Shown here piece after piece: positions 1 to 64,000 of a stretch of 64,000 nucleotides of DNA. Numbering within the stretch: position 1 is the first letter of the stretch; each line of letters opens with the position of its first letter. A model generated the notes under the pieces. That model saw nothing but the letters and a program-made list of their open reading frames with translations. It searched no databases and was not told the DNA's origin. The DNA is taken from assembly GCA_963663965.2 (NCBI GenBank), contig CAXXFK010000002.1, forward strand, positions 17,789-81,788. Direction: 5' to 3'. The DNA comes from Sedimentisphaerales bacterium (lineage in GTDB: Bacteria > Planctomycetota > Phycisphaerae > Sedimentisphaerales > SM23-30). The translations under genes and the position numbers were made by a program.

Positions 1-336
1 AGAAAAGCGCTCGAGCTTCTTGATGCCATGATGAGACTAGATCGCGAGGCTGAATTTAGTGCAGTGGGGGCATTTGCCTGGCATGTTCGCAGGTTATACC
101 GAGCACGAATTTTAATGGATGATCGTACGAATGATGCTGAAATTTTGAAAAAGGCAGGAGTCTGGCACAATACGAGAGAATTTTTGCAGCAAGTCAGAAA
201 GTTAAATATCAAAAAAATTGCCCAGGCGTTAAAAAGACTGGCAGAGATCGATTATGGTCAGAAGACGGGCGGATGCTCGGTCAAAGATGGATTGGAAAAA
301 TTTATAGTGGAGTTTTCGAGTATTTCAGTCCGATAA
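1..336 (+). CDS. holA: DNA polymerase III subunit delta, C-terminal part (5' truncated by window)
   Basis: Frame is open from base 1. C-terminal pattern ALKRLAEIDYGQKTG...LEKFI matches the HolA collar helix. Confidence 0.7.
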   Translation, partial: RKALELLDAMMRLDREAEFSAVGAFAWHVRRLYRARILMDDRTNDAEILKKAGVWHNTREFLQQVRKLNIKKIAQALKRLAEIDYGQKTGGCSVKDGLEKFIVEFSSISVR

Positions 337-460
337 AATATTCAGGTTATTATAAAAACAGTCTGGACAGGAGAAAAATAATAGTTAATATACGATAAGT
401 TGTTAATTATATGACACTTATCCTCAATTAAATTCCGGCAGTTGCAGGGAGGCAATCGTC

Positions 461-1978
461 ATGAAATGTCATGGAAGACTATTTGCTTTTATTTCAGTAT
501 TAGTTAGTCTGATACTATTCGGTTGTAACAGCTATTCCAGCTACGATCCGGTACGCCTGGGTGAATCCGGTAAAAATTCTGGAAATAACAGCGCCAATCA
601 AACGGAATTCGGGCAAAATAACCAATATAACCAGTTGAACGGGCAGCGTCCTCAAACGGTTGTTCGAGATACCAGTGGTTTTCCGATGTCACAACAGCCC
701 AATGAGGTTTCCGGGCAAAATCCCAGGAATTCTTATCATTCTCAACCTGATATAACCGCCGATAATAATAAAAGTTATTATGAGGTCTATAATCCATCTC
801 ATCCTAACGCGGATAGTCGAGGTTATGTAAGGTACTATCCTCATCCCCCGGTCAATGAACAACCCGTGACTTCTGTTGGTCAGACCAATAACGGGCAGTA
901 CCAAACTGCTAATACAAATGGCCAAAATAGTGGTTACTGGTCACATTTGCCTACCAGACAACAAGGCTATGAGGCGAATCATTTTCAAACTCCGAATGTG
1001 ACCCGAGTACAACCTTCCAATAATCCGTACAATAAAAAAGAAACAATAGTTTCAGGAGAAGGTTCACCGGGGGGATCAGCTATAGCTAGTGTAAATGTTC
1101 CTGATGAAAGCAATTCGATTTCAGTATCAACACAGAATGCTGTGTCGCCGGCATTACAACCCATTGTCCAGGTTGGAGGGGTAACGGGGGCTCTGGCGGC
1201 CAATCCAAGCAGTACCCGTTTAAATCCCAACAAAACAATGGTTGCGCGGATTGATGATCCTCCAACCATACCCCAAGTCACCTATTATCTGGAACGGTTG
1301 GTCAGTGAAAATCCTCAAGACATCAGCGCACAACTGGCTTTGCGTTTGATGTACGCTGCCCAGGGGGATGCCGATAGAGCGCTCAAGACAATTCCGTCGG
1401 TACCTGATGATTTGCAGAATTCTGCGCTGGATCTTGCCAGAGCCGTCGTTTTGACCTCCCGGACGATTCAAAAGAAAGACGATCCGGTGGTAGCCAATAA
1501 GGCGTTAGAAGCGCTGGAAGCATTGCATAGCATGATTGCCGAAAGAGCAGACCTGAGAATCGAAAATTTGAAAATCTGTTCTGATGTGAGCGGCTTTGGG
1601 CAATATAATGAACTCGATCCACAGGCGCTTACGGAAGGCCAGGGACGCAGCATTCTGGTTTATTGTGAACTTGAGAATTTTACTAATGGATTAAACGCAG
1701 ACAACCAATATTATACCAGTATTCATGCCAGTATTACATTATATGATTCCGGTTTGAATGCTTTGACACAACTCAGCGCGCCGGTAGTCGACAAGCCCTC
1801 TTATAATAAGCGTCGTGATTTCTATCTGCGCGGGCCGTTGCAACTTCCGAAACTGTCGCCGGGGAAATATGAGATCGTTACTGTGATCGAAGACAAACTG
1901 GCGAATAAACGGGCGTTGCCGTGGCGTTATGAATTTGAGGTTAAAGGCAACCCGACATCAGTAGCAAACATTCCGTAA
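461..1978 (+). CDS. Hypothetical lipoprotein with long N/Q/S-rich low-complexity region and a C-terminal beta-sandwich-like domain
   Basis: 505 aa ORF, signal peptide with lipobox LFGC, RBS GGAGG upstream. Confidence 0.65.
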   Translation: MKCHGRLFAFISVLVSLILFGCNSYSSYDPVRLGESGKNSGNNSANQTEFGQNNQYNQLNGQRPQTVVRDTSGFPMSQQPNEVSGQNPRNSYHSQPDITADNNKSYYEVYNPSHPNADSRGYVRYYPHPPVNEQPVTSVGQTNNGQYQTANTNGQNSGYWSHLPTRQQGYEANHFQTPNVTRVQPSNNPYNKKETIVSGEGSPGGSAIASVNVPDESNSISVSTQNAVSPALQPIVQVGGVTGALAANPSSTRLNPNKTMVARIDDPPTIPQVTYYLERLVSENPQDISAQLALRLMYAAQGDADRALKTIPSVPDDLQNSALDLARAVVLTSRTIQKKDDPVVANKALEALEALHSMIAERADLRIENLKICSDVSGFGQYNELDPQALTEGQGRSILVYCELENFTNGLNADNQYYTSIHASITLYDSGLNALTQLSAPVVDKPSYNKRRDFYLRGPLQLPKLSPGKYEIVTVIEDKLANKRALPWRYEFEVKGNPTSVANIP

Positions 1979-2035
1979 AAATTACTCAACAGTCTGTCAG
2001 TAGCATAACGGACAAGGCCAGAAAGGCAGGAAAAA

Positions 2036-3256
2036 ATGAAAGTCAAACGTCGCGAATTTCTGGCTGAGTGTCTGGCGTTAGGAGTAGCAGGGTGTTCGGG
2101 GATTCGTCGTGAGCATACGCCCCGCCAGATCGATCAATGGAAATCGGAGTTGGCAAGACATAAGATTGCCGGATTGGAAGTTGGGACGGTACAGATGCGC
2201 TGGCCCCGACTGGTTGGTAAAAATTCACGTCTGGATGTACACGGACGCGGCCCCCAAGTGACGGTTGGTCAATTGACCACAGATCAGGGCGCATCGGGCT
2301 GGGGAATGTTTCTGGCGGGCGGAGCGGAAGGCTCGCGTGTTCTGGAACGTTTTAAAGGGAAAGCCGTTACAGATCTGTTCGATCCGGGATTTGGAATAAC
2401 CGTCGCCGATGCCCGGCCGCTGGATTTTGCCTTGCATGACCTGGCCGGAATGATTTTAGGGATTCCGGTTTATGAAATGCTGGGGCACCGAGGTCCGGAT
2501 GCGACTTTGTGTTATAGCGGGATGATTTATTTTGATGATCTGGAACCCCCGGATCATCCGGCGGGAATTGATCAAGTGCTGGACAATTGCCAGTTTGATG
2601 TCGACTATGGATATCGGCAGCTCAAAGTGAAGATCGGGCGGGGAAATAAATGGATGGAGAAGCAGGAGGGAATCCAGCGAGATATCGAGGTTACCCGTGC
2701 GATTGCCAGACATTTTCCACAGGTGGATATTCTGGTCGATGGTAATGACGGATTTACCTGTGATGAGTTCATTCAATACCTGGAGGGGATTGAAGAGGTG
2801 CCGTTATTCTGGATTGAAGAGCCATTTGCCGAAGCGTTTGATGATTATGCCCAGTTGCGGACCTGGCTAAAAGCCAATGGGAAACGAAAGACTTTGCTGG
2901 CCGATGGTGAGTATCGAACCGACATGGTTTTGTTATATGAATTGCTGCGAAGGGGATTAATCGATGTCAGTCTGCCGGATATCTGTGGACTGGGTTTCAC
3001 GCCCTGGCGGCAGTTGATCGGTCAGATGAAGGCGATTGGCGCGACCACCTCTCCGCATGCCTGGGGAGAGCGACTGAAAACCAATTATATCGCCCATCTG
3101 TCAACCGGATTGGGAAATGTGGTTACGATCGAAGGGGTGACCTGTGCCTGCGATGAAGTCGATTTTGGCGATTATCAACTGATTAACGGGAAGCTCATGC
3201 CATCACCGGCGCCTGGCTTTGGCATGAAATTGCTGGGTATGAAACCCGTTAAGTAG
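2036..3256 (+). CDS. Mandelate racemase/muconate lactonizing enzyme family protein with Tat signal
   Basis: DFALHDLAG...GIPVY, KVKIG, DGN, WIEEP, DGE and PHAW motifs; N-terminal RREFL twin-arginine followed by VAGC. Confidence 0.85.
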   Translation: MKVKRREFLAECLALGVAGCSGIRREHTPRQIDQWKSELARHKIAGLEVGTVQMRWPRLVGKNSRLDVHGRGPQVTVGQLTTDQGASGWGMFLAGGAEGSRVLERFKGKAVTDLFDPGFGITVADARPLDFALHDLAGMILGIPVYEMLGHRGPDATLCYSGMIYFDDLEPPDHPAGIDQVLDNCQFDVDYGYRQLKVKIGRGNKWMEKQEGIQRDIEVTRAIARHFPQVDILVDGNDGFTCDEFIQYLEGIEEVPLFWIEEPFAEAFDDYAQLRTWLKANGKRKTLLADGEYRTDMVLLYELLRRGLIDVSLPDICGLGFTPWRQLIGQMKAIGATTSPHAWGERLKTNYIAHLSTGLGNVVTIEGVTCACDEVDFGDYQLINGKLMPSPAPGFGMKLLGMKPVK

Positions 3257-3425
3257 GGTGGCAACAATCGCCTGAAGCCATGGCCCAATACGATGTTTAT
3301 GAATAACAGAATGCGCGGGATCAGGCCCACGCCAGCGGGAAGCAAATCACATCGCCTGCGGTTGTGCCCGGGATAACGCCGGTGAATCTGTCAAGTGAGT
3401 TCATGTTGGTCATAATGGATCAAGG

Positions 3426-4117
3426 TTATCTTCCCAGATAGTACCGTAATATGCCATCTTTAACTACTTTGCCATGGCATGCATCGGGGATCGGTTCACC
3501 CGGATGAGTGAACTGAAGTCCCCATCCAAGCAAGAAGGGATGAGTATTCAAGTGGACTTGTATAAACAGCCCACGCTCTGATATCGTGTTGTCCTTTTTG
3601 TCTTTTAGAATTGTGGGACAAGAATCGATCAGTCGTATTTGGTTATTCCAAAGTGCCGATTTGATAGGATAGTATCTCGTGCCCGCTTTATAGTCATGCG
3701 GTTCAATTAATTCTTCGATTGGTCTGTCGATAAGCGCTAAGGCCCATTGTTGGAGCGAATCAAGGCCTCCTGTGTGGTGAAGAAGATACGCAATGCCTAA
3801 GTTCAAGGGATTTAAAAAAAGAGATAACAAGACAGGAGCCAGGATGATTGTAAAGCCATGTACGATTCGCCTGGCCCTAAATTTCATGCTGCGTCCTGAC
3901 CTGATAAACAAGGATATCGACAAGACGATTAAACTGGCCAGATAAATCAGAAAAACAAAAGGCATTAGAGCGAATCCGAAAAAATCAAATTCTAAATTGG
4001 CTCCCCAGCAGAACCATACCAGCCACATGTACAGGAGCATGGCATGTACGATCCAAGCGAACAGGATGTCTGATGTTTTTTCATTTCAGGTTCTGCTTGA
4101 TCGCTTTTGTCAGGCAT
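3426..4117 (-). CDS. Hypothetical membrane protein, paralog of 10791..11492; probable 1-nt frameshift near the start
   Basis: Listed ORF 3426..4040 has three hydrophobic segments. Adding one base to the T6 run at 4076-4081 joins ATG 4117 in frame (MPDKSDQAEPEMKKTSDILF), matching the paralog N-terminus. Confidence 0.55.
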
Positions 4118-4169
4118 GGACCAACTCCAATGTCGTATTATCGTCCGGTGACTCTCGATAGCATTAAGT

Positions 4170-4913
4170 TCAATTTTCCGGTTCTTTATGTTCAGTCAGT
4201 TCATCAGGGGTGTCGCTGGTGTTAGCGCAGGTCGTTGCCAGTTTGGGATAGCGTACCAGGATGGTTGATCCGGCTTTGATGGTATCGCCGGGTTTGGTGA
4301 GGATCTGGGGTTTGGGTTCGGCGGGCAGATACAGTTCGGTGCGGGAGCCGAATTTGATCATGCCATATTTGTGACCAGCCTCAAAGAACTGGCCGATCTG
4401 GCAGGGGCAGACGATGCGGCGGGCGATGGCGCCGGTGATCTGTTTGACGATGACCTTGCCGGCGGGGTGGTTGGGGCAGTCCAGGCCAATTGTGGTCGAC
4501 TGATTTTTTTGAGAGCAGGCTTCCGTATTCAGTGCGTTCAGGCAAAGGCCGGGTTTCTCCTGTTTCCAGGCAACTCTGCCGGCACAAGGTGTCCGGTTAA
4601 TATGGACATTAAAAACACTGAGAAAAATACCAATACGGATTGCCGGACCTTGGATAAAGTTCTGTTCCTCAACTTCGATAATATCGGTGATTTTTCCATC
4701 AGCGGGAGCCAGTAGAATATCGTCATCAGTGGGTAATGTTCTTTCCGGATCGCGAAAAAAGGAAAAGGAAAAGAGCACTAGCAGGATAAGAGGGATCTGA
4801 GGCCAGGGTGTGGCTATGGGCCAGACAATATGACATAGGCCGGCGGCAAGCATCAGGATCACCGGGATGACTGCCACTTGCGGCATACCATAGGGGGTTA
4901 GTGTAACTTTCAT
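4170..4913 (-). CDS. psd: Phosphatidylserine decarboxylase proenzyme
   Basis: FFRDPER, APADGK, IFLSVFNVH, QITGAIARRI and the KFGSRT self-cleavage motif. Confidence 0.92.
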   Translation of the reverse strand: MKVTLTPYGMPQVAVIPVILMLAAGLCHIVWPIATPWPQIPLILLVLFSFSFFRDPERTLPTDDDILLAPADGKITDIIEVEEQNFIQGPAIRIGIFLSVFNVHINRTPCAGRVAWKQEKPGLCLNALNTEACSQKNQSTTIGLDCPNHPAGKVIVKQITGAIARRIVCPCQIGQFFEAGHKYGMIKFGSRTELYLPAEPKPQILTKPGDTIKAGSTILVRYPKLATTCANTSDTPDELTEHKEPEN

Positions 4914-5085
4914 ATTTCATTCCTATTCGGGTTAATTGGTACTACTTAAGGATATTAAATTGCGGGTAGATTACAATTTTTTTTTGCATGGACTGCCTGA
5001 ATCCGTTATGATTTTATCGCGCCGCGATGGAGACATCGTTACCGGTACATCCATTTGGCGGTATTAATAGTTGATTTTAATGTAA

Positions 5086-6411
<1,326 letters not shown>

Positions 6412-6442
6412 GAACCAATACAATTTTGACGCTAAATCTCTC

Positions 6443-6479
6443 AAGCACGTCTTTGCTTAAAAGGGCGTGCTTTTTCTTT
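6443..6479 (+). terminator. Rho-independent terminator after eno
   Basis: AAGCACGTCTTT/AAGGGCGTGCTT stem (with G-U pairs) followed by a T tract. Confidence 0.7.
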
Positions 6480-6555
6480 GGCTGGTTCTCCCGGTTGCTT
6501 GAATAAAAAACGCAATAGTTCATAGATTTAATCGCTGATCAACGATAAAAATGAT

Positions 6556-7074
6556 ATGTCAAGTTCTCAGTCATATAATCAGCTGCTTGATCCGATGGTA
6601 CGATTCTTTGGATTTATGATCTTTAGTACCATTGGCATGGGGATCATTGCGCTGGTTATTCTGGCCGGGCCCATCACTCAATATTATTCCGATCATGCTA
6701 TTCTTACTACCTATCGTAAAGACATTGAAGCGCTGGAGAAAGTCTGCGATCAACATCGCCAATTATTAGCCAACCTGGACGATCCATCCGTCATGGAACG
6801 AGCGGCGATCAATTATTTGAATTATGTTCCCGGTGATGTTGATCCATCAAAAGTAACGACATTGCCAGAACCCTGGCCAGCCCTGAAACAAGCTCTGGCC
6901 ATGGTGCGTAAAGATGATATTTTACCCGCCCCGACTCTCCTGCAAGCGTCAACCCGGATCATTAGTGAAAATTCATCCTATCAAATATTACTGATGGCAT
7001 TTGGGACAGCCTTAATCGTTGTCAGTATGACGTGTTTTTGCCGGGCCAATCCAGCATCGGCTGTCAGAAAATGA
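6556..7074 (+). CDS. Membrane protein with FtsB/DivIC (septum formation initiator)-like region
   Basis: TM helix, coiled coil, then LDDPSVMERAAINYLNY resembling the FtsB L..D...IE..AR..L motif; lies just after eno; extra C-terminal TM helix. Confidence 0.45.
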   Translation: MSSSQSYNQLLDPMVRFFGFMIFSTIGMGIIALVILAGPITQYYSDHAILTTYRKDIEALEKVCDQHRQLLANLDDPSVMERAAINYLNYVPGDVDPSKVTTLPEPWPALKQALAMVRKDDILPAPTLLQASTRIISENSSYQILLMAFGTALIVVSMTCFCRANPASAVRK

Positions 7075-7079
7075 CAGAG

Positions 7080-8513
7080 TCATATAGCTTTTTCCGGTCT
7101 ATATCGACTAATTATCTCAGCAATTTTACCGGGCAGGATCGATCTGACTTTATGGCGTAAACGGTATTTACGATCAAATTCAAGCAGTAGGGTTTTATGC
7201 CGCCTGATAATATCAGCCGTGTGAAAATCCGGAGTTTCAATTTTTACTGCCGGCCACAAATCTCGATCATTTCCGGTCAGGTAATGGTGTTCTCTGCAAT
7301 AACGATTCAATTCGGTTCCGGGATACGGTTGGGCGTAAAGAAAAATAAAGTTTGCGACACCCCAGTCACGCAATTGGCGATAATATTCAAATGCGGTTTT
7401 AAAGCGTTCTTCCGTTTCGCCAGGATATCCGATCATAACCATAATATCGACCGGCAGGCCAATATCTATTGCATTCCAGACCGCTCTTTCAAATTTCTCG
7501 ATATCCATTTTTTTACACATGGATTCTCTGATTGCTGGATCACCATGTTCTAATGCGTAAGTGATTCGAGTACACCCACTTCTTAGCATCAGTTTGAGCA
7601 TCTCGCGATCAACGGTTTCACACCGGATGCCATTGGGAATTTCCCAGGTTAGATCAATATGATGCTGATATCTAAGGGCGGTCATTCCATTAAATATTTC
7701 TTTGGCTCTTTTGCGATTAAGGGTGAGATTGTCATCTTCAAATTCAAGATGTCTGATGCCATAAGTTTCTATCAGATGCTGAATTTCAATCAAGACATTT
7801 TCAGAAGATCGTCCACGCCATCGATAGCCACTGACCGGGTGTACCGCACAAAAACGGCATTTCCATGGACAACCCCGGCTTGTTATGATGCATGCGGTTT
7901 GTTTATGGCTGGTCCGGCGTTGAGATAACTTAAGATAGTGTTGCATCGGCAAGAGATCTCGTGCAGGAAGAGGGATATCATCCAGATGTTCAACCTGCCA
8001 GGCTTTGCCAGCCAGATTTGGTGATGGCCGTTTACGGGTTAGAATGCCATTAAGTGTTTCAGGAGGATGCCCGTCAGCGAGCGCCATTAAACAATACTCG
8101 CCTTCACCAATCAACCAGTAGTCAGCCAGAGAGGTTTTAAAATCATCCGGACAAGATGATGGATGAATCCCTCCCATAATCACCGGAATATTAGCAAAAA
8201 CAGATTTAATTGCCTTACAGGTAAGCTCTGCTTCTTCAGCCAGATGCGAGAAGGGGACCGTTATGCCAATCAGGCCGGTATCCGGTGCAATTCTTTTAAT
8301 TATTTCCGGGAAGGGCAGCCCAATCCGGATGAGATGATCATCCACTGTCTCTGAATATCGATAGCCTTCAGCCAAGGCATCAATAATATAGGGAGTATGC
8401 TTGCTATATTTACGTAAATATGATGCCAGATAGGCTAAACCCAAGTTATTTGAAAAGACGATGTCTGCCCTGGATAGAAAGCGCCAAGCGGGATTGATTA
8501 AGCATACTTTCAT
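7080..8513 (-). CDS. B12-binding domain radical SAM protein
   Basis: LGLAYLASYL and MGGIHPS (cobalamin-binding domain); TSRGCPWKCRFC (CxxxCxxC). Confidence 0.9.
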   Translation of the reverse strand: MKVCLINPAWRFLSRADIVFSNNLGLAYLASYLRKYSKHTPYIIDALAEGYRYSETVDDHLIRIGLPFPEIIKRIAPDTGLIGITVPFSHLAEEAELTCKAIKSVFANIPVIMGGIHPSSCPDDFKTSLADYWLIGEGEYCLMALADGHPPETLNGILTRKRPSPNLAGKAWQVEHLDDIPLPARDLLPMQHYLKLSQRRTSHKQTACIITSRGCPWKCRFCAVHPVSGYRWRGRSSENVLIEIQHLIETYGIRHLEFEDDNLTLNRKRAKEIFNGMTALRYQHHIDLTWEIPNGIRCETVDREMLKLMLRSGCTRITYALEHGDPAIRESMCKKMDIEKFERAVWNAIDIGLPVDIMVMIGYPGETEERFKTAFEYYRQLRDWGVANFIFLYAQPYPGTELNRYCREHHYLTGNDRDLWPAVKIETPDFHTADIIRRHKTLLLEFDRKYRLRHKVRSILPGKIAEIISRYRPEKAI

Positions 8514-8775
8514 AATTGCCCTTCAAAACAGACTGGGATCATTATAACTATCGGACATTTATCAGGCAAGCTTTATATTTTCGGGAACTTGATATGAAAA
8601 GGCCCATTTTAGAATCTATCGGGATAGTTATAAAAAAAACTGTTTTTTCCGGTGTAAATCCGATAGAATTGAACGAATCGAAATTGTAAGATTTTAATTG
8701 AAAATATATTATATTTAATATGATAGCCATTTATAATAAAATAATGTACAGATTTGAGATAAAAAGTAAACAGGA

Positions 8776-9036
8776 ATGCCAATGATAGCAGTATTGATGG
8801 GACCGGGTGAAATCGGCATTATTGTTATTATGGCGGTTTTGTTAACTATCCTGGTATTAAGAGACCGAAAATCCGTACAGCAGGCTATCGAGCATCGAAA
8901 AGCCAGTCAAAAGCCCCAGTCATTTCTGTCAATGCAGATAGTTATTGGTATTCTGGTTATCGTAGTGATCGTGTTATCATTGATCCTGGCCTGGGTGCTT
9001 AAACACTGGCAAAATCAGGACTCCAAACTTATTTAG
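8776..9036 (+). CDS. Small two-TM hypothetical protein
   Basis: 86 aa with two hydrophobic helices. Confidence 0.55.
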   Translation: MPMIAVLMGPGEIGIIVIMAVLLTILVLRDRKSVQQAIEHRKASQKPQSFLSMQIVIGILVIVVIVLSLILAWVLKHWQNQDSKLI

Positions 9037-9072
9037 AATTCTATCCGCTTTAGACCTAGTAATAAAAATTAT

Positions 9073-9723
9073 ATGAAGATAACAATTAATGATAATCCAA
9101 TTGATCGTTCCTTTTCAGATAAAATGCATTTAGGTGATGTTCTCAATATAATACAGTCTGACATGGTTTCGTCTCAGGATGTTATCACGACTATTCATAT
9201 TAATGGCCAGGAATTACAAGCCGGACAATTAACCGAATGGCAAGACAGATTTCTTTGTGAGTTCAAGAGTATTAATATTGAGATTATGGCTAAAACGTTA
9301 TTTGCCTCTTCGGGTTTGCGGATAATGGCAGGTCATTTGGAAGAAAGTGAGGCCTTACGTAATCAAGTGGTTGATGCCCTCGCACAGGGACAATCGCAAA
9401 AAGCGATGCAACTGTTAAGCGATTATCTGCAACTCTGGGATATGGTCCAGAAGACATTGATCAGCGCATGTCATTTAATGGATGTGGATCTGGAAAATAC
9501 AGATTTTGAAATAGAAGGCATAAAAGTCTCCGAGGTGATTGCCAGATTGACAGAACAACTGGAACAAATAAAAATGACATTGGAGGCGGGAGATTCTGTG
9601 ATGTTGGGCGATATTATGGATTATGAATTTGGAGAGATTTGCGAGGGCTGGTGTGTGGTCATGCATCAGTTGTCTGACCAGTTTGAGCAACGGGATGATT
9701 CCAGTCATTCTGATTTTGAATAA
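9073..9723 (+). CDS. Hypothetical acidic helical protein
   Basis: 216 aa ORF co-oriented with the upstream gene; no family recognised with confidence. Confidence 0.6.
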   Translation: MKITINDNPIDRSFSDKMHLGDVLNIIQSDMVSSQDVITTIHINGQELQAGQLTEWQDRFLCEFKSINIEIMAKTLFASSGLRIMAGHLEESEALRNQVVDALAQGQSQKAMQLLSDYLQLWDMVQKTLISACHLMDVDLENTDFEIEGIKVSEVIARLTEQLEQIKMTLEAGDSVMLGDIMDYEFGEICEGWCVVMHQLSDQFEQRDDSSHSDFE

Positions 9724-10103
9724 ATTTGACTTTGGGAATCTGGAATTATTTATAGATTATTAGGCCGATAATATTAATTACAGGTCTCATTCATAGTTGA
9801 TATGATATCGCATTAACGATATCGCGCAATCATCAAAAACCAAAGCTGATGGAGCTGAACGAACTCGACAAATGGTGATCGCATGCAGCATCTGGCGGAG
9901 CGCCTGAGAGGATTAGTAAGCCCATTTAGGATTATCAATGTTACCGACCCGGTATAAGTCGCGTTAGAAAGCAACAAGGCAGGGAAAATGAGTATTACGG
10001 CGTCAGGAGGAGATACACAGGAAACCGCCCGACAAACTACAGGGCCGTTGTCTGGGAAGAAGGTTCGACATCGCCATATTCACCCCGCGATACCGAGCCG
10101 TTT

Positions 10104-10784
10104 TTACGGGTGTTTTATAGCAGCCTTTTTGATGCGTTGAATCGCTTCGATGGGATTGGGAGCGCCAAAGATATAACTGCCAGCCACGAGTGTGTCTGCA
10201 CCGGCTCGAGTAATCAGCGGGGTGGTTTCATGGTCGATGCCACCGTCTACCTGTAATCGTTGATCTGGCCGAAGCATGGCGCGAAGTTGTTCGCAGCGGG
10301 TGATACTATCCATGATAAATGATTGGCCGCCAAAGCCAGGCTCTACGGTCATCAATAAGACCATGTCAACCAGATCGATGATTGACTTGAGTGATTCAAC
10401 CGGAGTTTTGGGTTTAATGGAAACGCCCACCGAGATATTAAGGTTACGCAACTGGGAAATAATGGCTTTGGGATCCGTTGTGGTTTCCAGATGGAATGTG
10501 ATTCCATCCGCCCCCGCCTTGATAAATTGCGGGGCATAGGTTGCCGGATCGGATATCATCAAGTGGACATCAAAAAACAGTTTGCTGCAGGGCCTCAACC
10601 ACTTGACCAGGACGGGTCCAAAGGTCATATTGGGAACAAAATGACCATCCATGACATCCAGGTGAAGCATGTTGACCTGCGGTTCGACCTGGGCGACATG
10701 ATCGGCCAGATGGGCGAAATCGGCGCTGAGGATGGATGGGCAGATTTCGAGGGATGGATTGGATGGGAGTTGGTGTTTAGTCAT
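10104..10784 (-). CDS. rpe: Ribulose-phosphate 3-epimerase
   Basis: PSILSADF, HLDVMDGHFVPN, DVHLM, MTVEPGFGGQ, VDGGI. Confidence 0.98.
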   Translation of the reverse strand: MTKHQLPSNPSLEICPSILSADFAHLADHVAQVEPQVNMLHLDVMDGHFVPNMTFGPVLVKWLRPCSKLFFDVHLMISDPATYAPQFIKAGADGITFHLETTTDPKAIISQLRNLNISVGVSIKPKTPVESLKSIIDLVDMVLLMTVEPGFGGQSFIMDSITRCEQLRAMLRPDQRLQVDGGIDHETTPLITRAGADTLVAGSYIFGAPNPIEAIQRIKKAAIKHP

Positions 10785-10790
10785 GATATA

Positions 10791-11492
10791 TTATCCACAG
10801 AATTGAAAAAAATGGATGCCTTTATATAATTGGATTGGGTATCGCTCTAAGTCAGTTGGGGGAGAGTCTGGTTCGAATATTATCAGGCCCCAATGACCGA
10901 TAAAGCCTCCTCCGCCTTTCATAATAAGCCAAATGTATGGTGACTCGTCTTCCTTCCTGATGAGGTCAATGCTATAGGTTACGCCCTCATTATGATCATA
11001 ACAATTGATAATAGTTTTTATACGGTTACTGATATAAGTTTCTTTAATCCCGCTGTCATTGTCGCCTATAACAACAGAATCGGGATCTTTCTTAAGAATA
11101 TTCATTCCCCATTCAAAAATTGATTTTATTCCACCGGTTTTCCAGATCATATATCTGGCGCCATAAGCAGTTGGGCTGCCAATAATATGTGATGAGAATG
11201 GGATGAGGATCAGAAGAATAATAAGGAACCATCTGGTCATTCTGCCTGATGGGGTGATAATGTTAAAGGGCATTAACAGATTGCAGGTCATTTTCAAAAC
11301 TGCAATTACCCAGATTATTATTCCGCCAATAATGATAAATGGGAATATGATGAACAGGGAAAAGTTAAAATTGGCACCCCAACTGAATAATTCGTACCAG
11401 AACGAAGCATAACACAAAAAAAATATTATGCTTAATACAACATCGGTTTTTTTAACAGATTTCACCTCAGAAGAATTATGCATATCTATCAT
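10791..11492 (-). CDS. Hypothetical membrane protein, paralog of 3426..4117
   Basis: Three TM segments; shares the WGAN, TGG..S...W and WGL motifs with the upstream paralog. Confidence 0.6.
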   Translation of the reverse strand: MIDMHNSSEVKSVKKTDVVLSIIFFLCYASFWYELFSWGANFNFSLFIIFPFIIIGGIIIWVIAVLKMTCNLLMPFNIITPSGRMTRWFLIILLILIPFSSHIIGSPTAYGARYMIWKTGGIKSIFEWGMNILKKDPDSVVIGDNDSGIKETYISNRIKTIINCYDHNEGVTYSIDLIRKEDESPYIWLIMKGGGGFIGHWGLIIFEPDSPPTDLERYPIQLYKGIHFFQFCG

Positions 11493-11522
11493 ATGTTAGG
11501 CAGGATTCGTTTTATGTATACG

Positions 11523-11560
11523 AAAAAAGGCATGCGCCGGTGAAGGGAGCATGCCTTTTT
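11523..11560. terminator. Bidirectional-type terminator hairpin after pgk
   Basis: AAAAAAGGCATGC...GCATGCCTTTTT inverted repeat. Confidence 0.75.
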
Positions 11561-11574
11561 ATTCGGGTTATAAA

Positions 11575-12774
11575 TTATTTGTCGTCGAGAATTTCCAGGC
11601 AGGTAAAGGGTTTGCCTTCGAGGAATTCGAGGCTGGCGCCGCCGCCGGTGGAAATGTGGCTCATTTTTTCGCCCAGGCCCATCTGTTCGACAGCTGCGGC
11701 GCTGTCGCCGCCGCCAATAATACTGATGGCGCCATTGTCAGTTGCGTCGGCAATGGCCTGAGCCACGGCACGGGTACCGGCGTCAAAGGGTTCCATTTCA
11801 AAGACACCCATCGGGCCGTTCCAAACGATGGTTTTGGCATCGGTAATCTTGCTGGTGAATAATTTGCGAGTTTCCGGACCGATATCCAATCCCTGCCAGC
11901 CTTCAGCGATATTACCGGAATTGACTTTGTTTTCAGCATTGGCTTTGAATTCCTGCGCGATGACATTGTCGACGGGCAGAACGATTTCGCAACCTTTCGT
12001 TTTGGCAGTAGTTAATAGATTTAAAGCGATGTCCAGTTTGTCGTCTTCACAAATGCTGCCACCGATTTCCAGGCCCTGCGCCTTAAAGAAGGTGTAGGCC
12101 ATTCCGCCACCAATCAGGATCCGATCCACTTTATTGATCAAATTCTCGATTACCAGGATTTTATCGCTGACTTTGGCGCCACCCAGAATCGCAACGAAAG
12201 GACGTTGGGGATTTGAGAGTGCATCGCCTAAATATTTAATTTCTTTTTCAATCAGGAAGCCGCAAACCCGGTTGCCGGCACCCAACGCCGCGGGTACTCC
12301 ATACATAGAAGCATGTTCGCGATGTGCCGTGCCAAAGGCATCATTGACATAGATGTCGGCCAGCTTGGCTAATTGCTCTGAGAATTCCGGAAAGTTTTTG
12401 GTTTCGCCTTTATGGAATCGAACATTTTCCAGCAGGATGACATCGCCATCTTTCATCGCGTTAACCATGCTTTCAACTTCCGGACCCACACAATCGGGAG
12501 CCATTTTCACCGGTTTGCCCAGTAGCTCACCCAGCCGTTTGGCACAAGGAGCCAGAGAGTATTTGGGATCAGGATCACCCTTGGGACGGCCCAGATGTGA
12601 TGCGAGTATCAAGCGGCCCCCCCCTTTGACAGCCGTTTCAATACTAGGAAGGGCCATCTGGATACGACGGTCATTCGTGATGTTGCCGGTATCGTCCAGG
12701 GGTACATTAAAATCAACGCGCATAAAGACGCGTTTGCCCTTAACATCAATATCAGCTATAGTTTTCTTTGCCAT
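11575..12774 (-). CDS. pgk: Phosphoglycerate kinase
   Basis: [40 protein letters not shown]; start reset to MAKKT at 12774. Confidence 0.99.
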
Positions 12775-12926
12775 AAATATATACCTTTCGTAATTGTCCC
12801 GTACAGGCCGGTTCCACGGGAACGGGGCCGATCTATTTATCAGAACAGGGAATCGAAACGGCAAGACAAACGACCGGGAACGCGGCTCTCCCCTGTGATC
12901 TTAACTTGTAAAGCGTTATTCAAGAA

Positions 12927-12954
12927 CGACCCGCAACTTGACAGTTGCGGGTCG
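12927..12954 (-). terminator. Hairpin after gap (terminator or mRNA stabiliser)
   Basis: Perfect 12-bp inverted repeat CGACCCGCAACT/AGTTGCGGGTCG. Confidence 0.6.
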
Positions 12955-12968
12955 CTTGATTCGTTGTT

Positions 12969-14033
<1,065 letters not shown>

Positions 14034-15044
14034 TCATAAAAAGTTAATACTAAATTCAGGCTTATTTCTGAACTCCAAGTCACTTGATAATTAATTTTGG
14101 AGTGCAGTTGCAGCTACTCGCAACGGAATTTTAAGGATAGCGATAATATGCTGGCTGTCAAGTGATTTATGGCCTTCCCGGCTTATCCAAACCCCTGAGA
14201 AAAGTTATCTGAAATAAAGTTAAATTGAAATTTGAAATTCTCTATGCGTTCAATAAATGTAAAAAGGAGAAAAGTAAGATAAAATGTGAATATTGGAAAT
14301 GATTTAATGGCAGTTATGTTTATTGATTGGATTCAATAAGTGAGAATGTTGTATTTTTGGTGAAAAAATGTGTAATTTTGATTGGCATTGCGTAGTATCC
14401 AGGTTTTTCTTTTTAAGTGCTTTATTTTCAGCGGAATAGGAATATTTCTCCTTATTAAGAATGAGTATATTGTTGATGGGCAACTTATAGGAGCTTTCTT
14501 ACTGGTATTTCCAGATCTTCTGAGGATTTTAAGTAAGATTTGAAGAGAGTATAAAAAACCCTGATCGATCGCAATATAAGTAATTGCTCGTAAAAGACTT
14601 AGTTTGCGGACCAGCGGGCATTTTTAATCGTAAACGGTATGAATGACAATTAAAATTGGATCATAATGGTATTACGAATAGTTTATTGCGTCATAACACG
14701 TTGGATATAATAGGATTATGCGATATAAAAGTTATGATGTTTACAGCTTGTAAGGGCTTAAGACGGAATGGGGTAATACCGGAGGATGTAAAAACTGCTG
14801 AATTAGTTAATCTGGGCAATTAAAAGAGCATGTATTTTTTATAATAAGCATCAACATAACAGATAATTACTAGAAAAATTATGCCGAATTTTAGTTATAA
14901 GAGATTTATTTTCAATATCTTAGAGTAAGATAAATCGTGTATTAAGATTGTGGTATTGTTTTGAATTCTAAATCCTGTTATAATTACGAGTTGGTAGTAT
15001 TACCCATTGATAAGATTACACGTTGATAATAATTTTATAATACA

Positions 15045-15719
15045 ATGAAGCAATTGATACTTGTTCGCGCCGGCAGTACTGCCTGGGAAGAAGCTTCTGT
15101 CGATGATGCTGAAGAAAAGAAATCGCCTGATGACAGGCGATTGCAGGGAATTTTGCCTTTACCGTTAAGCGAGTCAGGCAAAGTTGAACTGCGTCGCATC
15201 GCAGAGTTGCTAAAAAAAACTGATGCCACCAGGGTTTATAGCAGCGGTAATGAATCCTCCGGTTCGACCGCTTTATTTTTAACGGAACTTTGTGAATTAA
15301 AGGCTAAAAAGACACCTGCATTACGAGAGCTTGACTTTGGATTATGGCAAGGATTGCGGATAAAAGAAGTGAAGCAACGTTATGCCAGCGCTTATAAACA
15401 GTGGCGATCCGATCCATTCAGTATCTGTCCTCCTGAAGGAGAAACACTGGGGCTTGCCTGGTTGCGAATTGAAGAAGCGCTGATTCAAATTAACAAACGT
15501 AATCGGCAGAAAGTTGTTGCAATTGTTGCGGCCCCGTTTGCGGGTGCGATTCTGGAGTGCCTGGTTACTCAACGCCCGAAAGAAGAATTATGGGCAATTA
15601 TTGATCAGGGGGGTGAGTATGCTGAGTTCGATATTCTGGGGAAATCAGAGTATGGCATTCCACTAGGCCGTCTTATCAAGCGCGATTTGAATGAAACAAC
15701 CGTATCCACCGATAAATAG
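15045..15719 (+). CDS. Histidine phosphatase superfamily protein lacking the catalytic His
   Basis: LILVRAG in place of RHG; LRELDFGLWQG; PPEGET. Confidence 0.75.
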   Translation: MKQLILVRAGSTAWEEASVDDAEEKKSPDDRRLQGILPLPLSESGKVELRRIAELLKKTDATRVYSSGNESSGSTALFLTELCELKAKKTPALRELDFGLWQGLRIKEVKQRYASAYKQWRSDPFSICPPEGETLGLAWLRIEEALIQINKRNRQKVVAIVAAPFAGAILECLVTQRPKEELWAIIDQGGEYAEFDILGKSEYGIPLGRLIKRDLNETTVSTDK

Positions 15720-15770
15720 TCACCAATCTCCTTTATAACCCACTTTATCTAGATCAAATACAACGAAACA

Positions 15771-16613
15771 ATGAGCAAGACAAAACCACTATCCTGGGAT
15801 GGCTTTTCACTTAAGAAAAAGCGTGAGATGCCTGAAGGTCTCTGGCAGAAATGTACTGGCTGCGGAGAAATGATTTTTTCGCGAAGTATCAAAGAAAATA
15901 TGGGGATATGCCCCAAGTGTGATTATCATTATCGTATTAGCGCAAAAACACGGATTGATCAACTCTGTGATGAAGGCAGTTTTGAGGAGATGTTTACCAA
16001 TTACAAACCGGTAGACGCCCTCGAATTCAACGATCAGAAAACCTATTCCGACCGTTTAGAGGCTATGCAGAAAAAGACCGGGCTAAATGATGCCGTAGTG
16101 GCCGGAAAAGGATTTATTAAAGGGCGCCCGGTTATTCTGACCGCATTGGATCCTGACTTTATGATGGGTTCAATGGGATCCGTGGTAGGGGAGAAGGTGG
16201 CTAAATCAGCCGAACTTGCCTGTGAAACCGGGTATCCCTTGATTGTTGTCAGTTGTTCAGGTGGAGCGCGTATGCAGGAAGGAGTTTTGAGTCTGGCGCA
16301 AATGGCCAAGACCAGCGCCGCGATCGGGAAATTGCATGATAACGGAGGGATGTTTATATCGGTTCTTGCCGATCCTACCAGCGGGGGAGTGACCGCCAGT
16401 TTTGCCATGCTGGGTGATTTTATCATTGCCGAGCCGGGGGCATTGATCTGTTTTGCCGGTCCTCGTACGATCTGGCATACCATAAAAGTCGAACTGCCGG
16501 AAGGTTTTCAACGAGCTGAGTTTTTATTGGAACATGGATTTGTGGACCGGATAATTAATCGTAAAGAACTTCGAACGGAAATCGCCCGGATGATTGACTA
16601 TTGCGGCAAATAA
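15771..16613 (+). CDS. accD: Acetyl-CoA carboxylase carboxyltransferase beta subunit
   Basis: LWQKC..C/CPKC zinc finger, GSMGSVVGEK, SGGARMQEG, GGVTASFA, FAGPR. Confidence 0.98.
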   Translation: MSKTKPLSWDGFSLKKKREMPEGLWQKCTGCGEMIFSRSIKENMGICPKCDYHYRISAKTRIDQLCDEGSFEEMFTNYKPVDALEFNDQKTYSDRLEAMQKKTGLNDAVVAGKGFIKGRPVILTALDPDFMMGSMGSVVGEKVAKSAELACETGYPLIVVSCSGGARMQEGVLSLAQMAKTSAAIGKLHDNGGMFISVLADPTSGGVTASFAMLGDFIIAEPGALICFAGPRTIWHTIKVELPEGFQRAEFLLEHGFVDRIINRKELRTEIARMIDYCGK

Positions 16614-16742
16614 TCCACTTGACAAAATAGAAATTTGGATTATTCTTACGTGTCTCGAAATTAATAAAACAAGTTCTTGACTGGACTTGTGAGTTTAACT
16701 TTTTGATAATTAAATAGTTAGATTCAGTTTAAACCTGACGAC

Positions 16743-16817
16743 GGTGAAAGTAGCTCAGTTGGTTAGAGCACCAGGTTGTGGTCCTGGGGGTCGGGGGTTC
16801 GAGTCCCCTCTTTCACC
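16743..16817 (+). tRNA. tRNA-His(GUG) with G-1; CCA not encoded
   Basis: Acceptor stem GTGAAAG/CTTTCAC plus G-1:C73, anticodon arm CCAGG-TTGTGGT-CCTGG, T loop TTCGAGT. Confidence 0.97.
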
Positions 16818-18200
16818 CGTTATATGACGGCAGTTCATGTGATTATGACCTGTCGTTTTTTTATTGCAACTATCTGAATCATAAGGATTTACATTTTTAT
16901 TATCATCTATACTGTTATCGGGTATATTGTCAACGGAATGTCCATTTTTGTCCTGTTTTGTGCGCCCAAAAGGCAAGCTACAGGGCAAGGTATTTTCAGC
17001 CGGTAAAGTGCCGGTCATTTTCATTTGCTGCCGGTCGATAGCATCTTGGAAATCGGGCAATCTTTCCACCGCCGCCCGGTCGTTTCCTTTGAGAACATGA
17101 GTATATTTTTGCATCGTCAGATTGATGTCTGAATGCCGCATAAGTTCCTGTGCCGTCCGGGGGTGTACTCCTGATTCTGCCAGTGCCGTTGCGAAGCCAT
17201 GACGTAATGAATAAAAGACCACGCGTCCCGATCCGTTATCTTTGGTTTCAATGTTAGCTGCTTTGCAATCTTCCTGTAAAACTTCGGACAGCTTTTTTGT
17301 TCGCTGGAATCCAAAGGCTTTTGACTGTGGGAGTTTTCGCCCAAAATGGGCCTTGAGTAATTCCGCTGTCGATTCCCGTAAAGGCAAAACAGCTTTTTTG
17401 CGGTTTTTGGTATTCGTACTGCCAACCTCAACGGTCAAATGCTTAAAATTGAAATCACCAACTTTCAGGCTGTTGAGTTCGCCGGATCGCAAACCCGTTT
17501 CACTGGCAAGCAAATAGAGTACATACCGTTCAGGTCCATCCATGTATAACATTGTCTTATCACTCCGCCTTGTTGCGTCGAGCAGGGCAACCATTTCAGC
17601 TTGCGTTAAGGGCCGGTATTCGTTCTTTTCGTGCTGACTGGTGTCAATATCGCCCACGCCGTTCAAGGGGTTCTGTGACGCTTTTCCTGACTTTATCATC
17701 CAATGACAAAACTGTTTAATTGCGCCCAGATAGTAACTTTGCGTCATGACTGTCATTTCAAGCCCAGCGATATAACTTAAAACCTGGTCGGAATGGATAT
17801 CGCTAAAGAAGGTTGCTTTGATTCCTTCACAGACCGCCTTCGCCCGATCATACTGTCTCTTAATGTGAACCTTGGATTTACCTCGATTTTCCAGTGATGC
17901 CTTAAAGGCATCCAGGAGAACCGTTAGCGATTCACTACCCGTTACGATATGGCTTGAAACCAACCCCGCTTGCGCAATTTTTTCTTTCAACTGCTTCGGG
18001 CATCGTTCCAGCACCGCCGACAGTTCCGGGCCGGGCAGTTCCCGCCTGATCTGGCAAGCGATTAACGCCTCAATCATGTCGCTATACCCCTGCGCAATCT
18101 TCTTGCTGGTGGTCTGTAAAGGCCACCGATACCGCCGCCCATCCGGCATTCTTATATCCACACGCCATGTTTTTGAGCTAGTTAGCTTATATAATCTCAT
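16755..18200 (-). CDS. Tyrosine recombinase/integrase
   Basis: TGLRSGEL, TKNRK, YSLRH, MRHS...TMQKYTH catalytic motifs; probable start MRLYK at 18200 after AAGGA; the frame runs through the tRNA antisense strand. Confidence 0.93.
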   Translation of the reverse strand: MRLYKLTSSKTWRVDIRMPDGRRYRWPLQTTSKKIAQGYSDMIEALIACQIRRELPGPELSAVLERCPKQLKEKIAQAGLVSSHIVTGSESLTVLLDAFKASLENRGKSKVHIKRQYDRAKAVCEGIKATFFSDIHSDQVLSYIAGLEMTVMTQSYYLGAIKQFCHWMIKSGKASQNPLNGVGDIDTSQHEKNEYRPLTQAEMVALLDATRRSDKTMLYMDGPERYVLYLLASETGLRSGELNSLKVGDFNFKHLTVEVGSTNTKNRKKAVLPLRESTAELLKAHFGRKLPQSKAFGFQRTKKLSEVLQEDCKAANIETKDNGSGRVVFYSLRHGFATALAESGVHPRTAQELMRHSDINLTMQKYTHVLKGNDRAAVERLPDFQDAIDRQQMKMTGTLPAENTLPCSLPFGRTKQDKNGHSVDNIPDNSIDDNKNVNPYDSDSCNKKTTGHNHMNCRHITGERGDSNPRPPGPQPGALTN

Positions 18201-18307
18201 CGTTTTATCCTTTCGCAAATGAATCCACATCTATTATAACACTTAAATACAATTAGCGCAAATATTTTCATGTGTGTGATTTAGCTTTCCTTTAATGCCG
18301 TCATCAT

Positions 18308-18362
18308 AATTAGATATAAATTTGACACATATCGGGCAATAATTTGACACAAATTAGACAAT
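18308..18362. repeat. Five head-to-tail 11-bp units (consensus AATTWGACA) upstream of the integrase gene
   Basis: Units start at 18308, 18319, 18330 (degenerate), 18341 and 18352; AATTTGACACA occurs exactly twice. Confidence 0.7.
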
Positions 18363-18365
18363 AAT

Positions 18366-18815
18366 TTACTCCTTATTGGCCTCAAAAAAGTCCACCAATC
18401 GTGTAATTACCTCTCGATCAGACGGATCTATCGCTTTTGGATTTGTAAACAGTTGAGAGATGGCCTTTTGCACTTGTAATGCAGTGGTTTTGATTCCAAA
18501 ACTCTTTAATGTGTCAGTCAGTTCCTGAAACTGGCGATCTGGGCGGCTTTTAATTGGGTTTCTGTCCTGCTTTTTCTGATTGAACAGTACGGGATGTCCC
18601 TGGAAATCTATACCGGTTTGTCGGATCTGTTTACACAGTATGAACTGCTCCAGGGTATAACAGGGGCGGCGGTTATCAATACAGTAGACCGGCGGTGGAA
18701 ATACTCCCTTTGTGAGTAACTGATAAAACCGGGCCCTGGATAGTTGCACCTGGTCTAACACCTCACGAATCGTGTAGAGGTATTTTTTGTCTTCAATTGT
18801 TTTCTTGGGAGCCAT
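18366..18815 (-). CDS. AlpA/Xis-type HTH protein with a RuvA C-terminal-domain-like tail
   Basis: N-terminus TIREVLDQVQLSRARFYQLLTKGVFPPP (AlpA); C-terminus ELTDTLKSFG...VQKAISQL...EVITRLVDFF resembles RuvA domain III. Confidence 0.65.
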   Translation of the reverse strand: MAPKKTIEDKKYLYTIREVLDQVQLSRARFYQLLTKGVFPPPVYCIDNRRPCYTLEQFILCKQIRQTGIDFQGHPVLFNQKKQDRNPIKSRPDRQFQELTDTLKSFGIKTTALQVQKAISQLFTNPKAIDPSDREVITRLVDFFEANKE

Positions 18816-18838
18816 TTTTACGGTATTTATCCAAATAG

Positions 18839-19804
18839 TTACCTGTTATGGTGTGTCATGTGTTTTAAGCCTTTTTCGGTAATGATCCGCAGGTATGATT
18901 TCCCTTTGCTGGCATACCCAGCCCAAATCAAGTAAGGTTCGATGACTTTTTGAATAGTCGAGGTCGGGAGTGATATGCCTGCACTGATTTCTCCCAGGGA
19001 AGCGTAGCCCCGCCGCATAATAATCTGTAGATATTGTCGATCCCTGACATTTAAACCCTGTTCATCAATTTGCAAGTGTTCAAAAGCTTCGCGGACATCT
19101 TCCAGCCAGATGGCCGAGTGATTGTGAACGATGGAAATATCCTTGGCAAGTTGCAGATAATTATTTAATGCCAATCGGGGAGTTCCTTTGGAACGATTCG
19201 CCAACATTTGAAGGACAGTTTTATCGGTGTAATCCCAGCCCAATCCTTTTATTTTTTGCTGAATAATCTGAACGATTTCCTCTGTGGAGTAATAAACCAA
19301 ATCGCAATGTAATCTCATACGATTTCGTAACGGCTCTTTCAAACGATACTCATCAGTCGTCGCCAGAATCATGACAAAATTGGCCAACGAAATAGGATGA
19401 TGCTGACCGGGCAGGTGTAATTTATGTTCTGACAAAGCGGTCAATAGTACATGTTGTGACTTAGTATCTAAAGCATGAGCTTCGTCAATGAATATAACCT
19501 GGTCGTTCGTGGCTTTTATTAAAATTCTGTATAAATCAGCTTTTGTCATGGATTCTCCGTCCTTCATAATGGGATCCAGGCATCCCAATTCCTGGTTAAT
19601 GACTTCAGCCAGCAAAGTTTTTCCTACCCCACTTGGACCGGTTAATAATATCGGTCCGAAGATAGAATTCCCATGGGAGGATCGTTTTTGAAAATAGGCA
19701 TCCAGGTAAGTTCCCAGTAATTTAACCGCTATTCGCTGGCCAATTATTTTTGATAGGCAAGTCACTCGATAATTGGTGACATCATTGTTATTTTTTTCAT
19801 TCAT
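18839..19804 (-). CDS. RuvB-like Holliday junction branch migration AAA+ ATPase (element-encoded paralog)
   Basis: IIGQ, GPSGVGKT, IFIDEAH, LATT, PLRNR, YSTEE, GTPR, IDEQGL...DRQYL, IEPYL, ITEKG, all collinear with RuvB. Confidence 0.9.
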   Translation of the reverse strand: MNEKNNNDVTNYRVTCLSKIIGQRIAVKLLGTYLDAYFQKRSSHGNSIFGPILLTGPSGVGKTLLAEVINQELGCLDPIMKDGESMTKADLYRILIKATNDQVIFIDEAHALDTKSQHVLLTALSEHKLHLPGQHHPISLANFVMILATTDEYRLKEPLRNRMRLHCDLVYYSTEEIVQIIQQKIKGLGWDYTDKTVLQMLANRSKGTPRLALNNYLQLAKDISIVHNHSAIWLEDVREAFEHLQIDEQGLNVRDRQYLQIIMRRGYASLGEISAGISLPTSTIQKVIEPYLIWAGYASKGKSYLRIITEKGLKHMTHHNR

Positions 19805-19926
19805 GGTTTTACTGATATCCGGTTTTTTCTTTATTTCTTTTGCACTGTATGATTCAATCGTTAAGGGCGTTATTGATTACTGAATAAATAAATCATGAGG
19901 AATTCATGGAAAGTACATAAATGACA

Positions 19927-20229
19927 TTATGGCCTTTGTTTTTTGATCAGCTCCCACTTATCGCCGGTGGGACAACCGGCGGTAATCCACTGTTTCAGCT
20001 CCATTACTGACCAGAGCAGCCGTTTGCCGAACCGAATCGGGCGTGGCAACTGGCCCCGGTTCATTAATTCATAGAAAAGAGTGCGGGAGATCCCTAAACA
20101 ATGAGCAGCGTCCGTGGCACTGAGAAGGAGCTGGTTACCACTGGTCAGTTCAGTCAGCTTGGTTAATCGCTCCATGACCTGGTGGATTTTTACCAGCATA
20201 GCTCTGATTTCATCTTGTTGGTCGGTCAT
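19927..20229 (-). CDS. AlpA family HTH/excisionase
   Basis: LLSATDAAHCLGISRTLFYELMNRGQLPRPIRFGKRLLW...ELKQWI. Confidence 0.88.
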   Translation of the reverse strand: MTDQQDEIRAMLVKIHQVMERLTKLTELTSGNQLLLSATDAAHCLGISRTLFYELMNRGQLPRPIRFGKRLLWSVMELKQWITAGCPTGDKWELIKKQRP

Positions 20230-20273
20230 CGTTATAGTCTCTGCTACAGGATTCCATCTTTGGGGACAGTTTA

Positions 20274-21218
20274 TTACGCAAGCCAGATAACGCCGGCGTC
20301 ATCCGCCTCAATGGCGGCACGGTCTTCGGCCAAGAGCCGGGAAGGGTAGAGTAAAAACCTCAATTGATTGATATCGTAATGCCTTCGAATACTGGTTTGG
20401 ATATTTTTAACCAGATTCCGGACATAGTGTGACCATCTGGCCTGTTGCCGGATATGAGCGATCTGGGCGGCATTTTCGTCAAATCCGTGGTCCTCCAAGG
20501 CCTGCTGAGTCAGTTTAAGGCCCGGGCCCCGGCTATTGACCGCTTCGGCGAAAATTTCTTCCACGCCGCATTGAACCAGGGTCCTGACCAGTTCATCGAT
20601 TTGGTCAGGGGCATCGGCAATGCCAGGTAAAAGAGGGCATAGAATGGCATAGGTCCGCAAGCCCAGTTGATAAGCCTGTTGCATCGCAGCCAAGCGTTCT
20701 GTTATCGGCGATGCCTGGGGTTCGATACAACGGATCAGGGCTTCCTGATTGGGAGTGGCGGTAAGACTTAATCCCAGCAGGATGCGGTTCGAATAGGTTT
20801 GTATCAGATCAAAATCTTCCTGGACTGAGGCATTTTTCGTCAGGATGCGTACCGTCCACCCTGGTTCTGCTAAGATGCCTGCCAAACATTGACGGCCTAA
20901 GCGGTATGAGTGGGCGGCCGGGCTCCAGGCGTCGGTAATCGTACAAAGCTGAATCAGGCCGCGTTGCCGTTTGTGTCGGGCATCATGGGCGACCCGTATC
21001 GGGGTTTCGGGATCAATAATGGCATAATCGCTTTTGAATGGATTCAAACCTAAATGATGGAACGATTCATGCATGCGCATCATGGAACCGGTTGAGCAGT
21101 AGGTACATCCATGATCACATTTAGTGCCACAATTAACGGCAAAATCCGCCAGTTTCTTTTCCGCAAACGCTGGAGATCGATTGATGCCGGATTTACCGGT
21201 CCAGATATATTGGTTCAT
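20274..21218 (-). CDS. Radical SAM protein, spore photoproduct lyase-like family
   Basis: CDHGCTYC, TDAW, ILTK, IEPQASPITERL, PLLPGI. Confidence 0.8.
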   Translation of the reverse strand: MNQYIWTGKSGINRSPAFAEKKLADFAVNCGTKCDHGCTYCSTGSMMRMHESFHHLGLNPFKSDYAIIDPETPIRVAHDARHKRQRGLIQLCTITDAWSPAAHSYRLGRQCLAGILAEPGWTVRILTKNASVQEDFDLIQTYSNRILLGLSLTATPNQEALIRCIEPQASPITERLAAMQQAYQLGLRTYAILCPLLPGIADAPDQIDELVRTLVQCGVEEIFAEAVNSRGPGLKLTQQALEDHGFDENAAQIAHIRQQARWSHYVRNLVKNIQTSIRRHYDINQLRFLLYPSRLLAEDRAAIEADDAGVIWLA

Positions 21219-21257
21219 GATATGCTCCTTAAAATGAGTTGAATTGGATTAATTGGT

Positions 21258-21518
21258 TTATGGATTACACGGATCAGATTTCTTCAGTTGAGTCTTATTG
21301 AGGCGTAGATCCCAATATATTTTTTGGGTAAGAGATGAAATCTTGAGTAAATCCTCAATGAGAAAGGATTGAGTCTGCTTCCATTCCCCATTCTTATTAT
21401 AATTTTTTTCAATTTTCACTTTGTGGAAATTCACCAAACGACCGTTCATTGGTTTGGTTGATAGCCAAACAGAGACGCAGATGGCACCGTCTCGGTATGA
21501 TATTAGAGGTTTAGACAT
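21258..21518 (-). CDS. Small hypothetical protein, possibly ssDNA-binding
   Basis: GAICVSVW...KNYNKNGEWKQTQSF...DL pattern seen in small mobile-element proteins; function inferred. Confidence 0.55.
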   Translation of the reverse strand: MSKPLISYRDGAICVSVWLSTKPMNGRLVNFHKVKIEKNYNKNGEWKQTQSFLIEDLLKISSLTQKIYWDLRLNKTQLKKSDPCNP

Positions 21519-21546
21519 AATTTAGCTCCTTATTATGAGAAAAATA

Positions 21547-22719
21547 TTATTTGGGAAAGGCAATGCCGCAGGAGGCCATCTCAAATGGCGCCCGGGCGTG
21601 ACAGTTTTCAATTGCTGAACACCGGAAACAGCCATAGGTGCCGGAGTCTGACTGGATTAAATGAGAGCAGCGGACCGGGTGATAGCCCATACGCCGGACC
21701 CGGTCAATCAGTTGCTGAGTTTCTGAAAAGGTATAACGCTGTTTATCCAGGCTGGAAATCTCATGTATCAGTTGATCGCCACCATGGAGGCAAGCCAGGT
21801 TGGTGATCAGGCCAAACCACTGAGGTTGCGAAACCAGATGTGGGAAGCGGCGGCACCACCGGATGAAATGACAACGCTCCAGTTGGGTCAGATTGCCAAT
21901 AATCAGTGTTGTTGCCGGCGGTATCGGCGACGGTGCCACCTGATCTGGGGTAATGTCACAATGAGTGATCTGCCTATGAATATCCATTGAGGGTGTTCGT
22001 GCAGGATGACTCAGGAAGCAGGAATGGCGATGAATCCGGTCCGGTGGCTGGGGGGTGCCTTTTTTGTTGATGGTCCCAATGACCCGCATAACCCGGGAGA
22101 GATTACTGACATTATCGATGCGGACCTGTTCGACCTGGCTGGAATATTGTTGTTGAAGGTTACGATAATAGGCTGTATATTGCTGGCCGACTTGGAGTGA
22201 ATCGATCGGAACGGGAACGATGGGAACAACCAGATAGGTGCCATTTCCGCTTCGGGCCATCACCGGATTGGCGTAGCGGAAAGCGCCAGTGGCAATTATC
22301 GCGGCCAGTTGATCCGTGGCCATTAATTCCGATGGCGAAGCCGGCAAACCTTGCCGGCGAATCGGCGATATGGCATCGATATCAATAAAGACGGTAGAAA
22401 GCCATTCAATGTCCTTGTCTGCTGCACAGTTGGATGTGGGGTATGAGTGAGCCCCAACCCAGCGATTAGGAGCCCACTCGAAAAATGGATCAACGGGCCG
22501 CGGATTCACACCAACATAAATCCCGGTAGTTCGTCCATCCCAAGCCTGGCAGAGCCGAACGGAATCGTCGGCATTATCCGTATACGCGACCATGGGGCAG
22601 GGGGTGAAGATTCTTAATTCCGTGCACCCCAGGTCCCGATGGCCGAGTAGGTGGTAATGGGTTGCTATGGCCTTTTCAGGAGGCAAGGATGAAATGGATT
22701 GGGTGGAAGAATAAATCAT
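21547..22719 (-). CDS. DNA primase-like protein (RepB/AEP-type catalytic domain plus Cys-rich C-terminal domain)
   Basis: IYVGVNPR, FIDID, RSGNG, SRVMRVIGTINKK; C-terminal C..(W)...PVRC...C..C cluster; start reset to MIYSS. Confidence 0.7.
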   Translation of the reverse strand: MIYSSTQSISSLPPEKAIATHYHLLGHRDLGCTELRIFTPCPMVAYTDNADDSVRLCQAWDGRTTGIYVGVNPRPVDPFFEWAPNRWVGAHSYPTSNCAADKDIEWLSTVFIDIDAISPIRRQGLPASPSELMATDQLAAIIATGAFRYANPVMARSGNGTYLVVPIVPVPIDSLQVGQQYTAYYRNLQQQYSSQVEQVRIDNVSNLSRVMRVIGTINKKGTPQPPDRIHRHSCFLSHPARTPSMDIHRQITHCDITPDQVAPSPIPPATTLIIGNLTQLERCHFIRWCRRFPHLVSQPQWFGLITNLACLHGGDQLIHEISSLDKQRYTFSETQQLIDRVRRMGYHPVRCSHLIQSDSGTYGCFRCSAIENCHARAPFEMASCGIAFPK

Positions 22720-22792
22720 AGGTTTAATGTGAAGCATTTCAAATAGGAACAACAGGGTGAAGCGCAAACATAATACAATCAGAATGAAAAGA

Positions 22793-23143
22793 TCAGCGGT
22801 GCTGATGATCAGAAAAATTGGGTTTGGGACTAGGATTAAAAGGGGGCTTGGCAGAAGAAGGAGTCCGGTTTTGCCGGCCGCGATGAAGATAACGGAAAAC
22901 AGCATAAGGAACCAGAATGACCAGGCCGAGCAGGCTAAAGGAAAGCAGCCAGGCGATAAGATCAAAATCGGTAGCATTAGGTTGATCTGGCGGCATGGCG
23001 TGGGTCATACCAATTACCGTCAGCACACCAACTGATAATGTCAGCAGAAATACCGGTTTTAGCCAGGCGGCCAAAAGACCGAAGGCCTTCTTGCCAAGGA
23101 TAACTAAAACGAGCAGAATGATAAACACGAGGAATACAAGCAT
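22793..23143 (-). CDS. Small membrane protein (about 3 TM)
   Basis: 116 aa hydrophobic ORF, 9 nt after the previous gene, RBS AGGAG. Confidence 0.6.
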   Translation of the reverse strand: MLVFLVFIILLVLVILGKKAFGLLAAWLKPVFLLTLSVGVLTVIGMTHAMPPDQPNATDFDLIAWLLSFSLLGLVILVPYAVFRYLHRGRQNRTPSSAKPPFNPSPKPNFSDHQHR

Positions 23144-23152
23144 GGGAAACTC

Positions 23153-23449
23153 CTAAAACATCAGGTGGACCAGGCTGTGAAGCATCAATTTAACCAGAAT
23201 CAAACCGAGTAAAAGCAAGCCTAAGAGCACATTGTCTGGTAGAATCTGACGGTTAAACCGGAAAATACGAAACTGGAGAAAGTCAGTTAAAAACTGAACC
23301 AGGGATTGGGTGGAATTAAGGATGGGTATGAGGTGGTGATTAGGCCGACGGTGGAAAATGAGATGCAACAGCATAATCATCAATAACAGATCGATGGCAA
23401 TTGAAATCAAATGAATGAAACTGACAAAGAGGGGGGATAGTAAGCCCAT
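23153..23449 (-). CDS. Small membrane protein, YggT-like topology
   Basis: Two TM helices around an amphipathic segment; start MGLLS 4 nt after the kinase stop. Confidence 0.55.
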   Translation of the reverse strand: MGLLSPLFVSFIHLISIAIDLLLMIMLLHLIFHRRPNHHLIPILNSTQSLVQFLTDFLQFRIFRFNRQILPDNVLLGLLLLGLILVKLMLHSLVHLMF

Positions 23450-23453
23450 AAGT

Positions 23454-24668
23454 TTACTCCTTCCAGGGGTTGTCCGGCATCTCATACGATGGGGCCGGCG
23501 GTGAGGTTGGTAGATTTAATGATACAGGAGGGATATCGTCAAGGCTCCATTGGGGTGGGGCCTCGACCGAAGGCGTATTGGGTGGAACCGGGGAATGAAA
23601 ATCGGGTGGTTCAGGAGGAAGTGCAACCAGGGGCGCTGATGGAGTGGCTATAATAACAGATATCGGTACCGGTAAATTGGAGGGTAAATCCGGGATCTCC
23701 ACCCGATCAGGATGGACAGGGGGCATGGTCCTTCCACCAGCATCAAAGCAAGACAGCCAGGTATCGGGGCTGGGACAATCCGCAAAGGAATTGCTGAACA
23801 AGGCCTGCTGGAACAGAATGCCTGCATCTGGATAGCGAACCTTTAAGGCATCGACAGCATATCGGATAGAAGCGCCAGCGCGTTGATCAAGATCTGATTG
23901 GGTGAACAGGCCACCTTCAGGCCCCAAAGGAGCATGGGGTTCGATAAGTAAAAATTCAACACACAGAATTGCTAGGGCAAAACGGTCTGCATGGCAACAC
24001 CAGGTTGTCTGTACATTCCGAACGAATGGAGCGATGTATCCCTCTGTGCCCATGGTGGTTGAAGGTGGCAGGGTCAAACTGGAGTGGTAGAGCGAATCGA
24101 AATCGATCAGTGCAATCTCATTGTTGGCAATGAATACATTGCCACCGGAGAGATCGCGGTGCGAAATGTTGTGCGATTCCAGTTGTTGGACAATACGGAT
24201 CAGGGTCTGGCACATTACTCGGCGGTGGTCGGATGACCATTGCAGGGAACCATCGCGCAGGCGACTGATCAGAGCATTCCAGTCGTATCCTTCCACCTTG
24301 GGCATAAGAATAGCCTGATTCAAATCGTGAGCCAGATCTTTGCTGTAAAAATAACCCAACTTACGGGTTAAGGAGTGGTCTGAGAGAATCTGACGCGCGG
24401 TTCCGCAGCGAAAGGCTGGATCGGCAGGGAGCAGAGAACTAATACCATTCAGATGTCTTTGACCGGTCAGTTTGCCGGGCAGCAGGATCTTCAAAACCCA
24501 TTGACGACCCTGCTGGTCGGTCAAAAAATAGGATTCGGCCTGGCCCCGCTGAACCGAGAGCGGTTCGCCGGAAATGATGAGATGGCCCCGAGGCTTCAGA
24601 GGTATTCCATTAATCAATGCATAGCGACGCTTGCAAAACCAGTTGACGATGGATTGGTGATATGCCAT
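23454..24668 (-). CDS. Ser/Thr protein kinase-like protein with a Pro-rich tail (TerY-P type)
   Basis: VLKI, ILMPKVEG, HRDLSGGN, LIDFD, GTEGY, DRFALA. Confidence 0.85.
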   Translation of the reverse strand: MAYHQSIVNWFCKRRYALINGIPLKPRGHLIISGEPLSVQRGQAESYFLTDQQGRQWVLKILLPGKLTGQRHLNGISSLLPADPAFRCGTARQILSDHSLTRKLGYFYSKDLAHDLNQAILMPKVEGYDWNALISRLRDGSLQWSSDHRRVMCQTLIRIVQQLESHNISHRDLSGGNVFIANNEIALIDFDSLYHSSLTLPPSTTMGTEGYIAPFVRNVQTTWCCHADRFALAILCVEFLLIEPHAPLGPEGGLFTQSDLDQRAGASIRYAVDALKVRYPDAGILFQQALFSNSFADCPSPDTWLSCFDAGGRTMPPVHPDRVEIPDLPSNLPVPISVIIATPSAPLVALPPEPPDFHSPVPPNTPSVEAPPQWSLDDIPPVSLNLPTSPPAPSYEMPDNPWKE

Positions 24669-25783
24669 TAGGAATTCCTCGTATCAGACCTGGGATGGAT
24701 CCAGATAAAAGTGATATCATCATCACCAACGGTTTCCTGGAGATTCAAATGAAGGCGACGCTCAAGATCGGTCCTATCGGTTGCTTGATGATAATCGTTC
24801 AGAAAGGACCACATGGCTTCGGGCGTTTTCTGGCTATGATAGAAGCCATCGGAACAGAGCAGGATACTGACATCCAGCGGGACTTGTTCTTCGATAAATG
24901 ACCAGCGCCCCCGGTTAAAATCATCAGGGAGTACCGCTGTAAAATTACCGGGTCGGATCAATTCAACCGGTTTGAAGGCAGAGAGGGTATGGACAGGATG
25001 AATCTGGCGCGAGTAGATAACCGTGCCCAGATCGCGGTAGTCAGGATCTTTTAAGCGTGAGAACAGATGGTCTGGAACGGCCAGGAGATCTCCCGCATTT
25101 AAAGAGGGGAATTGAGGGTGAGCGGGGAGGGCGTTTGTTGGATTACTGATCACTTGGCACAGGTGCCCTTTTTTGATACGATTCCCTTTCACTAGTTCCG
25201 GAAATTGATCGAGGGGACCTAAAGTTCGGGTTAAGATTGGATGATCAGGATCATAAATAACCCGGTAGGGACTGGGAGCAATAAAAGCATGATCCGGGGC
25301 CCAGTTGGAACAGGAGAAATTGGAAAAGAGCAGATCACCAGCAGCAGAATAGATAAAGATACCGGAATCGCCGCACCAAATCATTTTCGCCTGCAGGTGA
25401 TTGGTTTGCGGCCGGCATTGTACGGCGGCCAGAGTGGTTTGAAAACTGGACTGTAATTTCTGCTGAAGAATATCCTGATACATACCGGTAGCAGTACCGG
25501 CAGAATCGGGGATTTGAATTCCTTTAGCCATGGCCATTTGCCGATGGTGGTTCAGGATTTGGACCAAATCATTCAAGGAATGTTCCGGTTGATGGTTAAA
25601 GAGGACCAGCGAAAACAAGACACCCAATTCGGCGGCCCGGTCAGCGTAAGGTGAGGAGGTGACGCCATCACAGACACAGGCGGAGAGAGTCGGGCTGACA
25701 TAGTCAGCCCGATCCTGATTTTTGGTTTCTCCCCCCAAGATGGCGGGAGAAATCAGCTTGGTAAAATCAAATTGTGGTTTCAT
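24668..25783 (-). CDS. PP2C-family protein phosphatase (TerY-P type)
   Basis: NQD, VCDGVTSS, QTTL, GDSG, LCSDG, DDDIT; stop overlaps the kinase start. Confidence 0.85.
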   Translation of the reverse strand: MKPQFDFTKLISPAILGGETKNQDRADYVSPTLSACVCDGVTSSPYADRAAELGVLFSLVLFNHQPEHSLNDLVQILNHHRQMAMAKGIQIPDSAGTATGMYQDILQQKLQSSFQTTLAAVQCRPQTNHLQAKMIWCGDSGIFIYSAAGDLLFSNFSCSNWAPDHAFIAPSPYRVIYDPDHPILTRTLGPLDQFPELVKGNRIKKGHLCQVISNPTNALPAHPQFPSLNAGDLLAVPDHLFSRLKDPDYRDLGTVIYSRQIHPVHTLSAFKPVELIRPGNFTAVLPDDFNRGRWSFIEEQVPLDVSILLCSDGFYHSQKTPEAMWSFLNDYHQATDRTDLERRLHLNLQETVGDDDITFIWIHPRSDTRNS

Positions 25784-25788
25784 ATTAG

Positions 25789-26598
25789 TTACCTATCCTG
25801 TCGATCGTGCCGGCTACCCCCGCTGCCGGCTATCTGCAAACAATTCTTGACCATCTCACGGGATCTAATGTCAAAAAATAATCGTGACTGATTACGAATA
25901 TTGGGAAAAATATTTTCGTTAACCAAATTCTGATGAATGGTTTCCGGCATCACACTGCTCATATTGAACAATCTGATGTTATTGACAGAGGGACCCGCTT
26001 CCGATTCCATAACATAGCCGGGGAAATCCTGAGGCCCCTGATAGTTCAAACTGGTTTGGGAACCGATGAAGGCGTTAGCCACCAGCGCATTGCCATCTTG
26101 CACTGACAGTGATTTGATTTTTTCTGCAATGGGGCTGGCATCGGTGTGACTAAGGCCATCAGTGAAATGAAAAACCAACGGAGGAAAGGAATTTTGAAAC
26201 CGGTCATCACGCAGGTGTTGCTCTAACGATTGATAAGCCATTTCAAAAGCAGCTAAGGTGTCAGTCCCGCCCAGGTGGCCTCCTTGCCCAAAGGAATTAC
26301 CGGCTTGGCTATAACGATCCACTACGGTTTGGATATCCATCAAGGGATCCCCCCAGAAGTGGGGTGATTTTCCATAGAAGATAATCCCGATGTAATAACG
26401 AGGCTTAACAATAATCGAGTCGCCCTGAACATCGGTAGAGCGGGTCAGCATTTCTTTGATGATATGGCCCATAAATCGCGCAATCCATTCCCAGACGGGG
26501 ACATCAGAACCAGGAAATGAATCGGCGACAGAACCACTTTCATCAACAATAAAAAAAACAATGGTAGGCAAAAAGGATGAAACTATTCTTTCATACAT
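25789..26598 (-). CDS. vWA domain protein (TerY-like)
   Basis: MIDAS motif DESGS, GGTDT, PPLVFHFTDG. Confidence 0.85.
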   Translation of the reverse strand: MYERIVSSFLPTIVFFIVDESGSVADSFPGSDVPVWEWIARFMGHIIKEMLTRSTDVQGDSIIVKPRYYIGIIFYGKSPHFWGDPLMDIQTVVDRYSQAGNSFGQGGHLGGTDTLAAFEMAYQSLEQHLRDDRFQNSFPPLVFHFTDGLSHTDASPIAEKIKSLSVQDGNALVANAFIGSQTSLNYQGPQDFPGYVMESEAGPSVNNIRLFNMSSVMPETIHQNLVNENIFPNIRNQSRLFFDIRSREMVKNCLQIAGSGGSRHDRQDR

Positions 26599-26717
26599 GA
26601 TAGGACCTTTCAAAAATAAGAACAGATAGAACAGAAAACACGAAAAAGCTATAGAGCAAATGATCGGTTAAAACAGATAGGCGGCGCATGAGATAGGTTA
26701 TCAAGAGGAAACATGCA

Positions 26718-26960
26718 TTATTCCTTGCGATTGGGGAAGTCGAAGAAAAAACGTAAAATGAAAACAATGAAAAGCAGAATCAGACTCATCGCCAGCAGAC
26801 TGCGGACAATCGGATTGGATTGGTTAATCGGCTCCAACGCATCAATCAGCCAAGTAAAGAAAGGTTTGCCAAGTTCGATCAGACGATCATATTGAAATGC
26901 GAGCATCAAAAGGATGAACAGCAACGTAATATTACGAAATTTAAGCTTTAATTGACTCAT
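26718..26960 (-). CDS. Small two-TM protein
   Basis: 80 aa; start overlaps the ATPase stop (ATGA). Confidence 0.6.
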   Translation of the reverse strand: MSQLKLKFRNITLLFILLMLAFQYDRLIELGKPFFTWLIDALEPINQSNPIVRSLLAMSLILLFIVFILRFFFDFPNRKE

Positions 26961-29077
26961 AGCAGCTTCTCCCAGTTGCCTTGACGTAAATGGGCGAAAT
27001 TAAGAAACGAAAACCGTGCGGTGAAATCAGGGGGCAGGACGGCAGAATTCTGAAAAAAAGATTTGACTGCTGTAGCAGTGGTATAATCTCGGCACAGCCA
27101 AATAACCTTATCAAAACCGGCGGTTTGCAACCTCGCAGCATTACTAAGAAGATTGCTGGTGGATAGAGTCACCTCAATGGCAAACCGGATTCCGGCTGAA
27201 TCGGTAGCCACCAAGTCAATAGTGGAACCTTTGGAACCATGCGGGACTTCACTTTGCACCTGATACTTGGAACCTCGTTGAATGAAATAAGCAGCCAGGT
27301 CGACTAAAAAAGAATGTTCCAGACTGACAGAGCGGAGGTATGGAGAGTGTATGTTGAATTTTTCATACGCCGCTTTGGTCGGAACCAGGTATTTGACCCG
27401 GCCGACACTGATTTGAGTCAATAGATTGGCGGAAAGAGCGGTTTTCAGAGCGGCCTGAAATTCGCGGACAGAAGCAAAGTTAGGTATTCGTTCACTGGAG
27501 GTCACGAACCGGTGGGTGATACAATCGAAAACCAGCCGATCGTATTTGTCCGAAATTATGGGTGTAGGATCCTTAGGTTGAGCTTGAGCAGGAGGATTCG
27601 AAGGAGGAGTGACGGAAACTGATGGTAATTGGTCGAGGGGATGCCAGGGTTTGATCCGGTAGGATAAATCATTGTTTAGAGATGAGGTAATAGGTAGATC
27701 AGGGACGGGTGGCGTCCAGCCATGAATAGGCCGGCGCCAGGGATGGTCGGCGATGAACGCCAACATCTCCCGGTTTTGAAAACGAGTAATGGCAGCGGTC
27801 TGTGGGTCGGACAGGGACATGAAATTCCGGATGACTGACAAATTTTCATTGCCGTGAATATTGCCTGTGACGATCATATTGCGGCAGAGGCTAACAAGCG
27901 GTGGATCGATTTGGGCGGGCAAATGCGAAACCAAAATAACAGCGGTTCCGGTGGATCGGAGGGTGGCCAACATGTGGGCAAGCGGTGAGATATTGCCATC
28001 GGCAGACCGGTTGGACTCCAGAAACCGATTTCCATCATCGATGACGATAAGATGGTGGATCTGATTGGTTTCCGGTAAATGACGGGCATTTTGGTATAAC
28101 CAATAAAGCAAGAGGTTTAAAAAAGATTTGGATTGAAAAGAATTCGTTAAACCCCTTGCATTGAGAATGTTATTGCGACTGAATAACCAGCTTGGGTGCA
28201 GGCTCTGGCGGCAGGCAAAAAGATTTGAGTTATCCACAATCAATCCGATGCCGGTTTTAGTGGCATCCAGATAACCCTGGAGGCGGAAATTCTTGAATTG
28301 CATCCGATCCAGTTCATATAGCAGATCTTTAAAGCAGATCTCGCAGGCTTCTCCGGTTTGACTAGCATATCGGTCGCGCTTTTCCAGGCAGATTCGAGCT
28401 GCCTTATTTAGAAGATCAAGGCCGTAGATCAGACCGGTGTCACCTGCCAGGGTGGACATGAATTCTAAAACATATTTCTCACGGGATATCGAGGGCGGAG
28501 GGGTCAGGTCAAAGCTGACCGAGGCAAGATCGATGGGAACTGCATTAATAAATGGAGCGAGGGTGGATAACCCGTTTTTGGGATCAATAATCGTAATGGT
28601 GACATCAGGGCGAAAAATAGTGAACGCTTGCAGCAGATGAATTAAAAAATATGTTTTCCCACTGCCCGGAGGACCGACCAACAATAAATAGGTCCTAAGG
28701 AAATCAGTGTCGATAAATACTTTCATGTAATTCATCAGGATGGTTAGAAGCAATGGTCCAAGGCGTGAAAACGAAAAAGGGAGTAAAGGCCGGAATAGAT
28801 CGGGCTTACGGATTGATTCGAGGTCATCTTGATCAAGGATGAGTTTTAACCGAGACAGGAGGGATTCAACAATATGTGGTAGGCGAGAATGTTCCAGTTT
28901 AAAAAGAATATTTTGGACAGTAGCATTATGGACCAGACCGGAATCGATGAGTTTACTTTCCAAGTCCCATGAGAGAAAAGGATATTCTTGGGAAGGATCA
29001 ATGCCAAAAATAACCCCAATGAAAATGGATATTAAAATTCCGATAAGTAATATTGTCATATCAGTTTTCATCTCCAT
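26957..29077 (-). CDS. HerA/FtsK/VirB4-clade ATPase with N-terminal TM and C-terminal PD-(D/E)xK-like domain
   Basis: GPPGSGKT, IIDPK, LIVIDD, LRSTGTAVILVSH; C-terminus EH...EV...IDLV...AIEV. Confidence 0.75.
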   Translation of the reverse strand: MEMKTDMTILLIGILISIFIGVIFGIDPSQEYPFLSWDLESKLIDSGLVHNATVQNILFKLEHSRLPHIVESLLSRLKLILDQDDLESIRKPDLFRPLLPFSFSRLGPLLLTILMNYMKVFIDTDFLRTYLLLVGPPGSGKTYFLIHLLQAFTIFRPDVTITIIDPKNGLSTLAPFINAVPIDLASVSFDLTPPPSISREKYVLEFMSTLAGDTGLIYGLDLLNKAARICLEKRDRYASQTGEACEICFKDLLYELDRMQFKNFRLQGYLDATKTGIGLIVDNSNLFACRQSLHPSWLFSRNNILNARGLTNSFQSKSFLNLLLYWLYQNARHLPETNQIHHLIVIDDGNRFLESNRSADGNISPLAHMLATLRSTGTAVILVSHLPAQIDPPLVSLCRNMIVTGNIHGNENLSVIRNFMSLSDPQTAAITRFQNREMLAFIADHPWRRPIHGWTPPVPDLPITSSLNNDLSYRIKPWHPLDQLPSVSVTPPSNPPAQAQPKDPTPIISDKYDRLVFDCITHRFVTSSERIPNFASVREFQAALKTALSANLLTQISVGRVKYLVPTKAAYEKFNIHSPYLRSVSLEHSFLVDLAAYFIQRGSKYQVQSEVPHGSKGSTIDLVATDSAGIRFAIEVTLSTSNLLSNAARLQTAGFDKVIWLCRDYTTATAVKSFFQNSAVLPPDFTARFSFLNFAHLRQGNWEKLL

Positions 29078-29696
29078 CTACATCTCCGGCCGGTTCATCG
29101 ATAACCTCATCATCAGTAATCTCTTCCACAAAAACAGCTGCGAGTAGCGAGCCGAGTTTCTGCCAAAACGACGGTTTAGATGGAATCAGGGATTGCTGGC
29201 AGGCCACACAAATCAACTTGGGCTCACTGTTGATATTAACCAGCTGACAGTGAGGCCGGCATGACCACCGACCGCAAAGTTCGCAAAGCACCCCTGATTC
29301 CCGGTCATAAAGAGACTGTAAGGACGCCTGTTCCGGAGAAATTAACCCCTGCAAGAGAAGAGCCTGAGCTTGAGCCTGGCAGGCAAAGCAAATACCGCCG
29401 ATTTCATCCGCTCGATTGACAACCCGACCAGAACCAAGCAAGAAGGAAACTTTATGATTGAAAGAATGAGAAGATTGGTTGATATCATCAAAGACCACTC
29501 CTGACCGCTCGAGGAATTTCACATTAGTGCCGTGAATTTCGTGTATAGTGTGTTCTTCTTCAGAATATGAAGGAGTGGAATAGGGGGCCCCAGAAGGATT
29601 GGAGAGCTGCTGCGGTGGTTGAGGAACATAAGGCTGATATAAAGGGTGAGCTTTTTTGCTGATCAGACGTTTTAAAAAATCTAAGATTTTTGACAT
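29061..29696 (-). CDS. Hypothetical Zn-finger protein
   Basis: CFAC, CELC, CRPHC and CVAC Cys pairs; first gene of the minus-strand backbone. Confidence 0.65.
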   Translation of the reverse strand: MSKILDFLKRLISKKAHPLYQPYVPQPPQQLSNPSGAPYSTPSYSEEEHTIHEIHGTNVKFLERSGVVFDDINQSSHSFNHKVSFLLGSGRVVNRADEIGGICFACQAQAQALLLQGLISPEQASLQSLYDRESGVLCELCGRWSCRPHCQLVNINSEPKLICVACQQSLIPSKPSFWQKLGSLLAAVFVEEITDDEVIDEPAGDVDGDEN

Positions 29697-30088
29697 AATC
29701 GGTGTGCCTTTTTTGAATTAAAAACATACATAAAAGAGAGATCGCTCATAGAATTATTTATCAAAAAGGGTGTAGTACTATTCTGTATAATTAAACACCC
29801 ATATTAAACACCGAGATTAACCAGGGAGTGATTGTAACTTGTTGTATTATATGTGTTTATGAATTTGCTGGATATGATGTGGGAATTTGGTATAAATAAA
29901 CAATGTAGTAATCACTATTCGAATATGATGGGCAAGAAAAGTCGCGGATAAGGCCCATGATACTAAGCCTGTTTCTGGTCCGATCTGAATAAGGCTCAAT
30001 GCAGAGTTTGTGGTATAATCCTGGTAATAAAAGGAATTCGGCAAGATAATCGGATAAGGTCGTTGCCGATGACTTACCGAGGAAAGGA

Positions 30089-31429
30089 TTGGCGATGGTA
30101 GATGATTTTCATCCGATCAACCGCAGTCAGGCAAATTGGATTCTGCCCGGTTTGGAGGATTGGCTGGGGAAAGATCATCGGACTAGGTTTATACTGGATG
30201 CGGTCGAACCAATGGATCTGAAGGGGTTTGATTGGGGGTGTCGCAAGGATGACTGCGGTAACATCTCCAATCATTCGCAGATAATGATGGCGTTGCTGCT
30301 GTATGCTTACTGTCACTGCATGACTTCCAGGCGGCAGATTGAGCGACTGTACCAGATGAATATCGCCTGCCGGCCTATTTCGGCCCGGATGGGGATGGTG
30401 GCGTTAGAGGATACCAAGATAAAGAGTAATGCTTACCGGGCCTTCAACTTGACGAAAGAGGGTCCAAAAAAAAGGAAGATCAAACGGATGATCCAAACAG
30501 CAGATGCGGAGGACAAGGCGGGGGGGGAACTGGATGACAAGGGCAGCCAAAGTGATGAATGGCAGGGTAAGTGGCAAAACCGGCAGCAGGGTAGGGAATG
30601 GTTCAATCCCTGCCTGGACCGGTTAAATCATAAAGAAGCGCTGGCGGAGAATCCACAGCTGGACCAAGCGAAGCCGCGCCAATCGCAGGGAGAAAAACAG
30701 GGCCAGCTGTTGCGCAGCTGCAATTCCAAGGCGGATGTTCCGGAAAAGGATGAGAATCGAAACGCTCATCTGACCGATCCGGACAGTGGGATCTTCAAGG
30801 CAAGGGATGGCATAGTGCAGGGATACCGTGACTTGGCGGTGGTCAGCGAAGATCCGTTGATTCTGGTGGCGGATCAGGTCGACGATCGAGGATTATTGCA
30901 TCCGATGATCAGACCGACGCAGATAAATATAGCAGCGGCGGATTGGAGCGAAGCAATCGATCGGGCGATGGTAAATGCAAGATTTTGTAACGAGGTGGAT
31001 TTATGTCAGGTGTCGGCAGTCGGTCCGGCATTGAATGTGGCGTCCTGGACGGCCAGTAAGGAGAGCCGGCAAAAAAAGGAAGCACCACCACTGTATAGGC
31101 GGATCCCGTCAGATATGGCAGCGACCGCCTGGTGGGTCCGTAAGTTGTCTATCCAAGCCGGGCGGGCGTTGTATAAGTTTTATAGTGAGACTGGAGAGCT
31201 GAAGTTAAGCCAGATCAAGTGGGGGCTGGATATTAACCGGTTTAGTCGCTGGTTTATGGAGATGTGTCTGGGCAAATGGTTGCTAATTAGTACGGTCGGT
31301 ATGCGACTTTTACTATTCCACAGTTGTCAGGCGCGATTCGGAGTATATAAGGGTATTGTCTCCCTGCTATTTACGGATGCAGGGCTTGCCCTGATGACCC
31401 GGAAGTTACCCACAGTAAATATGGTTTAA
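30089..31429 (+). pseudogene. Degenerate IS1182-family transposase
   Basis: LEDWLGKDHRTRFI, LLLYAY...SRRQIE, DTKIKSNA, TDPDS...QGY; internal segment missing and motifs decayed. Confidence 0.75.
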
Positions 31430-31542
31430 AATGAAAGCAGAATCTGAAAGTCTGCCATTCAGCCGACTCTATTCGTTTTTGAATCGAAAAATCGATTGTA
31501 CAACAGGCTTAATGAAAGCAATAAACAACTGAGAATAATGAA

Positions 31543-34500
31543 ATGAGTAAAAAAGATTTACCATCAAAAAATAAATATCGGGAAACTTTTTCAAAAAATC
31601 ATCTGACTCAAGATTCAAGAACTGTATATTTGAAATACGAATATCATATAGAGATCTGTTGTGATTTCGAGAGAGCAAAGCCGGATTACCATTATATAAA
31701 AATAGGAATATATGATACTGCACGGCGAACACATATCAGGGAAACAATTATCATCAATTCGCATTTATCCTATGAAATAAAGACTTCCATTAAATCAACG
31801 GTAAAAAACAAATGTGCTGTGTATGAGGATGTCAAACATTTTGCAGAGCTTATATATTTACTTAATCTTAAATACGATTATGATAGACTAATACGAGGAT
31901 ATAATTCAGATAATGCCGGTTTTTTACATACCTGTGAAATATCAAAATTAAATGATGTAGAGAAAAAAACAAGAGTTGGGAAATCTTTGTATGTTACCTT
32001 AGGAAAGTTCATAGTATCAAACCAAAAGGACAAAGCATGGAAGCTGTTAAATGATGTTTTTGTAAATCCTGACCAATTGTATCACTTGATTTGCTATATC
32101 GGTGTGAGTACTTTGAGAGAAAGAGAAAAAGAGGAAGCACAACTTCTCTGGTGGCTTAATATTAGTAAGGATGACAATATCTGTTTAAGATATTTGAACG
32201 GTGATAATATTGATCGAAGTAGCGAGAGTTATAAAAGATTACTCAGCGGCATGTTTTCTTGTCTTGATGATGAATTAGAAAGTTTGCCGGAATTAATAAA
32301 AAATGCTGAAGACAAAATAGGCACGTTAAACGGCACAGAAACCAATGTTGGCAAAAACACAATAAAAACATTTAAACATCATCTTAAAGCAATTGCTGAG
32401 GCTCATCTTCAGGAAAAGTTGCATGGTAAGGCTTGTATAAAATTTAGACTTGAAATTGGTGAATATGATAACGAAAATATAACTTCGATGAATTCAATCA
32501 GGCCAGGTAATGAGAGAGAGCGAAGATGGAAAGATTTAACCTGTGAAGACTTGGAAGATATCAATGGAATAAATGTTCTGAGTTCTGACGCAGGATGTGG
32601 TAAAACAACTTTATTGAGAACGCTCCAGGTAGATATAATTGAGAGAACGGATTATATTCCCCTCTACTTAGAGGCTGCAGAAATAGTCAAATGGACATTT
32701 GATAAGTATGACTATATGTCCTTTAAGGATAAATTATCTGAATACTATAAAGCTATCATTGAAAAGGATAAGATGGGTGATTTATTGGATAGCCACAAAG
32801 ATAAACTGTATTTTATAATTGATGGCCTCGATCAAATCGAAGGAGTTGGTAGTGAATATGCAAATTTAGTAAATAGAATTATCAGCTTATTTCCAGATAA
32901 AGGAGAAAAAAGGATTATTATTGCCTCAAGACCCTTTGCCTTATCGGCCATCGAAACAAATGCACAAACTAGTCTGCTTAGACTGAAAAAGTTTAACGAT
33001 AGTGATTTACTGGCATATTTTGGATGTAATTATGATATTGCAAAGAAGTTATGTCAGAGATGTATGGAATTGCTTTGCGTTCCCATGCTTGCATATATGG
33101 TAAGATATCTTATCGAAAATAATGAGACTGAAAGCCTCAGCAATCGCACCGATATTTATCGAAGATATGTTAATTATATTCTCAATAATTCAAACCTAAG
33201 ATACAGGCATGATAATCTCAAAATATCTGACCAAACCAAAAGAGGCATACTGCGAGTCTTATCGGAGATTAGCTATAATGCAATAGCCCAAGAACGACCT
33301 TTATTTCAGGCAATACCATTTGATATTGTAGATCGATGCTCAAAAGATAATGGTATTGTTACGGATGAATTATTTAAACTTGGTATGATAAATCAATTGG
33401 GTAATAATATCTATTTTTGTCATCAGTCATTTCAGGAATATTTGGCTGCTGTTTATATTGCACTAGACGATTCACTGATTGATAAAGTTCTTCTTGAAAA
33501 ATGGAATCCTAAGTGGGAAGAAACACTCAAATTTCTAACAGGAATAAAAGGGCAAGTAATTATCGATAAGATATTGGCTGAAAAGGATAACATTATTCAT
33601 GCGAAGACATTTCAAGCAGCAAAATTTGTCCTAGAAACAGATGTAACCAAAGTATTCAAAGGAGAGATTATAAGTAAAGTTGAAGCTTTATTATGTATTC
33701 CTTTCTTTTCTGATGATGCTTTAGGATGTTTAGCTTATATTGATTATGATAAAGCAATGGATAGCCTTAAATATCTAATCATGAATGACAATGACTGTCT
33801 GGGCATACCGTCTATAATTCAACAATTAAATGTAACTATCAGAGATGATATTACTGAAATATTGGCTGATAAACTCTCGTATAATAATTGTGAAAATGTT
33901 GATGTGCTATTATTTATAATGGCAAAATTAAAAATTAAAATTAACCAATACATAATTAGTAAAATAATTGATGTAATTCCATTTGCTCATTATTTATCGT
34001 TTCATGAAATAGCATGCATATTACGAAAAGGTAATGGTGATTCAATAAATAGCATAGTAAAGCTATTAGGTAGTGTAAATTATCAAATAAGAGATGAGGC
34101 ATTAAGTATCATTAATGAACTTAAAGACAGAATTAATGAAGACTCATTGAAGATAATTATTTCTTACATAAGCAATGATGATGATGATATAGTCGAATCT
34201 GCAATTAGTGCCCTTGAAATAATAAATTATAATGTTAGTGATACTATCATTGAGACTATTATTGGATTGCTTGAAAAGAATAACGCTCAAATAATTCTAT
34301 CTGTGTCAAGTATTCTTGCTAAGGCAGAGATAAAATATCGCAAAAGAGCATCGCTTGTAATAATGAATTATATGGAATGTTCAAGCCTAATAATTCTCCA
34401 GGCATTAATTCGTGGTATAGGGATATTAAATATAAGTCTAGATAATAAAATACTAAATAAAATAGCCAATTATTTACATCATGAAAGTGGCGGTATTGTT

Positions 34501-35550
34501 CTTGAATCTCTAAAAATACTTAGCGCACAAAAAGAAAATATCAATACCCAGATTATAATTGAAATAATAAAATGCCTTGAACGGGCAGAGCCTAATGTTA
34601 TTGAGGAAACAATTAATATAATCCTATCCAGTGAAGAATTAATCACGGAAAAAGTGTATCTTGTATTAATAAGCACTATCAAGAATAATAATTCTCGTGT
34701 CAAAGGTATTATTAAGAAAGTATTGTTGAGAATAAATGATGACACTGTTCTGAAAAAGCGTCTTCTCGATATACTTATTTCTATGAACCATGAGATTGCC
34801 GCAAATAGTATTAATTCTATAAATAAATATATTTATAAAGAAGATAATAATAATCTTGCAAATGTTATTAGTCTATTACAATCTGAGGATGAAGAAATTG
34901 TAATTACTTCAATTGATACGCTATGCTCTCTCGGTATAAACATAGATAATGAGTGCCTTGAAAATCTTATTAGATTGTGTGATTCGGATAATCCTAGAAT
35001 CGTTCTTAAAGCGGCTGAATACCTTAAAGACAAGAAATACAATATAAATGAATATGTCCTTAATAATATGACATGGGCATATGATGTCAATTCAATCTAT
35101 AAAGTGATAAATGGTGTTGAAGTGCTAATAGATATGAATATGAGCATTGATGTTAGAATCATAAAAAAAATGATAGAGGTGTTTATAGAAATGGATGAGA
35201 GTGCTCAGATTACAATTATGCATGCAATCATAGATAATAAAACATCTTTAAGAAAGGACGACATAGAGTGTGTAATTAATATATTAAAGAAATGTCCTAA
35301 TGAGTCAGTTAAATATCTCTTAGATATACTAATTGGTTTAGTTGAAAATCTCGACGAGGATATGATAAATAAACTCGCCATGCAATTTAAAATGTTAACA
35401 GAAAAGGCCATAACGCCTCAAATGTTGGGATTTCAATTCATCAAAAAATCTTTAAATGACTATCACGAAACATTATTACAATATTCCAGATATAAAGAGC
35501 TATGGTTATTATTATATCAAAACGGTAAGCTTGAATCTTTGGCAGTATAA
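31543..35550 (+). CDS. NACHT-domain STAND NTPase with C-terminal HEAT/ARM-like repeats (NLR-like)
   Basis: DAGCGKTT, IIDGLDQ, IIASRP, VPML, FCHQSFQEYLAA, WEETLKFL, then helical repeats; markedly AT-rich. Confidence 0.85.
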   Translation: MSKKDLPSKNKYRETFSKNHLTQDSRTVYLKYEYHIEICCDFERAKPDYHYIKIGIYDTARRTHIRETIIINSHLSYEIKTSIKSTVKNKCAVYEDVKHFAELIYLLNLKYDYDRLIRGYNSDNAGFLHTCEISKLNDVEKKTRVGKSLYVTLGKFIVSNQKDKAWKLLNDVFVNPDQLYHLICYIGVSTLREREKEEAQLLWWLNISKDDNICLRYLNGDNIDRSSESYKRLLSGMFSCLDDELESLPELIKNAEDKIGTLNGTETNVGKNTIKTFKHHLKAIAEAHLQEKLHGKACIKFRLEIGEYDNENITSMNSIRPGNERERRWKDLTCEDLEDINGINVLSSDAGCGKTTLLRTLQVDIIERTDYIPLYLEAAEIVKWTFDKYDYMSFKDKLSEYYKAIIEKDKMGDLLDSHKDKLYFIIDGLDQIEGVGSEYANLVNRIISLFPDKGEKRIIIASRPFALSAIETNAQTSLLRLKKFNDSDLLAYFGCNYDIAKKLCQRCMELLCVPMLAYMVRYLIENNETESLSNRTDIYRRYVNYILNNSNLRYRHDNLKISDQTKRGILRVLSEISYNAIAQERPLFQAIPFDIVDRCSKDNGIVTDELFKLGMINQLGNNIYFCHQSFQEYLAAVYIALDDSLIDKVLLEKWNPKWEETLKFLTGIKGQVIIDKILAEKDNIIHAKTFQAAKFVLETDVTKVFKGEIISKVEALLCIPFFSDDALGCLAYIDYDKAMDSLKYLIMNDNDCLGIPSIIQQLNVTIRDDITEILADKLSYNNCENVDVLLFIMAKLKIKINQYIISKIIDVIPFAHYLSFHEIACILRKGNGDSINSIVKLLGSVNYQIRDEALSIINELKDRINEDSLKIIISYISNDDDDIVESAISALEIINYNVSDTIIETIIGLLEKNNAQIILSVSSILAKAEIKYRKRASLVIMNYMECSSLIILQALIRGIGILNISLDNKILNKIANYLHHESGGIVLESLKILSAQKENINTQIIIEIIKCLERAEPNVIEETINIILSSEELITEKVYLVLISTIKNNNSRVKGIIKKVLLRINDDTVLKKRLLDILISMNHEIAANSINSINKYIYKEDNNNLANVISLLQSEDEEIVITSIDTLCSLGINIDNECLENLIRLCDSDNPRIVLKAAEYLKDKKYNINEYVLNNMTWAYDVNSIYKVINGVEVLIDMNMSIDVRIIKKMIEVFIEMDESAQITIMHAIIDNKTSLRKDDIECVINILKKCPNESVKYLLDILIGLVENLDEDMINKLAMQFKMLTEKAITPQMLGFQFIKKSLNDYHETLLQYSRYKELWLLLYQNGKLESLAV

Positions 35551-35860
35551 TTATGAGTGTACTATTGGCGAGCGCGAGTAAATAAAAAACTGATTATGAT
35601 GGATTTTGGGAATATGGTAAAATATTTTTCGGTAGCGCCATAAAACTGGCAAGGAGTTGCGAACGCTTGAGATGTACTTAAAAAGGGTTAGCGACAACAT
35701 TGGCCCCGAGTCATATGAGTATACCGGCTACGGTATACTGTGTCTTTCCGGCAAGGGTGCGTGAAATAATTTTGGGCGGGTGGTATCATCGGGGTCATCA
35801 GTCTGGATTCGCCTGAGGTTGGCGGAGGCTGAGGTAAAAATGTTCAATCGAGGATGGCCC

Positions 35861-36256
35861 ATGAACAAGCAAAACGCTGAATTACCGGCCGAATTGGCAT
35901 CGGCCCTGGAGCAATTTACTCATTGGCGGGCAGAACATAAGCCTCCCACCCGGTTTCCTGACCAGTTATGGTCGCTGGCGGCCGAGCTGGCCAGCCGGCA
36001 CGGCCATCACCGGGTCTGTCGGGTTTTGAAGCTGGACTATTACAGTCTGAAGAAGCGTCTGGAACCCGGCTCAGCCAACCCCAAGCAAAGTCAAGCCCCG
36101 GCCTTTGTCGAGTTTCTGCCGGATAAAACCAGCTCAACCCGTTCCTGCACCATTGAATGCGAGAGCGCCCGCGGCGACCGTATCCGCATCCATCTGGATG
36201 GCAGAGACCTTTCGGAGCTGAGAATATTCTGCTCAGCGCTCTGGAGCGGTCTTTGA
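35861..36256 (+). CDS. tnpA: IS66 accessory protein TnpA
   Basis: HTH-like region, FVEF motif; TGATG overlap with tnpB. Confidence 0.8.
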   Translation: MNKQNAELPAELASALEQFTHWRAEHKPPTRFPDQLWSLAAELASRHGHHRVCRVLKLDYYSLKKRLEPGSANPKQSQAPAFVEFLPDKTSSTRSCTIECESARGDRIRIHLDGRDLSELRIFCSALWSGL

Positions 36257-36606
36257 TGATCCAGGTGACGCCCCAGATGCGGGTGCTGGTCGCGACCGGT
36301 CCGGTGGATTTCCGTAAAGGCATCGACGGTCTGGCCCGGCTGTGCCGGTCGGTCCTTCAGGAAGACCCGTTCAGCGGTGGTGTGTTTGTGTTTGGCAATC
36401 GCAGCCGCAAAGCCATCAAGATATTGGTCTACGACGGCCAGGGGTTCTGGATGTGCCAGAAGCGGCTGTCGCAGGGTCGGTTTCGTTTTTGGCCCGGCTC
36501 GCAGATGGCCGGCCAGCGACTGGAATCGTATCAGTTGTCCGTGTTGTTATCCGGCGGCGATCCCGATCAGGCCTGCGGGGCAAAACCCTGGCGGCGGATC
36601 CATTAA
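36256..36606 (+). CDS. tnpB: IS66 accessory protein TnpB
   Basis: PVDFRKGIDGL, FVFGNR, YDGQGFW..KRL..GRF.WP. Confidence 0.95.
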   Translation: MIQVTPQMRVLVATGPVDFRKGIDGLARLCRSVLQEDPFSGGVFVFGNRSRKAIKILVYDGQGFWMCQKRLSQGRFRFWPGSQMAGQRLESYQLSVLLSGGDPDQACGAKPWRRIH

Positions 36607-36639
36607 AGCCTGGCCCTGTTCCGGTCCGATAAGGTTGCC

Positions 36640-38283
36640 ATGGTCAAGTTGAATAAAATCAAAAAGCGACGACGCAGGCCGGCTCCAGCCCCGAAACCCG
36701 CTTCACCGGCCGAGCCGGTGATTGAGCTGGATATAGAAGAGTTGCAGGCGCTTCTTGAAAAAGCCAGAACCGAACCCTTGAGCGATGAGGATGCCACAAA
36801 GCTTGGCGCAGCCCTGGAGATGTTAGGCAACCTGGGCTCTGAGCTGGACAAGAAGAAGGTGTCGATCCAGCGTCTCAAGCAGATGTTGTTTGGTCAATCG
36901 ACCGAGAAGACCGAGACTGTCTTTAAGGACAAGAAGGATGATGAGGGTCAGGATAAGCAAGCCAACCCAAAAGAGAAACCGCCCAAAAAGCCGGCCCCGG
37001 GTCATGGCCGTAATGGCGCGGACTGTTATACCGGCGGGACCCGGACCGAGGTCAAGCATCCGGAGCTGAAAGCCGGCGATCCCTGTCCGGACTGTCAGAA
37101 AGGCACGGTCTACCAACATTCCAAACCGGCCCGGCTGGTGCGGATCAGCGGTCATGCTCCTTTGCGGGCCGGGGTCTATGAACTGGAAAAGCTGCGGTGC
37201 CATCTGTGCGGCAAAGTCTTTACTGCGCCGGCTCCCCAGGGTGTGGGCGAAGACAAATACGATGCCGAATCGGCGGCGATGATCGCATTGTTGAAATACG
37301 GCAGTGGGGTTCCATTCAATCGCCTGGCGCGTCTGCAGGGGAATCTGGGCGTGCCCCTGCCGACATCAAACCAATGGGAGATCGTCCAGGAGGCATCCGA
37401 TGACATTGATCCGGTTTACCGGGAGTTGATTCATCAGGCGGCGCAGGGCCAGGTGCTTCATAATGATGACACAACGATGAAGATCCTGAAATATCAGCCG
37501 CCTGAACCGGGCCGCAAAGGGATCTTTACCTCCGGGATCGTCTCGGTTCTGGAAGACAACCGGCGGATCGCGTTGTTCTTTACCGGCCAGAAGCATGCCG
37601 GGGAGAATCTGATGGAGCTCTTACGCCATCGCGATGAGCGTCTGGATCAACCGGTGCAGATGTGCGATGCCCTGAGCCGGAACATGCCCGAGGGCATGAA
37701 GGTGATGGTGAGCAACTGTCTGGTGCATGGCCGGCGCGGTTTTGTGGAGGTGGCTGATAACTTCCCGGAAGAATGCCTGTTCGTACTGGAGACCTTGAAA
37801 ACGGTCTATCATAACGATGACCAGACCAAAGGCATGACCGATTCGGAACGGCTGGCCTGGCATCAGGCTCATAGCGGGCCGGTGATGGAAAAACTCTATA
37901 ACTGGATGAATGAGCAGTTGGATCAGCACCAGGTGGAGCCCAACAGCACACTGGGCGGCGCGATCCGTTATATGATCAGGCACTGGGAGAAACTGACGCT
38001 GTTTTTACGCGAGCCGGGCGCTCCGCTGGACAATAATATTTGCGAACGGGCGTTGAAGAAGGCCATTCTGCACCGCAAGAACGCTTACTTCTACCAAACA
38101 GAGAACGGGGCCAGGGTGGGCGATCTTTATATGAGCCTGATTCATACCTGCGAACTGAACCAGGTCAATCCATTCGACTATCTGACCGAATTGCAGAAGA
38201 ACAAAACCGCCATCATCACCGAGCTGGCAAAATGGCTGCCCTGGAACTATCGGGACAATCTCCAGCCAGTCTCGCCAGACTGA
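36640..38283 (+). CDS. tnpC: IS66 DDE transposase TnpC
   Basis: LFGQSTEK, CPDC/CHLC zinc finger, HNDDT, CLVHGRRGF, DNNICERALK. Confidence 0.95.
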   Translation: MVKLNKIKKRRRRPAPAPKPASPAEPVIELDIEELQALLEKARTEPLSDEDATKLGAALEMLGNLGSELDKKKVSIQRLKQMLFGQSTEKTETVFKDKKDDEGQDKQANPKEKPPKKPAPGHGRNGADCYTGGTRTEVKHPELKAGDPCPDCQKGTVYQHSKPARLVRISGHAPLRAGVYELEKLRCHLCGKVFTAPAPQGVGEDKYDAESAAMIALLKYGSGVPFNRLARLQGNLGVPLPTSNQWEIVQEASDDIDPVYRELIHQAAQGQVLHNDDTTMKILKYQPPEPGRKGIFTSGIVSVLEDNRRIALFFTGQKHAGENLMELLRHRDERLDQPVQMCDALSRNMPEGMKVMVSNCLVHGRRGFVEVADNFPEECLFVLETLKTVYHNDDQTKGMTDSERLAWHQAHSGPVMEKLYNWMNEQLDQHQVEPNSTLGGAIRYMIRHWEKLTLFLREPGAPLDNNICERALKKAILHRKNAYFYQTENGARVGDLYMSLIHTCELNQVNPFDYLTELQKNKTAIITELAKWLPWNYRDNLQPVSPD

Positions 38284-38402
38284 CGCCAGACTGATATCCC
38301 GCCGTATCCGGGATTTTTTCGGGAATTTCAGATTTTTCACCCTTGCCGGAAGGACACGGTATACTTGTTGCGTTGACAGGGGAAGATGCGAGGGCATTGA
38401 GT

Positions 38403-38645
38403 TGTCAAGGGGCGGTCCAAACGGTCATGTTGAAGAATGTCTCATAGACCCTTTAAAGATGCCTACGAAAGGTGCTTTATAAGGCCAACAAGTTCAGCAT
38501 GGTAGAGACAAACAAGATTCTAACTCTTTGAGAACATGGCAATTCCCAGCGGAAATGGCCTATCGGCTCGGCTTGCATAGTCATAAGGTCAGCCGGTATG
38601 TACGGCTTGTAAGTGAGAAGGTAAATATGTTCGTATTGCCAAACA
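38403..38645 (+). pseudogene. IS21-family left end with a broken istA N-terminus
   Basis: Begins TGTCAAGGGGCGG (IS21-like end); decayed frame ANKFSMVETNKILTL*EHGNSQRK/MAYRLGLHSHKVSRYVR resembles the IstA HTH. Confidence 0.55.
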
Positions 38646-38666
38646 GATAAGGTAAAATATTTTTCG

Positions 38667-40602
38667 GTAGCGCCAGGTAACTGGCAAGGAGTAGCGGATG
38701 CAAGAGCCGTACAATGAAGGTTTAGCAAACCACATTGGCCCCGAGTCATGTGGGCATACCGGTAACGGTATGCTTGAAGCGTTGACAGGGGAAGATGCGG
38801 GCTGGGTATTGAGCCGCGTAAGTTTGTACATTATAGAACGGAGTGCCGACGCTGTCGAAAATGTCGGAAGGCAACACCGGATGTCTTATTATCGCGAGAG
38901 ACATTCCGGACTCCGCGCGGTCGAAGACCCCAGGCACGCATGGACACTTCTTGCACAGGAACTGGGAGATCCCTTGTTTGGCCTCAGGACACATTATCCT
39001 GTGGTCCGCACAGAAAATCCAATTGGAGTACTGCTGTGATGAACGAACAGGGGAAGTCGGACAGGCCCATAGTACCTAAGAAGTTCTCGAACAAAGAGGC
39101 TGGTTGCCATGCCTTGGCGGAGAGGATAGAGGGAAGGGGCCTGACCAAGGGCAATTCGTCTCTACTGCACAAGTGCCGGACACCGGGCCGGGAAAGCTTG
39201 CCAAACGCATTAGAACGAATACGACAGGCAGCCACCCGGGATAAACAGCTAAAGTTTACTTCCCTGTGGCATCATGTCTATCATGTCGACTACCTGAGAG
39301 AAGAATTCTATCGCATTAAGCGGCAGGCTTCCCCGGGTGTGGACGACCAGACATGGCAAGAGTATGAGGCCGGGTTAGAGAACAATCTCAATAGCCTGGC
39401 AGAACGACTGAGAAAGGGGGCATATCGGGCAAAACCGGTAAGGCGGGTATTCATCCCCAAACCGGATGGACGCCAGCGTCCCATTGGTATTACTACCATT
39501 GAGGATAAAATCGTCCAGCGTAGCACGACTACGGTATTGAACGCTATTTATGAGGCTGACTTCAAAGGCTTCTCCTATGGCTTTCGTCCCGGTCGCAGTG
39601 CTCACAACGCCTTAGATGCTCTCTATGTCGGCATACTCAAGCGTAAGATAAACTGGGTACTCGACGCTGACATCAGCGGCTTCTTTGATGCCATCGATCA
39701 CGATTGGCTGATTAGATTCGTCGAGCACCGAATCGGAGACCCGCGAGTAGTACGGCATATCAAGAAATGGTTGAATGCTGGAGTCGTGGAAGAAGACAAA
39801 CTTCTGCAGATCAAGGAAGGCACCCCGCAAGGTGGGAGCATATCGCCATTGCTGGCGAATATCTACCTTCATTATGTATTTGATCTGTGGGCTGACCAAT
39901 GGCGAAAGCGTAACGCCAAAGGGCATATGATTATCGTTCGATATGCTGACGATATCGTTGTCGGATTCCAATATCAATCGGATGCCAATAGATTTCATAC
40001 GGACCTGCAGAATCGATTTGGCAAGTTCAAGTTGAAGCTTCATCCGGCCAAAACCCGGCTCATTCAGTTCGGCCGCTATGCGACAGAACGAAGGACTACT
40101 CAAGGTAAAGGCAAGCCTGAGACATTCGACTTTCTTGGCTTTACGCACATCTGTTCCAAGTCAAGTAAAGGTCGGTTTATGTTGCTCCGGTTGCCGATGA
40201 GAAAGCGGGTGCAGGCCAAGCTAAAGGAAATCAAGGAACAGCTAAAATACCGGCGCTATACCTCGATTCCGGAGATGGGCCAGTGGCTTCACTCTGTTAT
40301 CAGCGGCTGGTACCGATACTACGCCGTTCCTAATACATCTCGCTATCTTGGCACCTTTCGCCGTAGGGTCGCCTGGCTTTGGTTCAGAGCGTTAAGAAGA
40401 CGCAGTCAACGAAGCCGCATGACCTGGAGGCGAATGTACCAACTGATAGCAAGATGGCTTCCGCAGCCTAAAATTCTGCATCCGTACCCCCAGGCACGCT
40501 TACAAGCTGCTCGTTATGACCCGAGGTAGGAGCCGTATGCGGTAGTTCCGCTCGTACGGATCTGTGCGGGGGGCTGGGAGTAATCCCAGTCCCTACCGCG
40601 AC
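38667..40602 (+). mobile_element. Group II intron (RT/maturase, no endonuclease domain)
   Basis: Domain V/VI GAGCCGTATGCGGTAGTTCCGCTCGTACGGATCTGTGCGGGGGG...CCCTACCGCGAC ending in AC; boundaries fixed by the IS256 IR reconstruction. Confidence 0.92.
39039..40529 (+). CDS. ltrA: Group II intron reverse transcriptase/maturase
   Basis: PGVD, IPKPDGRQRPIG, SYGFRPGRS, GTPQGGSISPLLANIYL, RYADD, FDFLGF, domain X GWYRYY; start reset to MNEQ. Confidence 0.96.
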   Translation: MNEQGKSDRPIVPKKFSNKEAGCHALAERIEGRGLTKGNSSLLHKCRTPGRESLPNALERIRQAATRDKQLKFTSLWHHVYHVDYLREEFYRIKRQASPGVDDQTWQEYEAGLENNLNSLAERLRKGAYRAKPVRRVFIPKPDGRQRPIGITTIEDKIVQRSTTTVLNAIYEADFKGFSYGFRPGRSAHNALDALYVGILKRKINWVLDADISGFFDAIDHDWLIRFVEHRIGDPRVVRHIKKWLNAGVVEEDKLLQIKEGTPQGGSISPLLANIYLHYVFDLWADQWRKRNAKGHMIIVRYADDIVVGFQYQSDANRFHTDLQNRFGKFKLKLHPAKTRLIQFGRYATERRTTQGKGKPETFDFLGFTHICSKSSKGRFMLLRLPMRKRVQAKLKEIKEQLKYRRYTSIPEMGQWLHSVISGWYRYYAVPNTSRYLGTFRRRVAWLWFRALRRRSQRSRMTWRRMYQLIARWLPQPKILHPYPQARLQAARYDPR

Positions 40603-40677
40603 CACATATTATAGGACACCGTAAAAACAGTCCTTCATCTGGTCGATGAAGTTTTTGAAATAGTAACCGAAAACCAA

Positions 40678-41934
40678 ATGAAAGGACTGACTATGAGTCA
40701 AACAGAAGAATCGACCAGTGACGTTAGGAACTTGAACCAAATTTTAAAAATCGACCAATCCCAGATGAAGGATCAGTTGGGCCAGATGGTGCGCCAGAGT
40801 GTGGAAGACACGCTCAATGCCCTGCTGGACGCCGAGGCGGACCAGCTCTGCAACGCCCAGCGTTATGAACATACCCAGGCCCGCACCGATACCCGGGCGG
40901 GCTATTATCCGCGTAAGTTTCATACGACGACCGGCGAAGTGAATTTGAAGATGCCCAAGCTGCGAAAAACGACCTTTGAAACCGCCATCATCGAGCGCTA
41001 TAAACGCCGGGAGTCTTCGGTAGAAGAGGCCCTGATCGAGATGTATCTGGCCGGCGTTTCGGTCCGGCGTATCGAAGACATCGCCGAAAGCCTGTGGGGC
41101 GCCCGTGTCAGTGCGGGCACCATCAGCAATCTGAATCAGAAAGTCTATCAACAGATCGACCAATGGCGCAACCGCAAACTGGAAGGGTCGTATCCCTATG
41201 TCTATCTGGACGGCATCGTTTTGAAACGTTGCTGGGGCGGCGAAGTCAAGAATGTTTCGATTCTGGTGGCCATTGCCGTCGATCAGGAGGGCTATCGCGA
41301 AGTGCTGGGTTCCTGCGAGGGCGCCAAAGAGGATAAAGCCGGTTGGGGCGGTTTCTTACGCGATTTAAAGCGCCGCGGCCTGCAGGGCGTTCGCCTGTTT
41401 GTTTCCGACAAATGCCTGGGTCTGGTGGACGCGCTGGCCGAGGTTTTTCCGGAGGCCGACTGGCAGCGCTGCACGGTCCACTGGTATCGCAACGTGTTCA
41501 GTCATGTGCCGCGCAAGAAGGTGCGAGAGGTAGCGGCCATGCTCAAGGCCATCCATGCCCAGGAAGACCGCCAGGCGGCGATCCAGAAGGCCGAGCAAGT
41601 GATTGTCAAATTGCGGGAGATGAAACTGGGCAAGGCCGCTGAATTGGTCCAGGAAAGCTATCTCGAAACACTCACTTACTATCAATATCCCGACAAGCAC
41701 TGGCGGCAGTTGCGAACCAATAATCCACTGGAGCGGATCATGCGTGAGATTCGTCGTCGTACGCGCGTGGTGGGCAATTTCCCGGATGGTCACTCGGCCC
41801 TGATGCTGGCCACGGCCCGCCTGAGACATATTGCCGGCACCCAATGGGGTACGAGGCGTTATTTGAATATGGATCATTTGTATGAGTTGGAGAAGGAGAA
41901 AAAAGCTGAAAAAGAGGAGGTGGTCATGGCATGA
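40678..41934 (+). CDS. IS256-family transposase
   Basis: RAGYY.R, MYLAGVS.R, YVYLDG, SDKCLGL, QRCTVHWYRN, RTNNPLER. Confidence 0.96.
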   Translation: MKGLTMSQTEESTSDVRNLNQILKIDQSQMKDQLGQMVRQSVEDTLNALLDAEADQLCNAQRYEHTQARTDTRAGYYPRKFHTTTGEVNLKMPKLRKTTFETAIIERYKRRESSVEEALIEMYLAGVSVRRIEDIAESLWGARVSAGTISNLNQKVYQQIDQWRNRKLEGSYPYVYLDGIVLKRCWGGEVKNVSILVAIAVDQEGYREVLGSCEGAKEDKAGWGGFLRDLKRRGLQGVRLFVSDKCLGLVDALAEVFPEADWQRCTVHWYRNVFSHVPRKKVREVAAMLKAIHAQEDRQAAIQKAEQVIVKLREMKLGKAAELVQESYLETLTYYQYPDKHWRQLRTNNPLERIMREIRRRTRVVGNFPDGHSALMLATARLRHIAGTQWGTRRYLNMDHLYELEKEKKAEKEEVVMA

Positions 41935-42249
41935 TCGTCCGATAAATTTTTGCCTCCCCTCGGGGAGGCAGGGCAGGGAGTTGTCCCTCCCTCCTCCATT
42001 GAAAGACTCTACCAGATGAAAGACTAATAAAAAATGTGCGAAAGATTCTTGACGCTACCGCCAAACAAGATGTGATTATTTCAAGACCGATTTGAATCGG
42101 TATTGCAAAAATGTCTTTGTATTTGCATGGGAAAGAATTAATGCATAAAATGGCGGAAATCAGTGATCCGAAATTGAGCTGATATTAGTTGTGTGCAGGA
42201 TTGAGTATCCGAGTATTGCTATTTGTAATGTATTATGAAATAAAGAGAT

Positions 42250-43845
42250 ATGAAAAAGTCCGGCGTGAAATCAATTTTAGTTTCGTGGTTGGGATATGCT
42301 GATTTAAAGGGCATGGCGTCATCATTGCCTCAGAAAATGCAAGCCGAAATTGCCCAGATTACTAAGCATAAGGGGGATTGGCCTACTGGTGGGATGGGGC
42401 CGGTTCAGACTTGTATTGGGCAGATGGCTTTTAAGAAGGTATATCTCCTAAGTAATTTTCCTGCAACCATTAACAGTCAATGTGCCAAGCATTATGGTCC
42501 GCAGGTTGAGATTATTCCGGTGACTTTGGAAAATCCAACTGATTACAAATCGATTTACCAAATTTCCCTAGATGCACTCCAGGCTATTACACAACGGGAA
42601 TCGAAGTCTCCACTTGAACTGTCAATGCTGTTGAGTCCCGGCACGCCGGCCATGATCGCGATTTGGATTCTGCTGGGTAAGACAAAATTCCCGGCTCGAT
42701 TCTATCAAACCTTCGATGGGAAAGTTTGGGAAACAGAAATCCCGTTCGATCTGACTCTGGATGTAGTTCCGGATCTGATGAAGGGGAGTGATGCGCTTTT
42801 TCAGCACCTTGCTTTACAAAGTCCGCAGGAAATCCCCGGCTTTGAGTCCATAATCGGTGAAAGTTATGTCATAAAAATGGCGGTTGGACGGGCCAAAAAG
42901 GCGGCTATTCGCAATGTTTCGGTATTGATTTCGGGTGAGAGCGGGACTGGAAAAGAGATGTTTGCACGAGCCATTCACCTTGCCAGTCCACGCCGTGACA
43001 AGCTTTTTGAGGCGGTCAATTGTGCTGCGCTGCCCACCGCATTGCTGGAATCGCAGCTATTTGGGCATAAAAAAGGAGCGTTTACCGGGGCAGACAAGGA
43101 TCATATTGGGTTATTGAAGTCTCTGGATGGCGGAACCCTTTTTCTTGATGAGATCGGTGAAAGCGAACTGGTTTTTCAGGCGAAATTACTGCGCGCCTTA
43201 CAGCCGCCGGCTGGGTATTCAGCCACCATACGGGAGTTTTTCCCGGTTGGGGCGGTCAAGCCGGTACGCAGCGATGTCCGGATCATTGCAGCCACCAACA
43301 AGAATCTGCTGGAGGCGATCAAGCAGGGAGCTTTCCGGGATGACCTGTATTATCGTCTGGCGGCATTAACGATCAAATTGCCGCCGCTGAGGGATCGTCA
43401 GGCTGATATTGTGATGATGGCGGAACAGTTTCTTAAGCAGATTAATGCCGAGTTTCAGGCCCTTGACCCGGGGTATAAACAAAAAAATATTTCTCCTTCC
43501 ACAAAAATATTTGTGAAAAACCATCCCTGGCCGGGCAATGTCCGGCAACTTTACAATGTTCTTTTACAAGCGGTAATCTTGTCTGACAGAGATACCATCC
43601 AAAAAGAGGATTTAATTGGGGCTTTGGCTGAGATGCCGGAAGCTGAATCCGATACCGGGTTGTTGGACCATCCTTTGGGAGAATCGTTCAGCTTGAAAAA
43701 AGTGATGTCCGAATTGGAAGTCCATTATTTGCAAAGAGCTATGAAAGAGGCGGGGGGCAAGAAAACCCTGGCGGCCAAGTTATTGGGAATGGATAATTAC
43801 CAGGCGCTGGATGCCAAACTGAAACGGTTAAATATCCAATACTAA
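42250..43845 (+). CDS. Sigma54-dependent activator with an N-terminal RtcR/CARF-like sensor domain and C-terminal HTH
   Basis: GESGTGKE, ESQLFGHKKGAFTGA, LFLDE, FRDDLYYRL, WPGNVRQL; N-terminal LENPTDY and LSPGTPAM..IW.LL...FPARF.Q parallel RtcR. Confidence 0.9.
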   Translation: MKKSGVKSILVSWLGYADLKGMASSLPQKMQAEIAQITKHKGDWPTGGMGPVQTCIGQMAFKKVYLLSNFPATINSQCAKHYGPQVEIIPVTLENPTDYKSIYQISLDALQAITQRESKSPLELSMLLSPGTPAMIAIWILLGKTKFPARFYQTFDGKVWETEIPFDLTLDVVPDLMKGSDALFQHLALQSPQEIPGFESIIGESYVIKMAVGRAKKAAIRNVSVLISGESGTGKEMFARAIHLASPRRDKLFEAVNCAALPTALLESQLFGHKKGAFTGADKDHIGLLKSLDGGTLFLDEIGESELVFQAKLLRALQPPAGYSATIREFFPVGAVKPVRSDVRIIAATNKNLLEAIKQGAFRDDLYYRLAALTIKLPPLRDRQADIVMMAEQFLKQINAEFQALDPGYKQKNISPSTKIFVKNHPWPGNVRQLYNVLLQAVILSDRDTIQKEDLIGALAEMPEAESDTGLLDHPLGESFSLKKVMSELEVHYLQRAMKEAGGKKTLAAKLLGMDNYQALDAKLKRLNIQY

Positions 43846-43894
43846 GAGGTGGAATCAATGACTGGATTTCAAAAAAATCGTGATTTTGATTTTG

Positions 43895-43910
43895 TGGCAT
43901 GGCGATTGCT
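43895..43910 (+). promoter_or_regulatory. Sigma54 (-24/-12) promoter for the hsdR operon
   Basis: TGGCATGGCGATTGCT: GG-N10-GC spacing, matches TGGCAC-N5-TTGC except one base; about 80 nt upstream of the hsdR ATG. Confidence 0.8.
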
Positions 43911-43991
43911 TTATCTTCTGGCATGGACAAAACCCTGCAACATAATCAATCAGAAGCCAGCCAACCCGAGCGACGGGGGGGCGAAGAGATC

Positions 43992-46900
43992 ATGAAATCG
44001 ATCAACTTTGAATTTCTTCGCACGGACTGGCAACAACTGGCCTCTTTGGCTGGTTTCGCGGAATATTACAGCCATCAAGATCCGGTCAGCTCCTTGATCA
44101 AGATGCGAACCTATCTGGAGCAGATCGTTGAGTTGGTTTATGACCGCTTCGGCTTTTCCCGGCCGTATAATCCCAGTCTGCATGAGTTATTGAATGCCGA
44201 TGAATTTAAGCGGGTTATTCCTACCACCGTGCAGACGATTATGCACGCTATTCGGGTTAATGGCAATCGGGCCGTCCATCGCAACGAGGGAACCACAGAA
44301 AAGGCATTACAGGCTATCAAGGATGGATTTCACCTGGCCCAATGGGTATTTCTGACCTTCACCCAGCAGGATAAATCGGCTCTGCCGGTTTACCGTGAAC
44401 CCACCCCTGAAGATTTTGGCCTGACCGCCAAGGCCGAACTCAAGCGCCAGAAAAAGAGTCTGCTGCAAAAGCTGGAAGCCCAGGAAATCCAGATGCAACA
44501 GCTTCTGGATGAACTGACCCTGGCCCGCGAGCAGGCCCAGGCCGCTCAATTATCTGAGCAGGAGATGCGGGCACAGATTCAGGCCGCCCAATATTCATGC
44601 AGCGTGCTGGATTTTTCAGAGGCTGAAACCCGAAAGTACCTGATTGATGTCATGTTGGCCGAAGCCGGGTGGCAGGTGGGCCAGAATGGTCAGAATACCA
44701 CCGAGGTGGGGCAGGAGGTGGAGATCCCGCACCAATCCACCCAAACGGGCATTGGGTATGCCGATTATGTTCTCTATGAAGAGGATGGCCATACCCCCCT
44801 GGCGGTGATTGAAGCCAAGAAAACCGCCAAAGATGTCAACGAAGGGCGCCAGCAGGCAAAATCTTATGCCGATGGTTTGGAACAGGAAACCGAACACCGT
44901 CCATTAATATTTTATACCAATGGATTCGATCTATGGCTTTGGGATGACAAGCAGGGATATGTTCCCCGTCAGATTTGGGGATTTTATTCCAAGGATAGTA
45001 TCCGGTTTGTATTGCGGCAACGATTGGCGGCTCAGGATCTGCAAACTGTCGATCTGGACTCAAACATTATTGACCGGACCTATCAGACTGAAGCAGTCCG
45101 GCGTATATTGGAGACCTTTCAGAACCGCCGGCGTAAGGCGCTTATTGTCCAGGCAACCGGAACCGGTAAAACCCGGGTGGCGATTGCCCTCAGTGAGGCG
45201 TTGATCCGGGCCGGCTGGGTTAAACGAATATTATTCCTGTGCGACCGGCGGGAGCTGAGAAAACAGGCCAAAGATACTTTTACCCGATTTTTGCCCAATG
45301 AGCCGGTGGTTTACATCAACGCCTCCACCAGTCTGCAAACCCATCACAAGGTTTATCTGGCCACCTACCCGGCGATGATGAAGTGTTACACCAACTTCGA
45401 TCCGGGCTTTTTTGACCTGATTATCGCGGATGAATCCCATCGCAGTATTTACAACCGCTACCGGGATCTGTTTTACTGGTATGATGCCCTGCAGGTAGGT
45501 TTAACGGCCACGCCGGTCAGTCAGATCCTGAAAAATACCTACGATTTGTTTGAGTGCCCGGCGGACAATCCCACCGCCCATTACGACTATGACACAGCCG
45601 TTAACGAAAAATACTTGTGTCGTTTTGAGGTCAAGACCTTTACCACACCGTTTTTACGCAAGGGAATCAAATATTCCCAGATGAGCAAGGAACAGCGTGA
45701 GCAGCTTGAAGCCCAGGAGGCCGTCCCGCAGGATATCGAATATGAGCAGAGCCTGGTTGACAAACATATCTTCAACCGGGACACCAACAAGCTGATCCTG
45801 AAGAATCTGATGGACAATGGGATCCGGATCAAGGATGGCAGCCAGATCGGCAAGACCATTATCTTTGCCCGCAGCCACAATCACGCGATTCTGTTGCAAA
45901 AGCTGTTTGATGAGATGTATCCCCAATATGGAGGTAATTTCTGCCGGGTAATCGACAATTACGATCCCCGCGCCAGTGAACTGATTGACGATTTCAAAGG
46001 GATTGGCCGCAACCATGACCTGACCATTGCCATATCCGTGGATATGCTCGACACTGGCATCGATGTACCGGAGATTGTGAATCTGGTGTTCGCCAAGCCG
46101 ATCTATTCCTATGTCAAATTCTGGCAGATGATCGGGCGCGGAACCCGGTTATGTGAAAACCTGTTTGGACCCGGCCAACACAAAACGGCCTTTCGGATTT
46201 TTGATCATTGGGGTGTGTTTGAATTTTTCGATGAGAAGTACCAGGCTACCGACGATGCCAGTACCGCCAAGAGCCTTCAGCAGTTGGTGTTTGAGGATCG
46301 CCTGAGACTGGCCCAGACCGCCCTGGATCTGCAAAAGCAGGAGGCTTTTGACTTGGCCACCCGGCTGATTCTAGAGGATATCAAGGGTCTGGATGACAAT
46401 CCATCCATCGATATCCGCAGCAAATGGCGGGATATCAAGCTGCTGCAACAAGATGGTGTGATCCGGCAATTTGCCCCGGCCACCCGGGTGGTATTGCAGA
46501 ACGAGATCGCCCCGCTGATGAAATGGCGGAATATTACCGGTCACCAGGAGGCCTATAAGTTTGACCGGTTGTGCTGTCAGTTGCAGCGGGAACTGCTGGT
46601 CGGAGGGAGCCGGTTCAATGACCTGAAGGATGAATTGCTGAATCAGGTGCATGAACTGCCCATCAATCTGAACGCGGTGCGGGCCAAAATTGCCACGATT
46701 AATCAGGTTAATTCCGGTGAGTTCTGGACTCAGCCGACGGTTGAGGATTTTGAAGCTGTCCGTGTTGAGCTCCGCGGCGTCATGAAATACCGGGACAGTG
46801 GTTCCGGACCGGGTCAGGGATTCCAGCCCAAGGTGATCGATATCGCAGAAGAAGAGGATTTGATCGAGATCAAGGATTACAAGCCCAAGATCAAGGGGCT

Positions 46901-47384
46901 GCAATTGATTGAATACCGTCATCGGGTTCAGGCGGTTTTGGAGGGTCTGATGGAAAGCTCGCCGGCGTTACAGAAAATCCGGCAGGGCGAGACCATTACC
47001 GAAGCCGAACTTAAGGAACTGGCCGCGCTGGTGGTGGCCCAGGAGCCGGACCTTAAGCTGGAGGAGCTCACCGACTATTTCCCGCAGGCCGGCTCGATTG
47101 AGGCGGCGATTCGCGGGATTGTCGGACTGGACGCCGGTCAGGTTGGCCAGCGATTCAGCGAATTTATTCAAACCCATACTCTTAACTCCACCCAGATGCG
47201 TTTTCTTGACCTGCTCAAAAACTTTATCGCCCGGCATGGCAAAATTGAGGTAAGCGATCTCTACGAGGATCCCTTTACCGCGCTTAATCCCGGGGGGATA
47301 GACGGGGTGTTCGATGGCACTCTGGCCGATGAGCTGATCCAACTGGTGGAAGAATTCAACGAAAATGAAACTACGGAGCTATAA
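43992..47384 (+). CDS. hsdR: Type I restriction enzyme R subunit (EcoAI/EcoEI-like, N-terminal DUF4145-like domain)
   Basis: ADYVL...IEAKK nuclease motif, QATGTGKT, DESHRS, GLTATP, TGIDVP, QMIGRGTR; start reset to MKSINF. Confidence 0.95.
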   Translation: MKSINFEFLRTDWQQLASLAGFAEYYSHQDPVSSLIKMRTYLEQIVELVYDRFGFSRPYNPSLHELLNADEFKRVIPTTVQTIMHAIRVNGNRAVHRNEGTTEKALQAIKDGFHLAQWVFLTFTQQDKSALPVYREPTPEDFGLTAKAELKRQKKSLLQKLEAQEIQMQQLLDELTLAREQAQAAQLSEQEMRAQIQAAQYSCSVLDFSEAETRKYLIDVMLAEAGWQVGQNGQNTTEVGQEVEIPHQSTQTGIGYADYVLYEEDGHTPLAVIEAKKTAKDVNEGRQQAKSYADGLEQETEHRPLIFYTNGFDLWLWDDKQGYVPRQIWGFYSKDSIRFVLRQRLAAQDLQTVDLDSNIIDRTYQTEAVRRILETFQNRRRKALIVQATGTGKTRVAIALSEALIRAGWVKRILFLCDRRELRKQAKDTFTRFLPNEPVVYINASTSLQTHHKVYLATYPAMMKCYTNFDPGFFDLIIADESHRSIYNRYRDLFYWYDALQVGLTATPVSQILKNTYDLFECPADNPTAHYDYDTAVNEKYLCRFEVKTFTTPFLRKGIKYSQMSKEQREQLEAQEAVPQDIEYEQSLVDKHIFNRDTNKLILKNLMDNGIRIKDGSQIGKTIIFARSHNHAILLQKLFDEMYPQYGGNFCRVIDNYDPRASELIDDFKGIGRNHDLTIAISVDMLDTGIDVPEIVNLVFAKPIYSYVKFWQMIGRGTRLCENLFGPGQHKTAFRIFDHWGVFEFFDEKYQATDDASTAKSLQQLVFEDRLRLAQTALDLQKQEAFDLATRLILEDIKGLDDNPSIDIRSKWRDIKLLQQDGVIRQFAPATRVVLQNEIAPLMKWRNITGHQEAYKFDRLCCQLQRELLVGGSRFNDLKDELLNQVHELPINLNAVRAKIATINQVNSGEFWTQPTVEDFEAVRVELRGVMKYRDSGSGPGQGFQPKVIDIAEEEDLIEIKDYKPKIKGLQLIEYRHRVQAVLEGLMESSPALQKIRQGETITEAELKELAALVVAQEPDLKLEELTDYFPQAGSIEAAIRGIVGLDAGQVGQRFSEFIQTHTLNSTQMRFLDLLKNFIARHGKIEVSDLYEDPFTALNPGGIDGVFDGTLADELIQLVEEFNENETTEL

Positions 47385-47387
47385 TCA

Positions 47388-48944
47388 ATGATAACCGGTG
47401 CCTTAAAAAACAAGATTGACAAACTCTGGGAAGAATTCTGGACCGGAGGGATTACCAATCCGCTCACCGTGATCGAGCAGATATCCTTTCTGATGTTTGC
47501 CCGCAACCTGGACCAGCTCGAGAGTATCAATGAGCGTAAGGCCCGGCGGATCGGCGGCAAGGGTGTCAAGCGGGTCTTTGACGGGCCGGATGATCCACGG
47601 CGTTGGAAGAACCTGATGCAGATATCCGAAACCGACAAGCTTTTGCGCACGGTGCGGGATGAAGTCTTTCCCCATTTCAAAGAGATCGGCGGTGAGGAGA
47701 CCACCTTCAGCGAGTACATGGCCGACGCCCAACTGATGGTCCAGAAGCCATCGCTGCTCTACAAGGCGATGAAAATGGTGGATGAGCTGCCGCTGGTGCA
47801 TTCGGACGCCAAAGGTGACCTGTACGAATTCCTGCTCAGCAAGCTAACCACCGCCGGGATCAACGGGCAGTTCCGCACACCCCGTCATATCATCGACATG
47901 ATGGTCGAGTTGCTCGATCCCAAGTCGACTGATACCATCGCCGACCCGGCCTGCGGTACGGGCGGTTTTCTGGTGCGGGCCTATGAATATCTGCGTAAGA
48001 AATATACTTCCCAGGAAGGCCAGATCGAAAATCCGGATGATCCTTCCGGCGAGCCGATCTACTCAGCCGATATGCTATCCGCCGAGGAGCGGGCTCATAT
48101 CCAGAGCGGGATGTTCTACGGCTTCGATTTCGATGTCACCATGCTGCGGATCGCCTCGATGAACCTGATCCTGCACGGGCTGGAGAACCCCAATATCCAC
48201 TATTGCGACACTCTCTCGGGAAAGATGACCGAGCTGTTTCCCAAGCTGGCGGTCAATAAGTTCGACCTGATCCTGGCCAATCCGCCCTTCAAGGGGTCGC
48301 TGGACGCCGAGGATGTGGCGCCTTCCCTGAGTGGCAAGGTCAAGACCAAGAAGACCGAACTGCTGTTCCTGGCGCTGATGGTGCGGATGCTCAAGCTGGG
48401 CGGCCGGTGCGCGGTGATTGTGCCGGATGGGGTATTGTTTGGCTCTTCCAACGCCCACCGTGATCTGCGCAAGATGCTGGTGGAGAACAACCAGTTGGAG
48501 GCGGTGATTTCGCTGCCTTCCGGGGTATTCAAGCCTTACGCCGGGGTTTCCACGGCTGTTTTGGTCTTTGCCAAGGGGGATGACACTGCCGAAGGCCAGA
48601 CCGAGCGAGTGTTTTTCTTCGATGTGCAGGCGGATGGTTTCAGTCTAGATGATAAACGAACCCCGATCGCTGACAATGATCTGCCGGATGTGGTCAGCCA
48701 GTGGAAAAAGTGGAATCATGGCGAGAAAAAGGCACTGAAGCATTTTTCGGACCGGACCCAGAACGCTTTTTTTGTGACTCGGGAGGAGATTGTTCAGCAA
48801 GGATATGACCTGTCCATCGGCCGGTATAAAGAGCATGTCTATGAAGAAGTGCAATACGATCCTCCGAAGGTTATTTTAAAGCGGTTGAAGAAGTTGGAAG
48901 AGGATATTGTTGCCGACCTCAAGGAGTTGGAGGCGATGATTTAA
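47388..48944 (+). CDS. hsdM: Type I R-M N6-adenine methyltransferase
   Basis: [29 protein letters not shown]. Confidence 0.97.
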
Positions 48945-49990
48945 TGAATCAATTCAATCCCCAATTTACCATAACCAACGCCATGACCGACGCCCTGACC
49001 CGGATCGAGCGGGCGCGGGGTTTTCTGGAGGCGGCCACGCTTTCGGAGGATTGGATTGCCCGGATGAGCCGGCGGGCGCTGTTACTTGAAGCGCATCATA
49101 CCACGCACATCGAAGGCACACAGTTGACACTGGAGCAGGCGCAGAAACTCTGGGATGGCGAAACGATCGACAATGTCAATGCTGACGACCGGCGGGAACT
49201 ACTGAACTATCGCAACGCGTTCAATCTGGTGGCGGAGTATCTCACCGGGGGCGCTCCCATTACCGAGGCCCTGATCCGGGAAATTCACCAGCGGCTGGTC
49301 GAGGGGGTACGCGGAGGCCAGGGTCAGCCGGGCCGCTATCGCACCATTCAGAATTATGTCGTCAACAGCCAGACCGACCAGGTGGTTTACACGCCCCCGG
49401 CCCCGGGCGATGTTCCAGGAATGATGCGGCAACTGGTCGAATGGCTGGCCGCCGACAGCGAAATCCACCCGGTTTTGGTTTCGGGGATCGCGCAGTTTCA
49501 ACTGGTTCATATCCACCCGTTTGTCGATGGCAACGGCCGAACTTCGCGGCTGCTTTCAACGCTGTGTCTCTATCGCAGCGGATACGACTTCAAAAGGCTG
49601 TTCACCATCAGCGAATATTATGACCGCAACCGCGGGGAATTTTATCAGGCGTTACAGCAGGTGCGCGAACGGGACATGGACCTGACTATCTGGCTGGACT
49701 ATTTCCTCACCGGCCTGGCCACCCAACTGGAAGAAACCAAACATATCGGAAAAACCGCGATCGAAATAGACATCATCGCGAACGAAAATAAGCTGAACTC
49801 CAGGCAAAAACGGGCGCTTGAGTATTTAATTATACAAGGCTCATTGACCATTGCCATCTATCAGGAACTCTGCCCCGAGGCCAATCGGCGGACATTGCAG
49901 AGAGATCTTAAAACGCTTATTGACAGTGGTTTAGTGTTGACAAGCGGGGCAACCAACAACCTGACTTACACATTAAAAGGCCGGAATTAA
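48944..49990 (+). CDS. Fic family protein with C-terminal HTH
   Basis: Canonical [12 protein letters not shown] motif; [14 protein letters not shown]. Confidence 0.93.
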
Positions 49991-49993
49991 TGA

Positions 49994-50049
49994 ACTTGCG
50001 ACATACTTGCGACATGACTCGCGACAACTCGCGACAGAGACTTGCGACA
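49994..50049. repeat. Five direct repeats ACTYGCGACA between fic and hsdS
   Basis: Copies start at 49994, 50005, 50017, 50027 and 50040. Confidence 0.85.
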
Positions 50050-50084
50050 CATCCCGCCAGTATTATTGAACGGGAGTCGAGAAT

Positions 50085-51245
50085 ATGATGACTCAAATTG
50101 TTATAAAAGAATTAGCGCCATCAAGAGGAAGCGGACAATCTTTTGGACCGGATCAATCAATTTGGTTGCTTGGTCTAGAAGATATAGAGCAGAACACCGG
50201 GCGAATCATAGAAAAAAAACGAGTTCCCGCTGGTATAGCAGGAGGTTCAACTTATGCTTTCTCAGAACGGAATGTATTATATTCAAAATTACGCCCTAAT
50301 TTGAATAAGGTTGTTTGTCCAACAGAACCGGGACTAGCTACTACAGAATTGGTGCCTCTTTGCCCGGATCCTTATCGTTTACATCGCGAATATCTGGCCT
50401 ATTATCTCCGTAGCCCCAATTTTGTAGCTTGGGCAAGTAATGCTGTGTCTGGTGCAAAAATGCCAAGAGTACAGATGACCGAATTTTGGCAGCAGACTAT
50501 CCCGATCCCTTATGCAGATAATCCAAAAAAGAGCTTAGCCGAGCAGCGGCGGATTGCGGCGATCCTGGACCAGGCCGATGGTATCCGGAAAAAACGGCGC
50601 CAGGCCATCGATGAACTGAACAACCTGATCCCCGCTATTTTTTATGATATGTTTGGGAGCCCAATAAATAGCAAGAAATGGAAAAAAGGCAAAATAGCTT
50701 CAATAGCAAATATCATTGTTCCAACGAGAGATAAACCGAAATCATTTACAGGAACAATACCATGGATTACATTGCCTGATGCGAACAATGATAGTATTTA
50801 CATATCGTCTTCAAATTATAATTTGAAACGACAAGAGGCAGAAGAAGTTGGGAATCGTCTAATGCCGAAAGGTGCTGTTATATTAAGTTGTGCAGGCAGC
50901 ATGGGCATTGTTAAAATTGCAACAAAAGAGCTCTATACTAATCAGCAATTTTACGGTCTTATTCCAAAGCCAGAACAAGTGACTTCAGAATATCTTGCAT
51001 ATTGTTTACTTCTTAGATCTCCTGAATTCTATAAAAATTTGTCGGGAACGGTAACAATTAGTTTTTTTAGTAAAGCAAAGGCATTAGACATATTGGTATC
51101 CATTCCTGAGATTAAAATGCAAAATGAATTTTCGCGGAAAGTTCAGGCAATACACCAACATATGAATAAACAATATAATTCTTTAAACATAGCAAATGAT
51201 GTTTTTAGTTGTTTAGTACAATGTGCATTTAAGGGTGGGTTATAA
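50085..51245 (+). CDS. hsdS: Type I R-M specificity subunit
   Basis: Two TRDs (LYSKLRP.L.K; ILSCAGSMG) joined by the LAEQRRIAAILD helix; ends AFKGGL. Confidence 0.92.
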   Translation: MMTQIVIKELAPSRGSGQSFGPDQSIWLLGLEDIEQNTGRIIEKKRVPAGIAGGSTYAFSERNVLYSKLRPNLNKVVCPTEPGLATTELVPLCPDPYRLHREYLAYYLRSPNFVAWASNAVSGAKMPRVQMTEFWQQTIPIPYADNPKKSLAEQRRIAAILDQADGIRKKRRQAIDELNNLIPAIFYDMFGSPINSKKWKKGKIASIANIIVPTRDKPKSFTGTIPWITLPDANNDSIYISSSNYNLKRQEAEEVGNRLMPKGAVILSCAGSMGIVKIATKELYTNQQFYGLIPKPEQVTSEYLAYCLLLRSPEFYKNLSGTVTISFFSKAKALDILVSIPEIKMQNEFSRKVQAIHQHMNKQYNSLNIANDVFSCLVQCAFKGGL

Positions 51246-52471
51246 TGAGTTATTTTGAAGATCGCTTTAAGAGCCATGCAATTCATACAACCCTTGAACA
51301 ATGCGTTGAGGCAATCAAGTTGCATGAATTGAAAGACCTCAACGAGGAGCAGGTTATCGCGATTAATCGTTGTGAGCATGTTGTAAAGTTTGCCAAAACC
51401 ATGCTCAATCGTTGCGATGCAGATTTGGTTGCTCCTGCAACGCTTGACCAACTAAATAACGCCTCTACTCAGGTACGAAATCATTGGAATCAGTTTGTCT
51501 CAAATCTAAATTGGAACATTCTAACGGCTCCATGTGATTCATTGCTTATCCAAGTATCTCAACTTAGCTCGAAGCTGCGTCCAATTCCAAAATCTTACGA
51601 CGATCTGCTAACATCCCTTCGAGACAATACCGCCGCTATGCTTCGGCAAATCCGCAAAGCTAAACAGCAGCAGGATGGAGAACTTGAAGATTTCCAATCA
51701 CGGCTGGAGGATTTCGCTCAAAAGCTCGAAACACGCGAAGCTGAGCTGGAGAAACAAAAGACTCGAATTGATGCATTGACTACTCAGCAGCAGGAAACTT
51801 TTTCAACTGCCCAGGAGACCAGAAACAAAGAGTTCTCCGCTTTCGTGTCTGAAAGAGAAACCATTTTCGAGGACAATCAAGCCGAGCATGCCTCAAAGTT
51901 TGAAGCACAACATGACCAGCAAACCAAAGCAGGTCAGGAACAAATCGATAAGCTCCAGGCCCACTGTGACCACGCAAAGGAAATTATCGGTATCATCGGC
52001 AATATCGGCGTAACGGGAAACTATCAGCGAATTGCCGATCAAGAAATGAAGGCTGCAAACACTTTTCGATGGATTGCTGTCGGGTGCTTCGGGGCGATGC
52101 TGGTTGCGGTAATTGTTGTTCTGTTTGGTTCTTTTAAGGCGGACTTCTGCGATTGGAGCATGGCGTTGTTTCGAGTATTGACAGCAGCAATATTTGCAGC
52201 TCCAGGTATCTACTGTGCTATGGAATCGAGTAAACACAGAAAAAAAGAACAACAAAATAGAAAGCTTGAATTAGAATTGGCAACAATCAGTCCATTCCTT
52301 GAAAAACTGGGCGATCCGGATAAGTCAAAGGTAATACTTGAAAAATTAGCGCCTGAATATTTTGGTAAACAATTAGGTGATGATAATGGAGTTCAATTTA
52401 CAAATATCGATTCTAAGTCTATTGAAGCGGCATTAAAACCTATATTAGAGTTGGTAAAGATACTGAAATAG
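51245..52471 (+). CDS. Hypothetical coiled-coil protein with two C-terminal TM helices
   Basis: 408 aa; start overlaps the hsdS stop. Confidence 0.7.
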   Translation: MSYFEDRFKSHAIHTTLEQCVEAIKLHELKDLNEEQVIAINRCEHVVKFAKTMLNRCDADLVAPATLDQLNNASTQVRNHWNQFVSNLNWNILTAPCDSLLIQVSQLSSKLRPIPKSYDDLLTSLRDNTAAMLRQIRKAKQQQDGELEDFQSRLEDFAQKLETREAELEKQKTRIDALTTQQQETFSTAQETRNKEFSAFVSERETIFEDNQAEHASKFEAQHDQQTKAGQEQIDKLQAHCDHAKEIIGIIGNIGVTGNYQRIADQEMKAANTFRWIAVGCFGAMLVAVIVVLFGSFKADFCDWSMALFRVLTAAIFAAPGIYCAMESSKHRKKEQQNRKLELELATISPFLEKLGDPDKSKVILEKLAPEYFGKQLGDDNGVQFTNIDSKSIEAALKPILELVKILK

Positions 52472-52498
52472 TCATACGGTATAATTAATATTAGGCAA

Positions 52499-53047
52499 AT
52501 GAAAAATATAATTGATAGTATCGTTCAGGTTTTGGTACGGCAGGCCTCGTTTTGGTCGCATGCACATGGCTGGGCGCCCAGGGAAACCGCCGAGTTATTG
52601 GAAATATGCCGGTTGGACCGCCAGGTATCTCTTGCCCATAATCTGAGGCGATGGGTGGATCAGTCTGAGGAAGAGATGCAGGAAGGGGCTTTGATATTGG
52701 CTTGGGCCAATCTGGGAGCATTAGTGGAAGGGAATATGAAGTTGTTTCTGTGTGTTTATCGGGGGGATTATATGAACTCAAGAATACTGCCTTTTGATAG
52801 AAACAGGAACGTTATAGAGCCTGATGGCCTGTTTTTTATGAAAATGATTGATTTCTATGAAAAGGAGATTTGGGATGACGCTGGAAGTAAAAAATGGGTG
52901 GATTATGCTCATAATGTGCGTAAAAGGCGAAATGCGATTCATTCCTATCAGGATAAGGAAATTGGAACCTTCGGAGACTGGGATGCTGCCTGTCGGGATT
53001 ATCTGGAATTGATTCAGCAATTGGATAGTCAGATGCCATACCCTTGA
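52499..53047 (+). CDS. HEPN-like domain protein
   Basis: Helical protein with LGALVEG (conserved E) and RKRRNAIH (R-x4-6-H motif). Confidence 0.55.
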   Translation: MKNIIDSIVQVLVRQASFWSHAHGWAPRETAELLEICRLDRQVSLAHNLRRWVDQSEEEMQEGALILAWANLGALVEGNMKLFLCVYRGDYMNSRILPFDRNRNVIEPDGLFFMKMIDFYEKEIWDDAGSKKWVDYAHNVRKRRNAIHSYQDKEIGTFGDWDAACRDYLELIQQLDSQMPYP

Positions 53048-53130
53048 TCAAAGGGGCATAAAAACTGGTTATGTTAAGCATAGAGACAAATAGGTAGTTG
53101 TGGCTCAAAAAACTCGAAAAAGAATGAGAG

Positions 53131-54606
53131 GTGATGATGGAATCGACCATAAAATGTCCGAATTGTTCGTATCAGATTGAGATTACCGAGGTGATGTCGG
53201 CGCAGTTGGCGGAGAAGATGCGGGCTGAGATGGCGGAGGAGATGGTGCCGCTGCGGAAGAAGCTGGAGCAGGAACGGGCGGAACTGGCGCAGCGGGAGGC
53301 CAGGCTGGCGGATACAGAAAAGGTGGTGAGCGAGCAGGTGGAGGCGCGGCTGGAGGAGCAGGCGAAAAAGCTGATGGCCCGGGCTAAACAGCAGGCTATC
53401 GATGAGATGGCGGTGGAACTGCGGGACCGGGATGAGCAGGTGAAGGAGATGCGGCTGAAGCTGACGGCGGCCGAGGACAAGGAGTTGGAGCTGCGGAGGC
53501 GGGAACGGAGCTTGGCCAGTGAGAAGGAGGATTTGAAAAAGCAGCAGGGGGAGATGGAAGAGGCGGGGCGGCGGGCGGCCCAGGCGGAACGGGAGAAGAT
53601 CGCCCAAGAGGTCCGGTTAATGGCGGAGGACCAGTTGGCTGGCGAAATGGCCGCTCAGCGGGAGTTGATCGCCAAACAGGATGACCAGCTTAAGGCAGCG
53701 CGCGAGGCCGAGAAGGTGTTTCTGCAGCGGGAAATGCGGTTGAAGGAGAAAGAAGAGGCTCTGGAGTTGGAGTCGCAGCGGCAGATCAGCGCAATGCGGG
53801 ACAAACTGGTTGAGGATACCCTCAAAAGGGCGCAGGAGGGCTTTGATCTGAAAGAGGCGGAGCATAACAAGCGGATGTCCGATTTGAAGGCCCAGCTGGA
53901 CGATGCCCGCCGCAAGGCCGATCAGGGCTCTCAGCAGATGCAGGGCGAGGTGATGGAACTGGCCTTGCAGCAGCTGCTGACGGAGAGCTTTCCGGCTGAT
54001 TCGATCGAAGAGGTGCCCAAGGGCGTCCGGGGTGGCGATGTGGTCCAGCGGGTGCGGACCGGGGCCGGGCTGGATTGCGGTACGATCTTGTGGGAGTCCA
54101 AACGGACGAAAAACTGGTCCGGCCAGTGGCCGGCCAAACTGCGCGAAGACCAGCGCAACGCCAAGGCCGAACTGGCTATTCTGGTCAGCGAGGTTCTGCC
54201 CGACGGGGTGGAATATTATCAGCAGCAGGAAGGAATCTGGGTGTGCAGCTGGTCCATGGCCGTTTACCTGGCGGCCGCGCTGCGCAACGGGCTGCTCGAA
54301 ACCGCCAAGGCCCGCCAGGCTCTGGAAGGCCAGCAGACCAAAATGGAACAGGTGTACAGCTACCTGGCCGGGACCGAGTTTAAGAACCGGGTGGCCGGGT
54401 TTATCGAGCCGATTGTCGGCATGAAGACCCAGCTCGACCAGGAAAAACGCGCCCTGACCAAACACTGGGCCAGCCGCGAAAAAATGCTCGACCAGGCCAT
54501 CACCGGTATCGCCGGCATGTACGGCGATTTCCAAGGGATTATCGGCGGCACCCTGCCGCAGATCGAGGCGATGGAGCTGTTACGGCTGGAAGGGGATGTG
54601 AAGTAA
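53131..54606 (+). CDS. DUF2130-family coiled-coil/nuclease-fold protein
   Basis: N-terminal CPNC, long coiled coil, GSQQMQGEVMEL, FPADSIEEVPKG..GGD, ILWESKRTKNWS. Confidence 0.85.
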   Translation: MMMESTIKCPNCSYQIEITEVMSAQLAEKMRAEMAEEMVPLRKKLEQERAELAQREARLADTEKVVSEQVEARLEEQAKKLMARAKQQAIDEMAVELRDRDEQVKEMRLKLTAAEDKELELRRRERSLASEKEDLKKQQGEMEEAGRRAAQAEREKIAQEVRLMAEDQLAGEMAAQRELIAKQDDQLKAAREAEKVFLQREMRLKEKEEALELESQRQISAMRDKLVEDTLKRAQEGFDLKEAEHNKRMSDLKAQLDDARRKADQGSQQMQGEVMELALQQLLTESFPADSIEEVPKGVRGGDVVQRVRTGAGLDCGTILWESKRTKNWSGQWPAKLREDQRNAKAELAILVSEVLPDGVEYYQQQEGIWVCSWSMAVYLAAALRNGLLETAKARQALEGQQTKMEQVYSYLAGTEFKNRVAGFIEPIVGMKTQLDQEKRALTKHWASREKMLDQAITGIAGMYGDFQGIIGGTLPQIEAMELLRLEGDVK

Positions 54607-54630
54607 ACTAAATTCAGGAGTAGCCCGGTT

Positions 54631-55101
54631 ATGAGCAGACCACAATGGCATGAAGATAATCTAGGTCAGCATTATGCCAAGAGAAGTGATGTTAACAGAG
54701 ATTGCTGGCTGGTCCAGAGTAGTTGTTCGCATAATCCGTTTACCAGGGATGAGTATCGAGCCCGCAGCGAAAAGGTATTGGATACTGCCTTTTTGATCTA
54801 TAAGGCGGAACAGTATGATGGCAAAAGACAATCCTATCGGGAAATATGTATTTACCATTATGACGATCAGTTGGTGTTGACCATTTGCGACATAATGGGG
54901 CGGAGAATCATTACCTGTTATCATCACCACCGGGTGGCGCGATTCTGCCACGATATTCTTGCGATGCCTGTGGGCGAAAGACGAATGCATTTTATAGACT
55001 GGTTATATAATTCTGAAGATGGAAAAATCATAAGGAATCTGGAGATTATCAAAGGTGAAAAAGTTATCAGAAAATATCAAAAGAAGACTCGAAAGTCTTA
55101 A
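54631..55101 (+). CDS. Hypothetical protein (may be the 5' part of a gene continuing in 55055..56176)
   Basis: RBS AGGAG; overlaps the next ORF across an A5 run. Confidence 0.55.
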   Translation: MSRPQWHEDNLGQHYAKRSDVNRDCWLVQSSCSHNPFTRDEYRARSEKVLDTAFLIYKAEQYDGKRQSYREICIYHYDDQLVLTICDIMGRRIITCYHHHRVARFCHDILAMPVGERRMHFIDWLYNSEDGKIIRNLEIIKGEKVIRKYQKKTRKS

Positions 55102-56176
55102 AATAGTCTTGGGGATATTGAAATCGCTGGATGATACTTATCCTCCTGACGCAATTATCGATGCCGATGAATTGCTAGGGCCAGACAGCCCGGTCCGCTT
55201 TTGGGTATTAGTAAAGCATCTTCTGGAAGATTATTATCTGCTAAAAGGATATCTTGATCGCTTGTGCCGACTATATGGCCAAAACTGCGAAGTTTGGCCG
55301 GGTGGACAGATCGGCATGACTCTGAAACGATGCGAAGAGTTTATTCGGGAGATATGTCAGGCGCCAGTAATCGACAGGATTATCGAAAGCTATCAGGAGC
55401 CTGTTGGCCGGGCGACCGGTAATAATCCAGATGAGGTATTCGATGTTCTTATTTATCGGCATATCCGCCGGGAAGTCCTAACTGGTTTAAATGGATTAAA
55501 GGGAGAGACTTGGAAGGCAGATGTTACTTCTGACGACGGAACTCTTGGCGATTGGATACCAAGGGAATGGAACGATAAGCAACAAACGGATTTAACCTAT
55601 TTTGTCGGAAATTACTGTCGTACCTATTGTCTTTATCCTTGGCAGTATAACGATGAATCGAATGACAATGTACTGATCAATTATTTGAAAAAGAATGGGA
55701 GAACCTTTATGAAAGATCGATTAAACTGGGATTCATTGATGCCTGGGGCTTATGAATTGCTGCATGGCATAGATGTTTTTCTTTATGAAGAGGGTTATGA
55801 TGAGTTATTTACAATATTGACAGATCCGGATTACCGGGGGGGGCATTCAAGTTTGACCGGGCGGGTAGGAGAAGCCATTAATATCATTCCCGGACAGGCG
55901 GGTGATAAATGCTGTCCGACCTTGCTGGCCCTTTCAAAAGGTGGTAAAAAGGGCAAATATGGATTTGATACTATCATGAAACAGGTCAAATTGCATTTGA
56001 TTAAATGCTCCGGTATAACAAATCAGGTTATATTTATTTGTAACTTCTGGGACAGCAAAACATTCAAGAGTGAGCATATCGATGAGATTCGTGCTTATGA
56101 AAAATACAAAGAGATTAAATTCCTGTTTTTAATGGTTGGTTCGGATGGTAGGAGCATAAGCCAGGTCAATATATAA
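55055..56176 (+). CDS. Hypothetical protein
   Basis: 373 aa open frame; no clear RBS of its own. Confidence 0.6.
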   Translation: MKKLSENIKRRLESLKIVLGILKSLDDTYPPDAIIDADELLGPDSPVRFWVLVKHLLEDYYLLKGYLDRLCRLYGQNCEVWPGGQIGMTLKRCEEFIREICQAPVIDRIIESYQEPVGRATGNNPDEVFDVLIYRHIRREVLTGLNGLKGETWKADVTSDDGTLGDWIPREWNDKQQTDLTYFVGNYCRTYCLYPWQYNDESNDNVLINYLKKNGRTFMKDRLNWDSLMPGAYELLHGIDVFLYEEGYDELFTILTDPDYRGGHSSLTGRVGEAINIIPGQAGDKCCPTLLALSKGGKKGKYGFDTIMKQVKLHLIKCSGITNQVIFICNFWDSKTFKSEHIDEIRAYEKYKEIKFLFLMVGSDGRSISQVNI

Positions 56177-56204
56177 TGCAATTGTATTTTCTGTCAGGTG
56201 AGCT

Positions 56205-57909
56205 ATGTTAACAAAAATCGAGATCGAAAACTTCAAAGGGATTGGCGACCGGATATCGGTGCCGATCAAGCCGATAACGCTGCTGTTTGGCGCCAATAGT
56301 GCCGGCAAGAGTACCATAATGCAGGCGTTGCATTATGTGGGCGAGATACTCGAACGGCAGAATGTGGATGCCGGCAGAACCGCCCGGGGAGGCAGCGGTA
56401 TTGATTTGGGTGGGTTTGCCGAACTGGTTCATAAAAAAGATATCGGTCGAGCTATTGCCATTCGGCTGGAATTTGAGTTAGATGGTGAATCCCTTAAGGA
56501 CTATTTGGCCGACGATAAGTATGTCAATGCGTTTGAAATTCGTTTTGAGGAAGACAGCGCCGCGTTGGGCGATACTGATTATCAGTTTAATCGGGTACAA
56601 TCGTTTTGGGTAGAATTGGAGATCGGCTATAGCTATTTTGTTAAACAACCTAATGTGACAAGATATTCAATCGGTGTAAATGGAAAACGGTTGGCAACAT
56701 TACACTACAAGCCAGGAAGTATTTATGCATATATTGAAAGCATCGACGAAGATCATGAAGTGTTCAGGGTAGATAGTGTACCATTTGATAATCCGGGAGG
56801 CGGAATCTCTGTGAATATCGCCACCAGCGCTTATGCCCGTTGTGGATCGCAAGCACCTTCGTCAAAATTATCCAATGCTCCATTGCAGTTTAAAACCAAT
56901 GCGATTTATGGCGCATTACCGCGATTGAATGAAATTCTTGAGTTTCCTGATTTAGTGCCGGATCCCTCCATGTATGAATCTGGAAACGGTCATTCCTCGC
57001 ATGACGAAAAAGGACCAGGAGGAATATGAGGAACAGGATGCCTATGTAGCCGGGAAGGTGTTGATGCGGTTGCTGACTCAATATCTGGTTGCGCCGGCGG
57101 AATATGCCCGGGATTTCTTAAAGGGAATACGATATGTTGGGCCCTTACGGGCGGTTCCGCCAGCCAATTACCATAAGCCGAGGATTGTTGATGAGTCGCG
57201 CTGGGCCGATGGCATGGCGGCATGGGATTGGCTGGGTACGGCCGGAAATGAGTCGTTTTCGGCTGAGGTGAGCGAGTGGTTGAGCCGAGAGGATCGCCTT
57301 AATACTGGTTATGAGTTGACCGTCACTTCAGTCAGGGAAATTGACCAGAAAACCCAGGACTGGATGATGCGCACAGAATGGGATGAAGACGATGATTCAA
57401 AATCTGACAATTCGCTGGTGGTGGATTTGGACCGAATTCCAGCCAAGCAAAAGATTCAACTTTACGATGTAGCCAGGGATACCTATGTTTGCCCCAATGC
57501 AGTGGGTATTGGGATATCGCAGGTAATTCCGGTGATTGGAGCCATTGTGGCCGATGGCGCCTCCCTGGTTCAGGTTGAACAGCCAGAGTTGCATTTGCAC
57601 CCAACCCAGCAAGCCGCTTTGGGCGATTTGTTGATCGCGGGTATCAGGCAATACAAGAAGTTGCTGTTTATTGAGACGCACAGCGAACATATGATCCTAA
57701 GGCTTCTCCGCCGAATTCGGGAAACCTCCAAGGAAATGGTTCCAGACGCCTTGTTAAGTCTGACACCTGAGGATGTGGCGGTTTTGTATCTTCGATCTAA
57801 AGACGGACAAACGGGAGTCAGGATTATTGATGTTGATAAAAATGGCGATTTTGTCCAGCCGTGGCCGGATGACTTTTTTGATCAGGATTTTCATGAGAGG
57901 TTTGCCTGA
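56205..57909 (+). CDS. ABC-type (AAA_15/AAA_21, DUF3696-like) ATPase, split by a 1-nt frameshift
   Basis: IENFKG and GANSAGKST in the first frame; GIGISQ, EQPELHLHP, ETHSEH, WPDDFFD in the second. Deleting one A from 57007-57011 fuses them. Confidence 0.85.
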
Positions 57910-58841
57910 TGTATACTGAAATAGCGTTTACGCCGCAGATATTCGATGAGGAATGCAATCCAGACCATGAAAGATGGCGCGAAGGCCTTCGTGAGTTTGG
58001 CAGAGAAATCGCGCCACGAAATGCTGCGGAGCCGATTATAATCTCCGATTTATATGGCGGCAGCTCCCTGCAGGTGGCTGCTGAAACTATTCGGGCCATC
58101 AGGGATCATAAGGCTAAAGATTTGGCCCAACGCTGTATTTCAGTAATGCGGCAACGTCTGTCAGTGGTTAGGCCAGTTGTAGGCGAATGGCCCCAGTCTG
58201 AACCAGACTGGTTGGACGAATGTAAACTGTCGCACGCTCAGTTAGCATTGGGAAAGGTCCTGATCAGCGATTCACATTCACAAGATAACCTTCACTCAAT
58301 GCCATCCTGGTCCATTTACGATCCGGCGGATGACCAGAGTGGATTCTGGAATGGTATTCAAATCCAGAGTCAAGTGAATATGAACCTTGATGACCAGGTG
58401 AACCTTTTGAGGCCGATCTGTGTTCATGCGGATTACATTGCCATAAAATCGCCGCAGATAAGAGGTGGCAGCGACGATGAAACGGTTTTTGCGGCCAGAA
58501 TTATTCAATCTGCCCTTAACAGGCCGTTCGGCTATCCAGATATCAAAATGATCGAATTCCATCTGGATGGCAAACACAATCCCAATCATGATAATTCTAT
58601 TAACAATATTATCCAAGTTGTACGGCAAAATGTTGGGAGGGAAAGGAATGGATTGGAAATCCAATTCTACTTTTGGCCGCATTATACTGACCGTGAATTA
58701 GTGGCTGGAATTTTCAAGCAAGGTATAAAAAGTCTTCGTTGGGGTATCAGCATGAATCATATTGCCAGGCCAAGAGATGCTACGGGGATCTACGACTTGG
58801 AATATAATTGCCCAAAAGAAATTGACAGATGTGGAAGTTGA
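57909..58841 (+). CDS. Hypothetical partner of the ABC ATPase
   Basis: TGATG coupling to the ATPase; 310 aa. Confidence 0.65.
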   Translation: MYTEIAFTPQIFDEECNPDHERWREGLREFGREIAPRNAAEPIIISDLYGGSSLQVAAETIRAIRDHKAKDLAQRCISVMRQRLSVVRPVVGEWPQSEPDWLDECKLSHAQLALGKVLISDSHSQDNLHSMPSWSIYDPADDQSGFWNGIQIQSQVNMNLDDQVNLLRPICVHADYIAIKSPQIRGGSDDETVFAARIIQSALNRPFGYPDIKMIEFHLDGKHNPNHDNSINNIIQVVRQNVGRERNGLEIQFYFWPHYTDRELVAGIFKQGIKSLRWGISMNHIARPRDATGIYDLEYNCPKEIDRCGS

Positions 58842-59443
58842 TACAAGCAATAGTAAAAATTATAGATCACAAGACTATACTTATAAAGCGGGATGATAAC
58901 TGGCATTATATATGAATTCACCCATGAAAAGAGTTGCAATTGTGATATTCAGATGTGTTAGTAAGATAGCGAAAAAACTCTGTTCTATTTTATTCGCCTA
59001 AAATTTTAGAGCAGTCTTCTGGAAAATCAAGAAGCCCTGCTAACTTGATTTGTCACCGCTTTCAGAAGTAATCTCACGAGAGGGGGGTAAGCTGGGGGAG
59101 TGGTTTTCATTGGACAAGGGGGCAGGGGCATCATAATCGGGTAGGGTTAGATGAGATAAACCAGGGCGGCAGGTAGAGAGAGCGGGCCGGGCGGTGATAG
59201 TGTCGGATATTTTCTGTCTTGAAATAATACAGTAACGCCATCTGGATGGTTTTACTGGGCAGGGGTAGCACTTTCTCATAGAGTTCAGTTATTCAGGTAA
59301 ATGGATATGGTTGGCATCATTTACTGAAGTTATCTGACTATATAAGTATGTCTGTGATACAATATATATTCTGCAGCACCGAAAAGTATATAAATATGTC
59401 TGCCTTAGATATAGTATACGGAAAAAAGGAGGTTCAAGACAGA

Positions 59444-59782
59444 ATGAAAACAAGATATACGATCAAAGGGGAGCTGGTCCAGGAGATCTGGGAGAGCTTT
59501 AACGGATGTTTACTGGTTCATGGTGCGGGAGTTATTCCGTCAGGACAGTCTGATTGACGGGCGGGTGTATCCCAATGACCAGATTATGTGGGGGCTATGT
59601 GCGGTTGTCCGGTCAGCCGGAAAACGCCGAGTTTTGGCACGATCTCGCGGGCTGAGCTGGAACGGTTGAAGCCCTGGGTCTGGCGTGTGCCAGAGCGGAA
59701 ACTGGTGCGGGTGTCCAGAGATCGAGGAAAAGGGCCAGCCTGCTGGCCCATCCTCGGCCCAGCCGGGCCGGGTGGGGTCTGA
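59444..59782 (+). CDS. Small hypothetical protein (DUF2958-like), with several frameshifts
   Basis: Strong RBS AAGGAGGT. Removing single extra bases in homopolymers gives ...WESFNGCYWFMV...MWGYVRL...AEFGTISRAELERL. Confidence 0.45.
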
Positions 59783-59815
59783 TTTTGAACGAGTGAAAGG
59801 AGGTAACAGAGTAAA

Positions 59816-60296
59816 ATGGCATGGAGACCAAACGATTGTTTAATTGCGGGTGAGCTGGATAATACGATTCCGGGCCGGGTAACTGGTTGGATTCGTTTTG
59901 CGGGTTTGGCCAAGGCGGTCCGGTTGAATTTGACTGGTGATTTTCACCGGGATATCCGGGGCGCCAAGCTGCGGTTCTGGGGAAAGGGCCGGCAGGTCAA
60001 TCCGGAACGGGCGCGGTAGTATGGCGGGTTTTGGATCCCACCAGGTGGGAAAGGCCGGCGATATGACCGCTGGAAACTGGCCGAGAGATTACGGTAATTG
60101 GCCGTATCTGGAGTGGTATAGCGAGGCCAACGGCCGGGTGGTGTTGGAACCGGGCCGGGATTGTGTCCGGGTGATCGGGACACCGTTGCCAGGTGTCGCA
60201 GACCGAGCCGATTTCGCGTACGGAGCAGGCCCAGAATCTGGCGGATTATATGGCGGAGCTTGCGGTTATGTGGTTAGGGAAAAACTGATCCGGTAA
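59816..60296 (+). CDS. Hypothetical protein, frameshifted
   Basis: MAWRP...GELDNT frame (to 60019) continues in another frame as GDMTAG...PYLEWYSEANGRVVLE; RBS AAGGAGGT. Confidence 0.55.
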
Positions 60297-60380
60297 CCTT
60301 AACCAGCAGGCACCAGGAGGGGGGCGGGCCCTTTCCTGGTGCTTACTATTCCAATCAATGTAAGGAGGTGAACAAATACC

Positions 60381-60662
60381 ATGGAAAGGAATCAAAAGGA
60401 TATCGTGGAAAATTATACCGAGCTCTTCGATCAGATCCGGGAACGGACCGAAAGCGATGAAGTGGCGATCGCGATTTTACAGGAAATCGGCAAAGATCAC
60501 CGGTCCAGTCAGGTCCGGGAAGAAAAGAGCCAGAAGGTCAGTGAGCCGGCGACTGAGAAGCAGAAGCGGTTTATGAAGCGGTTGGGGATCGAGTTTCCCA
60601 AGCTCATTACCAAGAAAGAGGCCTCGGTTCTGTTGGATGAGGAGCTCAAGGCTCTGGAGTAG
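60381..60662 (+). CDS. Small protein with a C-terminal PATEKQ...LG...T...AS.L.D module
   Basis: Perfect RBS TAAGGAGGTG; 93 aa. Confidence 0.75.
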   Translation: MERNQKDIVENYTELFDQIRERTESDEVAIAILQEIGKDHRSSQVREEKSQKVSEPATEKQKRFMKRLGIEFPKLITKKEASVLLDEELKALE

Positions 60663-60807
60663 ATCCGGACAGGTCCAGCCGGGCCGGCTGAAAAAAATGC
60701 TGGCCCCCGGGGCTGGTGTAGGGAGGGGCGGGCCCGCCCGCCACCGCTAGGGTGCGGATGGGGATAGCGAGTGCGCCCGACAGTTGGGGGAGGGGGCGGT
60801 CGGGCGT

Positions 60808-60937
60808 GACCCAAAGGCATAAAAGGCGCCTCGTTTGCTCGGCTAACCATTTAAGTCTTTGGGTCTATTAAACGGGGCCGGGAGGAAAGCGTAAAAGGCG
60901 CTTCACTGGCTCAGCTAACCTTTTAGGCTTTCCGGCC
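60808..60937. repeat. Two tandem hairpins with a shared core
   Basis: Core TAAAAGGCGC-N7-GCTC-N-GCTAACC-N-TTTA twice, each closed by a different outer stem. Confidence 0.7.
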
Positions 60938-62322
60938 TGAACAGTTTTCCGCACCATTGCCCCGGGACAATAGCGCAAAGGGAAACAGGTGCCGGAGGGG
61001 GTCCGGTCAGGCGAGGGACTGGGATCAAGCGGTTGATCCCATGATGCGGTTCGGATCGAACCGGTGGGAAGCCAGTGGTGCCGCTGGCAAGAGTGGGCCA
61101 AGGGGTACCAGTGCCTGGAACCCTGGCCTGGAGGGCTGCTCAATCAGTCCAGCCAGGCCTGAGGGCTGGGTAAGACTCATTGCTAAGTAACGGGTCAAAA
61201 TGATTCTGGCCAGACCACCGATTGGAGGTGGGTCTGGGAATCAATTTGACTGAGTAAACCCGTGCCGGGTTTATCGATAATCAGGCCGGGGCCCTTGGCG
61301 GTCGGCCTGATAGGAGTCGGGGTCCTTGGTGGGGCGATTGGAATCGTCCCCAGGGACTCCCGATATTTTAAAGAATCATGTCCGGTCGATATGAGAATCG
61401 GCCGGTTGAGGGAGAGATGAGTCGCAACTCCAGTGGATTCTCCGCCTGGAGCAGGGGCTCATCAGAGGGAGATAATTGGACCGGCCATACCGGGATGGTG
61501 GTCCATTATGGAGAGAGGACCGGGTGCCTGGTTCTCCCGGATGGGAGTTCCGAGGGTACCCGGTAAGGGATGTCAGAACCAACCGGTTCAGGACAACGGT
61601 TCAGACCATCTGATCTGTTACCGAGGGTCGGGGATCGGATGGTGCAAGGAGAAGAATCGAGGACGTATCGAAGGATCCATTGCTCTTGGATACTGGCCGG
61701 GCCAGATGAAAAGGGAGAGATAAAACGGGGTAAAAATTTGGACCTCTTCGAGGTCTTATTTTATCACCCGCGGCCTTCGGCCGCGGGAACGAAACTACGC
61801 AAGCGAGCTGCTCAAGATAAGAAAGAAGAAAAATTGGATTAAGGAGATCCTCTCCGCCAAAGGGGGGTCGGATGATGGGTTGGAGGGGTGGAAGGGGTGA
61901 TAAAGCCCCTGGAAACGGAACCGTAGCTTTTACTGTAAGTCCTTATCAAATCAGCAACTCGTTATGTTTCCGGGTCCAAGTTATTCACCGGCCCGGAAAC
62001 GTAGCTTTTTGGGTGTTTCCGGGGGCTATTTCAGCCGATTAGGCGCCTGGCTGATTGGCAATCGGGAGTCAATACCACGGTGCCGCACGGATCGAACCTT
62101 TTAAAAAATTGTCGGTATCGATGGATTGTTTAACCAACTTGTTTGACGCGCTGATTGGCCCCGTGGATCTACCCTTGCCAAGCAGAGGACTCGGGCTAAA
62201 AGCAAGTCTCTGGTTGAACCGGTGGATTAATCGTACAAACTGAGTCAGCAATAATAGACAGTGGTTAGACCAGACGGTAGTAGCTATCCGACAGCTTGTC
62301 AGGCTGAGAAGAAGGATCCGAC

Positions 62323-62638
62323 TTACAGGTCACTGAGGGGCGATAGCGGGAGTTTCTGGCGAGCCCGGGCCTGGTCGATCAGAGTGGAGGCCATCGGCCG
62401 GGTCAATCCTGCAGGAATGGTAACTCCCAGCCTTTTGAGATACTGAAGCTGTTTCTCGGTCGCCGGATTGGCAGAACGAACTGACGGTTTGGTTTGGGGG
62501 TTCCGGTTGGCTATGGCGCAGCTCCTGCTGAAGGGCCTGGAACATGACCAGGGCGATCTCATCCCGTTGGAACCGACGCTTGAGCAGGTCGTATTGGGCG
62601 GCGAACCGTTCCAGAATTGCGTAAATATCCATTGCCAT
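62323..62638 (-). CDS. Paralog of 60381..60662, frameshifted
   Basis: N-half MDIYAILERF...DEIALVMFQ and C-half PATEKQLQYLKRLGVTIPAGLTRPMASTLID lie in different frames. Confidence 0.6.
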
Positions 62639-62877
62639 TTTTATTGCTTCAGGACTCCCTCGCCGCTGAGGTTTCAGCTGGATGGGGCCCGATAGTGTGA
62701 AGGGTAGAAGGGGGTTGGACTATATAAAGATATCGGTGGTGGAAGTGTCAGGTTGCAGGATGGATATCCCAGGCGGGTCAGGGCCAAGTCACCAGTCAGC
62801 CTGACTTGACAGCCGGGATCAGACCGAAACATTTATAAACATGCGATTCTCTCTATTACTACCTTGAAGTTACGAAA

Positions 62878-63442
62878 ATGACCACCTATCTTCCTTATCC
62901 GGCACCGGCATCAATTCCCCTCACCAGCGTGGGCCCTCACTACCCGCTGGTATTGACGGCCGGTCCGGATCCCTATGAATCCTTATTGAAATTCCCGGAC
63001 CAGGGCTATTGGCAGCCCTTGCAATGGGATGCCACAGCTGTTACAGGAGGCCTTGGTTGGTACTCCTTCCAACTCTTTTCTGGCCAGTCAGATGGTGTTT
63101 GGCAATGAGTTAAAGCAGCGGCAGTGTAATCTTAGGCATCAGGCCAACCTGTTCTACGAACGACTCGATTTACACCAGCAGCATCTGCGGGAGATCGACC
63201 GGCGTCATCTGCAGGTCCAGGAGCGGCTCTTTGGAGTGGAGATCAACCACTTCCCTGACCGGGATAAACAGCTGCGTACCCTGGAAGGCCAGCTTATGCA
63301 ACTTGAACAGCAACGGCGGGAGTCAGAACTGACCTTCTGGCATGATACCGTGGAACTGCGGGGAACAACTCTTTGAGAACGCCGGGGAATACCGGCAAGC
63401 CCGTCAGCGGTATCGGATGCTGGGCAATCTGGAGGGGCCAAG
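62878..63442 (+). CDS. Coiled-coil hypothetical protein, frameshifted (ends approximate)
   Basis: Core frame 63029..63376 is strongly helical; the flanking frames appear to continue it. Confidence 0.45.
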
Positions 63443-64000
63443 ATGGTCGACCGATTCGAACGGATTGATGTCCGGCAGCATTTGCCTGCAATTAAAAACC
63501 GATTTTGGGTAACCAGATGGACCAGATCTATACCGCCTATCAGTTTGAAGATAGTACCGGCCGTCAGCAGATCGAACAGTATCTGATGATTCTGTCCGCC
63601 CAATATCTGGGCAGTGAACTGGGTCAGGAGCAGATCGAATTGATTCCGCCCAAACCGGAGCAATCTGTCGGTTCCTATCCTGTCGGCCAGGTCTATTACG
63701 CCGGCCAGGAGATCTTTCCATTTGGCCTGCGGGAAGAGGAGTGGATCCAGCACATGGCGATCCTGGGCCGAAGCGGGGCGGGTAAGACCAACACCGGATT
63801 CCTCTTATTAAATGAGCTGCAGACGCGGGGCAAACCTTTCCTGTTATTAGACTGGAAACGGAATTACCGTGACCTGCTGACCCTGCCGGCCTTTGCCGGG
63901 GTGGAGGTCTATACCATTGGCCGGGATGTGGCTCCGCTGACATTTAATCCCCTGATCCCGCCAGCGGGTACTGAGCCGCGGACCTGGCTCAAAAAAATCA
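63443..64000 (+). CDS. HerA/FtsK-clade (DUF87-like) ATPase, 5' part; runs off the window
   Basis: Open frame from 63517 reads ...EWIQHMAILGRSGAGKTN...LLLDWKRNYRDL...FNPLIPP. Likely true start is ATG 63443 after GGAGGG, with indel(s) before 63517. Absent from the ORF track. Confidence 0.8.

Follow-up and report, generated by a model that had tools for sequence, protein, structure and literature searches.

A RuvB paralog, a small partner protein and an array of short direct repeats form a conserved unit on genomic islands of Planctomycetota; the parts keep a fixed order, are inherited together and are independent of the type of recombinase that accompanies them. In the 64,000-nucleotide stretch of a Sedimentisphaerales genome analysed here (the window), all three lie on the minus strand: the 321-residue paralog (18839..19804) with the Pfam domains RuvB_N, AAA_lid_4 and RuvB_C; the 149-residue partner (18366..18815), composed of a winged helix (residues ~10-78), a basic linker and a three-helix tail (94-148); and five imperfect direct repeats with a period of 11 bp and the consensus TGTC(T/A)AA (18306..18360). 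The array, recognised by a repeat search and absent from the preliminary description of this DNA, begins 6 bp past the stop codon of the partner gene. We give roughly even odds (a probability of about 0.5) to reading the whole as a module of cis site, adaptor and motor. No published description of it was found in the literature searched, which was thin in subscription papers.

The preliminary description had seen a unit of four adjacent genes in the same direction. The ORF list of the window bears out the arrangement, with co-oriented minus-strand ORFs at 16755-18230, 18366-18815, 18839-19804 and 19927-20229, to which Pfam assigns Phage_integrase, a weak AlpA (E 0.017, below the cut-off), RuvB_N with lid and RuvB_C, and HTH_17/AlpA, respectively. 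The conserved unit, however, is the paralog, the 149-residue protein and the TGTC array, not the four genes. The upstream gene for a 100-residue AlpA/HTH_17 protein (19927..20229, minus strand; Pfam) does not cluster with genes of other loci when synteny is mapped; it is an ordinary excisionase-like island gene with homologs in three other integrase islands of the same genome, where no RuvB paralog was seen. The tyrosine integrase gene (16755..18230, minus strand; PF00589, E 3e-25) is an exchangeable neighbour and no fixed part. It likely starts at 18200, since a homolog on contig C24 begins at the second Met, and the 3' end of its ORF enters the antisense strand of a previously missed tRNA-His gene (16744..16818, plus strand; ARAGORN). 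This tRNA gene, flanked by housekeeping genes on its left and island-type genes on its right, is probably where the island inserted and would mark its left end. No second att copy is present in the window; contig C6 carries a 32-bp tRNA-His match that closes a related island but could not be joined to the studied contig. Other contigs assembled from this sample match the window and contain no att joint; sharing its source, they are not independent support.

In all 24 loci collected with the paralog first, the small gene comes directly after it, as it does in none of six canonical ruvB controls. When the search was started from the partner, the paralog lay upstream of the small gene in 18 of 21 new loci; in three loci the small gene and the array occur with no paralog nearby. 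Adjacency is near-obligate across two classes, and the pair is thus conserved in other elements, a point on which the earlier proposal had been made to depend. Distances between paralog and partner correlate at 0.70 over 31 loci, versus 0.25 for paralog and tyrosine recombinase over 24 loci, with kin not independent in either set; in the eight loci with a long integrase, the correlation with RuvB is 0.01 for the recombinase and 0.79 for the partner protein. The paralog and the 149-residue protein co-diverge and the recombinase is freely exchanged, and we have little doubt that the two proteins are a functional unit. A single-protein scan of genome contigs gave no match. In alignment scans of viral and metagenome contigs, the matches listed were Walker A matches with no paralog among them, which is no evidence of absence.

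The array shows the same signature elsewhere. In related loci, the dinucleotide autocorrelation is 0.172 and 0.178 at lags of 11 and 22 and ~0.07 at other lags; the best lag is 11 or 22 in 26 of 34 loci, three control sets are flat, and the periodicity was seen again in 8 of 11 new loci. With a matrix built from the other loci, the studied locus excluded, the array is the top match in the 7.24-Mb genome (38.0, next 22.5). The only locus with a changed recognition helix, L194, also has a changed array motif, and in none of the three loci devoid of the paralog is the small gene without its array. A "defined element site" had been postulated before, and the array supplies a candidate for it: on sequence grounds, it is a candidate binding site for the 149-residue protein. 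Similar arrays occur in 56 viral contigs (84 scanned) with mixed flanking genes, none with the small gene or the paralog, and the motif by itself is therefore not diagnostic.

In every case the array separates the small gene from the gene that follows, and this position could also suit a transcriptional switch, in which the small protein coats the array at the next promoter in the manner of BldC or RdfS and the paralog, as an ATP-driven remodeller, strips or rearranges the filament and so switches the recombinase gene on or off, with no long-range pumping. In the studied locus, the array is 45 bp away from a putative extended -10 promoter-like site that precedes the integrase (18233..18261, minus strand; TGnTATAAT with a weak -35 at 17 bp), read from the sequence and absent from the consensus-scan list because its -35 hexamer matches at just 3 of 6 positions. 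In Xer-like loci the array extends up to the start codon of the next gene, in some loci the start of the small gene carries a second array, and the three loci without the paralog would fit a switch as well; RdfS and BldC do regulate transcription from comparable sites (PMC11963761, PMC5859096). However, the next gene varies (integrase, Xer-like, radical SAM, methyltransferase, HTH), yet the array is fixed to the stop of the small gene. Moreover, a full RuvB with a DNA-binding wing would be costly for switching, and no other strong array was found in the 7.24-Mb genome, which argues against a regulon. We therefore regard a switch as unlikely and prefer the array as the site of a motor module.

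The 149-residue protein, which has 390 relatives (50% cluster representatives), was modelled with a pLDDT of 90.7. Its head has a winged-helix fold of the Xis/MerR/BldC type, with the best match to the GIsul2 excisionase (8c3t; Z 6.3, rmsd 2.2, 57 residues aligned), followed by RdfS (8dgl, Z 5.5) and BldC (6amk, Z 4.4). This agrees with the AlpA-type HTH noted before, although Pfam AlpA is weak in the protein itself; among 110 homologs, HTH_17 matches 71 and AlpA 77 at E up to 1. Against the full RuvA alignment the head scored 10.2, with a probability of 0.08%. As judged from alignment and model, the partner lacks the junction-binding domains I/II of RuvA and has a winged helix instead, and this head quite probably binds the array with its 11-bp period.

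The head also matches the DNA-binding domains of RacA and pSK1 Par (Z 5.8 and 5.3), which brings another function into view, the maintenance of the excised circle. The array would then serve as a centromere or as an iteron-like origin, with the small protein as its binder or initiator, and the paralog would supply the NTPase for a new system of partition or replication start. Partition cassettes keep a repeat array, a DNA-binding adaptor and an NTPase together, and in anatomy the module, with its array, MerR-like winged-helix binder and NTPase, is like them and like pSK1 Par and RacA. The surroundings are compatible, since the pair lies within islands near genes for Xer-like resolvases and ArdC antirestriction proteins, and the 137 bp with the array have a GC content of only 27%. 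But the NTPase is RuvB-like and not a ParA, ParM or TubZ, to our knowledge no RuvB-type partition NTPase has been described, and the module resides on integrated islands; one homolog used as query had no match in 72,556 plasmids or 50,697 phages. In addition, RuvB moves along duplex DNA but does not unwind it (PMC10272136), and no circular form was seen in contigs of the sample, which could not have shown one. We regard maintenance as quite unlikely. The earlier idea that the paralog is the missing helicase of an element primase finds no support either, given that RuvB does not unwind DNA and that searches of Pfam, NCBIfam, PHROGs and PDB sequences with the supposed primase, ORF 21547-22977, gave no match.

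The preliminary description had instead tied the RuvB motor to the adjacent tyrosine integrase, whose Holliday junction it would migrate at att to confer directionality. The studied pair indeed abuts an integrase at a tRNA gene, a tyrosine recombinase is found within 3 kb of the pair in 24 of 31 loci, and an Xer-like gene, whose product does pass through a junction, directly follows the array in 16 of the 31 and throughout the deep branches sampled. However, large serine recombinases stand beside the pair in three loci (L083, L090 and L377). Serine recombinases form no Holliday junction, so migration of an integrase junction cannot be the general role, and tyrosine recombinases isomerise their own junction over a few bp within the synapse and need no motor for it. 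Recombinase distances do not follow the pair, the array is ~1.5 kb away from the tRNA-His, and in three complete genomes the pair is inside the island, 5-19 kb from the inferred ends. The tie to the integrase was thus lost, and we consider this model very unlikely. What is supported of the proposal that an HTH replaces junction recognition is a conserved pair, a paralog distinct from the host's own RuvB, a tail that most resembles RuvA domain III, a weak co-fold and a candidate site.

The AAA+ core, lid and winged helix of the paralog are all intact, and Walker A and B, sensor 1, Arg finger and sensor 2 are present as described before. In 99 paralogs, no variation occurs in the ATPase motifs or in the last arginine of the wing (K62, D107, E108, R162, R210, E289 and R306). 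Nevertheless, the protein is only 27% identical to the host RuvB and reaches 184 bits with the RuvB equivalog model, compared to 457 for the host RuvB and a cut-off of 282. In a quick tree, the paralogs are a clade apart from canonical RuvB (SH-aLRT 99), with the host copy among the canonical ones. By this sequence evidence, the paralog is outside the vertically inherited ruvB clade and not an ortholog of the housekeeping RuvB. The host has its canonical genes on three other contigs (ruvB on C39, ruvC on C10 and ruvA on C7), so the worry that the paralog might be the vertically inherited, only copy does not apply; ruvA and ruvC are absent from the window, as had been stated. RuvA domain III sits on the presensor-1 hairpin of RuvB (PMC9477746, PMC10272136, PMC10071043), and a shortened hairpin had been claimed. 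This is true for the studied copy, with 18 residues between fixed anchor columns, but not for the family, since 89 of 99 paralogs have 21-23 residues and 24 of 25 canonical RuvBs have 24; these lengths rule out the short hairpin as a family adaptation. A more general difference concerns Arg21 and Glu128, the nucleotide gate (PMC9477746). With residues assigned by alignment, both are kept in none of the 99 paralogs, compared to 25 of 25 canonical RuvBs, and the studied paralog has the Arg and a Ser in place of the Glu. The Arg after Walker B is lost as well, and the wing has fewer arginines (mean K+R 2.7 versus 3.9 in canonical RuvB). These losses make processive pumping by the paralog uncertain.

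The tail had been described as patterned like RuvA domain III, and part of this holds. Residues 94-148 are three-helical in two AlphaFold2 models, and RuvA_C is the best profile match: hhalign gave a score of 22.5 over 50 columns, the whole domain, at a probability of 56.7%, shuffled controls gave 7.8 +/- 1.9, and 0 of 150 reached 22.5. EF-Ts N (10.5), IF2_N (15.7) and PrmC_N (8.7) scored lower; a helical window of the RuvB lid, taken as control, reached 19.1, which leaves RuvA_C a lead of 3.4. The tail as a duplicate of the head (8.6 over 5 columns) and as IF2_N (19 columns) were ruled out. The likeness is visible only in profile-profile comparison: Pfam RuvA_C does not match the 149-residue protein itself and is absent from the 25 commonest families of its 110 homologs, with no pass in any of these searches (best E 0.16), and HMM rank tests run in either direction failed to bring out RuvA. 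Nor is the fold discriminating. RuvA domain III (1ixs_A) aligns on the tail with 50 of 50 residues (Z 4.1, rmsd 2.6) and comes 24th, on a par with UBA, EF-hand and RMI1 bundles; calmodulin is a weak match without gaps. Foldseek found nothing at E 0.001 with the full model or the tail, the exosome protein Rrp4 and EF-hand proteins outrank RuvA domain III among its top 109 after realignment, and an Atlas feature search with the tail alone gave no usable match. By its best profile match, the tail is likely a RuvA domain III.

Co-folding of the 149-residue protein with the paralog of the window, proposed earlier as a check, gave 0.56, compared to 0.00 for the best of three controls, with 100% contact agreement between runs and a partner pLDDT of at least 80. 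Of 157 solved pairs, 116 pass the mark applied, as do 2 of 215 mismatched ones, and values of 0.60 or under are a weak band that contains 18 of the 157 solved pairs and both passing mismatches. The pass may be a recall of the solved RuvA-RuvB, and the run returned no interface. With a weak co-fold and the best profile match in hand, the earlier claim of likeness to RuvA domain III and binding to RuvB was not overturned, and the models suggest that the tail probably binds the paralog. That the tail is an unrelated three-helix bundle for oligomerisation or of EF-hand/UBA type, with genes that merely co-travel and a paralog acting alone or with the host RuvA, would agree with the undiscriminating fold search, the Pfam result and the absence of longer fused forms in a fusion search (a weak test), but is highly improbable given the adjacency, the co-divergence, a profile match to precisely the RuvB-binding domain and a co-fold that passed while its controls stayed at zero.

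How could a module of site, adaptor and motor work? The heads would bind along the array in head-to-tail order with one subunit for each helical turn, like BldC, which binds repeats spaced one helical turn (PMC5859096), and in this way about five RuvA-domain-III-like tails would become aligned on one face of the DNA. In line with the weak co-fold, the aligned tails may recruit and activate a ring of the paralog around the adjoining duplex. Extrapolating from RuvB mechanics, the anchored ring would pull the duplex and, from its fixed address, draw in a loop and put twist into the DNA; by analogy, we lean towards a ring that does translocate DNA. The likeliest use would be to bring together or to clear the sites of the island's own recombinase, for excision or for resolution of the excised circle. 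Such a support would resemble the service of FtsK to Xer recombination, and the Xer-like gene after the array in about half of the loci would fit; nevertheless, chances for recombination support as the purpose are a little short of even. It is more tentative still to see in the module an element-encoded RuvAB in which the junction sensor was swapped for a sequence reader, and whose anchored ring extrudes a loop as a recombinase-independent engine for synapsis or segregation; such a machine would be of a new class, a RuvB that is programmable and needs no junction.

By what is known of it, RuvB works as a motor only after RuvA has loaded it on a Holliday junction. The module is like RuvAB in its RuvB-type AAA+ protein with lid and winged helix and in an adjoining partner gene, whose product carries a three-helix domain on a flexible linker with RuvA domain III as best match. 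It differs by the absence of domains I/II and of RuvC, by a winged helix as partner head and a repeat array in cis, by its location on mobile islands besides the host's own ruvA, ruvB and ruvC, by a gate pair that is never intact and by a paralog below the RuvB equivalog cut-off. In the FtsK-KOPS-XerCD system, the duplex translocase, a hexamer, is loaded at an oriented DNA site; DNA site, duplex motor and a nearby Xer-like recombinase make it a working analogy, whereas the motor of the module is an AAA+ protein and not of the RecA fold, uses a separate adaptor protein and is element-encoded. With BldC, RdfS, lambda-type Xis and GIsul2 AlpA, the module shares the fold of the head, direct repeats at helical-turn spacing and the vicinity of recombinases (PMC5859096, PMC11963761). 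In contrast to these, its protein ends in a three-helix tail and has an AAA+ partner that is almost obligate, its array is at the 3' end of its own gene and not in att arms, and it is not bound to a single recombinase family.

If this is true, a RuvB motor can be retargeted by the swap of one domain, and two proteins and one site would offer a system to study loading and activation of RuvB free of junctions. Excision, resolution or persistence of islands would then include an unrecognised ATP-dependent step. The module also accounts for extra "RuvB" genes in Planctomycetota that databases mislabel as housekeeping helicases; up to three of these genes are found in one genome (G110).

The four minus-strand open reading frames reported for this locus in the preliminary description are present as described. 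Pfam recognizes a tyrosine integrase (16755-18230), a RuvB protein with three domains (18839-19804) and an HTH_17/AlpA protein (19927-20229); the small 149-aa protein (18366-18815) gives an AlpA match below threshold only, at residues 16-43. A survey of 301 class genomes found 11 RuvB paralog loci besides that of the window, and a homolog of the small gene lies directly downstream in all 11, compared with 0/3 canonical (housekeeping) ruvB controls from class genomes. With a scan of genome contigs added, this holds for 24/24 paralog loci that have downstream sequence; two further loci stop at a contig edge, and three further canonical controls were also negative. Searches with the small protein, which has 390 relatives among 50% representatives, gave matches in 7/401 genomes of the phylum and 21/251 of the order. 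They added 21 new loci, 18 of them with the paralog directly upstream and three with no paralog within the 5-18 kb of sequence present. The pair of small gene and paralog is also found on one viral contig. Thus, of the proposed integrase/HTH/ruvB synteny, the adjacency of small gene and paralog stands, but the recombinase varies and the AlpA gene is outside the conserved unit. Another genome, G110, has a third copy of the pair that is more diverged (L390:7366-8818) and in which the array described below is not detectable.

Sequence comparison identifies the window RuvB as a paralog and not the housekeeping RuvB. Against the RuvB equivalog model (cut-off 282 bits) it reaches 184 bits, whereas the host RuvB (G000:C39:20409-21461; 27% identical to the paralog) reaches 457. 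A quick tree was built from 87 rows, without two thirds of the closest database hits and without 10 rows that were degenerate, partial or duplicated. In it, 25 canonical RuvBs, including that of the host, are parted from 23 pair-associated proteins by a branch of SH-aLRT 99. This RuvB thus lies outside vertical ruvB and the host has its own copy, the opposite of what would have counted against the preliminary description. Host ruvA (G000:C7:13944-14591) and ruvC (G000:C10:91687-92181) are each on a contig separate from the window, from ruvB and from one another, so that the three genes are unlinked; Pfam RuvA_C fails to recognize domain III of host RuvA, which has diverged too far.

Across 99 paralogs there is no variation in Walker A, Walker B, the Arg finger, sensor 2 or the last arginine of the wing. 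The residues aligned with the Arg21/Glu128 gate, described in PMC9477746, are both kept in 0/99 paralogs versus 25/25 canonical RuvBs. The Arg following Walker B is lost, and there are fewer of the wing arginines that contact DNA in RuvB (PMC10071043 and PMC10272136). The shortened hairpin, noted before for this RuvB, is peculiar to the window copy: it has 18 residues here, 21-23 in 89/99 paralogs and 24 in 24/25 canonical RuvBs, and is thus not a family trait. Five loci have near the pair a degenerate second RuvB-like protein of about 250 aa without Walker B and winged helix (L036:7434-8186, L037:12983-13750, L039:15043-15807, L040:4313-5071 and L041:8492-9268, the last in tandem, upstream); it is possibly an inactive subunit or regulator.

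The small protein is modelled with a pLDDT of 90.7 as a winged-helix head followed by a three-helix tail. The head model resembles excisionases and MerR-type domains (8c3t, Z 6.3, rmsd 2.2, 57 aligned). A likeness of the tail to RuvA domain III is probable. Profiles of the tail (110 sequences) and of RuvA domain III (28 sequences) aligned over 50 columns at the best score, 22.5, against 7.8 ± 1.9 for shuffles, 8.7-15.7 for other small helical domains and 19.1 for the best of 19 RuvB/RuvA alignment windows, but at a probability of 56.7%. Tail and domain III share an L-x-x-L-G-hydrophobic turn and a hydrophobic-Arg pattern in the last helix. In fold comparison the tail model matched domain III of 1ixs over 50/50 residues (Z 4.1, rmsd 2.6), yet this match ranked 24th, level with unrelated bundles. 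Co-folding of tail and paralog gave 0.56, a value that may reflect memory of solved RuvA-RuvB, whereas the three controls reached 0.00 at best; runs agreed in 100% of contacts, with a partner pLDDT of at least 80. The co-fold mark was reached by 116/157 solved and 2/215 mismatched pairs, those at 0.60 or under being only 18 solved pairs and both passing mismatches. Taken together with the gene context, these weak lines of profile, fold and co-fold suggest that the tail probably binds the paralog. On a large-phage contig the same head is fused to an endonuclease VII domain in place of the tail (L199:4443-5144), with neither array nor RuvB on that locus.

The preliminary description overlooked a DNA site that renders its idea testable. 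Starting 6 bases past the stop codon of the small gene, a candidate cis array of five imperfect TGTC repeats with an 11-bp period extends over 18306-18360 (minus strand). Across 34 loci, dinucleotide autocorrelation rose to 0.172 (lag 11) and 0.178 (lag 22), compared with 0.05-0.10 at other lags, and the best lag was 11 or 22 in 26/34; the signal recurred in eleven later loci (0.160 and 0.145; 8/11). Periodicity reached z ≥ 3 in 17/34 loci after the small gene, but in 2/30 upstream of the paralog, 1/24 after canonical ruvB and 1/32 a further 200 bp on. By a matrix built without the window locus but with its relatives, the window array ranks first in the 7.24-Mb genome (38.0 versus 22.5 for the next). 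The array stays with the small gene even at loci without paralog; in one case, L194, which has a different recognition helix, the period is kept without the TGTC motif. The period fits BldC, which has the fold of the head and occupies direct repeats in head-to-tail order, its subunits one helical turn apart (PMC5859096 and PMC11963761). Near-perfect TGTC(T/A)(A/G)A tandem arrays of 11-bp period were also seen in 56 unrelated viral contigs that have neither of the two genes (L307-L362, IMG/VR), so the motif class is not unique, but the array position is. These viral arrays are mostly intergenic; some lie against the end of a gene for an integrase or a serine recombinase (L352, L336). At the C terminus of the small protein Val is the most frequent residue (20/110 in the alignment; Gly-Val in 10), which is what an overlap of first repeat and stop codon would produce. 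In L082 and L083, GGAC arrays similar to motifs at 16917-16960 are found on the upstream side of the paralog.

RuvA domain III is described as tether, nucleotide-exchange factor and activator of RuvB (PMC9477746), and RuvB as travelling along duplex DNA without unwinding (PMC10272136). Five heads in phase on the array would point five tails one way, about the number a RuvB ring could take. A ring so anchored might pull DNA in, form a loop and strip proteins. The likeliest purpose would be to bring together or clear sites for excision or circle resolution by any recombinase. We give this reading, in which all functional steps are conditional, a probability of about 0.5. That the module is a transcriptional switch appears unlikely, and that it serves partition or replication of the excised circle quite unlikely.

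The junction model of the preliminary description, in which the motor would act on the Holliday junction of the adjacent tyrosine integrase, is improbable, since the recombinase next to the pair is exchangeable. An Xer-like protein of about 300 aa lies within 57-198 bp in 16/31 loci, a long integrase is present in 8/31 (oppositely oriented in three), and 7/31 have no tyrosine recombinase within 3 kb. A large serine recombinase takes the same place beside a tRNA in L083, L090 and L377 with the pair, and in L193, where the paralog is absent. Serine recombination proceeds without a Holliday junction. Mere co-travel of the two genes is very improbable: pairwise distances of the paralog correlate at 0.70 with those of the small protein (31 loci) and at 0.25 with those of the nearest tyrosine recombinase (24 loci), and at 0.79 versus 0.01 in the eight long-integrase loci, related loci not being independent in any of these. 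Deep branches have the Xer-like gene, frequently together with an upstream ArdC, so the combination of motor and adaptor with array and resolvase may have come first. Islands of about 19, 36 and 41 kb, each containing the pair well away from its ends, can be delimited in three complete genomes; the ends are inferred from short direct repeats of 19-25 bp, two of which lie at called tRNAs.

The module resembles RuvAB in its motor and probably in its tether but is not a member of it, because it lacks the junction-binding domains and the paralog is not orthologous to RuvB. Its site recognition would be analogous to that of BldC and Xis. FtsK-Xer and partition systems are further points of comparison. 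The small protein has no model in NCBIfam or Pfam, and no description of the module was found in the literature searched, including PMC7824862. The earlier view of an undescribed system, with its anatomy largely right, thus holds; its tie to the integrase does not.

The integrase frame runs into the antisense of a tRNA-His (16744-16818, plus strand) and ends within it (16755-16818), so excision would alter the final residues of the integrase; in its HxxR motif the His is replaced by Tyr. Left of the tRNA are housekeeping genes, right of it island cargo, and contigs from the same sample, which are not independent, match the window throughout the locus. Close to the tRNA, the tail of the integrase gene contains three TGTC/TGTCC motifs (16917-16960, plus strand, spaced 10-11 bp), which are inverted relative to the main array and score weakly by the matrix (10.1). 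A triad of kinase, PP2C phosphatase and vWA protein, plus a 706-aa P-loop ATPase, occupies 23454-29077; in related islands the pair is preceded by genes for HerA/TrwB-like ATPases, Hsp70 with vWA, tubulin-like and ThiF proteins. Defence cargo at 31543-58841 comprises a NACHT-HEAT protein, a sigma-54 activator, type I restriction-modification, Fic, DUF2130 and AAA with DUF3696, and a close paralogous block of it (G000:C6:245600-260700) lies in an island that ends with a 32-bp tRNA-His fragment.

Follow-up and report, generated by a model that had tools for sequence, protein, structure and literature searches.

An IS256-family element in the 64,000-nt stretch of DNA analyzed here (the window) carries a group II intron within one of its terminal inverted repeats (IRs). 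The arrangement raises the question of whether the intron targets the transposon end itself and, if so, whether it immobilizes its host, travels with it as one unit or places the transposase under splicing control.

Locus structure and intron class

The IS256 element and the intron are flanked together by an 8-bp target duplication, GCCAAACA, at 38638-38645 and 42060-42067. The features of the locus, in window coordinates, are the following.

35611..35739, + strand, relic of an older related intron behind an IR-like 21-mer; 5' end at 35632, 78% identical
38638..38645, no strand, target-site duplication, left copy (8 bp)
38646..38666, + strand, outer 21 bp of the IS256 left IR, forming the intron 5' exon; contains a -10-like hexamer (IR bp 8-13), putative IBS2 (-15 to -10) and IBS1 (38661-38666)
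38667..40602, + strand, group II intron, class E-like, 1,936 nt, without endonuclease domain; starts GTAGCG, ends AC
38823..38829, + strand, putative EBS2, weakly supported and pairing imperfectly with both IR variants
38856..38861, + strand, EBS1 (CGAAAA); in 24 homologs, the exon and this position vary together
38923..38923, + strand, EBS3 (G), the partner of the first base (C) of the 3' exon, from covariation in 57 introns
39039..40529, + strand, intron-encoded reverse transcriptase (RT)/maturase with YADD and without HNH
40530..40602, + strand, domains V and VI, with a 5-nt domain V loop and a bulged A at 40595
40603..40607, + strand, inner part of the left IR (IR bp 22-26), the start of the 3' exon
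40678..41934, + strand, IS256-family transposase, 418 aa, intact, start probably at 40693
42034..42059, - strand, right IR with the empty second target (between 42039 and 42038), here on the C-rich strand
42060..42067, no strand, target-site duplication, right copy

The anatomy proposed by an earlier sequence-only reading, an intron 21 bp inside the left IR of a duplication-bracketed IS256, was borne out by matches to intron RNA and RT models and to a transposase profile. The same reading held that removal of 38667-40602 restores a left IR collinear with the right one, and four copies elsewhere in the genome with a naturally uninterrupted left IR (C13, C25, C28, and C6) agreed with this and fixed the intron boundaries. 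Without the intron, the left end and the right IR agreed at 19 of 26 positions, and at 11 of 12 over bp 14-25. Upstream, the older intron relic is split by an IS66 element (35740-38357) and resumes at about 38358-38400.

The transposase scored 367 bits against the IS256 model NF033543 (cut-off, 150) and matched the Mutator-type family PF00872. The element has the IS256 hallmarks of imperfect IRs of about 26 bp, an 8-bp duplication and a split -35/-10 promoter. In the promoter predicted at the junction of the two ends, right-IR bp 6-11 form the -35 and left-IR bp 8-13 the -10, and a 5- to 6-bp spacer gives a spacing of 17 to 18 bp.

The intron matched the Rfam domain I model RF02005 at 38703-38930 (182.7 bits) and RF00029, covering domains V-VI, at 40528-40602 (38 bits, E = 7.5e-5, slightly below the gathering score of 40). 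Its fold had a z score of -3.06, and domain V/VI with the bulged A was present. The encoded protein reached 375 bits with TIGR04416 (cut-off, 300) and carries the YADD motif, and a domain search found no HNH endonuclease domain in it. The RT open frame begins at 38940, with a start at 39036/39039 suggested by an upstream GGAG. The intron 5' end, GUAGCG, departs from the GUGYG consensus. It was considered as a novelty and rejected, as starts vary across the clade (GAAAGCG in 12, GTGCG in 8, GAGCG in 3, and GGAAGCG in 1 of 24 homologs); being a clade trait, it does not lower group II membership.

The RT tree comprised rows of classes C, D, and E with a single class E reference, L229, which was taken as S.me.I4 from its position and from the description in the available text of PMC5894124, where this disrupted pRmeGR4b intron is labeled class E. 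The window RT grouped with L229 (97/97) against the class D and C rows. Two features given for class E in the excerpts of PMC4424553 and PMC3753933, absence of the endonuclease (En) domain and a 5-nt domain V loop (the loop being common to class F, too), were both found. A conserved stem-loop is also present, a mere candidate for the domain Id stem-loop that carries alpha-prime at its tip in class E. The element is by these features a mobile group II intron, class E-like, with predicted splicing and retrohoming; identity of at least 99.8% among its five copies is the sole, indirect pointer to such activity.

Occupancy of the IS ends and choice of strand

A BLAST census of the 42 contigs of the genome (G000) returned six IS copies and five intron copies (99.8 to 100% identical). 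In all five cases, the intron lay at IR position 21|22 and pointed inward. The left IR was filled in two copies, C2 (the window) and C21, and the right IR in three, C25, C28, and C6, by inserts of 1,936 to 1,937 nt. Both ends were empty in copy C13, and none of the six copies in the genome had both ends filled. Matched 8-bp duplications, each different, flanked five of the six copies, the exception being C28, and the transposase frame was intact in all six. Copy C21 also carries an insert.

The check proposed earlier, to search the genome and its relatives for this IS256 with and without the intron and to compare duplications, thus returned filled and empty copies with differing duplications. 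Contig depths in the short-read run X1, which is possibly the source sample and serves here as an assembly check only, were 3.3 to 3.5 for the flanks, 16.9 for the intron and 19.5 for the IS, and the empty left junction joining 38666 to 40603 had a depth of 12. Relative to the single-copy flanks, these correspond to about five introns, about six IS copies and about four empty left ends.

The occupied end followed the strand. The intron sense strand was G-rich over ±20 kb at all five occupied sites; among the 12 IS ends, those facing the G-rich strand were filled in 5 of 6 cases and those facing the C-rich strand in 0 of 6 (sign test on five copies, P = 0.031). Copy C13 left its favorable, G-rich-strand end empty. 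Third-codon-position skew did not change sign between genes of the two strands at C2, C25, C28, and C21 and was weak at C6, and the intron lay antisense to the adjoining host open reading frame at C6 and C28, the join at C28 being artificial, as its duplication is unmatched. Together, the skew signs and the antisense introns suggest that orientation tracks replication, not local transcription. That the G-rich strand is the leading one is an assumption here, the genome being in 42 contigs without a located origin. On this assumption, the introns fill the lagging-strand template, in line with the bias measured experimentally for the intron RmInt2 in the part of PMC4615759 available to us.

In other genomes, total skew on the intron strand was positive at 15 of 18 junctions (3 near zero) and negative at 3 (-0.084, -0.087, and -0.007), and third-position skew was positive at 16 of 18; these junctions are kin, often on short contigs, and are not independent. 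One junction outside, G132:C188, was clearly on the wrong strand. The IS end itself had earlier been taken as the target of the intron; this holds, but both ends are used and the strand decides between them.

Target recognition and relatives

The base-pairing elements were located by covariation among homologs from an RT search of GTDB genomes (78 loci, 52 to 64% identical). In the 24 homologs with the 5' end and the loop both located by patterns, the loop following GCCGAC..GU changed together with the exon end, which identifies it as EBS1 (here CGAAAA, 38856-38861); in this analysis, the 5' boundary was picked among 2 to 5 offsets to maximize pairing. EBS1 pairs with the end of the left IR exon at 6 of 6 positions by Watson-Crick pairs and with right IR variants at 5 or 6 of 6. 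A conserved GCGAG stem-loop considered as EBS1 was rejected, as it does not vary among homologs whose targets differ. For EBS3, in the 57 introns with both ends located, a single column, corresponding to G38923, could form a Watson-Crick pair with the opening base of the 3' exon in 55, against 24.3 expected.

EBS2 was sought in the segment following kappa. In the 7 parsed of the 24 homologs, this segment paired better with its own exon (4.0) than after shuffling (3.07 ± 0.34), and 0 of 200 shuffles reached the observed pairing. Within the IR-targeting clade, the pairing falls at -15 to -10 (5/5 in G162 and 6/6 in G034:C132; imperfect in the window). In G069, the segment aligned by hand with its own empty right IR pairs at 7 of 7 positions, one being a wobble, and EBS1 reads CGAAAC, matching its own left IR. 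Such cases are suggestive of EBS retuning to each host IR, with single mismatches in L138 and L175. The bare 7-base IBS1 plus IBS3 motif occurs at 2,344 sites of the genome; with an IBS2-like motif added, 10 sites are left, 7 of them empty IS ends.

The proposal that the intron targets the IS end itself is thereby upheld: every copy in the genome sits at IR 21|22 rather than in an unrelated target, EBS1 and EBS3 pair with the IR, and relatives share the site. The pairing expected from domain I was found for EBS1 (and EBS3) and was imperfect for EBS2 in the window.

A DNA search with the intron alone as query covered 401 genomes of the order and matched 34, with at most two candidates scored per genome; the matches listed include at least 48 places outside G000. 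Junctions were taken from the 15 listed places aligning from query base 5 or earlier, and their exons were scored with a matrix of IR positions 1-15 from 11 intron-free IS256 ends, IBS1 being excluded. Eleven of the 15, from 8 genomes and four other families, exceeded the 99th background percentile; G069:2.302M, G303:C147, G373:C318, and G001:C95 did not. Four further junctions from separate searches, two of which used an IR-containing query, were all IR-like, and the remaining 33 listed places yielded four scored junctions, none IR-like. Outside the genome of the window, the lineage has retained the IR site in 8 or more genomes from 4 other families. None of the exons of the 24 distant homologs was IR-like (0/24), and the 78 loci contained a single weak IS256 transposase match. 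The four full-length RTs of IR-targeting introns formed a clade (96/88) inside the 97/97 group with the disrupted pRmeGR4b intron.

Full elements filled at one end only were present in G069 (two, left end) and G162 (one, right end), and G023 holds three empty relatives. A metagenomic locus, L136, carries a full-length relative, 78% identical, at the same site; it served solely as a full-length relative, since it came from a metagenome pattern scan whose 8 loci are excluded from every count, the pattern having required IR letters. No relatives were found in viral contigs, and the best matches listed in a plasmid search had 55 to 57% identity.

The closest parallel in strategy is RmInt2, which sits in both the left and right IRs of ISRm17 in Sinorhizobium meliloti GR4 and whose authors, in the accessible portions of PMC4615759 and PMC5894124, propose that IR targets double the sites and ensure that one is on the lagging strand. 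The GR4 plasmids hold seven RmInt2 copies adjoining an ISNCY transposase, in agreement with the counts in the same portion of PMC4615759. Both introns lack the endonuclease, occupy only IS IRs, have two opposite-strand targets per IS and share a lagging-template bias (in the window, from GC skew). In contrast to the window intron, RmInt2 is of class D (RF01999, in a separate clade, with an RT 33% identical to the window RT), its host ISRm17 is of the ISNCY family, not IS256, and its site is separated from the flank by 16 shared exon bases, or by 12 should the first CTAG be target duplication. One RmInt2 host copy is filled at both ends, which never occurs in the window genome, and the text of PMC4615759 at hand places RmInt2 in one strain only, compared with at least 8 other genomes in four other families for the window lineage. 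To judge from its sequence, the window intron works like RmInt2 and is unrelated to it by class and host IS.

S.me.I4 is nearer in descent (RT 51% identical, same 97/97 clade, RF02005, no En, 5-nt domain V loop), whereas the other class E members sampled use unrelated targets. RmInt1 also homes into an IS, ISRm2011-2, with a proposed block to its spread, but it has one target per IS630-family element and not two IRs, according to the available text of PMC5894124. A literature search, with subscription papers mostly beyond its scope, found no report of IS256 IRs harboring a group II intron. Homing to IS ends, presented in the sequence-only reading as an interpretation of this locus, had already been published for RmInt2 in ISRm17 in the excerpted PMC4615759 and PMC5894124, which that reading missed. 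The strategy is known, and what is new is well defined: a class E-like lineage specialized on IS256 IR 21|22, with one end of each element filled according to strand. A second intron class has independently acquired homing to both IS ends, in a second IS family, and this habit has lasted across a bacterial order; the 5/6 versus 0/6 occupancy is a natural in-genome test of the published proposal that IR targets ensure a site on the lagging-strand template. The system permits a direct test of whether introns limit IS spread, and no basic concept is changed.

Effect on IS256 and mode of spread

How the insertion affects IS256 was considered through ISCth4, an element with a Mutator-type DDE transposase, 8-bp duplications and the same promoter placement (-35 in right-IR bp 6-11, -10 in left-IR bp 8-13), differing in that one end of the window IS is split inside bp 14-25 in 5 of 6 copies. 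In the excerpt of PMC7780238, the N-terminal domain of the ISCth4 transposase makes base-specific contacts with bp 14-25, and ends shorter than 25 bp are weak donors. The intron at 21|22 reduces the match of bp 14-25 to the other end from 11/12 to 7/12, which, taken with the ISCth4 data, makes the filled end probably a poor donor. By this analogy, in which the ISCth4 contact map is carried over to the window IS, the intron probably splits the subterminal binding site of the transposase and cripples the IS. Immobilization may be partial, since the same excerpt reports integration in vitro, with slower kinetics, for an ISCth4 junction of which one end is 14 bp long. The intron start was considered as a replacement IS end and rejected (10/12 match at the tip, 5/12 over bp 14-25), and no IS copy starting at the intron 5' end was found in G000.

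The best explanation, and a probable one, is a site-specific retroelement parasitizing a transposon. EBS1 and EBS3 of the intron RNA are complementary to IR bp 16-21 and bp 22 as observed, and since this sequence is common to both IRs, each IS offers two targets in opposite orientation. By the properties of the intron class, an endonuclease-less RNP would reverse-splice into the strand exposed as lagging-strand template, the nascent lagging strand would serve as primer, and the suitably facing end alone would be filled after the IS has landed. From ISCth4, the site would lie within the transposase-read bp 14-25, an overlap expected to conserve the target and to impair donor function at the interrupted end. 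Targets may last by overlapping sequence probably needed by the transposase and the junction promoter. Occupied copies would move poorly or not at all, and the intact transposase would still be supplied to empty copies.

The main alternative is that the intron also spreads as cargo, the intron-bearing IS256 being a working, slower transposon, with donor function in its intact end and recipient function in the 21-bp tip, which would give the intron a second, DNA-based route. We consider this unlikely. Four of the five occupied copies have their own matched duplication, as the cargo route predicts, yet this is equally expected if homing comes after transposition. The two left-occupied copies in G069, which have different duplications and near-identical sequences, favor co-transposition, as do the wrong-strand junction G132:C188 and the integration of ISCth4 junctions with one short end; against co-transposition stands the minimal ISCth4 Figure-eight mimic with a short end, for which zero product is recorded in the consulted part of PMC7780238. 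Cargo should land either way, yet all five introns lie on one strand, and no two of the three right-filled copies have the same tip haplotype; two of their haplotypes recur in empty right IRs. Congruence of IS and intron SNPs was tried as a test of co-transposition and was uninformative: the intron copies differ at three sites only, all private, and IS-body SNPs show four gametes in 4 of 6 informative site pairs, so that, recombined or mixed, they do not preserve the order of events. The data fit retrohoming of each intron copy on its own, into the lagging-strand template, and not joint movement with the IS. Of the two outcomes offered earlier for the IS, immobilization is the likelier, as we infer, and composite movement is disfavored. 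Were the composite mobile, a left-end intron would lie immediately behind the circle-junction promoter, its lineage would be a long-term IS256 partner retuning EBS1/EBS2 and not a plain inactivating parasite, and the 10/12 match of the last exon base plus intron start to the right-IR tip could be a decoy end.

It is very improbable that the intron has been domesticated as a regulator, making transposase expression splicing dependent. A left-end intron does separate the -10-like hexamer from the transposase start and shares their strand, but the hexamer ends 8 bp before the splice site, so a transcript from the junction promoter would start within a few bases of that site and have almost no 5' exon, too little for IBS1. 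The transposase frame is uninterrupted, three of the five introns lie in the right end, downstream and antisense, and the choice of end tracks strand skew. The earlier suggestion of splicing control is unsupported, given the untouched frame and the antisense copies.

Equally improbable is the view that repeats exchanged the intron by DNA recombination or gene conversion, or were mixed in the assembly, instead of acquiring it by retrohoming: the four-gamete violations and the unmatched duplication of C28 are in its favor, but introns with exact junctions occur in both IRs, which have only about 26 bp in common, conversion would not yield a strand bias, and the short-read depths reproduce the copy numbers.

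Older insertions and genes around the window IS256

Upstream of the IS256 copy, a nested stack of mobile elements occupies window positions 35611-38645. Within it lies a relic that shares 78% identity with the intron and stems from an older relative; it is preceded by a 21-mer resembling the terminal inverted repeat (IR) of IS256. The relic is interrupted by an intact-looking IS66 at 35740-38357 with an 8-bp duplication, and beyond IS66 it is truncated by an IS21-like element, represented by its decayed 5' end. This sequence is 72% identical to istA copies on contigs C40, C33, and C6, and the window IS256 landed inside it. Because the relic adjoins the IR-like 21-mer, IR targeting by this intron type must also have occurred at this locus in an earlier wave. 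The genes flanking these insertions give the region the look of a defence island:

31543-35550, upstream: NACHT/HEAT-repeat protein, 1,335 aa
42250-47384, downstream: sigma-54 activator and type I restriction R subunit

Sequence details of the window copy

Six changes private to the window IS256 copy were found within 12 bp (40661-40672) upstream of the transposase, and two were found in its intron (39291 and 40244), one of them a Y/H change. In the collapsed short-read contigs, those sites have the majority letters and not the window-private ones. The following additional features were recorded in this copy:

40629-40646 and 42008-42025: second, internal 18-bp inverted repeat (89%), inward of both IRs
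38858-38830, - strand: promoter-like candidate, 11/12 match to the consensus

The left copy of the internal repeat overlaps a terminator-like hairpin at 40633-40651. The putative promoter lies within intron domain I, overlaps EBS1, the intron segment pairing with the exon end, and would be directed out of the IS. The right-IR tip and window positions 38666-38677, comprising the last exon base and the intron start, are alike at 10 of 12 positions. Since intron relatives begin with GATGCG or GAAGCG, this likeness is a local state, and it may be due to chance.

Rearranged copies and tandem introns

In the C21 copy of the source genome, an IS3-family element (L249, G000:C21:26459-27783), present in seven copies in that genome, is located at approximately IS position 89 and separates the intron from the transposase. 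A single additional A, which may be an assembly error, is present in the C21 intron close to the RT C-terminus.

In G069, another genome of the same order, the intron copy at L172 (G069:C1:2301950) is identical to its two siblings, and its non-IR 5' flank is still fully paired with EBS1, with one wobble. Its 3' side consists of about 180 bp of a slightly diverged IS left end without the transposase, an arrangement that may reflect a replaced tip or 3' exon carry-over. At L190 (G069:C1:2341500-2349500), an intron-bearing IS256 is situated in the opposite orientation inside the left part of another copy of itself.

Related class E-like introns were also observed in head-to-tail tandem at four loci, namely, L005, L015, L053, and L058.

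What the first reader, a model, noticed from the sequence alone, without database searches (positions are those of the whole stretch)
42250..58841. RtcR/CARF-like sigma54 activator wired to a type I R-M plus toxin operon
Seen: an activator with an intact GAFTGA loop, then 50 nt downstream a near-consensus -24/-12 promoter, then about 15 kb of tightly packed co-oriented genes starting with hsdR. Established: RtcR uses a CARF domain to sense RNA fragments with 2',3'-cyclic phosphate ends, and sigma54 promoters are silent without an activator. CARF-bEBP genes near R-M loci have, to my recollection, been noted in comparative genomics. Inference: an inducible defence operon switched on by a nucleic-acid damage signal. 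The HEPN-like gene could generate the ligand. This raises the question of how methylation is maintained before induction, for example through an internal promoter.
Basis: partly seen in the sequence, partly recalled or inferred. Interest (0 to 1): 0.78.

Follow-up and report, generated by a model that had tools for sequence, protein, structure and literature searches.

The report
Restriction-operon switch with enhancer inside activator
A known but untested kind of sensor-activator gene sits in front of a restriction and defence operon with a real sigma-54 promoter, and the activator's likely binding site appears to be written into its own protein-coding sequence, which gives a simple way to test whether these bacteria switch restriction on only when alarmed.

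Summary
The gene at 42250-43845 is an intact CARF-AAA+-HTH sigma54 activator (PADLOC RtcR_PspF2, not RtcR proper). It is followed 49 nt later by an exact -24/-12 site and 14.85 kb of co-oriented genes: hsdR-hsdM-fic-hsdS, a HEPN-fold gene, DUF2130 and a Menshen NsnB/NsnC-like pair. The promoter is conserved in 35 of 43 homologous loci that have hsdR next, and in 0 on the reverse strand. The wiring was predicted in print (Makarova 2014, Bell 2024), and this scan met it before in at least 9 other genomes. New here is a tandem ACAA-N6-TT(G/C)T site inside the activator's own codons 411-422, about 414 nt upstream of the promoter. It shows strong synonymous-codon constraint, tracks the downstream promoter (43 of 53 against 4 of 26; contrasts r=0.53; independent-pairs test not significant), and recurs in 24 of 27 held-out Pseudomonadota loci. 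It is most likely the enhancer. The ligand is untested. The HEPN gene is not a conserved partner, and no internal hsdM promoter was found. Verdict: new member of a known kind, with an apparently undescribed dual-coded enhancer.

The parts
42250..43845 (+). CARF-AAA+-HTH sigma54 activator (RtcR_PspF2 / PspF-like family), 531 aa, GAFTGA intact
   Evidence: PADLOC PDLC01995 E 8.5e-156 over residues 8-529; Pfam Sigma54_activat and HTH_8; N-terminal 195 aa weakly match Cas_Csm6_CARF, E 0.011
43480..43513 (+). Tandem inverted-repeat site (ACAA-N6-TTCT-N6-ACAA-N6-TTGT type, 15 of 16 positions) inside activator codons 411-422; proposed enhancer (UAS), 414 nt upstream of the sigma54 site
   Evidence: Positional peak, synonymous constraint, co-occurrence with the promoter, rare in the genome, absent from 13 other sigma54 activators
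43895..43910 (+). Sigma54 -24/-12 promoter TGGCATGGCGATTGCT; predicted +1 near 43921
   Evidence: conserved in homologous loci; identical in the C6 paralog
43992..47384 (+). hsdR, type I restriction subunit with N-terminal DUF4145 (HEPN-like, recalled) domain; nuclease and helicase motifs present
   Evidence: PADLOC REase_I E 1e-284; Pfam; motifs
47388..48944 (+). hsdM, N6-adenine methyltransferase ([12 protein letters not shown])
48944..49990 (+). Fic protein (SoFic-like), intact [12 protein letters not shown] and an (S/T)xxxEG inhibitory motif
   Evidence: PADLOC SoFic E 5e-66; motifs
50085..51245 (+). hsdS specificity subunit; 30% identical to the paralog's HsdS while R and M are 84-94% identical
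51245..52471 (+). 408 aa coiled-coil protein with a C-terminal two-helix hydrophobic part, weak SLATT_1 hint
   Evidence: Pfam SLATT_1 E 0.046, below cut-off; a lead only
52499..53047 (+). 182 aa HEPN-fold protein, putative RNase, conserved R144-N145-x-I147-H148
   Evidence: 435 relatives; H148 invariant in 101 aligned; model pLDDT 96; HEPN structures dominate the top matches at Z 8.3-9.8; Foldseek not significant
53131..54606 (+). DUF2130 coiled-coil protein, shared with the C6 paralog (81%)
   Evidence: Pfam E 1e-62
54631..55101 (+). 156 aa unknown protein
   Evidence: No family; one homolog at 31% in L049
55055..56176 (+). 373 aa unknown protein
   Evidence: No family; only itself; partial 29% hit in L049; Atlas best score 0.75
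56205..57909 (+). ABC ATPase AAA_15 + DUF3696 (NsnB / PDC-M55A-like), in two ORFs with a frameshift near 56985
   Evidence: this part is one frame in the C6 paralog
57909..58841 (+). Conserved partner of the ATPase, NsnC-like with a possible PLD-like (MIT_C) C-terminal domain; frameshift near 58785
   Evidence: Atlas clusters at 0.95, one with MIT_C in 17% of members; PB-PLD1 description in PMC12065111

Best explanation
A portable, signal-gated defence cassette. The activator is made from its own upstream promoter and held inactive by its CARF domain (inferred from RtcR). Its HTH binds two inverted-repeat sites, 20 bp apart, that lie inside its own coding sequence about 0.4 kb upstream of the sigma54 promoter (inferred from conservation). 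When a nucleic-acid-type ligand binds, most likely an RNA end with a 2',3'-cyclic phosphate (analogy only), it oligomerises, loops to sigma54-RNA polymerase at 43895 and opens transcription of hsdR-hsdM-fic-hsdS and the accessory genes. Because the promoter abuts the stop codon there is no intergenic room for an enhancer, so putting it in the gene makes activator, enhancer and promoter one 1.7 kb unit that works ahead of any cargo. Basal methylation more likely comes from weak read-through from the activator's promoter than from a conserved hsdM promoter (inferred, weak). Shown here: sequence, conservation, codon constraint. Not shown: binding, transcription, induction, ligand, defence.
For: Promoter within -30..+200 of the stop in 47 of 79 non-redundant loci and in 35 of 43 with hsdR next; reverse strand 0, inside gene 0, shuffles 0.2. 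Held-out Pseudomonadota set: 26 of 27, reverse 0. ACAA-N6-TTGT occurs upstream of the activator in 39 of 74 regions (shuffle maximum 3-6), with a second peak 350-400 nt before the stop in 43 of 73 (one mismatch). Six of the top 8 of 256 codon columns for synonymous bias lie in 412-422; Ser415 is TCT in 46 of 64 against 7.0 expected. Held-out set: site at 13 of 16 or better in 24 of 27 against 3 of 27 control windows; codon 421 is CTT in 14 of 14 against 2.2 expected, although the residue changes from Phe to Leu. Promoter present with 43 of 53 site-positive and 4 of 26 site-negative loci; contrasts r=0.53, controls 0.05 and -0.13. Only 4 positions in the genome score 15 or more, and two are inside the two paralogous activators; 13 other activators score 6-12. 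rpoN is present. No rtcB beside the activator; rtcB is on C15.
Against: No expression, binding or phenotype data. The independent-pairs test on well-supported branches had 7 pairs and was not significant (median p 0.69). The degenerate pattern was fixed after seeing the first alignment with its promoter labels, so only the held-out set is a blind test, and that set was not dereplicated. The upstream copy of the array is weak in this locus and its paralog (11 of 16, control level) and reaches 13 in only 5 of 27 held-out loci, so the tie between motif and this HTH is indirect. 32 of 79 loci lack a strict downstream promoter. About 0.4 kb is longer than the usual 80-150 bp (recalled). No intrinsic terminator was called between activator and hsdR, so read-through could matter more than assumed.
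Confidence: 0.68

Rival explanations
1. Sigma54 control is real, but the activator is in practice always on or responds to a host growth or stress cue (a small nucleotide or a protein partner), so the operon is not damage-inducible. The CARF domain tunes rather than gates.
For: A type I methyltransferase must act every replication round, and no conserved hsdM promoter was found. The sensor is far from RtcR. Kotta-Loizou 2022 reports low-affinity tRNA-fragment binding and a need for RtcAB binding in E. coli (passages), and no rtcAB is linked here.
Against: The CARF domain is strongly conserved (SPGTPAM nearly invariant in 120 homologs), and the same switch heads varied toxic cargoes, which favours gating.
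Confidence: 0.17
2. The intragenic repeat is not the enhancer. It is a site for a host DNA-bending or nucleoid protein, or an autoregulatory roadblock, and the true enhancer is the array upstream of the activator, acting over 1.7 kb.
For: Enhancers acting over 1.5-1.7 kb are reported for RocR and SoxR (PMC4941409, passages). The upstream array exists in about half of the first set (38 of 77 at 13 or more).
Against: The upstream array is at control level here and in most held-out loci, while the internal site and the promoter persist. Several loci with only a divergent promoter lack the internal site. The spacing differs from the IHF consensus (recalled).
Confidence: 0.1
3. The operon is expressed mainly by sigma70 read-through from the activator's promoter or the upstream IS256; the sigma54 site and the repeat are inherited passengers in this copy.
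For: Co-oriented genes, no terminator called between them; an IS256-family element ends about 190 nt upstream of the activator.
Against: Promoter and internal site are both kept in two paralogs whose activators are only 61-62% identical and across several phyla.
Confidence: 0.05

Closest known systems
R-M-associated PspF-like / RtcR_PspF2 CARF-AAA+-HTH activators (Makarova et al. 2014, PMC4012209; PADLOC PDLC01995)
   Same: Same domain layout and profile. The window's CARF domain hits the very Polaromonas gene listed in that paper's supplement (NC_008757 126975-128513). The supplement shows activator-hsdR-hsdM-hsdS-AAA/DUF3696 in Desulfobacterium autotrophicum. The paper predicts sigma54 activation of the downstream genes and a cyclic-phosphate RNA or phage-nucleotide ligand.
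   Different: In the passages and supplement parts seen, no promoter or binding site is identified ('promoter' has 0 hits in its 10 supplements).
RtcR-headed defence superoperons with CoCoNuTs (Bell et al. 2024, PMC11090510)
   Same: RtcR homolog at the 5' end of long co-oriented defence trains with type I R-M; proposes cyclic-phosphate RNA, HEPN feedback and internal promoters.
   Different: No McrBC/CoCoNuT was found among the 13 ORFs scanned here. The passages seen invoke an upstream activating sequence only by analogy.
RtcR of E. coli and Salmonella (rtcBA RNA repair operon)
   Same: CARF-AAA+-HTH sigma54 activator; ligand is an RNA with a 2',3'-cyclic phosphate end (PMC9879122).
   Different: Below the family cut-off (296 against 650). 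Co-oriented rather than divergent. Targets restriction genes; rtcB is unlinked.
RocR (Bacillus subtilis rocG) and SoxR (B. thuringiensis): sigma54 enhancers at unusual places
   Same: Activator sites far from, or downstream of, the promoter (PMC4941409).
   Different: Those sites are described as intergenic or 1.5-1.7 kb away. Here the site is inside the activator's own reading frame and constrains its codons.
Menshen NsnB-NsnC (PMC12065111)
   Same: AAA_15 + DUF3696 ATPase followed by a partner with a possible MIT_C/PLD-like domain.
   Different: No ParB-DUF262 NsnA among the 13 ORFs scanned.

Membership tests
RtcR_PspF2 / PspF-like CARF activators | Full-length match to the CARF-AAA-HTH profile | tested here: met
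   PDLC01995 E 8.5e-156, profile positions 2-480 of 481
RtcR_PspF2 / PspF-like CARF activators | Next to R-M or other defence genes, not rtcBA | tested here: met
RtcR_PspF2 / PspF-like CARF activators | Ligand binding by the CARF domain | not testable with these tools
   Needs a binding assay; no solved structure matched the domain by sequence
RtcR (RNA repair activator) | Score over the NCBIfam NF038308 cut-off | tested here: not met
   295.8 against 650 bits
RtcR (RNA repair activator) | Divergent from rtcBA | tested here: not met
   rtcB lies on contig C15; no -24/-12 site above 9 of 12 in the 700 nt scanned at its 5' end
Sigma54-dependent operon | -24/-12 site at the right place, conserved | tested here: met
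Sigma54-dependent operon | rpoN in the host and intact GAFTGA | tested here: met
   TIGR02395 over cut-off
Sigma54-dependent operon | Transcription start depends on rpoN and the activator | not testable with these tools
   Needs start-site mapping or a reporter
Type I R-M | hsdR, hsdM, hsdS with catalytic motifs | tested here: met
HEPN RNase (52499-53047) | HEPN fold | tested here: inconclusive
   HEPN chains dominate the top VIA-align rows (Z 8.3-9.8, rmsd 3.2-4.7, about 120-155 aligned), but these values are under the level the tool trusts for helical bundles; no Pfam or Foldseek significance
HEPN RNase (52499-53047) | Conserved Rx4-6H motif | tested here: met
   RRNAIH at 143-148; R144 and N145 at 90% or more, H148 invariant
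Menshen | ParB-DUF262 NsnA beside NsnB and NsnC | tested here: not met
   No such hit among the 13 ORFs

The most novel reading that the evidence does not exclude
Across several bacterial phyla, this activator family carries its own sigma54 enhancer inside its reading frame. Gene, enhancer and promoter therefore form one self-contained alarm switch that puts whole type I restriction systems, methyltransferase included, under the control of an RNA-damage signal. Restriction would be an induced response, and the HEPN-like DUF4145 domain at the start of HsdR could feed the signal back.
Probability: 0.35. Interest if true: 0.75.

Novelty: new member of a known kind. Interest (0 to 1): 0.5.

Why it matters
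Restriction-modification is usually treated as always on. A signal-gated type I system was predicted in 2014, and my searches found no test of it. The candidate enhancer makes that prediction directly testable without knowing the ligand: silent changes in about six codons should cut activation and leave the protein untouched. The site also gives a sequence marker for which way a family member points, and a clear bacterial case of DNA doing double duty as protein code and enhancer.

Tried and rejected
Conserved sigma70 promoter before hsdM: 3 of 29 against 3 and 4 in controls. The window scan of sigma70 sites (33 against 23.5 +/- 5.1) and terminators (15 against 18.2) gave none that mark the hsdR-hsdM junction. 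Second internal sigma54 promoter in this operon: best 10 of 12; the related locus L015 does have one. Enhancer between stop and promoter: no peak. Protein constraint or base composition as the cause of the internal motif: rejected, because synonymous positions are fixed, the residue varies, the score does not follow GC3 (rho -0.04) and other activators lack it. Motif co-varying with the HTH helix: a trend (YQTLD with ACAA/TTGT, YQTLN with ATAA/TTAT) but confounded with clade. Independent-pairs test not significant. Sequencing runs: no RNA holder listed; listed contigs do not span the two frameshifts. Single-sequence fold of the HEPN gene failed (pLDDT 45). One search was a self-comparison of no value. 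No solved structure of the CARF domain by sequence. No phage record covers the full activator. No attR copy of the tRNA-His end was found on this contig. Makarova et al. 2020, the likely source of the PADLOC model name (recalled), was not held and may bear on novelty. PMC3224125, PMC2725144 and PMC4676750 held nothing relevant. Complex prediction was not used.
Full report
Observation. The ORF at 42250-43845 encodes 531 aa with a sigma54 AAA+ domain, intact GAFTGA and a Fis-type HTH. Its best profile is PADLOC RtcR_PspF2 CARF_AAA_HTH over the whole length (E 8.5e-156). It scores 296 against the RtcR cut-off of 650. TGGCATGGCGATTGCT at 43895-43910 is the only exact match to the recalled sigma54 consensus in the window (0.08 expected) and one of 19 in the genome. 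hsdR starts at 43992. It is followed by hsdM, a SoFic-like gene, hsdS, a coiled-coil membrane protein, a 182 aa gene, DUF2130, two unknown genes, an AAA_15/DUF3696 ATPase and its partner, with gaps of -56 to 94 nt. The genome has rpoN and an unlinked rtcB. A short-read contig confirms 42031-46131 letter for letter; both runs laid are one sample and may be the source of the assembly.

Context. A paralogous cassette lies on contig C6, with an activator 61-62% identical, the same 16-base promoter, HsdR and HsdM 84-94% identical, HsdS 30% identical and partly different cargo. It has frameshifts in the activator, hsdR and the ATPase N-terminus. The window has single extra bases at about 56985 and 58785 where the paralog is in frame, and the listed contig pieces do not span them. 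Assembly error is likely but unproven. The cassette sits in an island that begins at tRNA-His (16744-16818) with an integrase, a vWA-PP2C-kinase triad, a NACHT protein, IS66, a group II intron and IS256.

Promoter conservation. An alignment of seven CARF domains fetched 34 loci from genomes and the best 80 of 331 from metagenomes. Of these 114, 29 had an incomplete gene and 3 too little downstream DNA; 3 near-duplicates were dropped, leaving 79. A site with fixed GG and GC and at least 7 of 8 other positions lay within -30..+200 of the stop in 47 of 79, in 35 of 43 with hsdR within 450 nt and in 12 of 36 without. Reverse strand 0, inside the gene 0, shuffles 0.2. A divergent site upstream of the activator occurred in 22 of 79. 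The 27 loci with a phylum on record were mostly Planctomycetota (16), with six other phyla.

The candidate enhancer. Palindrome counting found ACAA-N6-TTGT in 39 of 74 regions upstream of the activator (shuffle maximum 3-6), often as a tandem with a 20 bp period. Mapping it along 73 loci gave an exact peak at the gene start (36 loci in one bin) and a second, one-mismatch peak 350-400 nt before the stop (43 loci), at codons 411-422. Among 256 codon columns in 77 rows, six of the top eight for synonymous bias lie in 412-422: Ser415 TCT 46 of 64 (7.0 expected), Leu414 CTT 27 of 42 (6.9), Phe421 TTT 55 of 64 (27.4), Lys412 AAA 57 of 70 (30.9), Ala418 GCA 27 of 55 (10.0), Val422 GTG 30 of 43 (13.6). 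The other two are AGC serines. Kinship inflates these z-values (median 1.4). With a 16-position tandem score, fixed after I had seen that alignment and its labels, the window scores 15 at 43480 and the paralog 16. Loci scoring 13 or more have the downstream promoter in 43 of 53, the rest in 4 of 26; the spacing is 363-439 nt in 42 of those 43. On a quick tree built without those columns, the independent-pairs test had 7 pairs and was not significant. Independent contrasts on the scores gave r=0.53 (76 contrasts, 42 same sign, 15 opposite, p about 1e-6, approximate for bounded scores), against 0.05 for the reverse-strand control and -0.13 for GC3.

As a blind test I took 29 further loci from Pseudomonadota plasmids and genome samples and dropped 2 partial ones; the set was not dereplicated. 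The site reached 13 in 24 of 27 (control window 3 of 27) and the promoter reached 10 of 12 in 26 of 27 (reverse 0). The top three codon columns were again 421, 418 and 415; codon 421 was CTT in 14 of 14 leucines (2.2 expected), where the first set has Phe. Only four positions in the genome score 15 or more, two of them in the two activators. Thirteen other sigma54 activators score 6-12 at the same place. Against: the upstream array is at control level in this locus and its paralog (11), reaches 13 in 38 of 77 of the first set and in only 5 of 27 held-out loci. No binding was measured.

Ligand and methylation. The 182 aa protein has 435 relatives. An alignment of 101 of the 150 listed shows RNxIH conserved. 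Its model (pLDDT 96) matches mostly HEPN structures at Z 8.3-9.8, with no significant Foldseek or Pfam hit. It is a likely HEPN RNase, but a homolog lay downstream in only 2 of 82 loci (many short) and not in the paralog, so it is cargo rather than a fixed partner. The DUF4145 domain of HsdR has an RxxGNxxxH motif here and in 28 of 40 loci examined. It is a more constant candidate, untested; its HEPN kinship is recalled. No conserved sigma70 promoter precedes hsdM (3 of 29 against 3 and 4). Read-through from the co-oriented activator is the simpler source of basal methylation, and known protection of type I systems against self-cleavage (recalled) may cover induction.

Literature. Makarova 2014 (PMC4012209; passages, a search of 10 supplements, and part 1 of 3 plus searched rows of supplement 5) describes this family, links it to R-M and predicts sigma54 activation and the ligand. 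It lists the Polaromonas gene that the window's domain hits. Bell 2024 (PMC11090510; passages) describes RtcR-headed superoperons, HEPN feedback and internal promoters. PMC9879122 and PMC9650030 (passages) give the RtcR ligand evidence; PMC12065111 (passages) the Menshen domains; PMC4941409 (passages) distant enhancers; PMC7159879 only a reference. Eight full-text searches (listings only, apart from the papers named) showed no experimental test of this family and no binding site inside its gene. Subscription papers and Makarova 2020 were not available, and Bell's supplements were not read. The scan's own index holds 11 similar findings in at least 9 genomes and none under words for an intragenic enhancer; only short extracts of those notes were visible, and two mention binding sites or an operator array.

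Verdict. The locus is real and belongs to a known kind. The added value is the dual-coded candidate enhancer, which makes the untested 2014 prediction easy to test. Interest 0.5.

Noticed in passing
G000:C6:245547-260564 (L001): Second copy of the cassette in the same genome: different HsdS, a 255 aa gene between hsdR and hsdM, DUF6338, and a DruF-like gene cut by an IS. Frameshifts in the activator, hsdR and the ATPase.
   Followed up: partly
window 38659-42060: A group II intron and an IS256-family element lie side by side. Both occur at over 99% identity as neighbours on C6, C25 and C28 (IS inverted) and 1.3 kb apart on C21, which suggests the IS targets the intron's end or they move together.
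   Followed up: no
window 16744-36000: tRNA-His with an adjacent integrase, RuvB-like ATPase, radical SAM protein, TerY-like vWA-PP2C-kinase triad (23454-26613) and a 1335 aa NACHT-HEAT protein (31543-35550): an integrated defence-rich island.
   Followed up: partly
L015:12713: A second exact sigma54 site lies inside the operon, ahead of later cargo genes, in a related locus.
   Followed up: no
L014 (= L055 region), 1123-3306: The activator has only a divergent sigma54 site, pointing at genes that by eye resemble JAB/ThiF-type proteins (recalled, not scanned), and no internal site.
   Followed up: no
L019:2961-6493, L137, L146: Related activators head vWA-PP2C-kinase gene trains, not R-M; L019 carries a sigma54 site at 4568.
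   Followed up: no
L136-L165: In the Pseudomonadota set the -12 element is mostly TCGC, TAGC or TGGC rather than TTGC, and the internal site tends to ATAA...TTAT.
   Followed up: partly
G000:C7:158727 and C7:39717 (- strand): The two other high-scoring tandem sites in the genome (16 and 15 of 16); context not examined.
   Followed up: no
window 55055-56176: A 373 aa ORF with no full-length relative among 5.8 billion proteins. With its neighbour 54631-55101 it has a distant match in L049 at the same operon position.
   Followed up: partly
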